Virus record (IMG/VR): IMGVR_UViG_3300045988_035176
Coordinates: 1 to 37,271 of that record
Length of the DNA: 37,271 nt
DNA from: a virus
Direction: 5' to 3' (one strand)
Shown here: positions 1 through 37,271 of the stretch, in pieces
Layout of the letters: every line of letters starts with the position of its first letter
How positions within the stretch are numbered: position 1 is the stretch's first letter
Position numbers and translations under genes: made by a program
Notes under the pieces: model-generated
Told to the model about the DNA's origin: nothing
The model's input: the letters and a program-made list of their open reading frames with translations, nothing else
Database searches by the model: none

Positions 1-85
1 CAATTTGTCGTATGTTTTATTAGAAAATACCATTTTTTACCTTCTTTCATAACTAAATTATACTATAATTATTGCCAAAAAAAAG
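1..85. repeat. Terminal overlap, copy 1 (identical to 37187-37271).
   Basis: Base-by-base comparison shows 85/85 identity. Bases 1-33 duplicate the first 11 codons of the holin gene on the minus strand. Confidence 0.95.
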
Positions 86-103
86 GCATTTATGCCCTTT
101 TTT
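77..103 (-). terminator. Rho-independent terminator at the end of the early operon. It is symmetric and could act in both directions.
   Basis: The minus strand reads AAAAAGGGCA-UAAA-UGCCUUUUUUUU. It lies 12 nt after the stop of the 115-384 gene, which is the last early gene before the holin. Confidence 0.6.
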
Positions 104-114
104 CAATCGTAATT

Positions 115-384
115 TCAATATACATCATTCATAGGAATACATCTGTTTTCAAATTTCTTGTAAGCATCAAGATACCATTCCTGTTTATCTCCGTTATATG
201 TAACTTCGTAGTACATTCCATCGTGTAAATCCGTACTCATTAAATACTTCCAGTTTTGAAGTGTCTTACACTTCCATACGATGTATGGATTTGTGTCTTC
301 TTCTTTAACTGTATCTGTCTTGTCTAAGTGTTCTAAAACATAATCCTTTACAATTTTTAATGCTTTATTATCCATATTGTGCAT
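115..384 (-). CDS. Hypothetical early protein (89 aa).
   Basis: ORF with GGAG 7 nt upstream of the ATG. It is tightly packed behind the upstream ORF. No family was recognised. Confidence 0.6.
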   Translation of the reverse strand: MHNMDNKALKIVKDYVLEHLDKTDTVKEEDTNPYIVWKCKTLQNWKYLMSTDLHDGMYYEVTYNGDKQEWYLDAYKKFENRCIPMNDVY

Positions 385-386
385 AT

Positions 387-539
387 TTATTCTCCTTCGA
401 TTATAAGTGCCCCATCTTCATCATCTGCAAAATCACATATTTCTATCGGATCATAAACAGGAAGTCTTGAATCGCATATTTTAACTTCCGTTTCATCATC
501 GTATTTCTGCAATAATTCAATCAATTCCTTTGCTGTCAT
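387..539 (-). CDS. Small hypothetical protein (50 aa, MTAKELIELLQKYDDETEVKIC...). Below the ORF-track size cutoff.
   Basis: Hand-translated from the minus strand. AGGAG lies 9 nt upstream of the ATG. The ORF fills an otherwise empty gap between genes. Confidence 0.5.
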   Translation of the reverse strand: MTAKELIELLQKYDDETEVKICDSRLPVYDPIEICDFADDEDGALIIEGE

Positions 540-563
540 TTATTTCGTCTCCTAAAATTTCTT

Positions 564-734
564 TTATCTTTTTTGCTCGATAATAATTTTACCGTTTTCT
601 GCCTTCACCGTGATTTCTTTTTCGGGATCAATCCCAGATTCCGCCACAATCTTTTTTGATATTGTCGTAGTATACGTGTTGACCTTTAAGTCACCACCGA
701 CAGTTCTGTACTTCATTTTTGCAAGTTTAGCCAT
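564..734 (-). CDS. Small AbrB/SpoVT-like (swapped-hairpin) DNA-binding protein. Possible regulator.
   Basis: The pattern ISKKIVAESGIDPEKEITVKAENGKIIIE resembles AbrB/MazE-type domains. The RBS GAGAGGGAA precedes the ATG at 734. The start overlaps the upstream stop (ATGGCTAA). Confidence 0.45.
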   Translation of the reverse strand: MAKLAKMKYRTVGGDLKVNTYTTTISKKIVAESGIDPEKEITVKAENGKIIIEQKR

Positions 735-1038
735 TGTTTCCCTCTCTTTCATCCTTCAAATACTCGAACTCTTTTAACAGCTCATCTTTTGTTTGTTCGA
801 ACTTTGATTCAATTTGCTTTTGCACATCAATCTTAGTTTGTCTGAACCACTTCTTTTTGAATTTATTTACTGATTCTCTGTAAGTATCTTCACTATAATC
901 GCAAGACTGCCACCATTCTAAGTCGTGAAGCAAATCAACTAAATCTTTCATCATTGCATTTAATTGTGAATCATACATTCTTCCGACGTATTCATCTTCA
1001 ATGCGATTATACATATAGTTATAACTTCCACCACTCAT
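727..1038 (-). CDS. Hypothetical early protein (103 aa).
   Basis: ORF with GGAG 8 nt upstream of the ATG at 1038. The track start at 1044 is a TTG. Confidence 0.6.
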   Translation of the reverse strand: MSGGSYNYMYNRIEDEYVGRMYDSQLNAMMKDLVDLLHDLEWWQSCDYSEDTYRESVNKFKKKWFRQTKIDVQKQIESKFEQTKDELLKEFEYLKDEREGNNG

Positions 1039-1040
1039 TC

Positions 1041-1154
1041 TCAATTCTCCACAAATTCGATTTGTTCACTTTCAACGCAAAATCTAGCACCATCGCCAAA
1101 CTGGACATCACCAACCATTGAATCCAAATATTCTACACATTCACAAATTGTCAT
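1041..1154 (-). CDS. Small hypothetical protein (37 aa, MTICECVEYLDSMVGDVQFGDG...).
   Basis: Hand-translated. It fills the gap between 1156 and 1038 and overlaps the next start. No clear RBS. Confidence 0.3.
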   Translation of the reverse strand: MTICECVEYLDSMVGDVQFGDGARFCVESEQIEFVEN

Positions 1155-1155
1155 T

Positions 1156-1422
1156 TCATCTTGTTTCATATGCCTTTAGCTCCTTTTTTAATTCGTCAAT
1201 AGCTTTCTTAACATCCTTTAAATCCATATCAAAGTTACTAACTAAATCTGCCATCACGCAATTAGAATAGCCTTGTAACGCACTTGATAGAGTTGAGTGA
1301 AAGGAGATTTGCTTTTTAATCTCCGTCTCAACTCCTTCTTTGCTTTTTTGAATTGCATCTTGAACTAAAGTGTAGCTTTTTCCGTCTGATACGATACTGT
1401 ATCCGTTCTTTAAATTAATCAT
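1156..1422 (-). CDS. Hypothetical early protein (88 aa).
   Basis: AGGAGAATTTA precedes the ATG at 1422. The longer track ORF (to 1497) overlaps the upstream gene. Confidence 0.55.
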   Translation of the reverse strand: MINLKNGYSIVSDGKSYTLVQDAIQKSKEGVETEIKKQISFHSTLSSALQGYSNCVMADLVSNFDMDLKDVKKAIDELKKELKAYETR

Positions 1423-1810
1423 TAAATTCTCCTGTCTTTGCATATTCCAATGATTCAATAACTTCTTTGAACAATTCAATTTCTTTTTCTTTGTCAAAAA
1501 TATTTAGTAAGCACATTTCATTGTAAGATTCACTGTGATCATCACTCTTATCATCTAAATATCTTCTGTTAATTTCGATTATTAGCAAATCATCCTTAAT
1601 GCATTTTCTGTATTTTTCAATCAAATCATCAATTCTATTTTTAATTGTTTCATCTATATTTGAATCGTCATTAATAATTGCGTTGTATAAGTATTCAATA
1701 CGTTCTCTGTATTCCTCTTTTGTGATTTCTGATAAAGGCTTTTTGAATGATGTTGGCAATAATTTAAATCCGAATTCTTTTTCGAATTCATCTAAATCTT
1801 TTTCTGTCAT
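1415..1810 (-). CDS. Hypothetical acidic early protein (131 aa).
   Basis: ORF with an ATGA start/stop overlap with the upstream gene and a GAGGA RBS. Confidence 0.6.
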   Translation of the reverse strand: MTEKDLDEFEKEFGFKLLPTSFKKPLSEITKEEYRERIEYLYNAIINDDSNIDETIKNRIDDLIEKYRKCIKDDLLIIEINRRYLDDKSDDHSESYNEMCLLNIFDKEKEIELFKEVIESLEYAKTGEFND

Positions 1811-2028
1811 GCTTCAACATCCTCATCTTGTGGCATTTGAAATACCATTGTCGGTTCGTGTTCAAACGATTCCATATTATCTTGGATTTGGTCTAAAACT
1901 TTTAAAGCTTTTTCTTCGGTTGAATATTCACCAATAAATGAACAACCACCCCATATTTGATTAGCTTGATAAATGGTTATTTCATGAATTTCTTTTAATT
2001 TCTTTTTATCTTGACTTCTAATCCACAT
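1807..2028 (-). CDS. Hypothetical early protein (73 aa).
   Basis: ORF in an operon context. No family was recognised. Confidence 0.55.
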   Translation of the reverse strand: MWIRSQDKKKLKEIHEITIYQANQIWGGCSFIGEYSTEEKALKVLDQIQDNMESFEHEPTMVFQMPQDEDVEA

Positions 2029-2031
2029 ATC

Positions 2032-2319
2032 CTAATACCCCTCTTTAAATATTTGTTCGAATCTTTCTCCTGCCTGTTCAAACATATCCATGTACATGCT
2101 TAAAATGCACATATTCATAGCTGATAATAATAGTGTGATAACCAACGCAACTAGCAACCATGCTTGGGCAGTTCGCTGCGTGATCTTCTTATGCTTCTTT
2201 TTATTTTGATTGATATTCAAGATATTCAACTGGTCGTTTTGGATTTTGTCTGCTTCTTCCAATTTATTCTCTAGTTCTTTTATGTACGCATCTTTCTGCG
2301 CTTGCGTTAGTTTAGCCAT
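2032..2319 (-). CDS. Coiled-coil protein with a C-terminal transmembrane segment (95 aa).
   Basis: The hydrophobic stretch AWLLVALVITLLLSAMNMCILSMYM follows a Lys/Glu-rich helix. The RBS GAGGAAAAAGAAA precedes the ATG at 2319. Confidence 0.55.
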   Translation of the reverse strand: MAKLTQAQKDAYIKELENKLEEADKIQNDQLNILNINQNKKKHKKITQRTAQAWLLVALVITLLLSAMNMCILSMYMDMFEQAGERFEQIFKEGY

Positions 2320-2524
2320 TTTCTTTTTCCTCAAATTTCTTTTCTAGTTCCCTTTTCTGATATTCAAGCGTTCTGATTCTTCGTCTGTATTCTTCATACT
2401 TGAATATACATTTTGTTGCTTTGTCCTGTTCTTCCTGGACTCTTTTAGCAACTAGAATACTGTATACAATCAATGTGATCCCACCACCTGCAAACATTCC
2501 GCAAATAAAATATGTTAATTCCAT
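2312..2524 (-). CDS. Small membrane protein with an N-terminal TM segment and a charged helix (70 aa).
   Basis: TM segment YFICGMFAGGGITLIVYSILV. A strong AGGAGG RBS is present. Confidence 0.55.
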   Translation of the reverse strand: MELTYFICGMFAGGGITLIVYSILVAKRVQEEQDKATKCIFKYEEYRRRIRTLEYQKRELEKKFEEKENG

Positions 2525-2645
2525 GATGTTTTCCTCCTTAATCTAGAAAGCAGAAAGTAAGAGAGCAAGCATGATTGAAAAAATATATACTTCCTACTCT
2601 GTAACCATACTTTTCATCCTATTCTGTGATCAATACTGTGTATGG

Positions 2646-2915
2646 TTATCTGTCTGTCTTTTCTTCATGTCCATAGTTTACAGTGATTTGCATCGCATTC
2701 AGCTTTTCCACGATCTTACAAGCCTTGTTTATTTTCTCAGCAAATTTCTTTGTCTCTTCGATGTTCTGTGTTCCACAAGCTGACCAGTTCACACCGAATG
2801 TCATTACTTCTGCACCAAAGCTTGAATTTTCATAAATATTAACTGTTCTGCCTTCCATAATTTCATCTACTGCACTCATAAGTGCTGAATATTCTCTGTT
2901 GTTCATGTTTGTCAT
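2646..2915 (-). CDS. Hypothetical early protein (89 aa).
   Basis: ORF with an AGGAAGGA RBS. Confidence 0.55.
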   Translation of the reverse strand: MTNMNNREYSALMSAVDEIMEGRTVNIYENSSFGAEVMTFGVNWSACGTQNIEETKKFAEKINKACKIVEKLNAMQITVNYGHEEKTDR

Positions 2916-2931
2916 TTTCTTGTCCTTCCTA

Positions 2932-3078
2932 TTATCTTGTAGCTAAAATATTGTAGAAGTTATCCTTATCATACAATTTTTCAATGAACTTTTCTGCGGC
3001 TTTCTCTGTCTTGAATGTTCTCTGTTTTGTAATAATTTCTCCGTTCTTCTTAATCTCTTGCCATACGATTTCAGTCAT
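2932..3078 (-). CDS. Small hypothetical protein (48 aa, MTEIVWQEIKKNGEIITKQRTF...).
   Basis: Hand-translated. An AAGGA RBS is present. Below the track size cutoff. Confidence 0.4.
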   Translation of the reverse strand: MTEIVWQEIKKNGEIITKQRTFKTEKAAEKFIEKLYDKDNFYNILATR

Positions 3079-3093
3079 GTTCTTTTTTCCTTT

Positions 3094-3231
3094 CTATTTC
3101 ATCCAACCTAAGTTATATTCCTTGATCAACTGCTTTGCCTGTTTAACTGTAAAGTCAGACTTTTTAATACCAGTTTCACCGTTTCTATTTAAAATCTGTA
3201 ATGCTAATTCTTTGATTTCTTTTGTTGTCAT
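3094..3231 (-). CDS. Small hypothetical protein (45 aa, MTTKEIKELALQILNRNGETGIKK...).
   Basis: Hand-translated. It is the first ORF after the promoter at 3263-3291. Confidence 0.4.
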   Translation of the reverse strand: MTTKEIKELALQILNRNGETGIKKSDFTVKQAKQLIKEYNLGWMK

Positions 3232-3262
3232 GTTTTTTATCTCTCTTTCTTTTTACATCTAT

Positions 3263-3291
3263 ATTATAATACTACAATATAGAAAAGTCAA
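3263..3291 (-). promoter_or_regulatory. Sigma-A-type early promoter (TTGACT, 17 nt spacer, TATAAT).
   Basis: The minus strand reads TTGACTTTTCTATATTGTAGTATTATAAT. It lies just after terminator 3327-3351 and upstream of the 3231 ORF. Confidence 0.6.
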
Positions 3292-3326
3292 ACGTTTTCA
3301 TGACATTTTTTGACAATTTTTTCGAT

Positions 3327-3351
3327 AAAAAAAGACTAGGTTTCCCTAGTC
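3327..3351 (-). terminator. Rho-independent terminator.
   Basis: The minus strand reads GACTAGG-GAAA-CCTAGTC followed by a run of seven T. It overlaps the stop codon of 3346-3684. Confidence 0.7.
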
Positions 3352-3684
3352 CGTTGTTCTCATAAAATATTGTAAGTCCTCACCATCGAAATGTTCATAC
3401 ATCCACTCGTCAGCCTTGTTCCAAAGTTCGTCATACATTTCAGCAAGTCTGTCATTCTTTCTGTAGTGCTCTGCGATCTTCCAATTAAGGACCATCACAA
3501 GCTCTGTCATGTATTCAATGTTGTTCTGCCATCCATTGAATGCCCTGCAATAAGTATCACGGACTGCCGAAGTACCAAAATGGTCCGCAATGCTGAAATC
3601 CTCATAAAATGTTGTGCGTGGCTTATATCCTGTCATTGCTTCGATATTCCACGTTTTAATTGTTCCGATATTAATTGTTTCCAT
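3346..3684 (-). CDS. Hypothetical protein (112 aa).
   Basis: ORF with an AAGGAAGG RBS. No family was recognised. Confidence 0.6.
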   Translation of the reverse strand: METINIGTIKTWNIEAMTGYKPRTTFYEDFSIADHFGTSAVRDTYCRAFNGWQNNIEYMTELVMVLNWKIAEHYRKNDRLAEMYDELWNKADEWMYEHFDGEDLQYFMRTTD

Positions 3685-3718
3685 GTTTTTTTACCTTCCT
3701 TTTTTTCTCTTCTTTCTT

Positions 3719-3961
3719 TTAACCAAAAATTTGCCACGGATCGTAAAGCATTTTGCTTTCTTTTACTTCTCCGTCTATGTATTTGTACCGGTATAAAGTC
3801 GCTTCATAGTCCGCTGCAATGCGTTTTGTATCTTTCTCCGTGTATGTTACATTTTCCCATGTCATTGCTTGTCTTAACTCTTCAAGGGTTAATAGTCGGT
3901 TACCTATTACACCGTCCAAGCAATCAAATAAATAATATGTACCATTTAGTTTCTCTTCCAT
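3719..3961 (-). CDS. Hypothetical protein (80 aa).
   Basis: An AAGGAAGG RBS precedes the ATG at 3961. The track start at 3991 lacks an RBS. Confidence 0.55.
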   Translation of the reverse strand: MEEKLNGTYYLFDCLDGVIGNRLLTLEELRQAMTWENVTYTEKDTKRIAADYEATLYRYKYIDGEVKESKMLYDPWQIFG

Positions 3962-4019
3962 GTTATTGCCTTCCTTTTTGTGTGCCCACACTTTAGGCGG
4001 TGGGCTTGCCTTTATATCA

Positions 4020-4346
4020 TTAATTCATTGCCTGCACTTGGCTTGCGCTGAAGAAACTTGCTTTTTTCATGAACATCCTTTTTTGTTCTTCGGTCATCCC
4101 CTCGCTATTTTCAGTTTCCTTTGATACGCATTTCCAGATGTGGAACTGTGCAACAGCTTTCTCGCCTTTCTTTACACAATAGCCGAGCTTTTTCCATGCT
4201 TGGAATGTATGAATATCTTCCGGTTCATCGAGCATCGTTTTGTTGCCGTTTTCATCCTCAACCTCGAACTGTCTGCCTGTTGTTCCGATCTTTCCATTTT
4301 TCATAAGTTCAACTGCTTCATTGAAAATAATTTGTTGGTTTGTCAT
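4020..4346 (-). CDS. Hypothetical protein, possibly an ArdC-N-like ssDNA-binding domain.
   Basis: HTFQAWKKLGYCVKKGEKA and the C-terminal FFSASQV resemble the ArdC N-terminal (DUF1738) pattern. This resemblance is weak. Confidence 0.4.
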   Translation of the reverse strand: MTNQQIIFNEAVELMKNGKIGTTGRQFEVEDENGNKTMLDEPEDIHTFQAWKKLGYCVKKGEKAVAQFHIWKCVSKETENSEGMTEEQKRMFMKKASFFSASQVQAMN

Positions 4347-4383
4347 GTTGTTTACCTTCCTTTTTTTTATTTCCTTTTACATC

Positions 4384-4415
4384 ATTATAATATCATAATA
4401 TATATACAATTGCAA
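4384..4415 (-). promoter_or_regulatory. Sigma-A-type early promoter. TTGCAA, then 17 nt to a TG-extended TATTAT; a TATAAT lies 3 nt further on.
   Basis: The minus strand reads TTGCAATTGTATATATATTATGATATTATAAT, upstream of the 4346 gene. Confidence 0.5.
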
Positions 4416-4423
4416 TACTTTTT

Positions 4424-4438
4424 GTTTCTTTTTGAAAC
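4424..4438. repeat. GTTTC-N5-GAAAC motif copy (GTTTCTTTTTGAAAC).
   Basis: Inverted 5-bp arms. It sits 2 nt after the stop of the DnaC-like gene and 8 nt upstream of the -35 box. Confidence 0.7.
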
Positions 4439-4440
4439 AT

Positions 4441-5265
4441 TTAACCGTTCAAAATATCCATGAGCCTTGAATCCTGCGCTTTGTTCTTTCGTCTGTCTTC
4501 ACCGCTTACCAATACAGGAAGGCACATCTCAATAATACGACTGTATATTCGGGCTTTGCTTGTGTCTTCTGTATGGTACAGGTCTGAATATTTCAGATTC
4601 GTTGTAATGATCATCGGCTTTCCGCTTCTGTATCTCGCATCAATGATATTGTACACTAATTCATTTACATATTCAGTGTTTCGTTCAATCCCTAGATCAT
4701 CAATCACCAAAAGGTCAAACTCATTAAGGCTGTCCAGATATTTCTGTTTTCCTTCATACATTCCCTGTAACGTATTGATGATTCGTGCAAAATTCGTGTC
4801 AAGACACGGCACGCCATTGTCAATCAACTCATTTGCGATGCATGATGCAAGGAAAGTCTTACCTGTTCCAACTCCACCGAATAAGATAAGCCCTTTTCCT
4901 GCTTTCTTGAACTCGTCAAACCGTCTGGCATAATTCATGCACATGTCGCTTGCTTTCTTTGATTTCTGATCATCGTGATCAAATCGGCATTTCTGAAGTT
5001 CTCTGTCAGGAAAGCCTGTGTTCCTATATACTTCAATTCGTGCCAGTCTGTCCTGCTGCTTTTTCTCTTCTTCCTTCCTGTCATTTTCAGCAACCAAGCA
5101 TGAACACATTACAGGAACATATATCCCGACCGCCGACAGCCATTTTCTTCTCGGCTCGTTACATTTTCGGCAGTATATCATATTGTCTTTGATATATTCA
5201 GTACTTTCATCGCAATTGTCTAACATCCTCTGGATTGCTTCTTCTGTTGGGTTCTCTTCATTCAT
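4441..5265 (-). CDS. DnaC/IstB-like AAA+ helicase loader.
   Basis: Walker A is FGGVGTGKTFLA and Walker B is LLVIDDLG. There is an N-terminal Cys-rich zinc-ribbon-like segment. A GAGGTGA RBS precedes the ATG at 5265. Confidence 0.8.
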   Translation of the reverse strand: MNEENPTEEAIQRMLDNCDESTEYIKDNMIYCRKCNEPRRKWLSAVGIYVPVMCSCLVAENDRKEEEKKQQDRLARIEVYRNTGFPDRELQKCRFDHDDQKSKKASDMCMNYARRFDEFKKAGKGLILFGGVGTGKTFLASCIANELIDNGVPCLDTNFARIINTLQGMYEGKQKYLDSLNEFDLLVIDDLGIERNTEYVNELVYNIIDARYRSGKPMIITTNLKYSDLYHTEDTSKARIYSRIIEMCLPVLVSGEDRRKNKAQDSRLMDILNG

Positions 5266-5283
5266 AAATATCACCTCATAATT

Positions 5284-5496
5284 TTAATATACTTTTTGAA
5301 AGAACATTTCTACTAACTTATCTAACAATGTATAAGTCATTTCAATTTCTAATTCAAAAGTTACATTATTTAGTTCATATTCTACGCAATCAACAAAATA
5401 TGCGCTTCTTTTTAAATGATCAAGACTGTTCCATTGCATTTTTTCCTTGATATTCATATTTTCTTGTGCTTTTTTTACGATTTTTTCTAAGTTCAT
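5284..5496 (-). CDS. Hypothetical protein (70 aa).
   Basis: ORF with an AGAGGA RBS. It is the first gene after promoter 5536-5563. Confidence 0.55.
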   Translation of the reverse strand: MNLEKIVKKAQENMNIKEKMQWNSLDHLKRSAYFVDCVEYELNNVTFELEIEMTYTLLDKLVEMFFQKVY

Positions 5497-5535
5497 ATTT
5501 AAATCCTCTATAATTCCTTTTCTCTTTACACTTAT

Positions 5536-5563
5536 ATTATAACACTATAACATAAAAAGTCAA
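5536..5563 (-). promoter_or_regulatory. Sigma-A-type early promoter (TTGACT, 16 nt spacer, TG-extended TATAAT).
   Basis: The minus strand reads TTGACTTTTTATGTTATAGTGTTATAAT. Confidence 0.6.
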
Positions 5564-5581
5564 CACTTTTTGACGTAATTT

Positions 5582-5596
5582 GTTTCTATTTGAAAC
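5582..5596. repeat. GTTTC-N5-GAAAC motif copy (GTTTCTATTTGAAAC).
   Basis: It abuts the stop codon of the replisome-organizer gene and lies 18 nt upstream of the -35 box of promoter 5536-5563. Confidence 0.7.
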
Positions 5597-6471
5597 TATT
5601 TTCCGTAAAACATAGCCATGAGTTCTTCTTCAGACCCATAACCATTTTGATCGTATTTCTTTTCTGGCTGTTTATCATGTTTTGTATTTCCATCCTTCAA
5701 TGGGAAGATACCTTGCCAGTTATTAGTGATTGACTGATTAAGAATAGCGATCTTTACATCGTCTGTATTTCCCATATCATCAAGTTTCTTTAACATGAGT
5801 TTAAGAGCATACTCTGTCATAGGCTTCTTAATGAATGATCTCATCTGTAAGAATGCTTTCAATGCATTTTGTAAATCTTCATTTTGTGTATACTCCGCAA
5901 TCTGTTCATCATAAGATATAGTCTTTTTCTTTTTTCTACATGTTGTTTTTTCTACATGTTCAATCTGAGTATTGTTGGTGTCTTCTTTCTTACTTTCTTT
6001 ATCTTTTAGATTATTACTTTTATTTATTAGTTTTCTATTATTATTTTTTGTTTCCAATTTCTCGCCATCCAGTTTTCCAATTTCTTTACAACTAGAAGGT
6101 GAATTATTAACAATCTGCTTTTCCAATTCCTCAACATCAATTTTGAAAAATCTTTTCGCAGGTATTCCTTTCACTACAGATTTCACAATTCCATTCTTAT
6201 CAAGCACTTTCAATGCTTCTGACTGCTGATATTTGCTAAGCCCTGTTCTTTCATTAATGTTATCAATTGTTGAATAAAACATGCCATCCTCAAGCTTTCC
6301 GCTTTGATCAAAGTAATTGTACTCGCTTGCAAGTTCACACAGCATCAATGCTACGTTGATGCCATATTTTTTGAGCAAGTCTCTGTTTATGACTATGTAA
6401 TTGTCACTGGCAAGTAATGATAAAATATTCATGTTTTTGTTTCCTTTCTTTTCTTCTTCACAATTTGTCAT
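5596..6471 (-). CDS. Replisome organizer / DnaD-domain replication initiation protein.
   Basis: The C-terminal segment LQNALKAFLQMRSFIKKPMTEYALKLMLKKLD...NQSITNNWQGIF is typical of DnaD/DnaB_2 domains. It sits next to the DnaC-like loader. An alternative start at 6432 is possible. Confidence 0.7.
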   Translation of the reverse strand: MTNCEEEKKGNKNMNILSLLASDNYIVINRDLLKKYGINVALMLCELASEYNYFDQSGKLEDGMFYSTIDNINERTGLSKYQQSEALKVLDKNGIVKSVVKGIPAKRFFKIDVEELEKQIVNNSPSSCKEIGKLDGEKLETKNNNRKLINKSNNLKDKESKKEDTNNTQIEHVEKTTCRKKKKTISYDEQIAEYTQNEDLQNALKAFLQMRSFIKKPMTEYALKLMLKKLDDMGNTDDVKIAILNQSITNNWQGIFPLKDGNTKHDKQPEKKYDQNGYGSEEELMAMFYGK

Positions 6472-6617
6472 GTGATTGCCTTTCTAACGAAAAAACTGCA
6501 CAACTTTTATAGTTTGCCCCCTATAAAGTCATACAGTTCTCGTGTCTATTCAGTTTTTACCCTGTTCAGCAGGGGCAACTACCGAACAAACATTATAGTT
6601 TATTACTACTCTTTAAT

Positions 6618-6632
6618 ATTATCATCAAATTG
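6618..6632. promoter_or_regulatory. 15-bp box ATTATCATCAAATTG, identical to 10794-10808. Candidate operator.
   Basis: Exact 15-mer shared with the Cro promoter region. It lies upstream of the replisome-organizer gene. Confidence 0.4.
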
Positions 6633-6640
6633 TGATTAAG

Positions 6641-7078
6641 TCAATACATTTTGGCGACTTTCGTTTCTATTTGAAACTTCTTGATGTCTTTACGCGTAAC
6701 GATGCTGATTGTGTACTCTGGATATTTGTATTCAAACAGTTTTTGCTTTAAACGAAATACGTCCGTAATTACCGCTGTAGAGCCTTTTACATCTTCAATA
6801 ATGATTCTATCACCATCTGCTAGAATGTACCTGAAATCGGCTTTATACACGGTTTTACGCCATGTCTTGCCGTTCTTCTTGAATGATGGTATAAGTTCAT
6901 ACTCAGGTTGTAGTTCCAAATCACGAATAACTCCTGCACGTTCCAGAATCTTCAGCTGTACATACCGTTCAGCTTCGAGCTTTGAATCAAACTTTATGCC
7001 ATCAGCAACCGTCTTTGTATTGTGATACTTTCTGTACAAATAAGTCACATCACAGATAGTTTTTCCCGAAAATGTCAA
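6641..7078 (-). CDS. DUF1064-family protein (putative endonuclease or Holliday-junction resolvase-like).
   Basis: DGIKFDSKLEAERY...LQPEYEL...YKADFRY...IEDVKG matches the DUF1064 pattern. There is no ATG; the likely start is the TTG/GTG at 7039-7078. Confidence 0.6.
   Translation of the reverse strand: MTFSGKTICDVTYLYRKYHNTKTVADGIKFDSKLEAERYVQLKILERAGVIRDLELQPEYELIPSFKKNGKTWRKTVYKADFRYILADGDRIIIEDVKGSTAVITDVFRLKQKLFEYKYPEYTISIVTRKDIKKFQIETKVAKMY
6663..6677. repeat. GTTTC-N5-GAAAC motif copy (GTTTCTATTTGAAAC).
   Basis: It lies inside the last codons of the DUF1064 gene, upstream of the 169-bp intergenic region. Confidence 0.7.
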
Positions 7079-7373
7079 TGAACTCGCTTGTAGTCAATCC
7101 ATACTCAGCCATGGCTCTTTCTTGCCCAAGCTTTTTCAGATGCATATTAAATTCATGCCCCTTTATGTTATGCACGCCATACTCAGACATGTTGTGATCT
7201 TCTGGTTTGATAAACACCACAAGACCATACTTGATTGACTTTTTCCTGTTGGCATTGCCGAAAAAAATTTCATGCCTTACTGTTCCGTATACCCGTTCTG
7301 AATAATATCTGTAGCAGTGTTCCTTCGTGAAGAACATGCCTTCATGCATAATGCAGAACTCTTTCTTTATCAT
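7050..7373 (-). CDS. Conserved phage protein of unknown function (107 aa).
   Basis: Its ATG overlaps the dUTPase stop (ATGA). The motif HEIFFGNANRKKSIKYGL...H...GVH and a C-terminal FGKNYL recur in Gram-positive phages. I could not name the family. Confidence 0.5.
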   Translation of the reverse strand: MIKKEFCIMHEGMFFTKEHCYRYYSERVYGTVRHEIFFGNANRKKSIKYGLVVFIKPEDHNMSEYGVHNIKGHEFNMHLKKLGQERAMAEYGLTTSEFIDIFGKNYL

Positions 7374-7783
7374 TTTCCACTGCTTCCGAAACCTTTATCA
7401 CCACGCTCGGTATTTTCATCCAATGAATCCACGATGTGAATACCACCATAAAACACTGGAATTACAACCAACTGTGATATTTTATCTCCTGCATGCACCA
7501 GATAGTTTTCATCAGAATTGTTATACAGTTTCACCAGAATTTCGCCTGTATATCCTTCATCAATCAATCCTGTTGATGTAATGCCGTGATTGACGTTCAA
7601 ACCACTTTTAGAAACCAACAACCCTGCCGTTCCATGTAGCAACTGAACATGCAATCCAGTATGAAATAAAGCACTACTGTGTGCTTTTACAAGCCTTGTC
7701 TCACGTGATCTTATATCTAATCCTGCATCAGTTTTGTGCGCTCTATTCGGCGCATACGCGCCTTTTTCAATGTAAATATTCAT
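7370..7783 (-). CDS. dut: dUTP diphosphatase (trimeric dUTPase).
   Basis: Motifs AGLDIRS, GLIDEGYTGEI and RGDKGFGSSG are present. Confidence 0.85.
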   Translation of the reverse strand: MNIYIEKGAYAPNRAHKTDAGLDIRSRETRLVKAHSSALFHTGLHVQLLHGTAGLLVSKSGLNVNHGITSTGLIDEGYTGEILVKLYNNSDENYLVHAGDKISQLVVIPVFYGGIHIVDSLDENTERGDKGFGSSGK

Positions 7784-8238
7784 TTGTTTTTCCTCATTTC
7801 TATGTACTTTAATTTCGCAACCTCATCTGGCGTAAGTACAGGTATGCCCTGTCCTTCACAGTCTCTAATCAATCCATCAAGAAGGATTGAAAACTCTTTT
7901 GAATCCATATCCGAACTTCCTTTGTAAATCTTGTAATGTGTAAACTCTTTTCCGTCAAGATCACTTTTACCGATTTCTTCATAATACCGAAAATATCCAT
8001 CAACTTTTATGTCTGACCTTACCGACACAACCTCACACGTGCTGTATCGCTTAATCATCATGAAATGTACTTCTTCACTGCTAAACCTCATAACGCTAGC
8101 CAACTGGTTGAGCAAAGACCAGTAGTACGCATTGGCTGTGAGTGATCTTTTCGATTTTTTCTCTTTTATCTCGTACAGTTTTTCTGCGTCCTGCTGGTCG
8201 AACAACCACTGGATGATAGCTTTTGCATTTCCTATCAT
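7780..8238 (-). CDS. NinB/Orf-like recombination mediator (tentative).
   Basis: KRSLTANAYYWSLLNQLA and SSDMDSKEFSILLDGLI parallel the lambda NinB segments RSLDQNRKLWACL and SRMRVGEFAELLE. Confidence 0.4.
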   Translation of the reverse strand: MIGNAKAIIQWLFDQQDAEKLYEIKEKKSKRSLTANAYYWSLLNQLASVMRFSSEEVHFMMIKRYSTCEVVSVRSDIKVDGYFRYYEEIGKSDLDGKEFTHYKIYKGSSDMDSKEFSILLDGLIRDCEGQGIPVLTPDEVAKLKYIEMRKNK

Positions 8239-8252
8239 GCCATTATTACCGC

Positions 8253-8657
8253 CTAGAATGGCAATTCAGACTCGGATATGTCGTTACTTGTATTTCCCCA
8301 ACCATAATCATAGTTGCTATTATTTTGAACGCTAGGGCCATAAGAAGCCATTTCACGCTTACGCTCCAAGAACTGAAAGCTTGTCGTAATTACTTCTGTC
8401 ACATAAACCATTCTGCCGTCCTTCTCATAATTTCTTGTTTGAATGTGCCCAGTCACTCCAAACAAGTCGCCCTTATGAACATATCGTGCGATTGTTTCAG
8501 CTGCCTTGTCCCATGCAATGCAGTTGATAAAGTCTGCACCGTCTTCTTTTTTTCTGCGATCAACTGCCAATGTGAATGATACAACTGGTGTTCCGTTCTG
8601 CGTTCTCCGTTCCTCAACATCTTTCGTAAGTCTTCCAATCAAACTAACATTGTTCAT
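8253..8657 (-). CDS. ssb: Single-stranded DNA-binding protein.
   Basis: An OB-fold N-terminus (MNNVSLIGRLTKDVE...) and an acidic C-terminal tip (SESELPF). A GGAGGA RBS precedes the ATG at 8657. Confidence 0.85.
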   Translation of the reverse strand: MNNVSLIGRLTKDVEERRTQNGTPVVSFTLAVDRRKKEDGADFINCIAWDKAAETIARYVHKGDLFGVTGHIQTRNYEKDGRMVYVTEVITTSFQFLERKREMASYGPSVQNNSNYDYGWGNTSNDISESELPF

Positions 8658-9247
8658 TTTTCGTTTTCCTCCAAAAATTTTTCGATTAGTTCCCATGTCA
8701 TGCCCTCGTTCACAGGACTGTCAATAAATTTTCTGATGCCATCCCTGATATGTATGATCTTCAGAAATTTTGCATCAACTCCATAGCTTTGCATCAGTCC
8801 GATTCTGTACAAATTCAGCTGATATGCGATCTTTTCCTTGTTTAATGCGCTGACGGTTTTAATGTCCGCAATGCCAGTTTCACCATCCATCAGCATTGTC
8901 ATGTCAAGCCGTCCACATGCTACCGGCATATCATCCTTGAAAATCACAATCGGAAGTTCACTGTCCAGAACCTCGAATCCGTATTGCTTCTGCAAAAATT
9001 TAAAGTTTCGCACTGCTTCGCTTCCATCATCATAGCCTGAGTTGTTGTAGTTCTCGATTGCCTTATGTACTGCCGTACCTCTTTTGGCCGCATTATTCAA
9101 CACGGCAGGAAGAACGCTTGCATATTCATTTCTAAACTTCGCACCAAGAATCTGCGAGACACTTGGCAACATAAGCCCCTCATACAGATATGTATGTGTT
9201 TCAGGAAAAAATTCAAGCGTGCCGCCTTTAATGCTGAATGTTTCCAT
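8654..9247 (-). CDS. PD-(D/E)XK (RecB/Cas4-like) nuclease.
   Basis: The N-terminal THTYLYEG..LPSVSQIL and the GRLDM ... IADIKT motif are typical of phage PD-(D/E)XK exonucleases that accompany annealing proteins. Confidence 0.6.
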   Translation of the reverse strand: METFSIKGGTLEFFPETHTYLYEGLMLPSVSQILGAKFRNEYASVLPAVLNNAAKRGTAVHKAIENYNNSGYDDGSEAVRNFKFLQKQYGFEVLDSELPIVIFKDDMPVACGRLDMTMLMDGETGIADIKTVSALNKEKIAYQLNLYRIGLMQSYGVDAKFLKIIHIRDGIRKFIDSPVNEGMTWELIEKFLEENEK

Positions 9248-9561
9248 TATTTAACCGTGATGCGGATGGATGGTTTCACTTTTGAAATTTTGACGTACAT
9301 GTCATACACGTCAGGATTCTCATCCTTAAATGTTTTGCTGTCAAACCTTTCTGCATCATGTTCTGGAACAAGTGCAATCTTAAGAAATTCGTTGTCTAAC
9401 TTTAATACGCCGTACTTCTGCATAGCCTCAAGAATTTCAGCTTTCATGCTGTCCTGTTGTTTCTTGATTTCTTTCGCCTGCTTCTCAAGGTTGATGATTC
9501 TCTCGCATACTTCTTCAGACAATGCAACGTCTGAGTCTTTTCTTTCGATAATGTTATTCAT
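9247..9561 (-). CDS. Siphovirus Gp157-like protein.
   Basis: A coiled-coil N-terminus plus AERFDSKTFKDENPDVYDMYVK resembles the Sipho_Gp157 family. An AGAGAGG RBS precedes the ATG at 9561. Confidence 0.5.
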   Translation of the reverse strand: MNNIIERKDSDVALSEEVCERIINLEKQAKEIKKQQDSMKAEILEAMQKYGVLKLDNEFLKIALVPEHDAERFDSKTFKDENPDVYDMYVKISKVKPSIRITVK

Positions 9562-9841
9562 TTGTTTCATCCTCTCTGTAGTTAAATTTAGTAAAATCAT
9601 ATTTGCCGATAACTCGTTTGAGTGGCTCACATCCTGCACCTGCAAGAACACGCAATGCTTGCTCCACATCATTACTAGTTGAAGTGCAAACTGCAAGCAC
9701 TGTTACCATTTTTTCTCCGAACTTCGTATCAACTAACACTTCGTCACCACTCTTGATGCTTGCATAAAGCGGTGCATAGAACAGGAATTTTTTTGGGCTG
9801 TCAGTGTGCTGACATACTACAAATTGCACGTAACTACTCAT
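9554..9841 (-). CDS. Hypothetical protein (95 aa).
   Basis: ORF with a GAAAGG RBS in an operon context. Confidence 0.55.
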   Translation of the reverse strand: MSSYVQFVVCQHTDSPKKFLFYAPLYASIKSGDEVLVDTKFGEKMVTVLAVCTSTSNDVEQALRVLAGAGCEPLKRVIGKYDFTKFNYREDETNE

Positions 9842-10451
9842 GATTGTCCGCCTTTCTCTGTTTCATAATCTTTCCAATCAACTCGCTTGCTTTCGACATT
9901 GGCATATCTTCCAGCTTTTCGATTTTGTTCATCTTTAACAGCTTTTCTAGATTCTCGCCAGTGTAATTCTTGCTCAATACTTCAATCTGTCTTGGTGACG
10001 CCTTGCGTTCCGTGCTGTTCGTTGCTTCATCATCATTTCCGTCTGTATCTTCTTCAGTTGCCATGCCAAGGAATGCACCTAATGAGTAACGCTTGCGGTA
10101 TGTGATCTCTGCACCCTCATCCTGAAGCTTCGCACCTTCCTTAACTGCAAACGGGTAGGTGTTTGTCTCGAATACATGTCCACTCTCGTGAACAAGAATA
10201 CATCGAACACCATTTATGCCATTCTCATCAACCCCAATGGGCTGTAATAGCGCAAAGTGCTTATTTTCCTTTATTTTGTTTAAAATGTTGTCTAATGGCA
10301 CATAATTAAATTCCTTCTTAACCCACTCGCCTGTCTTTCGATTCTGCACGGAATAATTTACCTGTGCGGACTTTTCAAGTCCTCTCAGCTGATTTACCAG
10401 CTCAATCAAGTCTACTGCGACTTCTTTTTTAATGTTTTCAAAACCTTTCAT
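9834..10451 (-). CDS. ERF-family single-strand annealing protein.
   Basis: The pattern FNYVPLDNILNKIK...ITYRKRYSLGAFLGMATEEDTDGNDD is present. The likely start is MKGFENIKK at 10451. Confidence 0.7.
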   Translation of the reverse strand: MKGFENIKKEVAVDLIELVNQLRGLEKSAQVNYSVQNRKTGEWVKKEFNYVPLDNILNKIKENKHFALLQPIGVDENGINGVRCILVHESGHVFETNTYPFAVKEGAKLQDEGAEITYRKRYSLGAFLGMATEEDTDGNDDEATNSTERKASPRQIEVLSKNYTGENLEKLLKMNKIEKLEDMPMSKASELIGKIMKQRKADNHE

Positions 10452-10560
10452 TTTTTCCTTTTTCCTTTCTTTTTGAAACATCCATTTCATACTGTTCAAT
10501 AATTGCTCTTAATTCTTCTGCGTTTCCGTTTTGTATAATACTTGCTACGATTTCTAACAT
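10438..10560 (-). CDS. Small hypothetical protein (40 aa, MLEIVASIIQNGNAEELRAII...).
   Basis: Hand-translated. A GGGAG RBS lies 8 nt upstream. It sits directly after the Cro-like stop and overlaps the ERF start. Confidence 0.35.
   Translation of the reverse strand: MLEIVASIIQNGNAEELRAIIEQYEMDVSKRKEKGKNERF
10465..10479. repeat. GTTTC-N5-GAAAC motif copy with one mismatch (CTTTCTTTTTGAAAC).
   Basis: It lies just upstream of the ERF ribosome-binding site. Confidence 0.5.
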
Positions 10561-10564
10561 CTTC

Positions 10565-10759
10565 TCAGCTCCCAATTATTAAACTCGCATTTTCCTTACC
10601 AAATACCTTGCAGAACACTTTGACAAGCTTTGTAGAAGGATTGTGCGTTCCTTGCTCAATACAAGCATAATGGCTAGTCGATATTCCAAGCATTTCTGCT
10701 ACATCTTTCTGAGTTAATCCCTTTGATACTCGAAACGCTTTCAGCTCTGCTCTTTTCAT
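10565..10759 (-). CDS. Cro-like XRE-family HTH regulator.
   Basis: The HTH is GLTQKDVAEMLGISTSHYACIEQG. An AAGGGGG RBS precedes the ATG at 10759. It is divergent from the CI-like gene. Confidence 0.75.
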   Translation of the reverse strand: MKRAELKAFRVSKGLTQKDVAEMLGISTSHYACIEQGTHNPSTKLVKVFCKVFGKENASLIIGS

Positions 10760-10783
10760 TTCGTGCCCCCTTTCTTTGCCTAC

Positions 10784-10811
10784 ATTATAAACCATTATCA
10801 TCAAATTGCAA
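10784..10811 (-). promoter_or_regulatory. Early (Cro) promoter (TTGCAA, 16 nt spacer, TATAAT).
   Basis: The minus strand reads TTGCAATTTGATGATAATGGTTTATAAT. It contains the 15-bp box 10794-10808. Confidence 0.6.
10794..10808. promoter_or_regulatory. 15-bp box ATTATCATCAAATTG. Candidate operator within the Cro promoter spacer.
   Basis: Identical to 6618-6632. A related copy, TTATCATCGAAAT, is at 10866-10878. Confidence 0.45.
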
Positions 10812-10844
10812 CTACTTTTCATCTTTTTTTGATTATTTATTATT

Positions 10845-10859
10845 GTTTCAAATAGTTAC
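10845..10859. repeat. GTTTC-N5-GAAAC motif, inverted spacer orientation, degenerate copy (GTTTCAAATAGTTAC).
   Basis: It matches the reverse complement of the 5582 copy at 13 of 15 positions. It lies in the CI/Cro intergenic region. Confidence 0.4.
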
Positions 10860-10865
10860 GGTGTG

Positions 10866-10878
10866 TTATCATCGAAAT
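10866..10878. promoter_or_regulatory. Variant operator-like box TTATCATCGAAAT.
   Basis: It matches the core of the 15-bp box at 12 of 13 positions. It lies about 30 bp upstream of the CI-like start. Confidence 0.35.
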
Positions 10879-10906
10879 ATAAACTTTTTTAGGTTGTGTA
10901 AAAATA

Positions 10907-11248
10907 ATGATAAACAATAAATCGATAGGAAGGAAACTTAAAGAACTGCGCAACTCACGTGATCTCAAACAGTCTGAGCTTGCTGAAATGGTCGGGCTTT
11001 CTCGTCCTGCCATTTCAAATATCGAATCTGGGAAACGTTCTTTGACTCTTTCAACGCTGAAACGTTTTTGTGAGGTTTACGGCATTGACATTTCATACTT
11101 TGGAATTGATACAACAAGCTATGATGAAGCGACAGACCTCACACTGCGCATCGAGTCTCTGTTTCACGATCTTCCAGAAGCTGAGAAGGATGAGCTATAT
11201 CTGAAGATAATGAAACTGTACCTTGACAGCAAAAATGTTTCTGATTGA
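10907..11248 (+). CDS. CI-like XRE-family repressor.
   Basis: The HTH is LKQSELAEMVGLSRPAISNIESG, followed by a C-terminal helical domain. It is divergent from the Cro-like gene and co-oriented with the integrase. Confidence 0.75.
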   Translation: MINNKSIGRKLKELRNSRDLKQSELAEMVGLSRPAISNIESGKRSLTLSTLKRFCEVYGIDISYFGIDTTSYDEATDLTLRIESLFHDLPEAEKDELYLKIMKLYLDSKNVSD

Positions 11249-11354
11249 AACCATCTGTCGAAAAAAAAGAGTTGTCTAACTCATACTCGATTTTGAGATT
11301 TTCCTGTTCGGCATAAAGATTAAACAACAACGAATATATTTTTTCTGCGTCCAT
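11139..11354 (-). CDS. Questionable ORF (71 aa) antisense to the 3' end of the repressor gene.
   Basis: The ORF starts in the repressor-integrase gap with a GAGGGG/GGTGA RBS. It then overlaps 110 nt of the repressor gene on the opposite strand. Confidence 0.25.
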   Translation of the reverse strand: MDAEKIYSLLFNLYAEQENLKIEYELDNSFFSTDGFNQKHFCCQGTVSLSSDIAHPSQLLEDRETETRCAV

Positions 11355-11422
11355 ATTTTCACCGCCCCTCATCGGCTAGTATGGACTGCTTTTTTTATTT
11401 TCAAACAAACGGATGTATTTTT

Positions 11423-12757
11423 ATGAGAAAAAATCTGCGAGTGGCAGGATACGCTCGTGTTTCCACTGATGAACAAAAGAAATATGGATACTCAATACAG
11501 GCCCAGACTGAAGAAATAACGCAATGGTGCAACGATAATGGTCATGCCCTGCAACATATCTATATTGACGAAGGATACTCAGCAAGCAACATGAAACGTC
11601 CGCAGCTTCAATCCATGCTGTCAAACCTTCGTGATCTGGATGCAATCGCCTTTACTCGTCTTGACCGTCTTTCACGTAACGTCCTTGAAGCTAATAAAAT
11701 GCTTGAACTACTTCAGCAAAATAATGTTGCCATGATTTCCATTTGTGAGGACGATATCAATACGTCAACGGCAAATGGCTTGTTCATGTTCAACCTGAAA
11801 GTCAATCTTGCAGAACATGAATTAAAAAAAGGCTCTGAACGTATCAAAGCTGTGTTTGAATACAAGATTGCACAAGGACAACCTATCACTGGTAATGTTC
11901 CTTTCGGTTACAAAATCACCACGGAAAACGGCAATAAACGCATTGTAATTGATGAATCCAAAGCACCAATAGTGAAAGACATTTTTGGTTCATTTCTTCT
12001 GCATCAATCAGTCCATCACACTGTCGAATACGTAAACAATAAATACGGACTGTCTAGACCTTACATGTCATACATGCACATTCTGAAGAATGAATTTTAT
12101 GCAGGCTCATACCGTGGCAATTCCAATTATGCCGAACCATATATCACGAAAGAAACATACAATGCCGTTCAGACCGCATTACAGTCCAATATACGCACTG
12201 GAATACAACGTCATGTATATTTATTTACTGGACTGTTAAGATGCCCAGAATGCCGTTCTAAGTTGGTTGGAGTGAGCCATCCAAAAGGTGGCAAAAGATA
12301 TTACTATTATCGTTGTAACAATGCCCACTCAGTGCATACATGCACCCACAAAAAGCACTATGCGGAGCTGGCAACAGAAAAGTATCTATTGTCTAATCTT
12401 GATAACCTGCTTAAAGATCATATAGCCACAATATCAAGCATCACATCGGAAACAAAGAACACAACTGAAAAGGAATTAAAAGAATTAAGGAAAGAACTTG
12501 ATAATCTGAATTATATCTTTATCAAGAAACGCATGCCTGTGAGCACCTATGAACGCCTGTACGCCGAAACTGAAGATAAAATAAAAAGGCTTGAATCCTT
12601 CAAACCTAAAAACACCGATCATCTTAACCAATTTCTGAACAGCGGTTGGCTCTCAATATATGGCAACCTAACACGTGAGAACAAGCGCACACTGTGGCGC
12701 AACATCCTTGATTCTGTCCATGTTTCCCCTGATGGGATAGAAGTTTTCTTCAAGTAA
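11423..12757 (+). CDS. int: Large serine recombinase (integrase).
   Basis: It has an N-terminal resolvase catalytic motif (AGYARVSTDEQ), a recombinase domain, a zinc ribbon (CPECRSKL...YYYYRCNN) and a coiled coil. The ATG at 11423 gives 444 aa. Confidence 0.9.
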   Translation: MRKNLRVAGYARVSTDEQKKYGYSIQAQTEEITQWCNDNGHALQHIYIDEGYSASNMKRPQLQSMLSNLRDLDAIAFTRLDRLSRNVLEANKMLELLQQNNVAMISICEDDINTSTANGLFMFNLKVNLAEHELKKGSERIKAVFEYKIAQGQPITGNVPFGYKITTENGNKRIVIDESKAPIVKDIFGSFLLHQSVHHTVEYVNNKYGLSRPYMSYMHILKNEFYAGSYRGNSNYAEPYITKETYNAVQTALQSNIRTGIQRHVYLFTGLLRCPECRSKLVGVSHPKGGKRYYYYRCNNAHSVHTCTHKKHYAELATEKYLLSNLDNLLKDHIATISSITSETKNTTEKELKELRKELDNLNYIFIKKRMPVSTYERLYAETEDKIKRLESFKPKNTDHLNQFLNSGWLSIYGNLTRENKRTLWRNILDSVHVSPDGIEVFFK

Positions 12758-12797
12758 AAAGCAGACATTTCTGCCTGCCGATTACTAGGAGAATTTC

Positions 12798-12881
12798 ATG
12801 CCTAAATGTCAACTAAACCCTACGCCTATAATATACACCAATCAATCACCTAATGCAAACGGTGATTTTTTTCTGTACTAA
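12798..12881 (+). CDS. Micro-ORF (27 aa, MPKCQLNPTPIIYTNQSPNANGDFFLY). Doubtful.
   Basis: An AGGAG RBS lies 7 nt upstream of the ATG. However, the ORF runs through the terminator hairpin at 12845-12872 and into the candidate attP. Confidence 0.2.
   Translation: MPKCQLNPTPIIYTNQSPNANGDFFLY
12845..12872 (+). terminator. Rho-independent terminator after the integrase gene.
   Basis: ATCACC, a 10-nt loop, then GGTGAT followed by a T run. Confidence 0.5.
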
Positions 12882-12915
12882 CATGGTATGACCTGTAGGC
12901 TATGACAAGTTAGTA
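12876..12915. other. Candidate attP core: a 40-bp imperfect dyad with TACTAAC ... GTTAGTA arms.
   Basis: The 7-bp inverted arms enclose 26 bp, and the inner halves are partly symmetric (7 of 13). It lies in the only sizeable non-coding gap next to the serine integrase. Confidence 0.3.
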
Positions 12916-12930
12916 TAGAATTTCATGCAT

Positions 12931-12966
12931 AAAAAAAACAGCCCGCCGAATACCCCCGACAAGCTG
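12931..12966 (-). terminator. Rho-independent terminator at the end of the late (tail) operon.
   Basis: The minus strand reads CAGCUUGUCG-GGGGUAUU-CGGCGGGCUG followed by U8. It lies about 55 nt after the stop of the receptor-binding protein gene. Confidence 0.65.
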
Positions 12967-13022
12967 AGAAAGGAAGTGGTGAACATGAACAACACCACGT
13001 TCCTAGTATATCATGATTTTGC

Positions 13023-14741
13023 TTAATATCCAACTACTCTAGTTATAAAAATCGCATTTTCTGCTGAATATACTGAGCCGTTGCTTTTCAAAGTGATCTG
13101 ATAATTCTTACTGAATGTGATCATTGAACCCGAAACATTTACAAGAGCAAACTTTGCATAGTCATAATCCGCAATATAATGAATCGTTCCTAAATGCACA
13201 AGTTTTCCGTTTGGACTGAATACCTTAACACTTCCACAAGCATTATCACCAGACGACCTGTAGAAAATTTCAAGATAAGTATAATTTTCCGCACTGTCTG
13301 ACAATGTTACAGTTCCTGCCGTACCGCTTGCACTGTTGTAAAGCACCTGACCACTAATGCAAACGCCATTGACTTCAAGGCTGTTATCGTGTTTCGGAAA
13401 ACAATTCACACCAAAGCTGTATTTCTTGATGTCCGTGTACGTAATCGGGATACCCTTTGAAAGAATCAGATTGTAGGTTGTCTTTCCTATCCTGTCAGAA
13501 ACCTCAACCTGTACGTTCCACTCGTACTTGTTATCAGCCGTAAAGCTTGTATCGGTGTTATTCTGAATTGTCGTGTAAGTGCTGAAAGTACTGTCTGCAA
13601 CCTTCTTCGTGCGGTACTTAATCGTTACTTCATTTTTTTCGCCTATTGACGCATAGTTTGCATTAACGTTCAAAATGCACTCTGAGTAATAATTGCTTTT
13701 ACGATTCAACTTTATTATGGCACTCGGCAAGCTCCAATCATATACAAGAACTGTGATATTTTTCTGGCTCACATTTCCCCTTGAATCAACGATTTTGACG
13801 GTCACTTCAGTGTCGTATGATACATTTACCACGCCGACATTTATAACTCCTGTAGAGCCGTTTAACGTGCCCGTATAAGCATTACCATTTACAACCGCTG
13901 TCAATGTTTTCAGCGTGGCACTGTTTAACGCCTTTGCATTGCTTATGCTGATTTGTAACGTAGAATTATTACGAATGATATATTGATTGTTTTCTGTGAT
14001 TGCAACTGTTGCCGAATTTGTATCTGAATACACCACATCAAAGACAGGGCTAGAATTTACAACGTGTGCAATAATGGTACATCTTGATGTTCCTATAACT
14101 GCACTGCCACTATACGTTGTTACAGCGATCTCTCCGGTCATGGCATTGCTGTTTGGCATTTGTGCATAAAGATTAGATGCAATCCTATCTGTATCAAGTG
14201 TAATATTATCTGTTACACCTGTGCCGATTGTATAACTGTATGAACCCAACTTCAACACAACAGTGTGCGTAAACACGGTTGACTTACGGTTCATATGCAC
14301 CACAATAGTATCGCCGATATTAAAGTCTGGAGAATTGTTCGGCCATGTGTTCAAACTTGGCTGTGATGCTCTGCCAATATCGGGAAGGCTCCAACTTCCA
14401 GAACCTTTACAGTTTACGCTCGTAACAGAAATTGCACACTCTGCATATGCGCTGAAACTCTTTGCACCGTTGGTATCGTGACCGATTGCAAGCTCTCCAG
14501 ATGCCACAACCGTTCCAGTGTACAACTTAATTCTTGTGTTTGACTGATAAACTGTAGTCCCATTTATAATGCACTTGAAAGGCCCTGCCATGTACCAATA
14601 GCCAGACTTAATTCCAGCGCCCTTCAACGTCCACGAAATGACAGACTGATTGTTTACGGTGCTTTGGCTTTTTAATGACCAGTCGAACTGTAAGCATGCA
14701 CCATCATATGCTGATGTTTTAAATGTTCCTGATGTAGCCAT
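13023..14741 (-). CDS. Receptor-binding / tail-tip protein, DUF859 (ReqiPepy6 Gp37-like) N-terminal domain.
   Basis: The N-terminus MATSGTFKTSAYDGACLQFDWSLKSQSTVNNQSVISWTLKGAG...YMAGPF...NCKGSGSWSLPDIGRASQPS fits that family. It is the last gene of the tail operon. Confidence 0.6.
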   Translation of the reverse strand: MATSGTFKTSAYDGACLQFDWSLKSQSTVNNQSVISWTLKGAGIKSGYWYMAGPFKCIINGTTVYQSNTRIKLYTGTVVASGELAIGHDTNGAKSFSAYAECAISVTSVNCKGSGSWSLPDIGRASQPSLNTWPNNSPDFNIGDTIVVHMNRKSTVFTHTVVLKLGSYSYTIGTGVTDNITLDTDRIASNLYAQMPNSNAMTGEIAVTTYSGSAVIGTSRCTIIAHVVNSSPVFDVVYSDTNSATVAITENNQYIIRNNSTLQISISNAKALNSATLKTLTAVVNGNAYTGTLNGSTGVINVGVVNVSYDTEVTVKIVDSRGNVSQKNITVLVYDWSLPSAIIKLNRKSNYYSECILNVNANYASIGEKNEVTIKYRTKKVADSTFSTYTTIQNNTDTSFTADNKYEWNVQVEVSDRIGKTTYNLILSKGIPITYTDIKKYSFGVNCFPKHDNSLEVNGVCISGQVLYNSASGTAGTVTLSDSAENYTYLEIFYRSSGDNACGSVKVFSPNGKLVHLGTIHYIADYDYAKFALVNVSGSMITFSKNYQITLKSNGSVYSAENAIFITRVVGY

Positions 14742-14742
14742 A

Positions 14743-16404
14743 TCACACCCCCACTATGCCGATGCCGTCATTTGTAACAGTATCGCCATCTTTTACTGTA
14801 ATTGGAATAAAACGTGCTTTGTTGCACAACGTGATCTCTTCTTCAATTACCGATTTTTTCTGATGGAACTCGTCACCTGAAACCCAGAATGTTTTTGCTC
14901 CTGTACGGTCATATCCTGCAAAGCCAACATAATTATTTACCACAAGATATGAACCATCAAGTCCATACATGATTAGTCCGCTTTTGTCCAGCTTTGCAAT
15001 CAGATTGTTTGCTTCATCATAGACTTCAATCTGTCCATTCTGGTTAAGGTTAGAGCCGAGCTTTAATGTTCCACCTTTAATCATGTCCGCAACTAAATTG
15101 ATAACGTTAATATGTTGCATGTTCAGCACATTGTCAATCGTCCATGCACTTTCAAAATCTCCATTGATTCCAGTGTTTGAAAATGCAATACCACCGCTGT
15201 TAATCATAATGACGTGGTGAGCTTCTTCCTTTGGCAATGCATCAACAACAAGAATCTTGTCGCCTTCATACACAACATACGAATTGCCAAGCATGCCTAG
15301 AATTGTTTCCTGAGCATGTTGAATTGCATCTGAAAACACAACCTGTAAAGCAGAGTTGTTCTTCTCAACACTTTGCTGAATTGTTGAACTTACTATCCCC
15401 ATCAAGTCAGAAACTTTTTGTTGAAAATTTCCAAATTCAAGCTCCGTATACTTGCCTAAAATGCAATCATAATCATACGAAATAACATGCGTTGTAATAT
15501 CCACCCCCATTGGCTCGTCAATGACTTCGATTGTATCACCTATATCCGTCAGTTTTTCGATATTAGCCTTGAGTGTGTAATTCACTTTTGGCACGCAGTT
15601 TTCATCAACATATGCCTGCCCCTGATTTCTCAAATCATCAATAAGTGCATTGTTATATGCTGTCTCATCAAGATGTCCTTCTGCATCCTTGTATAGGTCT
15701 TGGTCAACATTCTGATTGAAAGATACAACTTTTGTGAATGGAATATCGTACTGTGTTTTGCTGTAAAGATAGACCTCATCAAGAAGCAGGCCATCTTTTC
15801 CAACTGGCATAAGTTTTGTCACAACATTGTCCCAGTTTGCCGTGCATGTCATTTCCTTCAGATTCTTTTTGTATCGTACAGTCACGCCATTATCGCGCCC
15901 GATAGTACTCATGATTCCGAACCTGTAATTGTCACGTACAAAGTGACCACCCCAACGCTCTAGAACCGTGCTAAAAGCGTCATACAGCGATGTTCTCACG
16001 CACCTATATGAATCTACAATTGCAATATCAGAATACGTCTGAAATGGGCTAGGATTGTCTGTGGCGCTGTTCAGATGGTCCATCGCATCGTTGCAATTTT
16101 TATCCACAACGTAACTGTCTGCAATCACATAGTTTTGAGCATCATACGATATGTGCTGAGCTTTTAATGTGATCTTGTGTTTTGTCTTTTCAGGGTTCTT
16201 AACGCGGAAAGCCTGTGCACCCTGTGGCGTATCTGCAACGATAATCCTATTTGCTGTCAAAAGGTCAGCATAAGAAATGTCTGCTTCAATATTCAAATAA
16301 AATTTGCCATTATCTTCCTTGTGAACTTTTGCTTTGAATGGCTGAATGACTGCATCGCCGTTGCTTGAAAAGTCTGTGTCTGTTGTTCCAAATAATTTTA
16401 TCAT
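14743..16404 (-). CDS. Tal-like tail-tip protein (phage minor structural protein, N-terminal region / prophage tail endopeptidase family).
   Basis: The N-terminus MIKLFGTTDTDFSSNGDAVIQPFKAKVHKEDNGKFYLNIEA...AQAFRV is typical of siphovirus Tal proteins. Confidence 0.65.
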   Translation of the reverse strand: MIKLFGTTDTDFSSNGDAVIQPFKAKVHKEDNGKFYLNIEADISYADLLTANRIIVADTPQGAQAFRVKNPEKTKHKITLKAQHISYDAQNYVIADSYVVDKNCNDAMDHLNSATDNPSPFQTYSDIAIVDSYRCVRTSLYDAFSTVLERWGGHFVRDNYRFGIMSTIGRDNGVTVRYKKNLKEMTCTANWDNVVTKLMPVGKDGLLLDEVYLYSKTQYDIPFTKVVSFNQNVDQDLYKDAEGHLDETAYNNALIDDLRNQGQAYVDENCVPKVNYTLKANIEKLTDIGDTIEVIDEPMGVDITTHVISYDYDCILGKYTELEFGNFQQKVSDLMGIVSSTIQQSVEKNNSALQVVFSDAIQHAQETILGMLGNSYVVYEGDKILVVDALPKEEAHHVIMINSGGIAFSNTGINGDFESAWTIDNVLNMQHINVINLVADMIKGGTLKLGSNLNQNGQIEVYDEANNLIAKLDKSGLIMYGLDGSYLVVNNYVGFAGYDRTGAKTFWVSGDEFHQKKSVIEEEITLCNKARFIPITVKDGDTVTNDGIGIVGV

Positions 16405-16426
16405 GTTTAACCCTCACATACTTAAT

Positions 16427-16448
16427 AAAAAAGGCGCGCGTTGCGCCT
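16427..16448 (-). terminator. Intrinsic terminator between the fibre cassette and the Tal-like gene.
   Basis: The minus strand reads AGGCGC-AACGC-GCGCCU followed by U6. It ends 22 nt upstream of the Tal start codon, with no room for a promoter. Confidence 0.6.
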
Positions 16449-16459
16449 GTCTTTTTATC

Positions 16460-16564
16460 CTACAATTCGGCTAACGCTTTTTCTACAGCGTCATGCCATC
16501 TCTTAGGCACTTCTTCCAGTGTCATTCTGTTCATCTGAATCTGTCTTACGTACCACTTTACCAT
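16460..16564 (-). CDS. XkdX-like small protein (34 aa, MVKWYVRQIQMNRMTLEEVPKRWHDAVEKALAEL).
   Basis: Hand-translated. A strong GGGGGTGA RBS is present. Its size and its position at the end of a fibre cluster resemble PBSX XkdX. Confidence 0.4.
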   Translation of the reverse strand: MVKWYVRQIQMNRMTLEEVPKRWHDAVEKALAEL

Positions 16565-16566
16565 GG

Positions 16567-16983
16567 CTATTCACCCCCTACGATTTCTGCAAGTGAAGCG
16601 ATAGCTTCATTGATTGCTGTGATGTCAGCAGTGTTCTGCTCAGATATGTTCTGCAATATCTGAATTGCCTTTGTTGCGTCTACAACAGCTTCTCTTGTTT
16701 CCTTAACTTCGAAAGTTACTGTAGCTGTGTTCTCCTTGGTGTTTACAGAGATTCTGTTGCAAAGGCTGTATCCTTTCACTGTCAGAACTACCTCACCAAG
16801 TTCGTTTAGAATTTGGATGTCTGCGATCTGTTCCTCTGTTAAAGCTTCTACAGCTTCCTGGTATCCACTACCTAATATGGTTACTGAAACTTTACCTTCT
16901 TCAGCATTGAATTCTTTAATTTTTAATTGCGTGCCATCTTTCAAGACCAGCTTTTTTGTTACTTCAATTTTTTCTTCTTCCAT
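16567..16983 (-). CDS. Hypothetical fibre-associated protein (138 aa).
   Basis: ORF with an AAGGAG RBS. It occupies the XkdW-like position before the XkdX-like ORF. Confidence 0.45.
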   Translation of the reverse strand: MEEEKIEVTKKLVLKDGTQLKIKEFNAEEGKVSVTILGSGYQEAVEALTEEQIADIQILNELGEVVLTVKGYSLCNRISVNTKENTATVTFEVKETREAVVDATKAIQILQNISEQNTADITAINEAIASLAEIVGGE

Positions 16984-16995
16984 TTTGCTTTCTCC

Positions 16996-17463
16996 TTATG
17001 CTGTGCGCTTCCAAATGTTAACTGCTAGATATGGTTGCATATTGTTATGGGCGAGTAGACCGCCTTCAGAAGTCGTCCTGTATTCCATATGTCCATACGT
17101 ATTATCACCATCAACAGGAACATACCATATGTTCCCATCAGCCACATTTGTTGGCCACGAAGATACCTTTCGACCGTCATCACGAACAAATTTATGTTGA
17201 TGTTGCGGCATCTCGCTGATGGTTAGTTTGTGTGTTGATTCTCCGCCAGTACTTCCAAGTACGTATTTTTCTCCGCCCTGTATTAAGCAATGTCCTTCCG
17301 CAATTTTTGACCATGTTCCACCGAATGATGTATTCGGGTTAAAGCTAGAGCTAATGCTCATGTAGATACTTCCAACTGGATAAGCCTGAAGCGGTCCAGG
17401 CATTTTAGCTTTTATCTTTCCCCAGAAGTATTTAAGTCCTGTTTGATCTAAATATTTAGCCAT
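16996..17463 (-). CDS. Tail-collar-domain fibre protein.
   Basis: PVGSIYMS...GGESTHKLTISEMPQHQH...HNNMQPYLAVNIWKRTA is the phage tail collar (MdpB-like) signature. The N-terminus LDQTGLKYFWGKIKA is typical of fibre proteins. Confidence 0.7.
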   Translation of the reverse strand: MAKYLDQTGLKYFWGKIKAKMPGPLQAYPVGSIYMSISSSFNPNTSFGGTWSKIAEGHCLIQGGEKYVLGSTGGESTHKLTISEMPQHQHKFVRDDGRKVSSWPTNVADGNIWYVPVDGDNTYGHMEYRTTSEGGLLAHNNMQPYLAVNIWKRTA

Positions 17464-17472
17464 TTTTCCTCC

Positions 17473-17853
17473 TTAACTAGCGACAATTGTGTCGATTTCT
17501 GAATTGGTAATTGCCGAGACACTTGTTGCGCTCAGACTATCTAATTTAGCTTTATCAGCTGAAGACATCAATCCATTTGTATTCTGTGTCGCAACTCCAT
17601 ATGTTGTATTGTTATCCTGCTGAGTGAACGTAAATGTTGTTCCATCTAATGCCGTTGCCGTAAATGTTGTTCCTGATCTTGTAATGCTTTTTATCGCCTT
17701 TGACTGATCATAGTTTGCAACGCTTCCTAGACCTACTTGTGATTTCGTGACTCCATGTGGATTGCTTTTATTGCTTATATGGGTTCTGGCTGCGGAATCC
17801 TTTACCGTGTATGTTGTGCCACTTGGGAGTTTAATACTTGATACATCAGCCAT
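17473..17853 (-). CDS. Fibre protein, paralog A (126 aa).
   Basis: The N-terminus MADVSSIKLPSGTTYTVKDSAAR is paralogous to the 17868-18446 product. It has a GLMSSADKAKLD fibre-repeat motif. Its C-terminus NSEIDTIVAS is shared with the collagen-like protein. Confidence 0.5.
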   Translation of the reverse strand: MADVSSIKLPSGTTYTVKDSAARTHISNKSNPHGVTKSQVGLGSVANYDQSKAIKSITRSGTTFTATALDGTTFTFTQQDNNTTYGVATQNTNGLMSSADKAKLDSLSATSVSAITNSEIDTIVAS

Positions 17854-17867
17854 TCAAGCACCCCCTT

Positions 17868-18446
17868 TTATTTTGATGTTATCGTTTCGCTTGTGCCTGT
17901 AAACGCTGGTGCGGATGCACTAGCGGACTTAATGCTTGTGGCAACTGTCACCGCTGTTCCTTTTGTTGGCAAAGATCCTGCTGAAAATCCAAGTGTTAGA
18001 ACCTCATTTGAAACCGATGCCGTGAAACTTGGTAATGTGCCTACACTATTCATAGGCGTAACACTCGCTGTATTTACAGCAACCGAAACAGTCGGTGCTG
18101 AAACTGAACCTTTCGGTGTATATGATGCACTCGCAGAATCCTTGAATGCCAGTCCCTTAAGACTGCCTGTACTACCGAACTCGTGCCACTTGCTATCTGA
18201 TGTAGACCACACAAGTTCAAGCGAATTGTAAATTACAACGTCACCGTTTGATGGCGTATAATCTGCATTATTGATCTTGATTGGTGATGTGCTAGAGCCA
18301 TTCGCAAGTGCCGTTGTTGTAACTCCTGCGTAATGCATAGCACCTGTTGCAGAGCCCTTTATAATGCTAATGTCATGTCTTGCTGTTGCATCTTTGATGT
18401 CGTAAGTTGCTCCACTAGGTAATGTGATTTCTGAAATATCTGCCAT
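17868..18446 (-). CDS. Fibre protein, paralog B (192 aa).
   Basis: The N-terminus MADISEITLPSGATYDIKDATAR matches paralog A at about 17 of 27 residues. The remainder is Ser/Thr/Ala-rich. Confidence 0.5.
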   Translation of the reverse strand: MADISEITLPSGATYDIKDATARHDISIIKGSATGAMHYAGVTTTALANGSSTSPIKINNADYTPSNGDVVIYNSLELVWSTSDSKWHEFGSTGSLKGLAFKDSASASYTPKGSVSAPTVSVAVNTASVTPMNSVGTLPSFTASVSNEVLTLGFSAGSLPTKGTAVTVATSIKSASASAPAFTGTSETITSK

Positions 18447-18775
18447 TATTGTCCTCCTATTATCAGATTTCCTTCGTTAACAGTATACGTCGTACTGCTG
18501 TTCCATTTAAGCCTGTCTGTACGTGATACGTGTATATCCGCATTGCTTGTATGTGTATTTATTTCGCTGTTCAAATTTTCAAACTTTTTTTCTGCTTCGC
18601 TTGCGCTCTCAATATCATAATCCGCAAGTGCTTTGTTTCCTTTTACCTCAACGTTGTTGATTTTAGGAATATTTGTTAGTTGATTATAATCGTCTGTACC
18701 AACAACTGAAACGCTATCCAATTTTACGGTTAAGTGATCATCGTCCGCAAGCATGATAATCTTATAATCATCCAT
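18446..18775 (-). CDS. Fibre-related protein (109 aa).
   Basis: DYNQLTNIPKINNVEVKGNKAL is a motif common in Gram-positive phage tail fibres. Confidence 0.5.
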   Translation of the reverse strand: MDDYKIIMLADDDHLTVKLDSVSVVGTDDYNQLTNIPKINNVEVKGNKALADYDIESASEAEKKFENLNSEINTHTSNADIHVSRTDRLKWNSSTTYTVNEGNLIIGGQ

Positions 18776-18778
18776 GCT

Positions 18779-19132
18779 TTACACCCCTTTTTCGGTATCA
18801 CATGCAAATGTGACTTCTTCCGTGATAATCAGCTTACCAATAAACGTCTGATGTATCTGGTCACCTCTGATAAGCTCAATGTCATAATAATAAGTACCAA
18901 AATCAATGTAGTCTGTATCTTCTGGCTTAATCGAAAATGAATATACATTTCCATCTTTAGTTATCGTTCCATCAGTCAGTTTTTTTTGAATGATAATCTT
19001 TCTCGATGATGTATTTGCTTTTACCGTAAATGTGATTTGAGTAAATCCTTTGCTTACCTCTGCATCGTTTGCATCGTGAACGGTAAAATGAATGTTTCGC
19101 AAGTCACCTCTCGGCATTGTAATGTGTTCCAT
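18779..19132 (-). CDS. Beta-sandwich-like tail accessory protein, paralog 2 (117 aa).
   Basis: It is homologous to the 19390-19731 product. Compare IKPEDTDYIDFGTYYYDIELIRGD...FIGKLII with VPEDTKDIESGHYFYDMQIEINGD...LIGALKI. Confidence 0.45.
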   Translation of the reverse strand: MEHITMPRGDLRNIHFTVHDANDAEVSKGFTQITFTVKANTSSRKIIIQKKLTDGTITKDGNVYSFSIKPEDTDYIDFGTYYYDIELIRGDQIHQTFIGKLIITEEVTFACDTEKGV

Positions 19133-19140
19133 GTTATCAC

Positions 19141-19374
19141 CTACTCTTTCACGATAGTATCAATTTCATTATTTGAAATAGATGAGACTGGAATAATATC
19201 AGCCCACTCGTATTCATAATCGGTGTTGCTTTTCTTTTTCAAAAACTGTCCTGTTGTACCACCTGTTGGAATGCCTTCCCCTTTTTCACCGTTCAGGCCA
19301 TCTTTACCATTCAGGCCTTTTTCACCTTTCAGCATGAAAACCTTACATACAGGTTTTGTAAAGTATTCGCCCAT
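19141..19374 (-). CDS. Collagen-like repeat fibre protein (77 aa).
   Basis: It has six G-X-Y triplets (GEKGLNGKDGLNGEKGEG) and the C-terminal motif NNEIDTIVKE. The ATG at 19374 is preceded by a G8-containing RBS. Confidence 0.6.
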   Translation of the reverse strand: MGEYFTKPVCKVFMLKGEKGLNGKDGLNGEKGEGIPTGGTTGQFLKKKSNTDYEYEWADIIPVSSISNNEIDTIVKE

Positions 19375-19389
19375 TTTATGCACCCCCCC

Positions 19390-19731
19390 CTAGTCTGTGA
19401 TTCCATTTCGTATTTTCAACGCACCTATCAGGATAGTGAACACATCGCCATTTATTTCAATTTGCATGTCGTAAAAATAATGTCCTGATTCAATGTCCTT
19501 TGTATCTTCAGGCACAATTCGCACCACGTAATACATCTTGTTGCGCTCCTGCTTCCTGAATGAGATTCCATCTTCAAGTGTTTTCTGAAATACGACATCG
19601 CCATCATCAAGATTCTTTTTGCACGTGAAGAGCGCTTTTTCAAGCTGTTGCGGTTTGTCATCGAACTCAATCTCAACCGCAAATGACAATGTGTCGCCTT
19701 TTATCATTTCAAGATTTGTCTTTTCCATCAT
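19390..19731 (-). CDS. Beta-sandwich-like tail accessory protein, paralog 1 (about 113 aa).
   Basis: It is paralogous to 18779-19132. A GAGGTGG RBS is present and the start overlaps the Dit stop. Confidence 0.45.
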   Translation of the reverse strand: MMEKTNLEMIKGDTLSFAVEIEFDDKPQQLEKALFTCKKNLDDGDVVFQKTLEDGISFRKQERNKMYYVVRIVPEDTKDIESGHYFYDMQIEINGDVFTILIGALKIRNGITD

Positions 19732-20429
19732 ATCCACCTCGACAGATTTTCAAATGCAATATATGTAAGCTGTCCATCCCATGACACGGAATTAGGACCG
19801 ACTTTCAGCATAAATTTGTCGTAATTTCCGACAACGTATCTGTTCATCAATACATCATCATTATACGCTTCGAGCCTTTCTGTGTCTATTGTGATGGAAT
19901 TTGATGTACTCATATCAATCCGAAACAACTGCACACCATTCAACGACAGATTGATTGTTCCTGAACCCTTGATATGAATAATTGGCTTGGAAACATAATT
20001 GCCGTTATTTCTCACGGTAATAGCTCCAGTTGGATTGTCAAATACCTTCATTTTTTCAAGTGTGCTGTACTTGAACGGTTGCACATGATACGTGATCTCA
20101 GCCGTTCTGAACCTCATAAGGCGCTCATAATCGACAGCATCAAGAATGTCATATTTGTAATATCTTTCTTGCTCGTTTGAAAACGTGACTGTTCCGCTCG
20201 AATTGAAAAACGTAATAATATCATCAATATCATAGTCACCAAACAGCCCGATCTTCATTTTTTTATCATAGGCTGAATATCCTAGCCTTGTGATAACATC
20301 ACCATCACGACCATCTATCTGCTCAATGCTCGTTCGCATCAATGGCTTTGTAATCGGTGGCAATTCCTGTATCAGCAATCCTTTTAAATATCGGCTGTCA
20401 AGCCCATTTTGAATAACATAATTTCTCAT
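19728..20429 (-). CDS. Distal tail protein (Dit, siphovirus tail component).
   Basis: It lies immediately after the tape measure gene. The size (233 aa) and the N-terminal pattern G.DSR.L.GLLI.ELPPIT.P..R fit phage tail-family proteins. Confidence 0.7.
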   Translation of the reverse strand: MRNYVIQNGLDSRYLKGLLIQELPPITKPLMRTSIEQIDGRDGDVITRLGYSAYDKKMKIGLFGDYDIDDIITFFNSSGTVTFSNEQERYYKYDILDAVDYERLMRFRTAEITYHVQPFKYSTLEKMKVFDNPTGAITVRNNGNYVSKPIIHIKGSGTINLSLNGVQLFRIDMSTSNSITIDTERLEAYNDDVLMNRYVVGNYDKFMLKVGPNSVSWDGQLTYIAFENLSRWI

Positions 20430-20441
20430 ATTTTTACCGCC

Positions 20442-22949
20442 TTAGTTATAAATCAGTTTTGTCACCGTTTTGTCAACGAAATGACCCATTTCTTCATCAT
20501 CCATCACGATTTTAACTTGTGATAAAGCTTCCTTGAATGCATCAACCATGTTGTTATAGCTTCCACCGCCTGTTGAAATACCACCGTTCACATTGAATGC
20601 ATCAGACATACCATTTGCCAGTGCTTCAGTCTGATTTATCAGCTCTGGGCTTGCTTTTCTCAAGCTATCGCTCAACCCTTCAACCATGTCAGGCATCCAG
20701 CTCTCGTATTCAGCAAGAGGCCCTTCGTCAGGTCTTGAGAAATGAAGAAATGACTTGATTTTTCCTGCGACATCGCTGACTGCACTTGTGACTTTATGAA
20801 TTGCACTCCTGATGCCGTTTGCAATGCCACTAATCATATCGACACCCCAGTTGTATAACTGTCCAGGCAATGAACTGATACCATTAATAATAGTACTTAC
20901 AACATTGCCAATAGCTCCGCCAAGATTTCCTATCATGGATGAAATACCGCTAATGAGTGAGCCAATAATCTGTACGCCCATAGATAGAATCTGTGGCAAG
21001 TTCTGAATCAATGTCTGCACAATTGATATTATTATTCTCGGCGTAGCTGCAATCAACTGTGGTAAAGACTGCATTATTCCATTGATAAGCGCTACAAGAA
21101 TCTGAATACCTGCATTGATAATAACAGGAAGATTTGCAAGTAATGTTGTTGAAACCGTGTTAATAATCGTAGGCAACATAGCAATTAACTGTGGCAATGC
21201 TTCAGTAACGCCATTAATTAAAGCTACTAACAACTGCACACCTGCATTGATAATAACAGGAAGATTTGCAAGTAATGTATCAACGGTCTGCTGAATGATT
21301 GTAGGCAACATTGCGATCAACTGTGGCAATGCTTCTGTGATTCCCTGAATGAGCGACGTAATCATCTGTAAGCCCGCATTGATAAACTCCGGTAACAGAG
21401 TAATCATAGCCTGTATAATCTGCATAATACCATCAACAACAACAGGCATCATCTGTGGGATAGCTTCAAGAACCGATTGAATCACATTTGTAACTGCTGT
21501 TATAAGCGTTGGTAACGTGTCGCTTAGAATAGGCGGAATCATTTGTACAAGCTGTGGTACGACCGTCTGGATAAGCCTTGTCGCCACTTCCGCACCACCC
21601 TTGATAATCTGCTGTACCCTTGGGATTATGTTACCTGCAAAAGCCGTAAGGCTCTCTACAAAATCGTTTATCAGTGCGCCAAAGTCTGCGTTATCGTCTG
21701 CAATGCCAGTCAGAAGGTTCTGCCAGCTGGCCTTCATCATGTTCGATGAACCCTCGATTGTGGTGGATGCTTCCTTTGCAGACGTTCCCGCAATTCCCAT
21801 GTGCTTCTGCATTACTGAAATCGCATTTACACAGTTTGCAAAGCTCATTGAGTTAGAATCTACCGTAACGCCAAGCTCACTCTGTACGTCCTTCATTTGT
21901 GATGCATCTTTGATAAGGCGCTTCATTTCCTCAGCAGTACCACCATATCCAAGTTTCAAGTTGTCAAGCATCGTATAGTTACCCTTTGCAAATCCTTGAT
22001 ATGCGTTCTGGATATCCTGCATAGATGTTCCCATTTTGTTTGCATTGTCCGACATATCAATGATTGCACGGTTGGCATACTCCACCGCCTGCTGTGTGTC
22101 ACCACCAAGTGAGGATATTAAGCTTGCAGAAAAGCTCGTTGCAGTCTCCATGTAGTCGTTGGCAGATATCTGAGCCGTCTTGTAAGCTTCAGAAGCGTAT
22201 GCCTTCATCGTGTCAGCTGAATTGCCGAACATCGTTTCGATTCCACCAATAAGCTGCTCATAGTTTGTGTATGAAGCAAACGCCTGTTTTCCTACGTCAA
22301 CAAGTGCAGAACCAATTTGCTTTAGCCCATTTCCAACCGCTCGTATAGCATCGGTTGTAAGGTTGGCAAGAACCCCCTTCATGACCGTGAAGCCATCGCC
22401 AAGTTTTTTTGATGCATCATCGGCATCATTCATTTCTTTGCCAAGGTTGTCAATCTCTTTCGCTGTCTTGTTAACATCCGCTTGAGCATTGTTCATCTGC
22501 ACTGCAAGCTTTGACAATGATTGCTTGTTTTTGTCCTGCGCTTCGGTGCTTTCGTCATACTGCTTTTGAAGATCATCAACAACCCTTTTCTGTTCTTCAT
22601 ATTCTTTGCTGTTTTTTCCAACCTGAGCTTCAATGCTTGCAAGTTTTCCCTTTTCACTTTCAAGCTTTTCACCGAGTTGCGCATGCTCATCTGCTGACTG
22701 TTTAACAGCATCCTGATACTGTTTATACTGGTCAGACACTAACTTCAGCTTCGATTTCTGCTCTTCAAGGCGCTTGTTCAGCACGTCACTCTTGGCTGTC
22801 AATGCTTCGGTGCTTGTGTCGTTCTTGTCGTATGTACTCGTGACAACCTTCATTTCAGAAGATACCTCACGCAAGTTCTGCGTAATCTGACTCAATGCAC
22901 GCCTGTATTCGCTTTCGCCTTTTAACTTAATTGTTCCACCAAGCGCCAT
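20442..22949 (-). CDS. Tape measure protein.
   Basis: About 835 aa with an N-terminal coiled coil and four tandem 44-aa hydrophobic repeats. It follows the frameshifted chaperone. A GAAGGGGG RBS precedes the ATG at 22949. Confidence 0.9.
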   Translation of the reverse strand: MALGGTIKLKGESEYRRALSQITQNLREVSSEMKVVTSTYDKNDTSTEALTAKSDVLNKRLEEQKSKLKLVSDQYKQYQDAVKQSADEHAQLGEKLESEKGKLASIEAQVGKNSKEYEEQKRVVDDLQKQYDESTEAQDKNKQSLSKLAVQMNNAQADVNKTAKEIDNLGKEMNDADDASKKLGDGFTVMKGVLANLTTDAIRAVGNGLKQIGSALVDVGKQAFASYTNYEQLIGGIETMFGNSADTMKAYASEAYKTAQISANDYMETATSFSASLISSLGGDTQQAVEYANRAIIDMSDNANKMGTSMQDIQNAYQGFAKGNYTMLDNLKLGYGGTAEEMKRLIKDASQMKDVQSELGVTVDSNSMSFANCVNAISVMQKHMGIAGTSAKEASTTIEGSSNMMKASWQNLLTGIADDNADFGALINDFVESLTAFAGNIIPRVQQIIKGGAEVATRLIQTVVPQLVQMIPPILSDTLPTLITAVTNVIQSVLEAIPQMMPVVVDGIMQIIQAMITLLPEFINAGLQMITSLIQGITEALPQLIAMLPTIIQQTVDTLLANLPVIINAGVQLLVALINGVTEALPQLIAMLPTIINTVSTTLLANLPVIINAGIQILVALINGIMQSLPQLIAATPRIIISIVQTLIQNLPQILSMGVQIIGSLISGISSMIGNLGGAIGNVVSTIINGISSLPGQLYNWGVDMISGIANGIRSAIHKVTSAVSDVAGKIKSFLHFSRPDEGPLAEYESWMPDMVEGLSDSLRKASPELINQTEALANGMSDAFNVNGGISTGGGSYNNMVDAFKEALSQVKIVMDDEEMGHFVDKTVTKLIYN
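20940..21467 (-). repeat. Four tandem 132-bp (44-aa) coding repeats within the tape measure gene.
   Basis: On the minus strand, units start at 21467, 21335, 21203 and 21071. The unit consensus is EALPQLIAMLPTII...LLANLPVIINAG.Q.LVALING... Units 2 and 3 are nearly identical. Confidence 0.85.
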
Positions 22950-22963
22950 ATGCAACCCCCTTC

Positions 22964-23547
22964 CTAGAACCAGTCGTCCTCATGTTGTGCCTTTTCATAT
23001 GCCTTCGCATAAGTTGTTCCTGTCTTTTCAAGCATCAGTTCAAAATCAAAATCATCTTTGTAATGCTTGTAATACATATTGAAAGTTGTCAGTGTCAATC
23101 TTCCAACTTCATGAAATGTAAAACCGAGTTTGTTACGCCCGATAAAGTAGAACCATGTAAAGTCTATCGGCTCTGGTTCATCCTCATCGGGGATTATACG
23201 TTTTTTTCGGTGCTCTGTGTGCTGTCAACGACAACGCCATTCATCAACTGTGCAGATGATTGCAAGCCAATTTCCGTGATCATTCTTCCGACCTGTTTTC
23301 GTGTAAGCAACTTTTCTTTTGTGCCGTTTTCCTCGTTGTCAATGTCAATGCCTTCATTCAACATTGCCGTGATACCAAAGATAACAGCCTTTGCGTTTGG
23401 CTCACCATCGTTTTCTGTGCCGTCTGTGAGCTTTCCCCAGTTTTCGAGTGTGCCGTATTTTTCTTGTATAACTTCCATCACGTTAAGATTGAAAGCTAGC
23501 TTGTATGTCTTCCCTTTGTATTCAAATTCTTTTGAGATTTCCTTCAT
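22964..23547 (-). CDS. Tail assembly chaperone, -1 frameshift fusion product (GT-like).
   Basis: A slip at A_AAA_AAC (23200-23206) opens a 79-codon -1 frame (RIIPDEDEPEPIDFTWFYF...HEDDWF). It ends at 22964, just before the tape measure RBS. Confidence 0.6.
23194..23547 (-). CDS. Tail assembly chaperone (G-like, frame 0).
   Basis: A 117-aa acidic protein between the major tail protein and the tape measure. It ends 2 codons after the slippery heptamer. Confidence 0.7.
   Translation of the reverse strand: MKEISKEFEYKGKTYKLAFNLNVMEVIQEKYGTLENWGKLTDGTENDGEPNAKAVIFGITAMLNEGIDIDNEENGTKEKLLTRKQVGRMITEIGLQSSAQLMNGVVVDSTQSTEKNV
23200..23206 (-). other. Programmed -1 ribosomal frameshift slippery heptamer A_AAA_AAC.
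   Basis: It has the canonical X_XXY_YYZ form and sits in the conserved position for siphovirus G/GT chaperones. Confidence 0.6.
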
Positions 23548-23557
23548 GTTTGCCTCC

Positions 23558-23588
23558 TAATAAATAAGACAGGGACTAACCCTGTCTT
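23558..23588 (-). terminator. Terminator/attenuator hairpin after the major tail protein gene.
   Basis: AAGACAGGG-UUAGU-CCCUGUCUU (9-bp stem) followed by AUUUAUUA. It lies 10 nt after the major tail protein stop. Confidence 0.5.
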
Positions 23589-23598
23589 GAATATTCTT

Positions 23599-24159
23599 TT
23601 AGGCTGTCTTTGCCATCAGTCCTTCAAGATATGTGACAGCTTCAGTCTTTGTATCAAACGTTTTAGATTTTGACCATGTGCCATCTGCCAATGTTGCAAC
23701 AGTTCCTGCAAGCTCAGTCGTACTGAATGATACGCTATCGCCTTTTGTAGCATCATCCTGTGACGGTTCTGAGAATTTAACCTTGCACAAGAACTCTACT
23801 GTGTACTTGTAAGCACCGTTCACCATCTTTGTGACGATTCTTCCAAAGCCTACATACGGCGCAACATCATTTGCATTTCTGACAAGCTCTGAACCTTCTT
23901 TTGAAACTGTATGTCCTAGAAGGTCTGCCATTGTCTGCACATCTTCGTTGTCGATTTCTGCTGTAACAGAACCTTTCTGAAATGATGTATCACTCTCAGC
24001 CAATGCATCATCTGCATACAAAGACGCATCATTGTTACTGATATCCACTTTGCAAGAAATAGCCTTGGCTGGCTTTTTCGCGCCATCATAAGTCGCTTTT
24101 CCATCTCCCGATTCTGTAAGTTTTGAGTATCGGAAGTTATTTAAACCAATTTTAGCCAT
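23599..24159 (-). CDS. Major tail protein.
   Basis: A 186-aa protein directly upstream of the chaperone pair. The N-terminus MAKIGLNNFRYSKLTE is typical of phi13-family major tail proteins. Confidence 0.7.
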   Translation of the reverse strand: MAKIGLNNFRYSKLTESGDGKATYDGAKKPAKAISCKVDISNNDASLYADDALAESDTSFQKGSVTAEIDNEDVQTMADLLGHTVSKEGSELVRNANDVAPYVGFGRIVTKMVNGAYKYTVEFLCKVKFSEPSQDDATKGDSVSFSTTELAGTVATLADGTWSKSKTFDTKTEAVTYLEGLMAKTA

Positions 24160-24505
24160 GTTCGCTCCTTTCTATTGAAAAACATAGTGTTTTATGATAA
24201 TACTTCGTATCATCCTCATACATGTCTGCGGATGATCTGTCAGGTTCCCACATGAACCCAACACTCGTCAGCAATCCCTTTAACGCCTTGATAATCGGCT
24301 TGTAATTGCTTTTTGTGTAAATATCAAAGTCATAATATTCAACGTAGTTCAGCAGCTCATCATCACCATGTAACACGCTGTCCGCATCTGTCATCATGTA
24401 AGTGATGTATGTTTCCGAGCTTCCATTGTATCGCAAAAACTTAACAGGTATTTCTTTGCCGTTGACCGTGAAGCCACTCAATGTTTTTTCAATGAGGTTA
24501 TTCAT
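24152..24505 (-). CDS. Tail completion / tail terminator-like protein.
   Basis: The call is based on position (between the gp10-like protein and the major tail protein) and size (117 aa). Confidence 0.5.
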   Translation of the reverse strand: MNNLIEKTLSGFTVNGKEIPVKFLRYNGSSETYITYMMTDADSVLHGDDELLNYVEYYDFDIYTKSNYKPIIKALKGLLTSVGFMWEPDRSSADMYEDDTKYYHKTLCFSIERSEHG

Positions 24506-24926
24506 CTAAAAGCCCCCCGCTCAACTTCTTCTGCTCTTCTTCCATCGCTTTCATAATCTGTGACTTTTTGAAAGACTTTCGGAAGAACGGTTGCTTTGGA
24601 TAGTTCTTTTTCGAGCTTCCATATTCGAACATGTTAGCAACAAGTGGCGCAGGAGTCTTTCTTCCATCTTTATTGATGAAATATCCAGTAATCATAACTT
24701 TCGTATTGATACCATCATCTGACGGCGTTTTATATACACGTGACAGCTTCACATTTTTTGCGAAACCTGAACTGCTCAGCGACCCTGGAAGATTGGCAAT
24801 GACGTTCTTGTAAACGACCTCAGCACCTGCTTTAGTCATACCACCAAAGATATGGTCGAACTGCTTGTCGATGTAAGATATATCCTTCAATACGCTTTCA
24901 TCAATATCAGCCGTGAATTTTGCCAT
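24498..24926 (-). CDS. HK97 gp10-family head-tail joining protein.
   Basis: The call is based on position and the C-terminal PFFRKSF motif typical of the gp10 family. Confidence 0.65.
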   Translation of the reverse strand: MAKFTADIDESVLKDISYIDKQFDHIFGGMTKAGAEVVYKNVIANLPGSLSSSGFAKNVKLSRVYKTPSDDGINTKVMITGYFINKDGRKTPAPLVANMFEYGSSKKNYPKQPFFRKSFKKSQIMKAMEEEQKKLSGGLLDE

Positions 24927-25252
24927 CAGTGAGTCACTTCCTTTGCCTGAATCTCAAGCTCTACGCCATTCTCGTCCACGTTGTTCAGATACTCAATTGT
25001 ATATGTTTTGCCGTGAAACTCAATCAGCATATCCTTTGTGATTTCTGTTTTCGGATACCGAATTGTGAAGTTGGTGTATGCTTTTTCAAAATCAGAATTG
25101 TTCGCAATAAGCGTGAATCCCTTTGTCGTCCTCACGTATGCATACGGTGTAAGAATCACCTGCTTTTGTTCTGTCTGAAAGCCATCCTCATCTGTCACAA
25201 TCACAGTTTTGTAAATTGTGATACGTTTTGAATACTTCCCTGCGTTTAACAT
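24926..25252 (-). CDS. Head closure / head-tail adaptor protein.
   Basis: MLNAGKYSKRITIY...DEDG...FTIRY...IEFHGKTYTIEY matches the head-closure (SPP1 gp16-like) pattern. Confidence 0.7.
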   Translation of the reverse strand: MLNAGKYSKRITIYKTVIVTDEDGFQTEQKQVILTPYAYVRTTKGFTLIANNSDFEKAYTNFTIRYPKTEITKDMLIEFHGKTYTIEYLNNVDENGVELEIQAKEVTH

Positions 25253-25262
25253 GATTCACACC

Positions 25263-25562
25263 TCACAATAGATTGACGCTATGCATCGCAAGAATGCTCT
25301 GAACAGTATTGTTCAAATCCTTGCTGTCAACATACATTGTGCGGTTGTCCCACATGTCCTGACACAAGATAAGCACCACAATCACAAATTCAGGATATTT
25401 GTCAACGCCATCATCGTCAAGTCCTGTATAGCTTTTGATAAAAGAAGTAGCGATGGAAATAAGCATGGTCAATGTATCATTTTCGCTTTCTGCTACTTCG
25501 TCCAGTCTCAAATATTCTGCGACGTATTTCACTGTAATATCACTGACTTTGCTTACTTCCAT
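25263..25562 (-). CDS. gp6-like head-tail connector protein.
   Basis: VKYVAEYLRLDEVAESENDTLTMLISIATSFIKSYTG is the Phage_connect_1 pattern. Confidence 0.7.
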   Translation of the reverse strand: MEVSKVSDITVKYVAEYLRLDEVAESENDTLTMLISIATSFIKSYTGLDDDGVDKYPEFVIVVLILCQDMWDNRTMYVDSKDLNNTVQSILAMHSVNLL

Positions 25563-25578
25563 ACAGTTTCACCCCTTT

Positions 25579-26718
25579 TTATTTTCCTGCTGCCATCACA
25601 AGTTTTGCAAGTTTTTGAGTGTCTGCAACCTTTGCATCCCATTCAACGAAAGCTAAAATTCCAAGTAAATGTTCTTCGGCATATCTTTCTTGTAATACCT
25701 GCATGTTAGCTTCTTCTGAAACTTTCACAGCTAAACCAGATAAGTCACCGTAATAAATGGTTGTTTTTCCTGCAAGTATCTTGTCCATAGCATCAGAGCA
25801 ATAAACGTCCTTGCCTAGAAGTGTATATCCCCACTTTGCTGTAAAGTCACGGTTCAACAAATAATCGCCTTCATTATCCTTTAACTTTCTGATTGCATTT
25901 CGAGTTTCACGGTTCATAATCCAAATAGAATTACCTTGATAATTGTCAATTACCTTGTCTTGTAAATCCATCAACTCATCAGATGTAATCTTTGTGGATG
26001 TGGCAGTTGTAACAGTCATATCTGATGTAATTCCAGTTAGACCTTCAACCTTTCCACTTGTACCGAACAAAATCTCATGTTCAAAATACAATGCGATTGC
26101 TTGTGCCATTTTTGCTTCAACAAAGCCAACGATGTCAAAATTGGAATTGTTAATCAAGCTTTTTGAAATTTTTGCACGACAACGTGCAAGGAATCCGCCA
26201 AGTGTAATCTGAGTGATAACAACCTTTCCAGACTCTGCTGTAGTTCCTTCATCTGCATATTGCATCACGATAGAACTGTTCTCCGCATCATACTTTGGTA
26301 ATACTAAATTGCCAGTGATGTTATAGCGGTCTGCCATAGAGAACACAGGTGAGATTTCAATTACTTGAGAAATAATTTCATTCCAAACAGTTGTCGGAAT
26401 AAGTGTTTTTGCATCTGCTGGCATTGTTGGTGTGTCAGTATTTACAATTCCACGAATTGCATTCTCGAATGTTTTGTGATCTCTTTCTGCGTTTGTCATT
26501 TCAACATGTGGTGCAGGAACTTCCTTCATTGTCATGTCTGCCATCTGGTCATACATAGCAATAGTTGCATCAATGTCCTTGACTTCCTTTTCAAGGTTTG
26601 CAAACTTATTTTTTTCGTCTTCAGATGGTAATCTGTTTTCTGCCTTTGCAGTTGTCAACAATGCTTCCATCTGAGTGACTTTTGCGTTTCGATTTTCGAT
26701 GAGTTCTTTTACGTTCAT
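25579..26718 (-). CDS. Major capsid protein, HK97 family.
   Basis: A 379-aa protein with an N-terminal coiled-coil delta-like domain. It directly follows the ClpP-type prohead protease. Confidence 0.85.
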   Translation of the reverse strand: MNVKELIENRNAKVTQMEALLTTAKAENRLPSEDEKNKFANLEKEVKDIDATIAMYDQMADMTMKEVPAPHVEMTNAERDHKTFENAIRGIVNTDTPTMPADAKTLIPTTVWNEIISQVIEISPVFSMADRYNITGNLVLPKYDAENSSIVMQYADEGTTAESGKVVITQITLGGFLARCRAKISKSLINNSNFDIVGFVEAKMAQAIALYFEHEILFGTSGKVEGLTGITSDMTVTTATSTKITSDELMDLQDKVIDNYQGNSIWIMNRETRNAIRKLKDNEGDYLLNRDFTAKWGYTLLGKDVYCSDAMDKILAGKTTIYYGDLSGLAVKVSEEANMQVLQERYAEEHLLGILAFVEWDAKVADTQKLAKLVMAAGK

Positions 26719-27473
26719 TCTTTTGCCCCTCCGTCTTTCTTTAATGAACTAATAATATTGTCGTATGCTGAATAATCAAGCACACGATCCTCGACAGGCT
26801 TTTTAGTCTGTTTTGGTCTTTTTAGTGCATCTGGCACATGCTTATAATTTCTGAATAAATCTGTTGCACATGCCTGTACATCCTTCACTGTTTCAAGTTC
26901 ATTGACATTGAAATAGTTTCCGATATACATATCATCATCTGCATTACCACTGAACCACGTTTCGTTGTCCACTAGCTCTGCAATCTTTTCTGCCGTGATT
27001 CCTTCTTTTGCCTTTGCTTCATACATTGGCAATATCGTTCCACTTTCAATCAGATTGAGTGTGTCAATGTCATGCTGTAGCTCGTTCGCATTTCCGTATG
27101 CAAACGTCATTGGCTTATGAATCATCATTACCGAGTTTTTGTAAATATTAATATCATCTGCGACCATGGCAAGATATGTTGCGGCACTTGCACACAATCC
27201 ATCAATATATGAATGAATCTTCGCTCCGTTGTTCTGTCTGAATCTCTTCAACATGCTTACCATTGTGGAACTTGCAAACACTGAGCCACCACCACTATTG
27301 ATGTAGATATTAAAGTCTGTCACTCCTGTCAGACTGTCAAGTTCTTCCTTAAATGCGTTTGTGTCAACTGCTGATTCATCAGTCCATAAGTCCTTCTCAT
27401 CTACGATATCTCCATATACATAAAAATCAGCACTTGTTTTCGTCAGATTTTTTAGGTACTTGTAGTTCATCAT
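26715..27473 (-). CDS. ClpP-like prohead serine protease.
   Basis: Motifs INSGGGSVFAS, GLCASAATYL (Ser) and MIHKP (His) are present. The likely start is near 27473 (GGGGG RBS), overlapping the portal 3' end. Confidence 0.85.
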   Translation of the reverse strand: MMNYKYLKNLTKTSADFYVYGDIVDEKDLWTDESAVDTNAFKEELDSLTGVTDFNIYINSGGGSVFASSTMVSMLKRFRQNNGAKIHSYIDGLCASAATYLAMVADDINIYKNSVMMIHKPMTFAYGNANELQHDIDTLNLIESGTILPMYEAKAKEGITAEKIAELVDNETWFSGNADDDMYIGNYFNVNELETVKDVQACATDLFRNYKHVPDALKRPKQTKKPVEDRVLDYSAYDNIISSLKKDGGAKE

Positions 27474-28695
27474 CTGCCCCCTTCTCTTCCACTTCATCAT
27501 CTGTTTTTTCTTCATCTCCACCTGTCACTTGTCCAGTGTTTGGAGTGTAATACGTTCCAGTGTTGGTGTCATACAATACTGCGCCAAGCCCAACATTGAT
27601 AACGTCCATGCCCTCAATGTAATTGAGATTTTCCATTCGACGCAACTCATTGATAGTCATAAGTCCTGTATCTTTTGCAACCTTGTAAGCATCGAATCTC
27701 TCTTTGATGTTTGCTTTCACAATTTCTTTCGTGTCAAATTCAAAGAAGAAGTTTTTCTTTTCTTTTTCTAACAGCAACGTGCTGTTTAGTGCTGTCTCAA
27801 ATGCTTTAATAATCGGATATATCGCTTCCTTAAATGTCAGATTGAAGTCACTATGAATGTGGAAAACTCCATTGATTTCATCCTGTAATGTTTTCTTCGA
27901 CTCATTCAACTGCATTTCAACAGAACTGTTTGACGACTCCTGAAACTTGATGCCGTTATTCAAGACCATGACGGACTCGGTGTTGTTGGCATATAACCTT
28001 TTCCATGCTTCTTTCAGCTTGTTGATTTCTTCCTGTCCTAAACGTCTTTCGGCCTGTAAGAATCCTTTTTTGTTACCACCTGTTTGAACCAGTCCAAGCT
28101 GATACACCAACGTACTGTATGCCGTTTCAAGTGCTTTTGAAATTTCTTCCGTCAATCCCTTTCCGCTTGCTCCGTCTTTGGTATTTCTCAACAGCTTCAC
28201 CATGTTCCACGGATAGATTTTATCTGTACCAACATAGAACTGTACGAAGCGATTCATCGGGTCGGAATTTGACCACACAGTGACATTTATATCTGGAATA
28301 TATTTCAGTGCTGTTACGTTGTTCTGTCTGTCTATCTGGATGTAACAATATCCACCCTTGCCGAGTAAATAATCCTCGACCATGGCCTTTTTTGTCTGAA
28401 ACCCGTCAAGCGTGTTTCCTGTGTCGCCGTTCAACATTCGTACACGGCTGTCATTCTGCACTTCCTCAACTTTGCCTTTCTTGTACTTGTAAAGTTTAAC
28501 AGGCATTGCCGCAATCGAACCACTGATAAAATCAACAGCACCTGATACGGCAGGAAGCGTGAGTGCCTTTTCCCTCGTGATTGTCTCATTATTGAGCAAT
28601 GCCGATAACAGCACATCATCAAGCTGAACACTTTGATCATTAAGATTTACTTTATTCTTGAATATTTTTTTGAATAGTGCCACGCTCGTTACCAC
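27427..28695 (-). CDS. Portal protein, HK97 family.
   Basis: About 420 aa, between terL and the protease, with an acidic C-terminus. The start is the GTG at 28695 or 28683 (RBS AAAGGGTGG). Confidence 0.85.
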   Translation of the reverse strand: MVTSVALFKKIFKNKVNLNDQSVQLDDVLLSALLNNETITREKALTLPAVSGAVDFISGSIAAMPVKLYKYKKGKVEEVQNDSRVRMLNGDTGNTLDGFQTKKAMVEDYLLGKGGYCYIQIDRQNNVTALKYIPDINVTVWSNSDPMNRFVQFYVGTDKIYPWNMVKLLRNTKDGASGKGLTEEISKALETAYSTLVYQLGLVQTGGNKKGFLQAERRLGQEEINKLKEAWKRLYANNTESVMVLNNGIKFQESSNSSVEMQLNESKKTLQDEINGVFHIHSDFNLTFKEAIYPIIKAFETALNSTLLLEKEKKNFFFEFDTKEIVKANIKERFDAYKVAKDTGLMTINELRRMENLNYIEGMDVINVGLGAVLYDTNTGTYYTPNTGQVTGGDEEKTDDEVEEKGADDELQVPKKSDENKC

Positions 28696-28707
28696 CCTTT
28701 ATTAGTA

Positions 28708-28722
28708 TTTTCTATTTGAAAC
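28708..28722. repeat. GTTTC-N5-GAAAC motif copy with one mismatch (TTTTCTATTTGAAAC).
   Basis: It shares the exact 14-mer TTTCTATTTGAAAC with the copies at 5582 and 6663. It lies between terL and the portal gene, just upstream of the portal RBS. Confidence 0.55.
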
Positions 28723-28765
28723 ATTTTTACGCAAATATCTTAGCATAAATTCACGTTTCTATCAA

Positions 28766-30460
28766 TTAAATCATCTGGAACGTGAAGTCACCTTCATTTA
28801 AGAAATAATCCTGCTCAAGAAGGTAAATTGCATTGATAAGTGATACCACCATATCAACCTTGCCGTTGCTCTTTTTCTTGCTCACGTACATGTTTTTGTT
28901 GGTGTCATATGCACATTTCGCATTCTGAAAGTTGATTTCAAGAAGTTTGTTTTCTGTGTATTTGAATTTCTGCTTAAGTATTGCTTCTTTCATCCTCTTT
29001 GTCGGAGAATGTAACACGCTTGAATACTGCTTTATTTGAACCGTGTTATAGCCTTCATTAGCCAATTTCTGCGCTGTACTTAATGCATTCCATCTATCAT
29101 ATCCAATCGCCTGAATTTGCACGTTATAACGGCTTTCAACACTCAAGATTAATTGCTCAACAAATGCATACGAGATAACTCTGTCACCGCATGCAAATAC
29201 CTTCCCACTCTTTAATAGTTCTTGATAGTTCACACGCTCTGAGACTGTTTTCTCCGTGATCCTGTCTGCTGGAATGAACGCAAAACTTTCTGCAAGAATG
29301 TTATCATCATCATCGACAGAAACCATGGCAACAGATGTATTATCGTTCGATTCTGAAAGGTCAACACCTAAATATACGACTCTGCCGTTCCAATCAATAT
29401 TCGCAACCTTGCATGCTTGAACATCTTTAACATCAATAAATGTTTCAGTTCCTTGTCCTTGATAAATGATATTGCAGTGCTTTGTAACAAAGTTCTCTCG
29501 CTCGTTTTCAATAGCGATGGCTCTGGCTCTTTTCTTTACAAGATCATCCCAAATTTCAGGGATTTCCAATGCCGCAGGATTCGCCTGCTTTAAAACCATG
29601 TCGTCAGTTTCCCAATCAGACGTTTTGTCAGGCTCATACAGCAGTGCAAATATTGTTTCGTCTTTCTCGATGCCATCAAGAACCTTTTTGGCATATGCGA
29701 CCTCATCCTCGAACGGATTGTCGATTGTCGGATATTTTGTACTGATAACGAACCCTAGTTTGTTGACAACGTTAAGCTGTCCAGAACGCATAGCTTCAAC
29801 AGGATAGCCGTTCGGCAATGCTCCAACCTCATCTGCGATAAATGCGTTCGGCATACGTCCGTCCATACGGTTGTTACTGTATGCAAGCGGTATAAGCGTG
29901 TTTTCGTTTGGCTTGAACTTGATGTAGTCCCTTAACAACTTGAAACGCTTCGTTCCTTTGTACTCATATAACAGTGGACTGCTTTTGATTGTATCTGAGA
30001 TTGCTTCTTTTATCTCTCTCGATAATGCACCGTCTGGTGCAACTGAAAAGAACTTTGAGAACCTTGGTTCTGTCAAAAACAAGATGATGAAGATTGTGGC
30101 GACCGTGTACGTCTTGAAGTTCTTTCTGCAAATTTCCAAAATCCCTGTCTCGTATCTGCGCTTGTTTGGCTTGTCACGGTATACAGTGCATAGCATGGAT
30201 GTATAAAATAGCCACTGATAACCAGTGGCACACTTATACATCGACTGTCCTGCTTTCAATCCTTTCGGCATGTTAAGCAGTTTCAGAATGTTTTCAATCT
30301 GTTGAACTTTCTTTTCGGATACGAAATATTTCTTGTCTTTTCCTTCAGCAATCCGCATCCATGCTTTCATTTGTAACTTAACGTACTTCGGTGTGACTTT
30401 CTTTCTAATAGATTTTTTGCAACATTCATAAGCCTTACTGCTCGTCACCGCCATCATCTT
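28766..30460 (-). CDS. terL: Terminase large subunit.
   Basis: About 565 aa in the Terminase_1/COG4626 pattern, with a Walker A-like CRKNFKTYTVA and a C-terminal nuclease domain. It overlaps the terS 3' end. Confidence 0.9.
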   Translation of the reverse strand, partial: KMMAVTSSKAYECCKKSIRKKVTPKYVKLQMKAWMRIAEGKDKKYFVSEKKVQQIENILKLLNMPKGLKAGQSMYKCATGYQWLFYTSMLCTVYRDKPNKRRYETGILEICRKNFKTYTVATIFIILFLTEPRFSKFFSVAPDGALSREIKEAISDTIKSSPLLYEYKGTKRFKLLRDYIKFKPNENTLIPLAYSNNRMDGRMPNAFIADEVGALPNGYPVEAMRSGQLNVVNKLGFVISTKYPTIDNPFEDEVAYAKKVLDGIEKDETIFALLYEPDKTSDWETDDMVLKQANPAALEIPEIWDDLVKKRARAIAIENERENFVTKHCNIIYQGQGTETFIDVKDVQACKVANIDWNGRVVYLGVDLSESNDNTSVAMVSVDDDDNILAESFAFIPADRITEKTVSERVNYQELLKSGKVFACGDRVISYAFVEQLILSVESRYNVQIQAIGYDRWNALSTAQKLANEGYNTVQIKQYSSVLHSPTKRMKEAILKQKFKYTENKLLEINFQNAKCAYDTNKNMYVSKKKSNGKVDMVVSLINAIYLLEQDYFLNEGDFTFQMI

Positions 30461-30809
30461 CACCACCATTAATGATCTTCATAAGCGGGTCTGCATCCTC
30501 GGTTGTATCACTTACATTATAATTTTTAATGATCTTCATAAGAGTTGCAACTGTTCTATTTGCACTATCTGTCGTTGCATTATAATCTTTTACTGCTGGA
30601 CTAGAATATAGATTTTTTCTACCTTTAACATATTCTTTTTCAACTAATATTCCATCATCTTTTATAGATTTTTCTAATTCATATAACATAACTAATTGCA
30701 TTTGATATCTTTTGAAAGTAGTTATAAAAAAGTAATTACTTTGTACTCCACTTTCTTCTGCAATTTTTAAAATCTCTTGTGCTTGTTCGGATAAAGTCAT
30801 TTTTGCCAT
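30435..30809 (-). CDS. terS: Terminase small subunit (P27/Terminase_4-like).
   Basis: A 124-aa protein directly upstream of terL. The pattern ...YQMQL..LYELEKSIKDDGILVEKE...LYSSPAVKDYN...A.RTVATLMKII fits the P27 family. An HNH endonuclease is present in the genome, as is typical for this family. Confidence 0.6.
   Translation of the reverse strand: MAKMTLSEQAQEILKIAEESGVQSNYFFITTFKRYQMQLVMLYELEKSIKDDGILVEKEYVKGRKNLYSSPAVKDYNATTDSANRTVATLMKIIKNYNVSDTTEDADPLMKIINGGEDDGGDEQ
30469..30542. repeat. 17-bp perfect direct repeat TTAATGATCTTCATAAG (30469-30485 and 30526-30542) at the GC-content break inside terS.
   Basis: The copies were read directly and are 57 bp apart. They encode the duplicated peptide LMKII in the TerS C-terminus. 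Confidence 0.9.
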
Positions 30810-30830
30810 ATTATCACCCCCTATAATTTT

Positions 30831-31382
30831 TTATTTAAGATTTTTTATTTGATATGATTTATTATAACTCTTTTGGTCCTTAATCATAATTTTTAAAAAA
30901 TCTTCTCTTGTTAAATCAGATAATCTAAATACTTCTTCTGGTTTCATTCCTAATTCCTTACATATTTCTTTTGTTGTTTTTCCTTCATCCAATAATTCTT
31001 TTACTATCGCTTTCATTGGTTCTAATAAATGAGTTCCTCTTGCTCTATTATGTGTGATAGTACCATAGATATCTTCTGCATGGTCTTTATGGTCCACAAT
31101 AACAACTGGAACTTTATTTTTTAATAATGTTTTTAATGGTTCTCTACCTGATACAGTCCATCTATGAAAACCATCTATAATTGTATAATCCGGTCTTATA
31201 ACTATTGGCATAGTCCAACCATTTGTTAATATAGACTGAACTAATAATTCAAGATTTTGTTCTGATACTTTATTTGGGTTGTAATTATTTGGCTTTAATA
31301 AATCTCTATCAACAAATTTAACATTTTCTAAAGGTTCTAATATATTTTTATTTTCATATTTTTTTATTTCATTTTCTTTCAT
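30831..31382 (-). CDS. ParB/Srx-fold protein, IbrB-like, with a C-terminal HTH.
   Basis: Motifs NNYNPNKV, IIDGFHRW and HNRARGTH are typical of IbrB-type ParB-like nuclease-domain proteins. A putative HTH is TTKEICKELGMKPEEVFRL. A 4-nt overlap links it to the upstream gene. Confidence 0.7.
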   Translation of the reverse strand: MKENEIKKYENKNILEPLENVKFVDRDLLKPNNYNPNKVSEQNLELLVQSILTNGWTMPIVIRPDYTIIDGFHRWTVSGREPLKTLLKNKVPVVIVDHKDHAEDIYGTITHNRARGTHLLEPMKAIVKELLDEGKTTKEICKELGMKPEEVFRLSDLTREDFLKIMIKDQKSYNKSYQIKNLK

Positions 31383-32473
31383 ATGCTACTCTCCTTCGCT
31401 ACATCCATAAACAATTTTAAATCTAAAGCTCTTATTGATCTTCCTTTGGGATCTCCACCAATTACTATATTACATAACTCTTTGTAATGTTTTTGATTTA
31501 AAAATGGTCCATATTTAATTAATATTCTATTAATACGCTTTTTTACATACTGCATAGATTTATTATCAAATCTCCATTCTTCTTTCATCATTCCAAAGAA
31601 CTTTTCTTTATAATCAACTTCTTCATCTTTCTTTGCTTGTTTATTTTTCTTTTGTCTTCTAAATAATTCAGTATCATAATAAAGCATTGCCATATAAGCA
31701 TTTGGTTCTCTTTTACAAATCTTATCAAATAGCCCAGGGTAAAATTCACACATGTTAACAAGACTTCTTATTGTATCTATGCTAAAAAATTGACTTATTC
31801 TTAATCTATTAATTGGAATTCCTACTTGATACATAAATTTATAGGCATCTGGAAATTCTAAGTTATTATCTCTTATATACATCCATACATCTTTATCGGT
31901 CCAATCATAGATAGGAAACATTTTTTCTTGTGATGTTCTACTTGCCAAATTCATTGATCTTTGAATACTTTCACTTGCTCTAACACCAATTAATGATACA
32001 CAATTTTTATTTTTTTTATCCATAAATTTTTGATAGGTATCATGTCTTTCATTAAGTAATGGATCATTTGTAATTGCAAATTTTGGTTTTTGTCTTATCC
32101 ATACATCTTTTTTAGTTTCATCCCAACAAATAAAACTTTCATCATTTGCTAATTGATTTAAGCAATTATAATGTTTTACCTGAATACACCACCAATTAAA
32201 AGGTACTCCAATACTCAACCATTGTAGTCTAATGCTTTTTACTTGTTTTTCTACACAAGGATAAATTGCTTCTTCATCTATAAAATCAACAGTTAATTTT
32301 GATTTATCAATTTCACCATTTTGGCATAATTTAAAAATCAGATCATTTAAACAAATACTATCTTTCCCACCACTTACTGATAATTCAATTCTACTAGCAG
32401 TATTAAATATATTTTTTATTCTTGTCTTTGCCATTGTTACAACATCAACATTTGAATATTGTTTTTTAATCAA
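31379..32473 (-). CDS. PP-loop ATP pyrophosphatase, PAPS-reductase family, IbrA-like (with a DUF3440-like C-terminus).
   Basis: It has the canonical PP-loop SVSGGKDS, then GVRASES and PIYDWTDKDVWMYI. The C-terminal region ...FYPGLFDKICKREPNAYMAMLYYDTELFRR is also present. The ECG(L/I)H redox motif of true CysH is absent. Confidence 0.75.
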   Translation of the reverse strand: MIKKQYSNVDVVTMAKTRIKNIFNTASRIELSVSGGKDSICLNDLIFKLCQNGEIDKSKLTVDFIDEEAIYPCVEKQVKSIRLQWLSIGVPFNWWCIQVKHYNCLNQLANDESFICWDETKKDVWIRQKPKFAITNDPLLNERHDTYQKFMDKKNKNCVSLIGVRASESIQRSMNLASRTSQEKMFPIYDWTDKDVWMYIRDNNLEFPDAYKFMYQVGIPINRLRISQFFSIDTIRSLVNMCEFYPGLFDKICKREPNAYMAMLYYDTELFRRQKKNKQAKKDEEVDYKEKFFGMMKEEWRFDNKSMQYVKKRINRILIKYGPFLNQKHYKELCNIVIGGDPKGRSIRALDLKLFMDVAKESSI

Positions 32474-33083
32474 GATAAATCATCTCCCCACAAGAAGGGC
32501 ATATAATATATTTCTTCTCATTTTTTTCAGTACCGACTTTTGTTTCCGTTACCATTGTTACTGGCTCGTTTTTAATTTCTGGTTCTTTTTCAATATAAGT
32601 ATTATTTGTTTCTTGCTTTGGTTCTTCTTGAATAAATTTAGTATCTGTTACAACTCCATAATTACTAATTGCTTCTTCAACTTGTTCATCTGTTGCAGTC
32701 ATTTGCTCCAAAATATACTTGTCATAACCAGCGATTTCAAAATCTCCCATTCCAGTTATCTCTTGGATGTAATTATTTATTTCATCGTAATTTTCTGCAC
32801 CCAAGCTATAAATTTTATTATCACTTAAAATTAATTTTTTCTTTTCAACTTCTGATAGACCTGTTTTTCTATAACATTGAACATCTGCTTTATTCATTTT
32901 TACTAAAGCAAAATATAAGCCATTACCAATTAAGATATTATTATCTTCATCAATAACCATTGCTCTTGTCTGTCCAAACTGTTCTACACTTTTAATTAAT
33001 TCATCAATTTGTTTATCATTATGTTTTCTAACATTCTTCTCCAATGGTTTTAGATCATTTATTTTTACTACTTCTAATTTCAT
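32466..33083 (-). CDS. ParB-like N-terminal domain protein (degenerate) with an acidic linker and a C-terminal CxxC.
   Basis: KINDLKPLEKNVRKHNDKQIDELIKSVEQFGQ...ILIGNGLYFAL follows the ParB-N pattern seen in phage ParB-methylase fusions. The GxxR arginine box is replaced by GNGLYF. The C-terminus contains CPSCGEMI. Confidence 0.6.
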   Translation of the reverse strand: MKLEVVKINDLKPLEKNVRKHNDKQIDELIKSVEQFGQTRAMVIDEDNNILIGNGLYFALVKMNKADVQCYRKTGLSEVEKKKLILSDNKIYSLGAENYDEINNYIQEITGMGDFEIAGYDKYILEQMTATDEQVEEAISNYGVVTDTKFIQEEPKQETNNTYIEKEPEIKNEPVTMVTETKVGTEKNEKKYIICPSCGEMIYLD

Positions 33084-33084
33084 C

Positions 33085-33897
33085 TCATTTTCCCCTACTT
33101 TCTAAAAATTCTCTAGCACTTGTTAATCTGCTACTAGCATTTATTACAATGCTTTTATCAATATCATATAATTCTTGCCATACTTCATTTTCTGTTTTAT
33201 CCATTATGGCTCTTTCAGTCCATTCTCCCATTGCTATTGAACCCATTAAAAAACCCCTATCCCATTTATAAAATGGTGGTAATTCTATATTGTTATATTT
33301 TATATAAGCAAGTAATTGTTCTGCATTCCAATTAGCAAGAGGAGAAAAGACATCATAATTGCTCTTACTAACAATATAATTATTTTCTTTATTTCCACAT
33401 TGGTTTCCATCTTTAATTCTTCTTCCTGCGATAAATAAATCAAAATTATATTTAGTAATATCTTTATTTTGTCTTTTCCATTTTTCCGCCATCCAATTTT
33501 GTCTAGTATTACATTTACAAAATAAATACTGTGGATGTTTTTCTAAATATTCCAGACTATATTTATCAATAACTTCTTCAATTAGATTTTTAGGTTTGTT
33601 TTCATTAATCCATTTTCTCATTTCTGGGTATTCATTAATACCACACCAGAATATAGGTGTTGATTCAATTTTAGATTTATTAATAATATCTTGTAGTACA
33701 ATACTATCTTTACCTGCTACCCAACCATTACAAATATTTTTATACTTTTTTGATATATCTCTAATAAATGATGTTGTTTCATCTGTTAATTTATCAATAT
33801 CTTCTTTGCTGTAAATGGTAGTACATTTATCAAATGCTTCTAACCATTCACTATTATCTTTTATATTTTGTTTTTTAGTCAGCATAGTATCACCCAT
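33085..33897 (-). CDS. PAPS-reductase-family protein with a degenerate PP-loop.
   Basis: NGWVAGKDSIVLQDI occupies the place of the SGGKDS loop. It is followed by FIAGRRIKDG and PLANWNAEQLLAYIKYNNIELPPFY. An 8-nt overlap links it to the permease gene. Confidence 0.55.
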   Translation of the reverse strand: MGDTMLTKKQNIKDNSEWLEAFDKCTTIYSKEDIDKLTDETTSFIRDISKKYKNICNGWVAGKDSIVLQDIINKSKIESTPIFWCGINEYPEMRKWINENKPKNLIEEVIDKYSLEYLEKHPQYLFCKCNTRQNWMAEKWKRQNKDITKYNFDLFIAGRRIKDGNQCGNKENNYIVSKSNYDVFSPLANWNAEQLLAYIKYNNIELPPFYKWDRGFLMGSIAMGEWTERAIMDKTENEVWQELYDIDKSIVINASSRLTSAREFLESRGK

Positions 33898-34975
33898 TCA
33901 ATGATTTTACTGATATATAGCCAAGTATTAATGTTGCTATTATAAAACTTATAACTCCAACAATTGAATTAATTGTTATTTGTCCTAAAGTTGCAAATAA
34001 TACCATTAGTCCAAATGTTATTGCTGATACTGGAATTACTATATTTGTTTTTTTCTTTAATGCTAATGGTAATAACAAAATACCAACTGCAAATGCAAAT
34101 CTAATAACTCCAAATGAACTCCATAATTGAAGCATTCCCATTTTAACAAATACTCCAAATGTAATACATAAGAATAGTGAAAGTCCTGTTCCTATTCTCT
34201 TATTTCCTACTTCATGAAGTGCTACTGCAATACTATCTATTGTTGATGTAGTTACTCCAAGAACTGCTACTAATAAAATAATATGCATTGGTAGTGTAAA
34301 TTTAAAGAAGGCCATTCCTAATATTAATAACATATAAATCCCAAATAAAAATGCTCCTAAATAATAACCTTTTTTACTTTCATCTGCTTCTGCTCTTTGC
34401 CAATGTTGTACATCTCCAATAGGCCCAGCGAATAAAATAAGTCCAGACCATACTCCCCATAACACACCACTCATGCTAGTTGGTGCAAATACTTGTAATG
34501 GGGCTTTTGTAAATATTCCAACTGCTATAATTGCTATAATTGATACAATAGCAATGATCCATTGATATACATCTGTTTTAACTGATGTTGGTAGTCCTTT
34601 TTTGTAAACAATTAGAGTAAAGAAAAATCCTAATGCTATTGTTATCAAATATGATGCAGTTGTACTACCTGTAATAATTAGAAATTGTTGATTTATAAAA
34701 TTCAACTGAACTAATAAGCAGAATAATTGAATTACTAATGCTATTACTTTTACTTCTTTTCTATTATAAGTTTCTGGACTAATTTTTTTATTGTTATATA
34801 GCCATCCAAATAATGCAAGTGTTAAGGCATTACAAACAGCCCATACAATCCATGCGATTATACCTTTCTCTTGAGCTATTTGTTGTCCCATGATTAAAGA
34901 TGTTCCCCAAGCCCAACTTGCAGCACTTGAAGCACCTATTTTTTTAAAACTTAGATTCTCATTTTCCATTTTCAT
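33890..34975 (-). CDS. Polytopic membrane protein, putative SSS/LeuT-fold-like permease (361 aa, about 10 TM).
   Basis: About ten hydrophobic segments are visible. GPIGDVQHWQRAEADESKK resembles the G.dQ...QR..a.k motif of sodium:solute symporters. The N-terminus GASSAASWAWGTSLIMG resembles SSS TM1. An AAAGG RBS is present. Confidence 0.55.
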   Translation of the reverse strand: MKMENENLSFKKIGASSAASWAWGTSLIMGQQIAQEKGIIAWIVWAVCNALTLALFGWLYNNKKISPETYNRKEVKVIALVIQLFCLLVQLNFINQQFLIITGSTTASYLITIALGFFFTLIVYKKGLPTSVKTDVYQWIIAIVSIIAIIAVGIFTKAPLQVFAPTSMSGVLWGVWSGLILFAGPIGDVQHWQRAEADESKKGYYLGAFLFGIYMLLILGMAFFKFTLPMHIILLVAVLGVTTSTIDSIAVALHEVGNKRIGTGLSLFLCITFGVFVKMGMLQLWSSFGVIRFAFAVGILLLPLALKKKTNIVIPVSAITFGLMVLFATLGQITINSIVGVISFIIATLILGYISVKSLNG

Positions 34976-35003
34976 TTACTACCTTTCTTATATCGCCCGC
35001 TCA

Positions 35004-35019
35004 TGTTCCACGTGGAACA
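35004..35019. promoter_or_regulatory. parS-like site TGTTCCACGTGGAACA. It is perfectly symmetric and forms the core of the 18-bp palindrome at 35003-35020.
   Basis: It matches the Firmicute Spo0J/ParB parS consensus TGTTNCACGTGAAACA at 15 of 16 positions. It lies 28 nt upstream of the permease ATG, inside the operon leader. Confidence 0.6.
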
Positions 35020-35070
35020 TTTTCGCATGATTTTAGCTTCTTTTTAAAGCGAAAAACGGCTTATACTCAC

Positions 35071-35100
35071 ATTATAGCGTGAATTTGGCCGTTTATCCAA
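35071..35100 (-). promoter_or_regulatory. Sigma-A-type promoter of the AT-rich operon (TTGGAT, 18 nt spacer, TATAAT).
   Basis: The minus strand reads TTGGATAAACGGCCAAATTCACGCTATAAT. The 7-bp inverted repeats AAACGGC/GCCGTTT (35054-35060 and 35088-35094) bracket the -10 region. Confidence 0.5.
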
Positions 35101-35190
35101 AAAATCTTAGTATTTTATAATTTTTGTGATTAGTTATATAGACGTTTCATCTTGGTGTCACACCAGACAATGCCCGTTACCATGGGGGGA

Positions 35191-35571
35191 TTACTTCAGC
35201 TTCTCGATTCTCTGCCTAGCTAGCTTCTTTAGATACTCGTTATCAATCATTCCTGCATCAGCTAACCTGTGACAGTCTTTGCATAAGCATATAAGGTTAT
35301 CATCATCCAACCATAGCTCTGGCTTATCCTTCAGCTTCTCTATGTGATGCACCTCTACATTTCTATAGTTATATATGCCTTTGTCTTTACATACTTCACA
35401 TAGATAGTTTGCATCCTCTCGTATCTGCTTGCTCTTCTCTGTCCATGCACTCTTGCTTCTTAGCTTTGATTCTTTGTAGCTGTACTTGTACTTCTTCTTT
35501 TCTACATGGCATACATAACCTTTCGGATGTATCTTCCCGCACTTACTACAAGCATAGTACCCTTGTGCCAT
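35191..35571 (-). CDS. HNH endonuclease (packaging-associated type).
   Basis: It has N-terminal CxxC pairs and the motif VEVHHIEKL...NLICLCKDCH. Its ATG overlaps the endolysin stop (TAATG). Confidence 0.85.
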   Translation of the reverse strand: MAQGYYACSKCGKIHPKGYVCHVEKKKYKYSYKESKLRSKSAWTEKSKQIREDANYLCEVCKDKGIYNYRNVEVHHIEKLKDKPELWLDDDNLICLCKDCHRLADAGMIDNEYLKKLARQRIEKLK

Positions 35572-36644
35572 TACTTAACTCTCAGCTTTTGCCCTGCGTA
35601 AATGACGTTCGGATTGCTGATACCATTCATAGCCTGTAGCTTCTGCCAAGTTGTGCCATATCTGGATGCAATGCCTGACAATGTATCTCCGCTCTGCACA
35701 GTGTAATATACTGCCTGAGATGCACCTAGCTTCTGGTTGACGATATTCTGAATGGTATTATAGTCATACCCTGCCTGTTCCAATCTGTTCTTACGGCTGT
35801 TACCATCTCCCCAAGCTCCCGCAATAACCTCGCTTGCAATCTGTTCATTTGACTTTCTGACAGGTGCAGCCTTCTTGTTTACAATGTCCTGAATCACATT
35901 GTAGTCATATCCTGCTTGTGTAAGTCTGTTCTTGCGATCTTCACCGTTTCCCCAAGCTCCTGCAATTACTTCGTCTGCAATCTGCTCGTTACTCTTTCTA
36001 ACAGGTTTTGGCGCAACTGGTTTTGCTTCACCGCTTGGATTCGCATACTTATGCCATGCTGTAGCATCCATATAGGCAATGTCTAAATCAAGGTTGCCTG
36101 CATATCCTGCCAATCTTCCACAAGAAGAATACTGTCTGATAGCACATGTATAATAACCCTCATTCCATGGATGTTCCTGATAGCCTGTCGGATTGTTATT
36201 CGCATACTGTGCAATCCATAGTCCATAGTCTCCAATGCCAGAGACTTCTTTGTACAAGCTTGCTGATGTATAGATTAAAGGTTTGACCCCAGTTTTTTCT
36301 ACAATTCGATTGCACCAGTTGCTGATCCATGTTCTAGCTGGACCGCCTGTTCCACACAGTGCGTTGTCCTGATGCTCCCAGTCTAAGCAGAGAATAGCTT
36401 CGCCGATATATCCTTGAATGTTATTCAAGAAATAATCTGCTTCTGCTACTGCATTCCATCCATTTGCATAGTGGTATACACCTAATAGCTTTCCGTTAGC
36501 TTTAGCTTGCTGATAAGCTCTGTCGCAATCAGGATTCACATATCCTGTACCTTCTGTAGCTTTGCAAATTACAAAGTCACATGGAACTTTTGATAGATCA
36601 ATCCCTTTTTGCCAATTTGAAATGTCAATTCCGTTTAATGTCAT
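35571..36644 (-). CDS. Endolysin: GH25 muramidase, two CW_7 repeats and a LysM domain.
   Basis: The GH25 N-terminus is [26 protein letters not shown]. Two repeats of about 47 aa follow ([36 protein letters not shown]). The C-terminal LysM is [18 protein letters not shown]. Confidence 0.9.
35712..36002 (-). repeat. Two tandem CW_7-type cell-wall-binding coding repeats in the endolysin gene.
   Basis: Amino acids 215-261 and 262-311 of the endolysin are near-identical. Confidence 0.8.
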
Positions 36645-36658
36645 TTTTTCTTTCCTCT

Positions 36659-37015
36659 CTAATGATTCTGTGCCCGTTCATTTTCCAACTCCTTTATTCT
36701 TGCTTCATGATCATCCTTGTAATTAAATAGCGTTTTTACACGCTCTGAAACAATAACTAGCTGTTCTGATACTTTTTTTAGTTGTTCAGTCTTTTCACCA
36801 TTTTCTGCCATCATCTTTTTTGTTGTGTCACAAAAGTCGTCAAGTTTTACATTGATTTTTACAAAGCTTTTTTCGACATCCAACTGTCGATTTTTTTCTC
36901 GCTCTGCCTGTTCTTCCTGACGCTTTTTGCCACCTGCAAAGGTGTTGATTAACGTACATGCAAGTGATGTCAAGGAAATAAGTAATGCGATGCTTACACT
37001 TGCTTCAGGAGTCAT
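36659..37015 (-). CDS. Membrane-anchored coiled-coil protein in the lysis cassette (holin accessory or antiholin-like; function unknown).
   Basis: It has an N-terminal TM segment ([22 protein letters not shown]) followed by a charged coiled coil. It lies between the holin and the endolysin. Confidence 0.45.
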
Positions 37016-37219
37016 TTATTCCACCTTTTTATAGTTCGCCGAACTGATCTGTAGACATGCTCCAATGCACGTTCCAATTGCCGAAATAGTTCCTGCAATT
37101 GCTTCTGCATAATCCCATCCCCAGATTTTGCCGAGCGTGATAATTAAAGCTGAAAATGCGTTCGTTCCAACAAGTGCAACCCATTTCAATTTGTCGTATG
37201 TTTTATTAGAAAATACCAT
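37016..37219 (-). CDS. Holin (Dp-1-family-like, two TM segments).
   Basis: A 67-aa protein. The pattern YDKLKWVALVGTNAFSALIITLGKIWGW...IAGTISAIGTCIGACLQISSANY resembles the Dp-1 holin family. Its 5' end lies in the terminal overlap. Confidence 0.65.
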   Translation of the reverse strand: MVFSNKTYDKLKWVALVGTNAFSALIITLGKIWGWDYAEAIAGTISAIGTCIGACLQISSANYKKVE

Positions 37220-37271
37220 TTTTTACCTTCTTTCATAACTAAATTATACTATAATTATTGCCAAAAAAAAG
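37187..37271. repeat. Terminal overlap, copy 2 (identical to 1-85).
   Basis: Base-by-base comparison shows 85/85 identity. This is consistent with a circular assembly. Confidence 0.95.

Follow-up and report, generated by a model that had tools for sequence, protein, structure and literature searches.

Organization of the locus

The window analysed here is a 37,271-nucleotide stretch (positions 1 to 37,271 of IMG/VR virus record IMGVR_UViG_3300045988_035176) from a temperate phage with serine recombinase and cI-like repressor genes. Its ORF listing contains five coupled minus-strand ORFs spanning positions 30831-34975, with overlaps of 8, 8 and 4 nt and a single 1-nt gap at 33084, precisely as described in the first-pass annotation. 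This block lies between an HNH endonuclease gene (35191..35571, minus strand; PF01844, 3.5e-8), which forms the upstream border of a cargo hotspot, and a minus-strand gene for a putative small terminase subunit of 124 aa (terS; 30435..30809) that overlaps terL (28766-30469). The earlier designation as terS fits the position of this gene, on which the assignment is based, but its product matches phrog_13845, of unknown function. A gap of 215 nt separates the HNH and permease genes, a 21-nt spacer separates the IbrB-like gene from terS, and HNH and terS are 226-450 nt apart in cargo-free relatives. The five genes have the orientation of the late operon and are tightly spaced, and a scan of this region of the window revealed no terminator-like site between them and terS/terL.

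The block was correctly described as AT-rich, with a GC content of 27.6% versus 38.8% elsewhere in the window. GC is likewise reduced in the putative terS (30.4%), whose dS is like that of the block and unlike that of terL. This gene is 93-98% identical only in cassette-carrying phages, versus 62-75% in sister phages with other cargo, and travels with the cassette. The low GC content is lineage-specific and marks a recent transfer together with terS, not a function.

Two sequence elements occupy the intergenic region upstream of the permease gene. The first (TGGATA, 17-nt spacer, TATAAT; 35071..35099, minus strand) matches a promoter at 10 of 12 positions. It had been taken as the block's own promoter, and its intergenic location and its conservation in close relatives suggest that it may act as one, but such matches are no commoner in the region than expected by chance (34 observed versus 37 expected). 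Even with a genuine promoter, the block would not qualify as a moron expressed from the prophage, since no terminator precedes terS/terL and the spacer is only 21 nt long. The second element follows the promoter-like site and precedes the permease start codon; it is an 18-bp perfect palindrome, ATGTTCCACGTGGAACAT (35003..35020), whose 16-bp core, TGTTCCACGTGGAACA, matches the chromosomal parS consensus, TGTTNCACGTGNAACA. An exact match occurs once in the window and in none of 100 shuffles, and the core is retained in all close relatives, including deletion variants, while the outermost flanking base varies. No match with one mismatch or fewer was found in 1.84 Mb of other cassette loci, and the parS-like site is therefore specific to this lineage.

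Predicted products of the five genes

The first gene (33890..34975, minus strand) encodes a predicted LeuT-fold permease of 361 aa with 12 transmembrane segments (TM), a truncated and divergent relative of the sodium:solute symporter (SSF) family. It has no match in Pfam, NCBIfam, PHROGs or PADLOC, and shares 24-26% identity (E 1e-6 to 1e-8) with the PF00474 SSF proteins found at the equivalent cassette position elsewhere. In its AF2 model (pLDDT 86.9), TM1 and TM6 are broken, and the best Foldseek matches are ApcT, CHT1, AdiC and SiaT. The invariant motifs SAASWAWGTS and GPIGDVQHWQRA fall at the TM1 and TM6 breaks, and the gene has a dN/dS of 0.19.

Two genes encode PP-loop proteins. PAPS1 (33085..33897, minus strand; 270 aa) is PAPS-reductase-like (PF01507, 3e-10; phrog_424) and carries VAGKDS at residue 60. 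Within its family, the first position of the loop can be V, I, C or S and the second A, G or S, GKD(S/A) is always kept, and some members have the canonical SGGKDS. The family alignment also revealed a conserved GRRxxDGN motif and no conserved cysteine, and the dN/dS of 0.14 indicates purifying selection. The IbrA-like protein (31379..32473, minus strand; 364 aa, TTG start) is of the ATP-pyrophosphatase type (PF01507, 2e-10; phrog_2302, 2e-76), with an intact SGGKDS motif at residue 34 and a helical, clade-specific C-terminal domain. Its AF2 model (pLDDT 81.8) matched APS/PAPS reductases, TilS, NcsA/TtuA, GMP synthase and FAD synthase in Foldseek, suggesting a fold shared with adenylating enzymes. 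The DUF3440-like tail previously attributed to this protein was not recovered, with no DUF3440 match even at E<=10. No cysteine is universally conserved in the IbrA-like family alignment. Identity with CysH or CysD was rejected for both PP-loop proteins, in agreement with the first-pass annotation for CysH: the catalytic cysteine is missing, the motif search found no ECG[LI]H, and scores against true CysH and CysD (36 and 19-22 bits) fall far under the curated cut-offs (195 and 165). No CysN, CysC or sulfite reductase genes were found in the cassette neighbourhood. Identity with DndC is also unlikely, because a conserved cysteine is wanting in both families.

The two remaining products are ParB-like. 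ParB1 (32466..33083, minus strand; 205 aa) belongs to phrog_620 (4e-37), has no Pfam match and has GNG instead of the arginine box, together with a C-terminal CPSCG (CPxCG). It also matches phrog_498, a family of ParB N-domains from DNA methyltransferases (3e-23), and the N-terminal region of the PADLOC MTase_II profile (1.7e-11); its family also partners methyltransferases. The IbrB-like protein (30831..31382, minus strand; 183 aa) combines a ParB/Srx fold with a helix-turn-helix (HTH; PF02195, 2.8e-8; TIGR00180, 1e-9; phrog_2159, 3e-71) and has NxYNPN, DGFHRW and HNRARG motifs. It aligns with ParB/Noc across the N-domain and the HTH, and has a weak match (1.7e-5) to SerK, a serine kinase with the ParB/Srx fold. 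With a dN/dS of 0.11, it is the most conserved cassette member, showing 64-79% identity where the IbrA-like protein shows 36-67%.

All the motifs listed in the first-pass annotation (VAGKDS, SGGKDS, GNGLYF, DGFHRW and HNRARG) are present, but its division of the products into one catalytic and one degenerate pair is not supported: the PAPS1 loop varies throughout a family under purifying selection, and alignment shows GNG to be a family-wide feature of ParB1. Nor do two tandem pairs form the evolutionary unit. PAPS1 and the IbrA-like protein, like ParB1 and the IbrB-like protein, are remote paralogues only, and the unit consists of the transporter, ParB1, the IbrA-like and the IbrB-like proteins, with PAPS1 as an optional component.

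Distribution, natural variants and related systems

The five-gene composition is not rare. In gene-neighbourhood scans the block proved to be one representative of a cassette that is widespread in phages but uncharacterised, and that is also found in prophages of many GTDB genomes. Its gene order is conserved: transporter, PAPS1 where present, ParB1, IbrA-like and IbrB-like. In a census based on IbrA pattern scans, biased because each scan kept only the 80 best loci and because metagenomic contigs are not independent, a transporter gene was directly upstream in 49 of the 51 evaluable non-sibling IMG/VR viral loci and in 68/68 evaluable GTDB bacterial-genome loci, one of them on a C. difficile chromosome. 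The same viral loci contained the IbrB-like gene in 50/51 cases and PAPS1 in 38/51. PAPS1 was thus missing from 13/51 viral and 11/68 bacterial distant loci, and roughly half of the near-identical phages also lack it. Three transporter types were encountered, namely SSF symporters (PF00474), the truncated SSF-like permease, and an ABC permease with an SsuA-family binding protein, the latter variant being SsuA/TauC-like. These types are swapped non-orthologously while the other cassette genes stay, and solute uptake is thus likely to be part of the cassette function, because the link is conserved across transporter types. In 8 of 10 sampled cassette loci, terL or a portal gene lies within about 2.6 kb downstream.

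Cassette genes are under purifying selection (dN/dS 0.11-0.25), yet natural deletions are frequent, which together suggest a conditionally useful accessory system. Two relatives (L035 and L036) have lost most of the cassette, with packaging and structural genes intact; L035, the most reduced natural variant, keeps the IbrB-like gene and terS. In another relative (L045), the IbrB-like protein is truncated to residues 118-183.

The HNH-terS interval is a cargo hotspot. Among 48 classified loci from phages with a terL 72-97% identical, 13 contained the present cassette, and 13 others a ParB-like gene with TAGT glycosyltransferases and UDP-galactopyranose mutase. One (L216) contained a ParB-like gene with DpdA, QueC/D/E and FolE, three had ParB::DNA methyltransferase fusions, 10 had other ParB-like genes, and eight were empty, with HNH adjoining terS and no ParB-like gene. 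The phrog_620 family of ParB1 accompanies the DpdA and TAGT modules in this slot.

Literature searches returned no publication describing the cassette, in line with the first-pass annotation, which was aware of no characterised system of this composition, and PADLOC gave weak partial matches without any system-level match. The closest named relatives are IbrA/IbrB of the E. coli ECOR-9 island and the paralogous YbdN/YbdM of K-12, in which an SGGKDS PP-loop protein lies beside a DGxHR, HTH-containing ParB/Srx-like protein. This resemblance, already noted in the first-pass annotation, was borne out by tblastn, which recovered annotated phage IbrA (26-29% identity) and IbrB (36-39%). However, the IbrA-like protein of the window lacks a detectable DUF3440, and classic IbrAB comprises two genes, to which the cassette adds a phrog_620 ParB, a transporter and usually a second PP-loop protein. 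Faecalibacterium phage FP_Taranis (NC_047914) carries the four-gene core in identical order upstream of terS/terL (gp35-gp38; identities of 21% for the transporter, E 3e-11, 36% for IbrA and 64% for IbrB, plus a ParB-like protein), but lacks PAPS1, and its genes are annotated by name only.

Systems known to modify DNA share several components with the cassette. In 7-deazaguanine systems, the ParB-like ATPase DpdB is reported to drive DpdA-mediated insertion of preQ0 into DNA (PMC12839542), QueC is a PP-loop enzyme, and some modifying phages encode the precursor transporter YhhQ (PMC6884629). Such a module, with a phrog_620 ParB, occupies the HNH-terS slot of L216. In contrast, the cassette has neither DpdA/TGT nor preQ0 genes, its PP-loop proteins are of the PAPS-reductase rather than the QueC type, and its transporters are SSF or ABC rather than YhhQ. 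Phosphorothioation and related systems (DndB/DndC, SspD, BREX type 4 BrxP) also combine a PAPS-reductase-fold enzyme with, in Dnd, a ParB-family protein, DndB, and BrxP gave a weak partial PADLOC match (7e-7). They differ from the cassette by having no transporter; conversely, no cysteine is conserved in the IbrA-like or PAPS1 families, and the cassette neighbourhood yielded no partners of the DndA/D/E, SspB/C or PglZ type. In a Vibrio phage, a PAPS-domain::Dam fusion, co-transferred with a neighbouring gene, confers Dnd resistance (Piel et al.; bioRxiv 10.1101/2021.05.05.442762), linking a phage PAPS-reductase-domain protein to DNA modification with a demonstrated anti-defence effect, but this is a single methyltransferase fusion without ParB-like proteins or transporter. 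Finally, the PP-loop enzyme TilS ranks among the top structural matches to the IbrA-like model, at fold level only (TM about 0.34). TilS adenylates a base carbonyl in nucleic acid, and an amino acid amine then displaces AMP; its substrate is tRNA and its accessory domains are different.

Possible function of the cassette

With moderate confidence, we propose that the cassette is expressed late and serves to modify DNA, its PP-loop enzymes linking an imported solute to DNA and its ParB-like proteins providing the targeting. Sister phages fill the same slot with known DNA-modification genes, and the cassette is therefore probably a new route of phage DNA marking. This slot equivalence is circumstantial, and hotspots may hold unrelated cargo too. 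The earlier suggestion that the operon modifies DNA with a permease-imported substrate gains support from the shared slot and from the conserved transporter link. The cassette would be transcribed alongside the packaging genes, and a covalent mark placed on phage DNA shortly ahead of packaging. The permease would take up a small polar solute, a role that may fall in other phages to a full-length SSF symporter or to an ABC importer of the SsuA type. The IbrA-like protein would use ATP for the adenylation of the solute or of a group on the DNA, allowing solute and DNA to be joined, and PAPS1, where present, could contribute or ready one step. ParB1 and the IbrB-like protein, the latter through its ParB/Srx nucleotide-binding core and HTH, would direct this chemistry onto DNA, and the benefit may lie in evading host restriction-type defences.

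Several observations count against DNA modification. None of the recognised DNA-modifying catalytic domains (transglycosylase, glycosyltransferase, methyltransferase) is present in the cassette, a 'nuclease'-type ParB (phrog_940) occurs in eight loci of the hotspot survey, and the permease family is also found without the cassette, beside lysis genes (L004) and, in a chromosome, after three ProRS paralogues (L001). PP-loop enzymes act more often on small molecules or RNA, and ParB/Srx-fold proteins include small-molecule kinases. The one experimental phenotype known for IbrAB is the activation of prophage genes in E. coli.

Transcriptional regulation by the IbrA-like and IbrB-like proteins with ParB1, co-activating phage or prophage genes, is an unlikely alternative; in one form of it, a ParB-type DNA clamp would load near the late promoter and turn on the packaging operon. 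It would account for the annotation of homologues as 'co-activator of prophage gene expression IbrA/IbrB', the HTH and ParB/Noc alignment of the IbrB-like protein, its rank as the most conserved product, the location of the cassette at the start of the late gene block, and the parS-like palindrome just upstream in the present lineage. It leaves unexplained the near-universal link to a solute transporter of three types and the intact ATP-pyrophosphatase motifs in one or two enzymes. Moreover, the parS-like site is missing at other cassette loci, and the cassette is dispensable for late expression, since L035 and L036 keep their late genes and sister phages run theirs with different cargo. Transporter linkage would fit an auxiliary metabolism in which an imported nutrient (an organosulfonate, a proline-like amino acid or a vitamin precursor) is phosphorylated by ParB/Srx-fold kinases and adenylylated by PP-loop enzymes, yielding a metabolite or cofactor for the infected cell, with DNA not the target. 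The SsuA/TauC-like ABC variant, the SerK match, the inclusion of CysD and FMN adenylyltransferases in the PAPS-reductase fold, and a permease homologue (66% identical) following three ProRS paralogues in a cassette-free chromosomal locus (L001) are in line with this, and published virome work treats these genes as sulfur auxiliary metabolic genes (AMGs). We nevertheless find it rather improbable, given that the CysH/CysD hallmarks fail in both motif and scores, that CysN, CysC and sulfite reductase neighbours are lacking, that the ParB1 family is tied to DNA-modifying enzymes, that the IbrB-like protein carries an HTH, and that the slot is otherwise occupied by DNA-modification modules.

If the ParB-like proteins aided the small terminase, for instance in recognition or preparation of the packaging site, with the enzymes secondary, both the transporter and the PP-loop enzymes would lack an explanation. 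This packaging role is very unlikely, considering the eight related phages with HNH adjoining terS and no ParB-like gene and the truncated IbrB-like protein of L045. The co-movement of the cassette with terS (identity, GC and dS), the retention of both the IbrB-like gene and terS in L035, and the ParB-like gene in most slot cargo types would favour it, but co-transfer may merely reflect the positions of recombination breakpoints. A prophage defence or superinfection exclusion system, expressed in the lysogen from its own promoter and attacking or excluding incoming DNA with a ParB-like protein as the nuclease or nickase, or tagging the DNA of the host as self, would fit the promoter-like site in the 215-nt gap, the AT-rich and accessory character of the block, as in many morons, the temperate nature of the phage and the occurrence of the cassette in prophages of many genomes. 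ParB/Srx proteins can also nick DNA, according to a reference cited in PMC12839542. Defence is distinctly improbable, however: PADLOC gave no system-level match, the promoter match is no better than chance, and the block, in late-operon orientation and tightly spaced, is not isolated from terS/terL by a terminator. Equivalent cargo in sister phages is, in addition, of the self-modification kind that counters defence.

The gene block and its setting

The five minus-strand genes claimed by the first-pass annotation were all recovered by ORF listing: a permease (33890-34975, 361 aa), PAPS-reductase-like #1 (PAPS#1; 33085-33897, 270 aa), ParB-like #1 (ParB#1; 32466-33083, 205 aa), an IbrA-like PP-loop protein (31379-32473, 364 aa) and an IbrB-like ParB/Srx protein (30831-31382, 183 aa). 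Their proposed coupling holds as well, with overlaps of 8, 8 and 4 nt and a single 1-nt gap. Upstream of the block lies an HNH gene (PF01844; 35191-35571), preceded by a GH25/LysM endolysin and holins. A 124-aa ORF overlapping terL (30435-30809) lies 21 nt downstream and was named putative terS by position only, since the family that it matches, phrog_13845, has no function attached. The genome is that of a temperate siphovirus-type phage, encoding a serine recombinase, a cI-like repressor, ERF, SSB, dUTPase and a DnaC-like loader.

As regards expression, the promoter attributed to the block is present as a site, but its match to the consensus does not rise above chance (34 sites vs 37 expected), and it was rejected as a sign of independent expression. 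No terminator-like site was found between the block and terS/terL, and searches of 30000-37271 gave no Rfam match at E<=1 for a riboswitch or leader RNA hinting at a solute. Only weak partial matches to known defence systems were returned by PADLOC.

A perfect 18-bp palindrome, ATGTTCCACGTGGAACAT, is located at 35003-35020, at the head of this operon encoding two ParB-like proteins. Its 16-bp core (35004-35019) fits the chromosomal parS consensus, TGTTNCACGTGNAACA; it had no match in 100 shuffles and is kept in all close relatives, the outermost flanking base being variable. No copy was found in 1.84 Mb of sequence from other cassette loci, and the palindrome was thus rejected as a general component of the cassette. 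It could serve as a site for the host Spo0J/ParB or for the IbrB-like protein, or as an operator. The cassette differs from chromosome and plasmid partition ParB systems in this confinement of the parS-like site to the window lineage and in its gene content, with no ParA-like gene among the window proteins searched.

Proteins of the cassette

Both PAPS-reductase-like proteins match PF01507 (2.1e-10 for the IbrA-like protein), and the motifs quoted in the first-pass annotation are all present in the block proteins, including SGGKDS at residue 34 of the IbrA-like protein. Neither protein carries ECG[LI]H, in agreement with the view that they are not true CysH, and the best NCBIfam scores were 36 bits against a curated threshold of 195 for CysD and 19-22 bits against 165 for cysH. 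The IbrA-like model comprises an adenine-nucleotide alpha-hydrolase (PP-loop) domain and a helical C-terminal domain, with APS/PAPS reductases, TilS, NcsA/TtuA, GMP synthase, FAD synthase, LarE and CysD as structural neighbours. SGGKD, DEEA and GxRxxES are invariant in its alignments, and REPNAY and GDPKxR are invariant within the cassette clade. No Cys is conserved in the IbrA-like alignment, which extends to the phage IbrA proteins of E. coli, Bacillus and Streptococcus, nor in PAPS#1 across its wider alignment; sulfur transfer of the DndC/TtuA type was therefore set aside, neither family conserving an Fe-S or catalytic Cys.

Several details of the first reading had to be revised. The DUF3440-like tail (PF11922) was not recovered in the window IbrA-like protein at E<=10, against 4.7e-33 for the IbrA of the E. 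coli phage PhiR5_2 in the same search. The PAPS#1 family keeps GKD(S/A) and GRRxxDGN, while the first position of its PP-loop can be V, I, C or S and some members have the canonical SGGKDS; the VAGKDS motif, previously regarded as degenerate, thus reflects family variation and not decay. The description of the block as two tandem pairs fared no better, the respective paralogues being only remotely similar, and a recent tandem duplication was rejected as their source. When isolated phages were searched for PAPS#1, the phage collection gave just one unverified metagenomic fragment.

The likeness to IbrA/IbrB (YbdN/YbdM) was upheld, the adjacent IbrB-like protein being 36-39% identical to annotated IbrB. 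The resemblance lies in a PF01507 PP-loop protein with SGGKDS and in the ParB/Srx-like protein encoded beside it, which has DGxHR as well as an HTH, and the difference in the lack of a DUF3440 match. By far the most conserved cassette member, the IbrB-like protein matches PF02195 (2.8e-8) and TIGR00180 (1e-9) and displays NxYNPN, DGFHR(W), HNRA(R/K)G and the HTH. ParB#1 has no Pfam match and belongs to phrog_620 (4e-37). When the GERRxRA arginine box was looked for, the ParB_N domain of the IbrB-like protein was found to carry DGFHR/HNRARG variants and ParB#1 to carry GNG, which replaces the box family-wide and is accompanied by an invariant C-terminal CPxCG.

The window permease has no family match in Pfam (E<=10 also tried), NCBIfam, PHROGs or PADLOC, and sequence searches against solved structures gave no match with PAPS#1 or with the permease profile, and noise only with the IbrA-like protein. 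Its AF2 model (pLDDT 86.9) has 12 TMs, of which TM1 is broken at residues 21-24 and TM6 at 182-189, and its Foldseek neighbours are the LeuT-fold transporters ApcT, CHT1, SiaT, SGLT2 and DUR3, with amino acids, choline, sialic acid and urea as substrates. In the LeuT fold, the substrate site is formed by the breaks in TM1 and TM6, and the invariant motifs of the permease family sit at both. Based on this LeuT-type model and on 24-26% identity (E 1e-6 to 1e-8) to PF00474 proteins occupying the equivalent cassette position elsewhere, the permease is assigned as a truncated, divergent SSF relative, which shares the fold and the broken TM1/TM6 with PF00474 and differs in having no family-profile match. 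Other cassettes carry an ABC variant, in which an SsuA-family binding protein accompanies a TauC/SsuC-like permease, and this non-orthologous replacement of SSF by ABC strongly indicates that the function includes solute import.

Hints as to the solute point to a small zwitterionic amine or amino-acid-like compound. The best scores of the cassette SSF proteins are those against PanF and PutP, the ABC variant is similar to systems for sulfonate, taurine and betaine/proline, and a 66%-identical chromosomal permease lies 43 nt behind three tandem ProRS paralogues in a Clostridia MAG (GCA_017938255.1, L001:3885-9104; also L002 and L003), an arrangement that may point to a proline-like substrate. 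The array of three ProRS genes is itself odd, with two short bacterial-type enzymes and one archaeal/eukaryote-type enzyme, and no T-box was found near the ProRS-permease locus in L001-L004. Permease homologues of ca. 308 aa, 47-52% identical, also occur without the cassette in loci L004 (5926-6852) and L027, the former in a prophage between tail-fibre and lysis genes; the transporter can thus also travel by itself. In more distant cassettes (L025/L026 and L034), a TATAAT-containing promoter-like site, a GC-rich hairpin and a T-run directly precede the transporter gene, an arrangement resembling a promoter-terminator (antitermination-type) leader.

Slot cargo, distribution and possible function

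The interval between HNH and terS was compared in phages with a terL 72-97% identical to that of the window, which gave 48 evaluable loci. It was empty in eight, with HNH 226-450 nt from terS, and held the present cassette in 13. A phrog_620 ParB was accompanied by UDP-galactopyranose mutase and one or two TET-associated glycosyltransferases (TAGT) in another 13, and by a DpdA-type transglycosylase, QueC, QueD, QueE and FolE in one; ParB::DNA-methyltransferase fusions were found in three and other ParB-like genes in ten. The single 7-deazaguanine-type module, at L216:3051-6657, is complete, and the TAGT-type module is found at L221:2270-5834 and 12 other loci, the terL of L216 and L221 being 95-97% identical to that of the window. 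This census identifies the slot as a hotspot of interchangeable DNA-modification cargo, and ParB#1 is a member of the very ParB family, phrog_620, that accompanies this cargo.

The gene-neighbourhood check of the permease/PAPS-reductase/ParB combination, proposed by the first-pass annotation, showed the cassette to be widespread and linked to a transporter. In IMG/VR, scanning with an IbrA profile gave more than 500 confirmed stretches. Among the best 80 loci per scan, in pattern-seeded scans with small home-made HMMs and on metagenomic contigs that are mutually non-independent (many being close relatives from one sample), a transporter was found directly upstream in 49 of the 51 evaluable non-sibling IMG/VR loci (39 SSF, 5 mini-permease, 5 ABC), PAPS#1 in 38/51 and the IbrB-like gene in 50/51, with a constant gene order. 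The best 80 loci per scan of bacterial genomes, taken as one per species, had a transporter in 68 of 68 evaluable loci. Hosts included Lachnospiraceae, Oscillospiraceae, C. difficile, Anaerotruncus, Bacteroidales, Treponema and one Methanolobus MAG.

Within one metagenome, near-identical phages differ in the state of the block: PAPS#1 may be present or missing, the IbrA gene internally deleted or the permease gene cut short by a premature stop, and in the most reduced form only the IbrB-like gene is left. The block is therefore dispensable. Its genes are under purifying selection, with dN/dS values of 0.11-0.25 vs 0.05-0.08 for terS, terL and portal; the permease value of 0.19 leaves out two sister loci, L017 (in-frame stop) and L019 (truncated hit), the 0.79 obtained with both being an artefact. 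The low GC noted earlier was confirmed (27.6% in the block vs 38.8% in the remainder of the window). Since cassette GC equals flank GC in other phages, AT-richness was rejected as a functional signal and is attributed to recent transfer. Taken with low dS and with a terS whose identity reaches 93-98% in cassette carriers alone, it shows that cassette and terS arrived jointly and recently in the window lineage.

On balance, we favour the cassette being a late-expressed DNA-modification system. An imported solute would be joined to DNA through PP-loop adenylation chemistry, and the ParB-like proteins would provide DNA targeting, possibly with nucleotide-dependent loading; we infer DNA as the target, the adenylation chemistry, the solute and the benefit. 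This reading is based on the slot cargo, on the family of ParB#1 and on the DpdA/ParB, YhhQ and PAPS::Dam precedents. A ParB-like ATPase is reported to power DpdA-mediated insertion of preQ0 into DNA (PMC12839542), some deazaguanine-modifying phages encode a precursor transporter (PMC6884629), and a phage PAPS-domain::Dam fusion contributes to Dnd resistance (bioRxiv 10.1101/2021.05.05.442762). The overall logic is that of Dpd-type phage modules, which share the phrog_620 ParB and the HNH-terS slot, as in L216 and L221. The cassette differs in having no recognised DNA-modifying enzyme, family searches of its proteins having found no transglycosylase, glycosyltransferase or methyltransferase domain. 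More tentatively, it might perform a hypermodification undescribed in the searched literature, in which ParB-guided PP-loop adenylation (TilS-like or amide-forming) would attach a small imported solute, an amine or amino-acid-like compound, to phage DNA. The ligated solute may be proline-like, in view of the ProRS-linked homologue, or taurine/betaine-like, in view of the SsuA/ProW-like ABC variant.

Other explanations are less likely. A purely regulatory role is suggested by the IbrAB name, the activation of prophage gene expression by IbrA/IbrB homologues coming from annotations; it is unlikely, as it leaves the transporter and the conserved catalytic motifs unexplained, and late genes also work in cassette-free siblings. 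Auxiliary sulfur metabolism, the customary reading of phage "PAPS reductases", is a rather poor candidate here, given the CysH and CysD results, and it disregards the ParB-like proteins. A role in prophage defence appears improbable, the block lacking PADLOC support and being continuous with the late operon, and one in packaging, which only the co-transfer with terS suggests, very improbable. By its sequence, the cassette falls outside the Dnd, Ssp and BREX-4 systems: unlike in DNA phosphorothioation, its families have no conserved Cys, no cysteine desulfurase, DndD/E, SspB/C or BREX core partner was found in the window, and the BrxP match of the block is partial (7e-7).

Few auxiliary genes are reported from gut viromes as often as phage "PAPS reductase" genes, which are routinely read as sulfur metabolism, and we know of no mechanism for IbrA/IbrB or E. 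coli YbdN/YbdM. Here, one large clade of these genes is locked to a solute importer and two ParB-like proteins, in a cassette whose place at one phage locus can be taken by 7-deazaguanine, glycosylation or methylation modules, which turns a vague annotation into a testable hypothesis of a new uptake-dependent DNA-modification pathway. In line with the first-pass annotation, no characterised five-gene system emerged, literature searches on the cassette and its mechanism giving only annotations and AMG interpretations; no description of a transporter-linked cassette, or of any mechanism for it, was found in the literature searched. The published Faecalibacterium phage FP_Taranis has a four-gene form of the cassette annotated by name only. 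The cassette joins two known kinds, ParB-partnered phage DNA-modification cargo and IbrAB-type modules, and there is a substantial chance that its chemistry is new. Should the solute-ligation reading be correct, the majority of this clade's phage "PAPS reductase AMGs" would be DNA-modification genes, and the system would occur in hundreds of prophages from gut Clostridia, Bacteroidales and Treponema, among them one in a C. difficile chromosome. An uptake-dependent DNA-modification pathway, if real, would add new chemistry to the phage anti-restriction repertoire, call for another interpretation of virome AMG counts, make ParB-fold proteins general DNA-targeting partners of modification enzymes, and be relevant to phage therapy and the genetic tractability of gut Clostridia. 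Natural siblings with and without the cassette, as well as prophages in cultured strains, make the hypothesis readily approachable. The cassette-positive prophages include those of C. difficile (chromosome OX246690.1, L149), Anaerotruncus colihominis DSM 17241 (L166), Agathobaculum desmolans ATCC 43058 (L194) and Acetatifactor muris DSM 23669 (L212).

Other features of the window and its sister phages

Compared with 13023-30469 and 11381-12757, the holin/endolysin region (35571-37219) lies upstream of HNH and terS, and not behind the tail genes, and the tail region ends beside the serine recombinase gene. Such a gene order is unusual for a siphovirus-type prophage, except in the case that a circular genome is represented here in permuted form. 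A match to an anti-restriction family (phrog_7245, 1.2e-8) was obtained for the small early protein encoded at 4020-4346, and one to ArdC-N for its homologue in locus L005; the phage may thus carry a second, early anti-restriction function.

In six sister phages (L011, L261, L265, L266, L268 and L271), terL is interrupted by an insertion after about residue 120-125 (gap of ca. 1.07 kb in L011), which suggests an intron, intein or homing-endonuclease insertion; the split parts are 84-98% identical to the window terL, itself uninterrupted. The endolysin is only 33-48% identical to that of the window (35571-36644) in L005, L013, L015-L017 and L021-L023, against ca. 90-95% elsewhere, with holin and HNH on either side ca. 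90% or more identical, a pattern indicating endolysin cassette swapping. The window terL is 76% identical to that of L249 (IMGVR_UViG_2595698344_000001), and the only DNA-level match of the flank is the HNH region of Lactobacillus delbrueckii phage c5; the packaging module may be related to those of c5-type Lactobacillus phages.

Follow-up and report, generated by a model that had tools for sequence, protein, structure and literature searches.

Our data indicate that the phage genome represented by the window (the whole stretch of DNA analyzed here, 37,271 nt) carries, judged by its sequence, a genuine chromosomal-type parS site at which ParB is predicted to bind. This site belongs to the phage backbone and is independent of the cargo genes that follow it. 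We hold with moderate confidence that it is an orphan host-type parS, most likely read by the ParB (Spo0J) protein of the host, which would couple phage DNA to host segregation.

Reading the window revealed a single perfect palindrome of 18 bp, ATGTTCCACGTGGAACAT, whose 16-bp core, TGTTCCACGTGGAACA, is itself perfectly symmetric. With up to three mismatches allowed, the core has no other match in the window; shuffled windows are expected to contain 0.11 such matches (at least one match in 10 of 100 shuffles), and the chance expectation of an exact 16-mer is approximately 1e-5 per 37 kb. The first-pass annotation of this DNA had described one perfect parS-type palindrome and given its coordinates and its distances to the promoter and to the next start codon, all of which were correct on recheck. 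Its 18-bp extent is present in the window, while the part beyond the 16-bp core varies in relatives: the outer A..T pair is particular to the window genome and most relatives have G..T. We therefore rejected 18 bp as the functional unit, and the conserved unit is evidently the 16-bp core.

The core is identical to parS2 and parS3 of Pseudomonas aeruginosa, which are perfect-palindrome chromosomal parS sites, and TGTTCCACGTGGAACA is the chromosomal parS reported for both P. aeruginosa and P. putida. The consensus reported for Bacillus subtilis and Corynebacterium glutamicum (Firmicute/Actinobacterial) is TGTTNCACGTGAAACA; the core fits this as well as TGTTNCACGTGNAACA, consensus sequences that come from other bacteria and may differ from that of the host of this phage. 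Recognized parS half-sites include both GTTCCAC and GTTTCAC, and both half-sites of the window core are among those accepted. The core is thus a 16-bp palindrome of the TGTTNCACGTGNAACA type whose homologues differ at tolerated positions with interchangeable half-sites, and the parS-type identity first proposed for it stands on the exact P. aeruginosa match, the consensus fit and the half-sites. Chromosomal parS sites share with it the sequence as well as the tolerated variation at positions 5 and 12 and in the half-sites, but they are clustered near oriC, whereas the window site is single, is located on a phage and has an inverted repeat (IR1) upstream of it at fixed spacing.

Table 1. Positions of the palindrome, the surrounding junction elements and the cargo genes in the window
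Feature	Position	Strand	Remarks
parS core TGTTCCACGTGGAACA	35004..35019	.	kept, or altered only at positions 5/12, in 35/37 related genomes
18-bp palindrome ATGTTCCACGTGGAACAT	35003..35020	.	outer A..T genome-specific
IR1, GCTTT-AAAAA-GAAGC	35036..35050	-	TGTTTC-AAAAA-GAAACA in relatives; 15 nt from parS
Sigma-70-like late promoter, TGGATA-17-TATAAT	35071..35099	-	conserved in junction alignments; overlaps family-wide TTTTTTGGA motif
Predicted cos cleavage region, ...CAAGATG/AAACG... (slash, cut)	35137..35160	-	cut near 35147/35148, from c5 homology
HNH endonuclease	35191..35571	-	last gene ahead of cos; Pfam HNH, PHROG 144
Cargo gene 1, polytopic membrane protein, 361 aa	33890..34975	-	no family match; positional counterpart in FP_Taranis annotated as transporter membrane protein
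Cargo gene 2, PAPS-reductase-like, 270 aa	33085..33897	-	PF01507, phrog_424
Cargo gene 3, ParB/Srx-like (ParB205), 205 aa	32466..33083	-	phrog_620; LIGNGLYFA; C-terminal zinc-ribbon-like CPSC
Cargo gene 4, IbrA-like, PAPS-reductase family, 364 aa	31379..32473	-	PF01507, phrog_2302, weak BrxP match
Cargo gene 5, IbrB-like, ParB_N + short HTH (ParB183), 183 aa	30831..31382	-	PF02195, phrog_2159
TerS-position protein, 124 aa	30435..30809	-	phrog_13845; backbone resumes; adjoins TerL in all relatives
Terminase large subunit (TerL)	28766..30469	-	Pfam TerL_ATPase + TerL_nuclease; 76% identical to c5 TerL

On the minus strand, the gene order is holin, GH25/CW_7/LysM endolysin, HNH endonuclease, a 215-bp intergenic region containing the site, and an island of five cargo genes; 3' of the island are the TerS-position protein, TerL, the portal and the structural genes. 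The GC content of the five-gene island is 26-31%, against approximately 40% elsewhere in the genome. The site is located at about +44 to +61 of the predicted late promoter, and the core is 28 nt from the ATG of the first cargo gene, at 34975. In relatives the arms of IR1 are the same as the parS arms with a different center, and the 15-nt spacer between the two is A-rich. Apart from these repeats, an inverted repeat (AAACGGC at 35054-35060 and GCCGTTT at 35088-35094) flanks the -10 box of this promoter on both sides, and a TTTTTTGGA(A/T)AAA motif over the -35 box is kept even in phage c5 and distant relatives. Both are candidate late-activator or small-terminase (cosB) sites.

The surroundings of the predicted cos match the annotated cos of c5 in sequence (...ATG/AAAC...) and in spacing, 32-33 nt after a C-run and 43 nt before TTTTTTGG, and the ends of approximately 10 related metagenomic contigs cluster near it, within about 60 nt. 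Given this match and the clustering of contig ends, we infer the cut given in Table 1, which would place parS about 128-130 nt inside the left genome end. The site itself was considered as a cos or packaging signal and rejected, since it is deleted in viable-looking relatives and the cos, about 130 nt off, is found in c5 without a parS.

To gather relatives among viral contigs, we searched with the exact 16-mer, with the TerS-position and HNH proteins, and with the pattern of the module described below. The junction is covered by 37 genomes of a close clade, the window included, in which the HNH protein, where present, is at least 88% identical. A single metagenome dataset supplied nearly all of these relatives, which share 85-97% identity, and few independent events are therefore represented. 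The exact site is found in 30 of the 37 genomes, five carry variants at position 5 and/or 12 only (T/A in L131, C/A in L192 and L258, T/G in L225 and L260), and two are without the site: L197 shows a clean deletion, and in L200 other sequence has taken its place; promoter and leader remain in both. Decaying copies are present in two relatives with 70% HNH identity. The core is invariant whereas the sequence just 5' of it varies in the junction alignments. Since C/G, T/A, C/A and T/G all occur at positions 5/12 within the family, the halves vary independently, as half-site recognition predicts.

At least three unrelated cargo sets follow the conserved site in the close clade. One is of the IbrA/IbrB type found in the window, along with deletion variants of it; another encodes a ParB_N protein, a 242-aa protein with no Pfam match, QueC, QueD, QueE and FolE; and a further one encodes two TET-associated glycosyltransferases (TAGT), a ParB_N protein and UDP-galactopyranose mutase (Glf). 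Homology between genomes with different cargo stops immediately 3' of ...GGAACAT, directly after the site. Moreover, L215 keeps the site with its ParB-like gene deleted, and L197 and L200 keep the ParB-like gene with the site gone. Farther out in the family, at 40-56% HNH identity, ParB_N cargo is present and the junction has no site.

A second position for the site was found in six related contigs, in which a perfect parS-like palindrome is present approximately 20 nt upstream of the tape-measure start. Three of these have TGTTCCACGTGGAACA, and TGTTTCACGTGAAACA, TGTTTCACGTGGAACA and TGTTCTACGTAGAACA occur once each, the last with a half-site seen in P. aeruginosa parS5. The palindrome sits in an insert of approximately 48 nt that is missing from the close clade and from L147, and this insert shares with the junction leader a short inverted repeat, (G/T)TTTC-AAAAA-GAAA(C/A), at the same 15-nt A-rich spacing to parS. 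We found the pattern TTTCAAAAAGAA-N14-20-TGTTYCACGTGRAACA in 39 viral contigs, virtually all of them members of this family. Because the order IR1, spacer, parS recurs at the tape-measure insert, we conclude that parS moves as a small module to at least two places in the late region. At both, the site is about 20-30 nt upstream of a start codon within the late transcription unit. Position-independent action in cis is typical of centromere-like sites.

We found the exact 16-mer in at least 120 viral contigs. An apparent viral enrichment of at least 40-fold, obtained against a control 16-mer with scrambled arms (3 contigs), was withdrawn when a second control, with the arms kept and the center changed, gave 66 contigs; since the controls range from 3 to 66 contigs, raw counts do not establish enrichment. 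The location of the matches is more informative: among the matches listed, 60 of 110 parS copies (55%) are intergenic, compared to 5 of 48 (10%) for the arm-matched control (Fisher p = 7e-8). Of 40 genes adjacent to intergenic sites, one, itself from a member of the present family, has ParB_N and none matched a ParA-type family, while the Pfam-matched neighbors are phage genes (Phi29-like capsid, SU10 portal, terminase, exonuclease). This intergenic excess without neighboring parA or parB suggests that borrowing of host ParB could be common. GenBank phages gave no nucleotide match to the region. Within the same metagenome, an unrelated set of contigs (L013, L030, L068, L072-L074, L080, L086 and L108) has an identical parS approximately 30 nt upstream of an RBS, with conserved flanks. 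Another contig family has a tandem pair, TGTTCCACGTGGAACA, 8 nt and TGTTTCACGTGAAACA, upstream of a 487-aa ORF (L056 310-349, L087 3372-3411, L120 about 9-52), which is closer in look to a classical multi-site centromere.

One alternative is a phage-encoded reader of the site. In this reading, a phage ParB/Srx-like protein such as ParB183 would load at the site and autoregulate the cassette, or slide from it in the manner of KorB and BisD, and nearly all family members do encode at least one ParB_N protein beside the site. ParB183, in addition, combines ParB_N with an HTH and is weakly alignable to Spo0J through the HTH region. Its score on TIGR00180 is 38 bits, under the 58-bit cut-off. At the position of the GERRxR motif of canonical ParB, ParB183 has IIDGFHRW and ParB205 has LIGNGLYFA; ParB205 lacks the arginine motif and gave no PDB match, and profile searches detected no ParB HTH (PF17762), PF23552 or dimerization domain in the cargo ParB-like proteins. 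The identical site precedes cargo sets whose ParB-like proteins are only 26-36% identical and differ in their C-termini, and ParB183 is missing from the Que and TAGT cargo. Nor does the site co-occur with the ParB-like gene of the element across relatives. Besides the discordant L215, L197 and L200, a ParB-like gene without the site is found in c5, phiLdb and four unrelated IbrA/IbrB phages (FP_Taranis, phiAQ113, CHPC1230 and 022DV001). In all four of the latter, no parS-like site with up to two core mismatches was found within approximately 20 kb or to the record end. We therefore consider it very unlikely that the site is an autoregulatory operator, since it is backbone-borne and cargo-independent and the phage ParB-like proteins are without canonical motifs.

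These results bear on several proposals of the first-pass annotation. Its suggestion that the phage ParB/Srx-HTH protein loads at the site or uses it as an operator is not supported, given L215, L197, L200, FP_Taranis and the missing ParB motifs, and the check it proposed, for conservation of the site beside IbrB-like genes in other phages, showed no site in the four IbrA/IbrB phages examined. Its statement that the phage has no ParA, and hence no classical plasmid-prophage partition cassette, agrees with our results: among the window ORFs scanned, no match to a ParA-type family was found, and neither the ParA ATPase nor the canonical ParB of a type Ia cassette was detected. The integrase that it reported is present as a large serine recombinase, alongside a CI-like repressor, ERF, SSB and a DnaC-like loader elsewhere in the phage. 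Finally, the host-ParB reading that it had raised is favored by the comparative evidence of a backbone-borne, cargo-independent site.

Of the cargo proteins themselves, the IbrB family of ParB183 has annotated homologs in 226 cultured phage records (tblastn), while the IbrA-like gene, as sole protein query, recovered only the same clade. FP_Taranis (L232), a Faecalibacterium myovirus with a GC content of 56%, has a cassette arranged in the same way at 17167-20504: a membrane protein, a ParB-like 'nuclease', IbrA and IbrB are encoded there, flanked by a RinA-like activator and terminase. Since this IbrB shares 68% identity with that of the window, the IbrA/IbrB end of the cassette, at least, is mobile among gut phages that are not related to one another. 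ParB205 and the ParB_N protein of the Que cassette (L016 4465-4950) are both missing the arginine motif of the ParB nucleotide pocket, and both end in CxxC zinc-ribbon-like C-termini (CPSCGEMIY and CPYCHKQF) after an acidic linker.

A host search, consisting of one genome-contig scan, yielded no more than three goat-gut MAG contigs from different bins, at 49% identity, and no record with the exact integrase sequence was found. Integrase homologs are almost only on contigs of at most 39 kb (31-39 kb). In the six integrase loci examined (L182-L187), phage genes are present on both sides, with no integrated copy with host flanks among them; attP is accordingly intact in these loci. Endolysin similarity was tried as a host clue and was uninformative. 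The closest cultured relatives by TerL (76%) are c5 and phiLdb, which are phages of non-sporulating Lactobacillus.

Given the identity of the sequence, the half-site variation, the cargo independence, the position-independent placement, the dispensability of the site and the precedent of phi29, we propose that host ParB, rather than the ParB/Srx-like cargo proteins, recognizes the site. CTP-dependent clamps of host ParB would be loaded at the site and would spread across cos-proximal DNA, linking the unintegrated phage chromosome to the host segregation and condensin machinery (ParA where present, SMC). Phage DNA might thereby be positioned by, or inherited along with, the host nucleoid, as has been demonstrated for phi29; the benefit could be inheritance or positioning of the unintegrated genome, a carrier state or, in a sporulating host, entrapment in spores. 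Host ParB binding, its spreading, the engagement of SMC or ParA and the benefit to the phage are what we infer from the comparative data.

Among the closest known systems, phi29 is the precedent for a host-type parS on a phage: it has five host-type parS sites, and segregation of its genome into the prespore depends on Spo0J. Like phi29, the window has a chromosomal-type parS on a phage without its own ParA or canonical ParB, with host ParB the presumed reader. Phi29, however, is a virulent, protein-primed podovirus in which several parS sites are accompanied by Spo0A boxes at promoters, whereas the window represents a temperate cos siphovirus with an integrase and one site. Spo0A boxes are not enriched in the window (four TGTCGAA against 4.7 expected), so a phi29-like module is not supported. 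What differs from phi29 is the temperate cos siphovirus, the single cos-proximal site, the mobile module and the hotspot of DNA-modification cargo. The parA-parB-parS cassettes of P1 and N15 also place a centromere-like cis site on a temperate phage, but their sites are element-specific and come with ParA and ParB, whereas the window site is of the host-chromosome type in a phage that encodes an integrase. KorB (RK2) and BisD (ICEclc) are ParB-family clamps that regulate or silence genes on mobile elements, and, as with Noc and its NBS sites, the likeness lies in a palindromic site near promoters of a mobile element with ParB-fold proteins encoded nearby. Those proteins are element-encoded, bind CTP and have their own sites, whereas here the site is of the host type, and the ParB-fold proteins of the element lack the canonical motifs and do not co-occur with it across relatives. 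Finally, c5 and phiLdb (L. delbrueckii group-b cos phages, Cequinquevirus) have the same gene layout as the window (holin, lysin, HNH, cos, ParB_N, glycosyltransferase-like gene, TerS-like, TerL) but differ in having no annotated integrase, a shorter leader and no parS-like site genome-wide.

Several observations weigh against reading by host ParB for segregation. A phage with a serine integrase has no obvious need of a partition aid; there is one site, compared to five in phi29, and no enrichment of Spo0A boxes; the site is dispensable, being lost in 2 of 37 genomes, decaying in two distant relatives and absent from the virulent c5 and phiLdb; and the co-conserved IR1 is not explained by a parS model. 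Host ParB might instead bind the site mainly as a roadblock to transcription or a silencer of the late operon and its cargo, for instance in lysogens. The site lies downstream of the conserved late promoter and ahead of the first late gene, which would suit such a role, as would the placement of both genomic positions inside the late transcription unit shortly upstream of a start codon, and regulation or silencing by KorB and BisD clamps is documented. Yet a block ahead of the tape-measure gene would spare the terminase, head and cargo genes, which makes it an odd control point, and the two close relatives without the site have kept promoter and leader. In B. subtilis, spreading of chromosomal Spo0J is not known to affect transcription much, which also counts against silencing, and we regard this role as unlikely.

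In another reading, IR1 and the palindrome, the latter with a 7-bp stem and an ACGU loop, would form small hairpins in the late mRNA and the resemblance to parS would be coincidental; the hairpins would then act on antitermination, on mRNA processing or stability, or on translation of the gene that follows. Both repeats are transcribed, lie just 5' of the RBS at both positions and move as one module; 98% of the alignment cells are standard pairs, with some G-U in IR1, and both hairpins appear in the centroid fold. Covariation alone does not decide between DNA and RNA, since symmetric changes keep dyad symmetry and pairing alike. However, TGTTNCACGTGNAACA admits no more than about 4 of the 65,536 palindromes that are possible at 16 bp, and almost every variant at the two genomic positions nevertheless conforms to it; the sole exception (L144, changed at 6/11) is still a perfect palindrome. 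Variation in the stem is confined to 5/12 and 6/11, and the C/A combination, which breaks a pair in two independent genomes, remains a normal parS. Rfam gave no match, and the fold predicted for the leader does not exceed shuffles in stability (z = -1.4). We regard an RNA role as unlikely, although the co-conserved IR1, with its G-U-type asymmetries, leaves it some probability. The least probable of all is that the palindrome is a functionless host-derived fragment or a chance occurrence. Its dispensability in some relatives would fit, and part of the conservation reflects shared ancestry, as the close relatives are so similar and from one dataset. Against this, the site is invariant beside a diverging 5' flank with changes limited to position 5/12, it was placed independently at a second locus, and the viral contigs show a strong intergenic excess over the arm-matched control.

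A more elaborate and highly unlikely arrangement would give both kinds of protein a part. The cos-proximal parS, as part of a mobile module spread by phages, would be the entry point at which host and phage meet, and the N-domain-only ParB/Srx proteins of every cargo (IbrB-like, and the partners in the Que and TAGT cassettes) would dock onto, or co-assemble with, host ParB-CTP clamps. The docked proteins would then ride the phage DNA and deliver base-modifying enzymes to the phage genome before packaging. More broadly, phages without partition genes would share the cis module of approximately 48 nt to recruit host ParB.

If host ParB does load at the site, as we favor, the window would join phi29 as an independent second example of a phage that borrows the centromere protein of its host, here in a temperate, integrase-encoding gut siphovirus whose single site behaves as a small mobile module. 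It also calls for caution in annotation, as "ParB-like" phage genes beside a parS do not amount to a partition system here: the ParB_N genes are part of DNA-modification cassettes that can be exchanged for one another, and the parS is part of the backbone. The interval from cos to the TerS-position gene is a hotspot of such cassettes, which form the first genes of the late operon and each have their own ParB_N gene (window 30831-34975; L016 4465-7966; L115 3779-7343; L230 90-1713). The 242-aa protein of the Que cassette is a DpdA candidate. Downstream, TerL is a single 931-aa ORF in L115 (659-3454), L129 (3757-6549) and L253 (2007-4799), with an in-frame insertion of approximately 360 aa after residue 125 that has the appearance of an intein and is a candidate for one.
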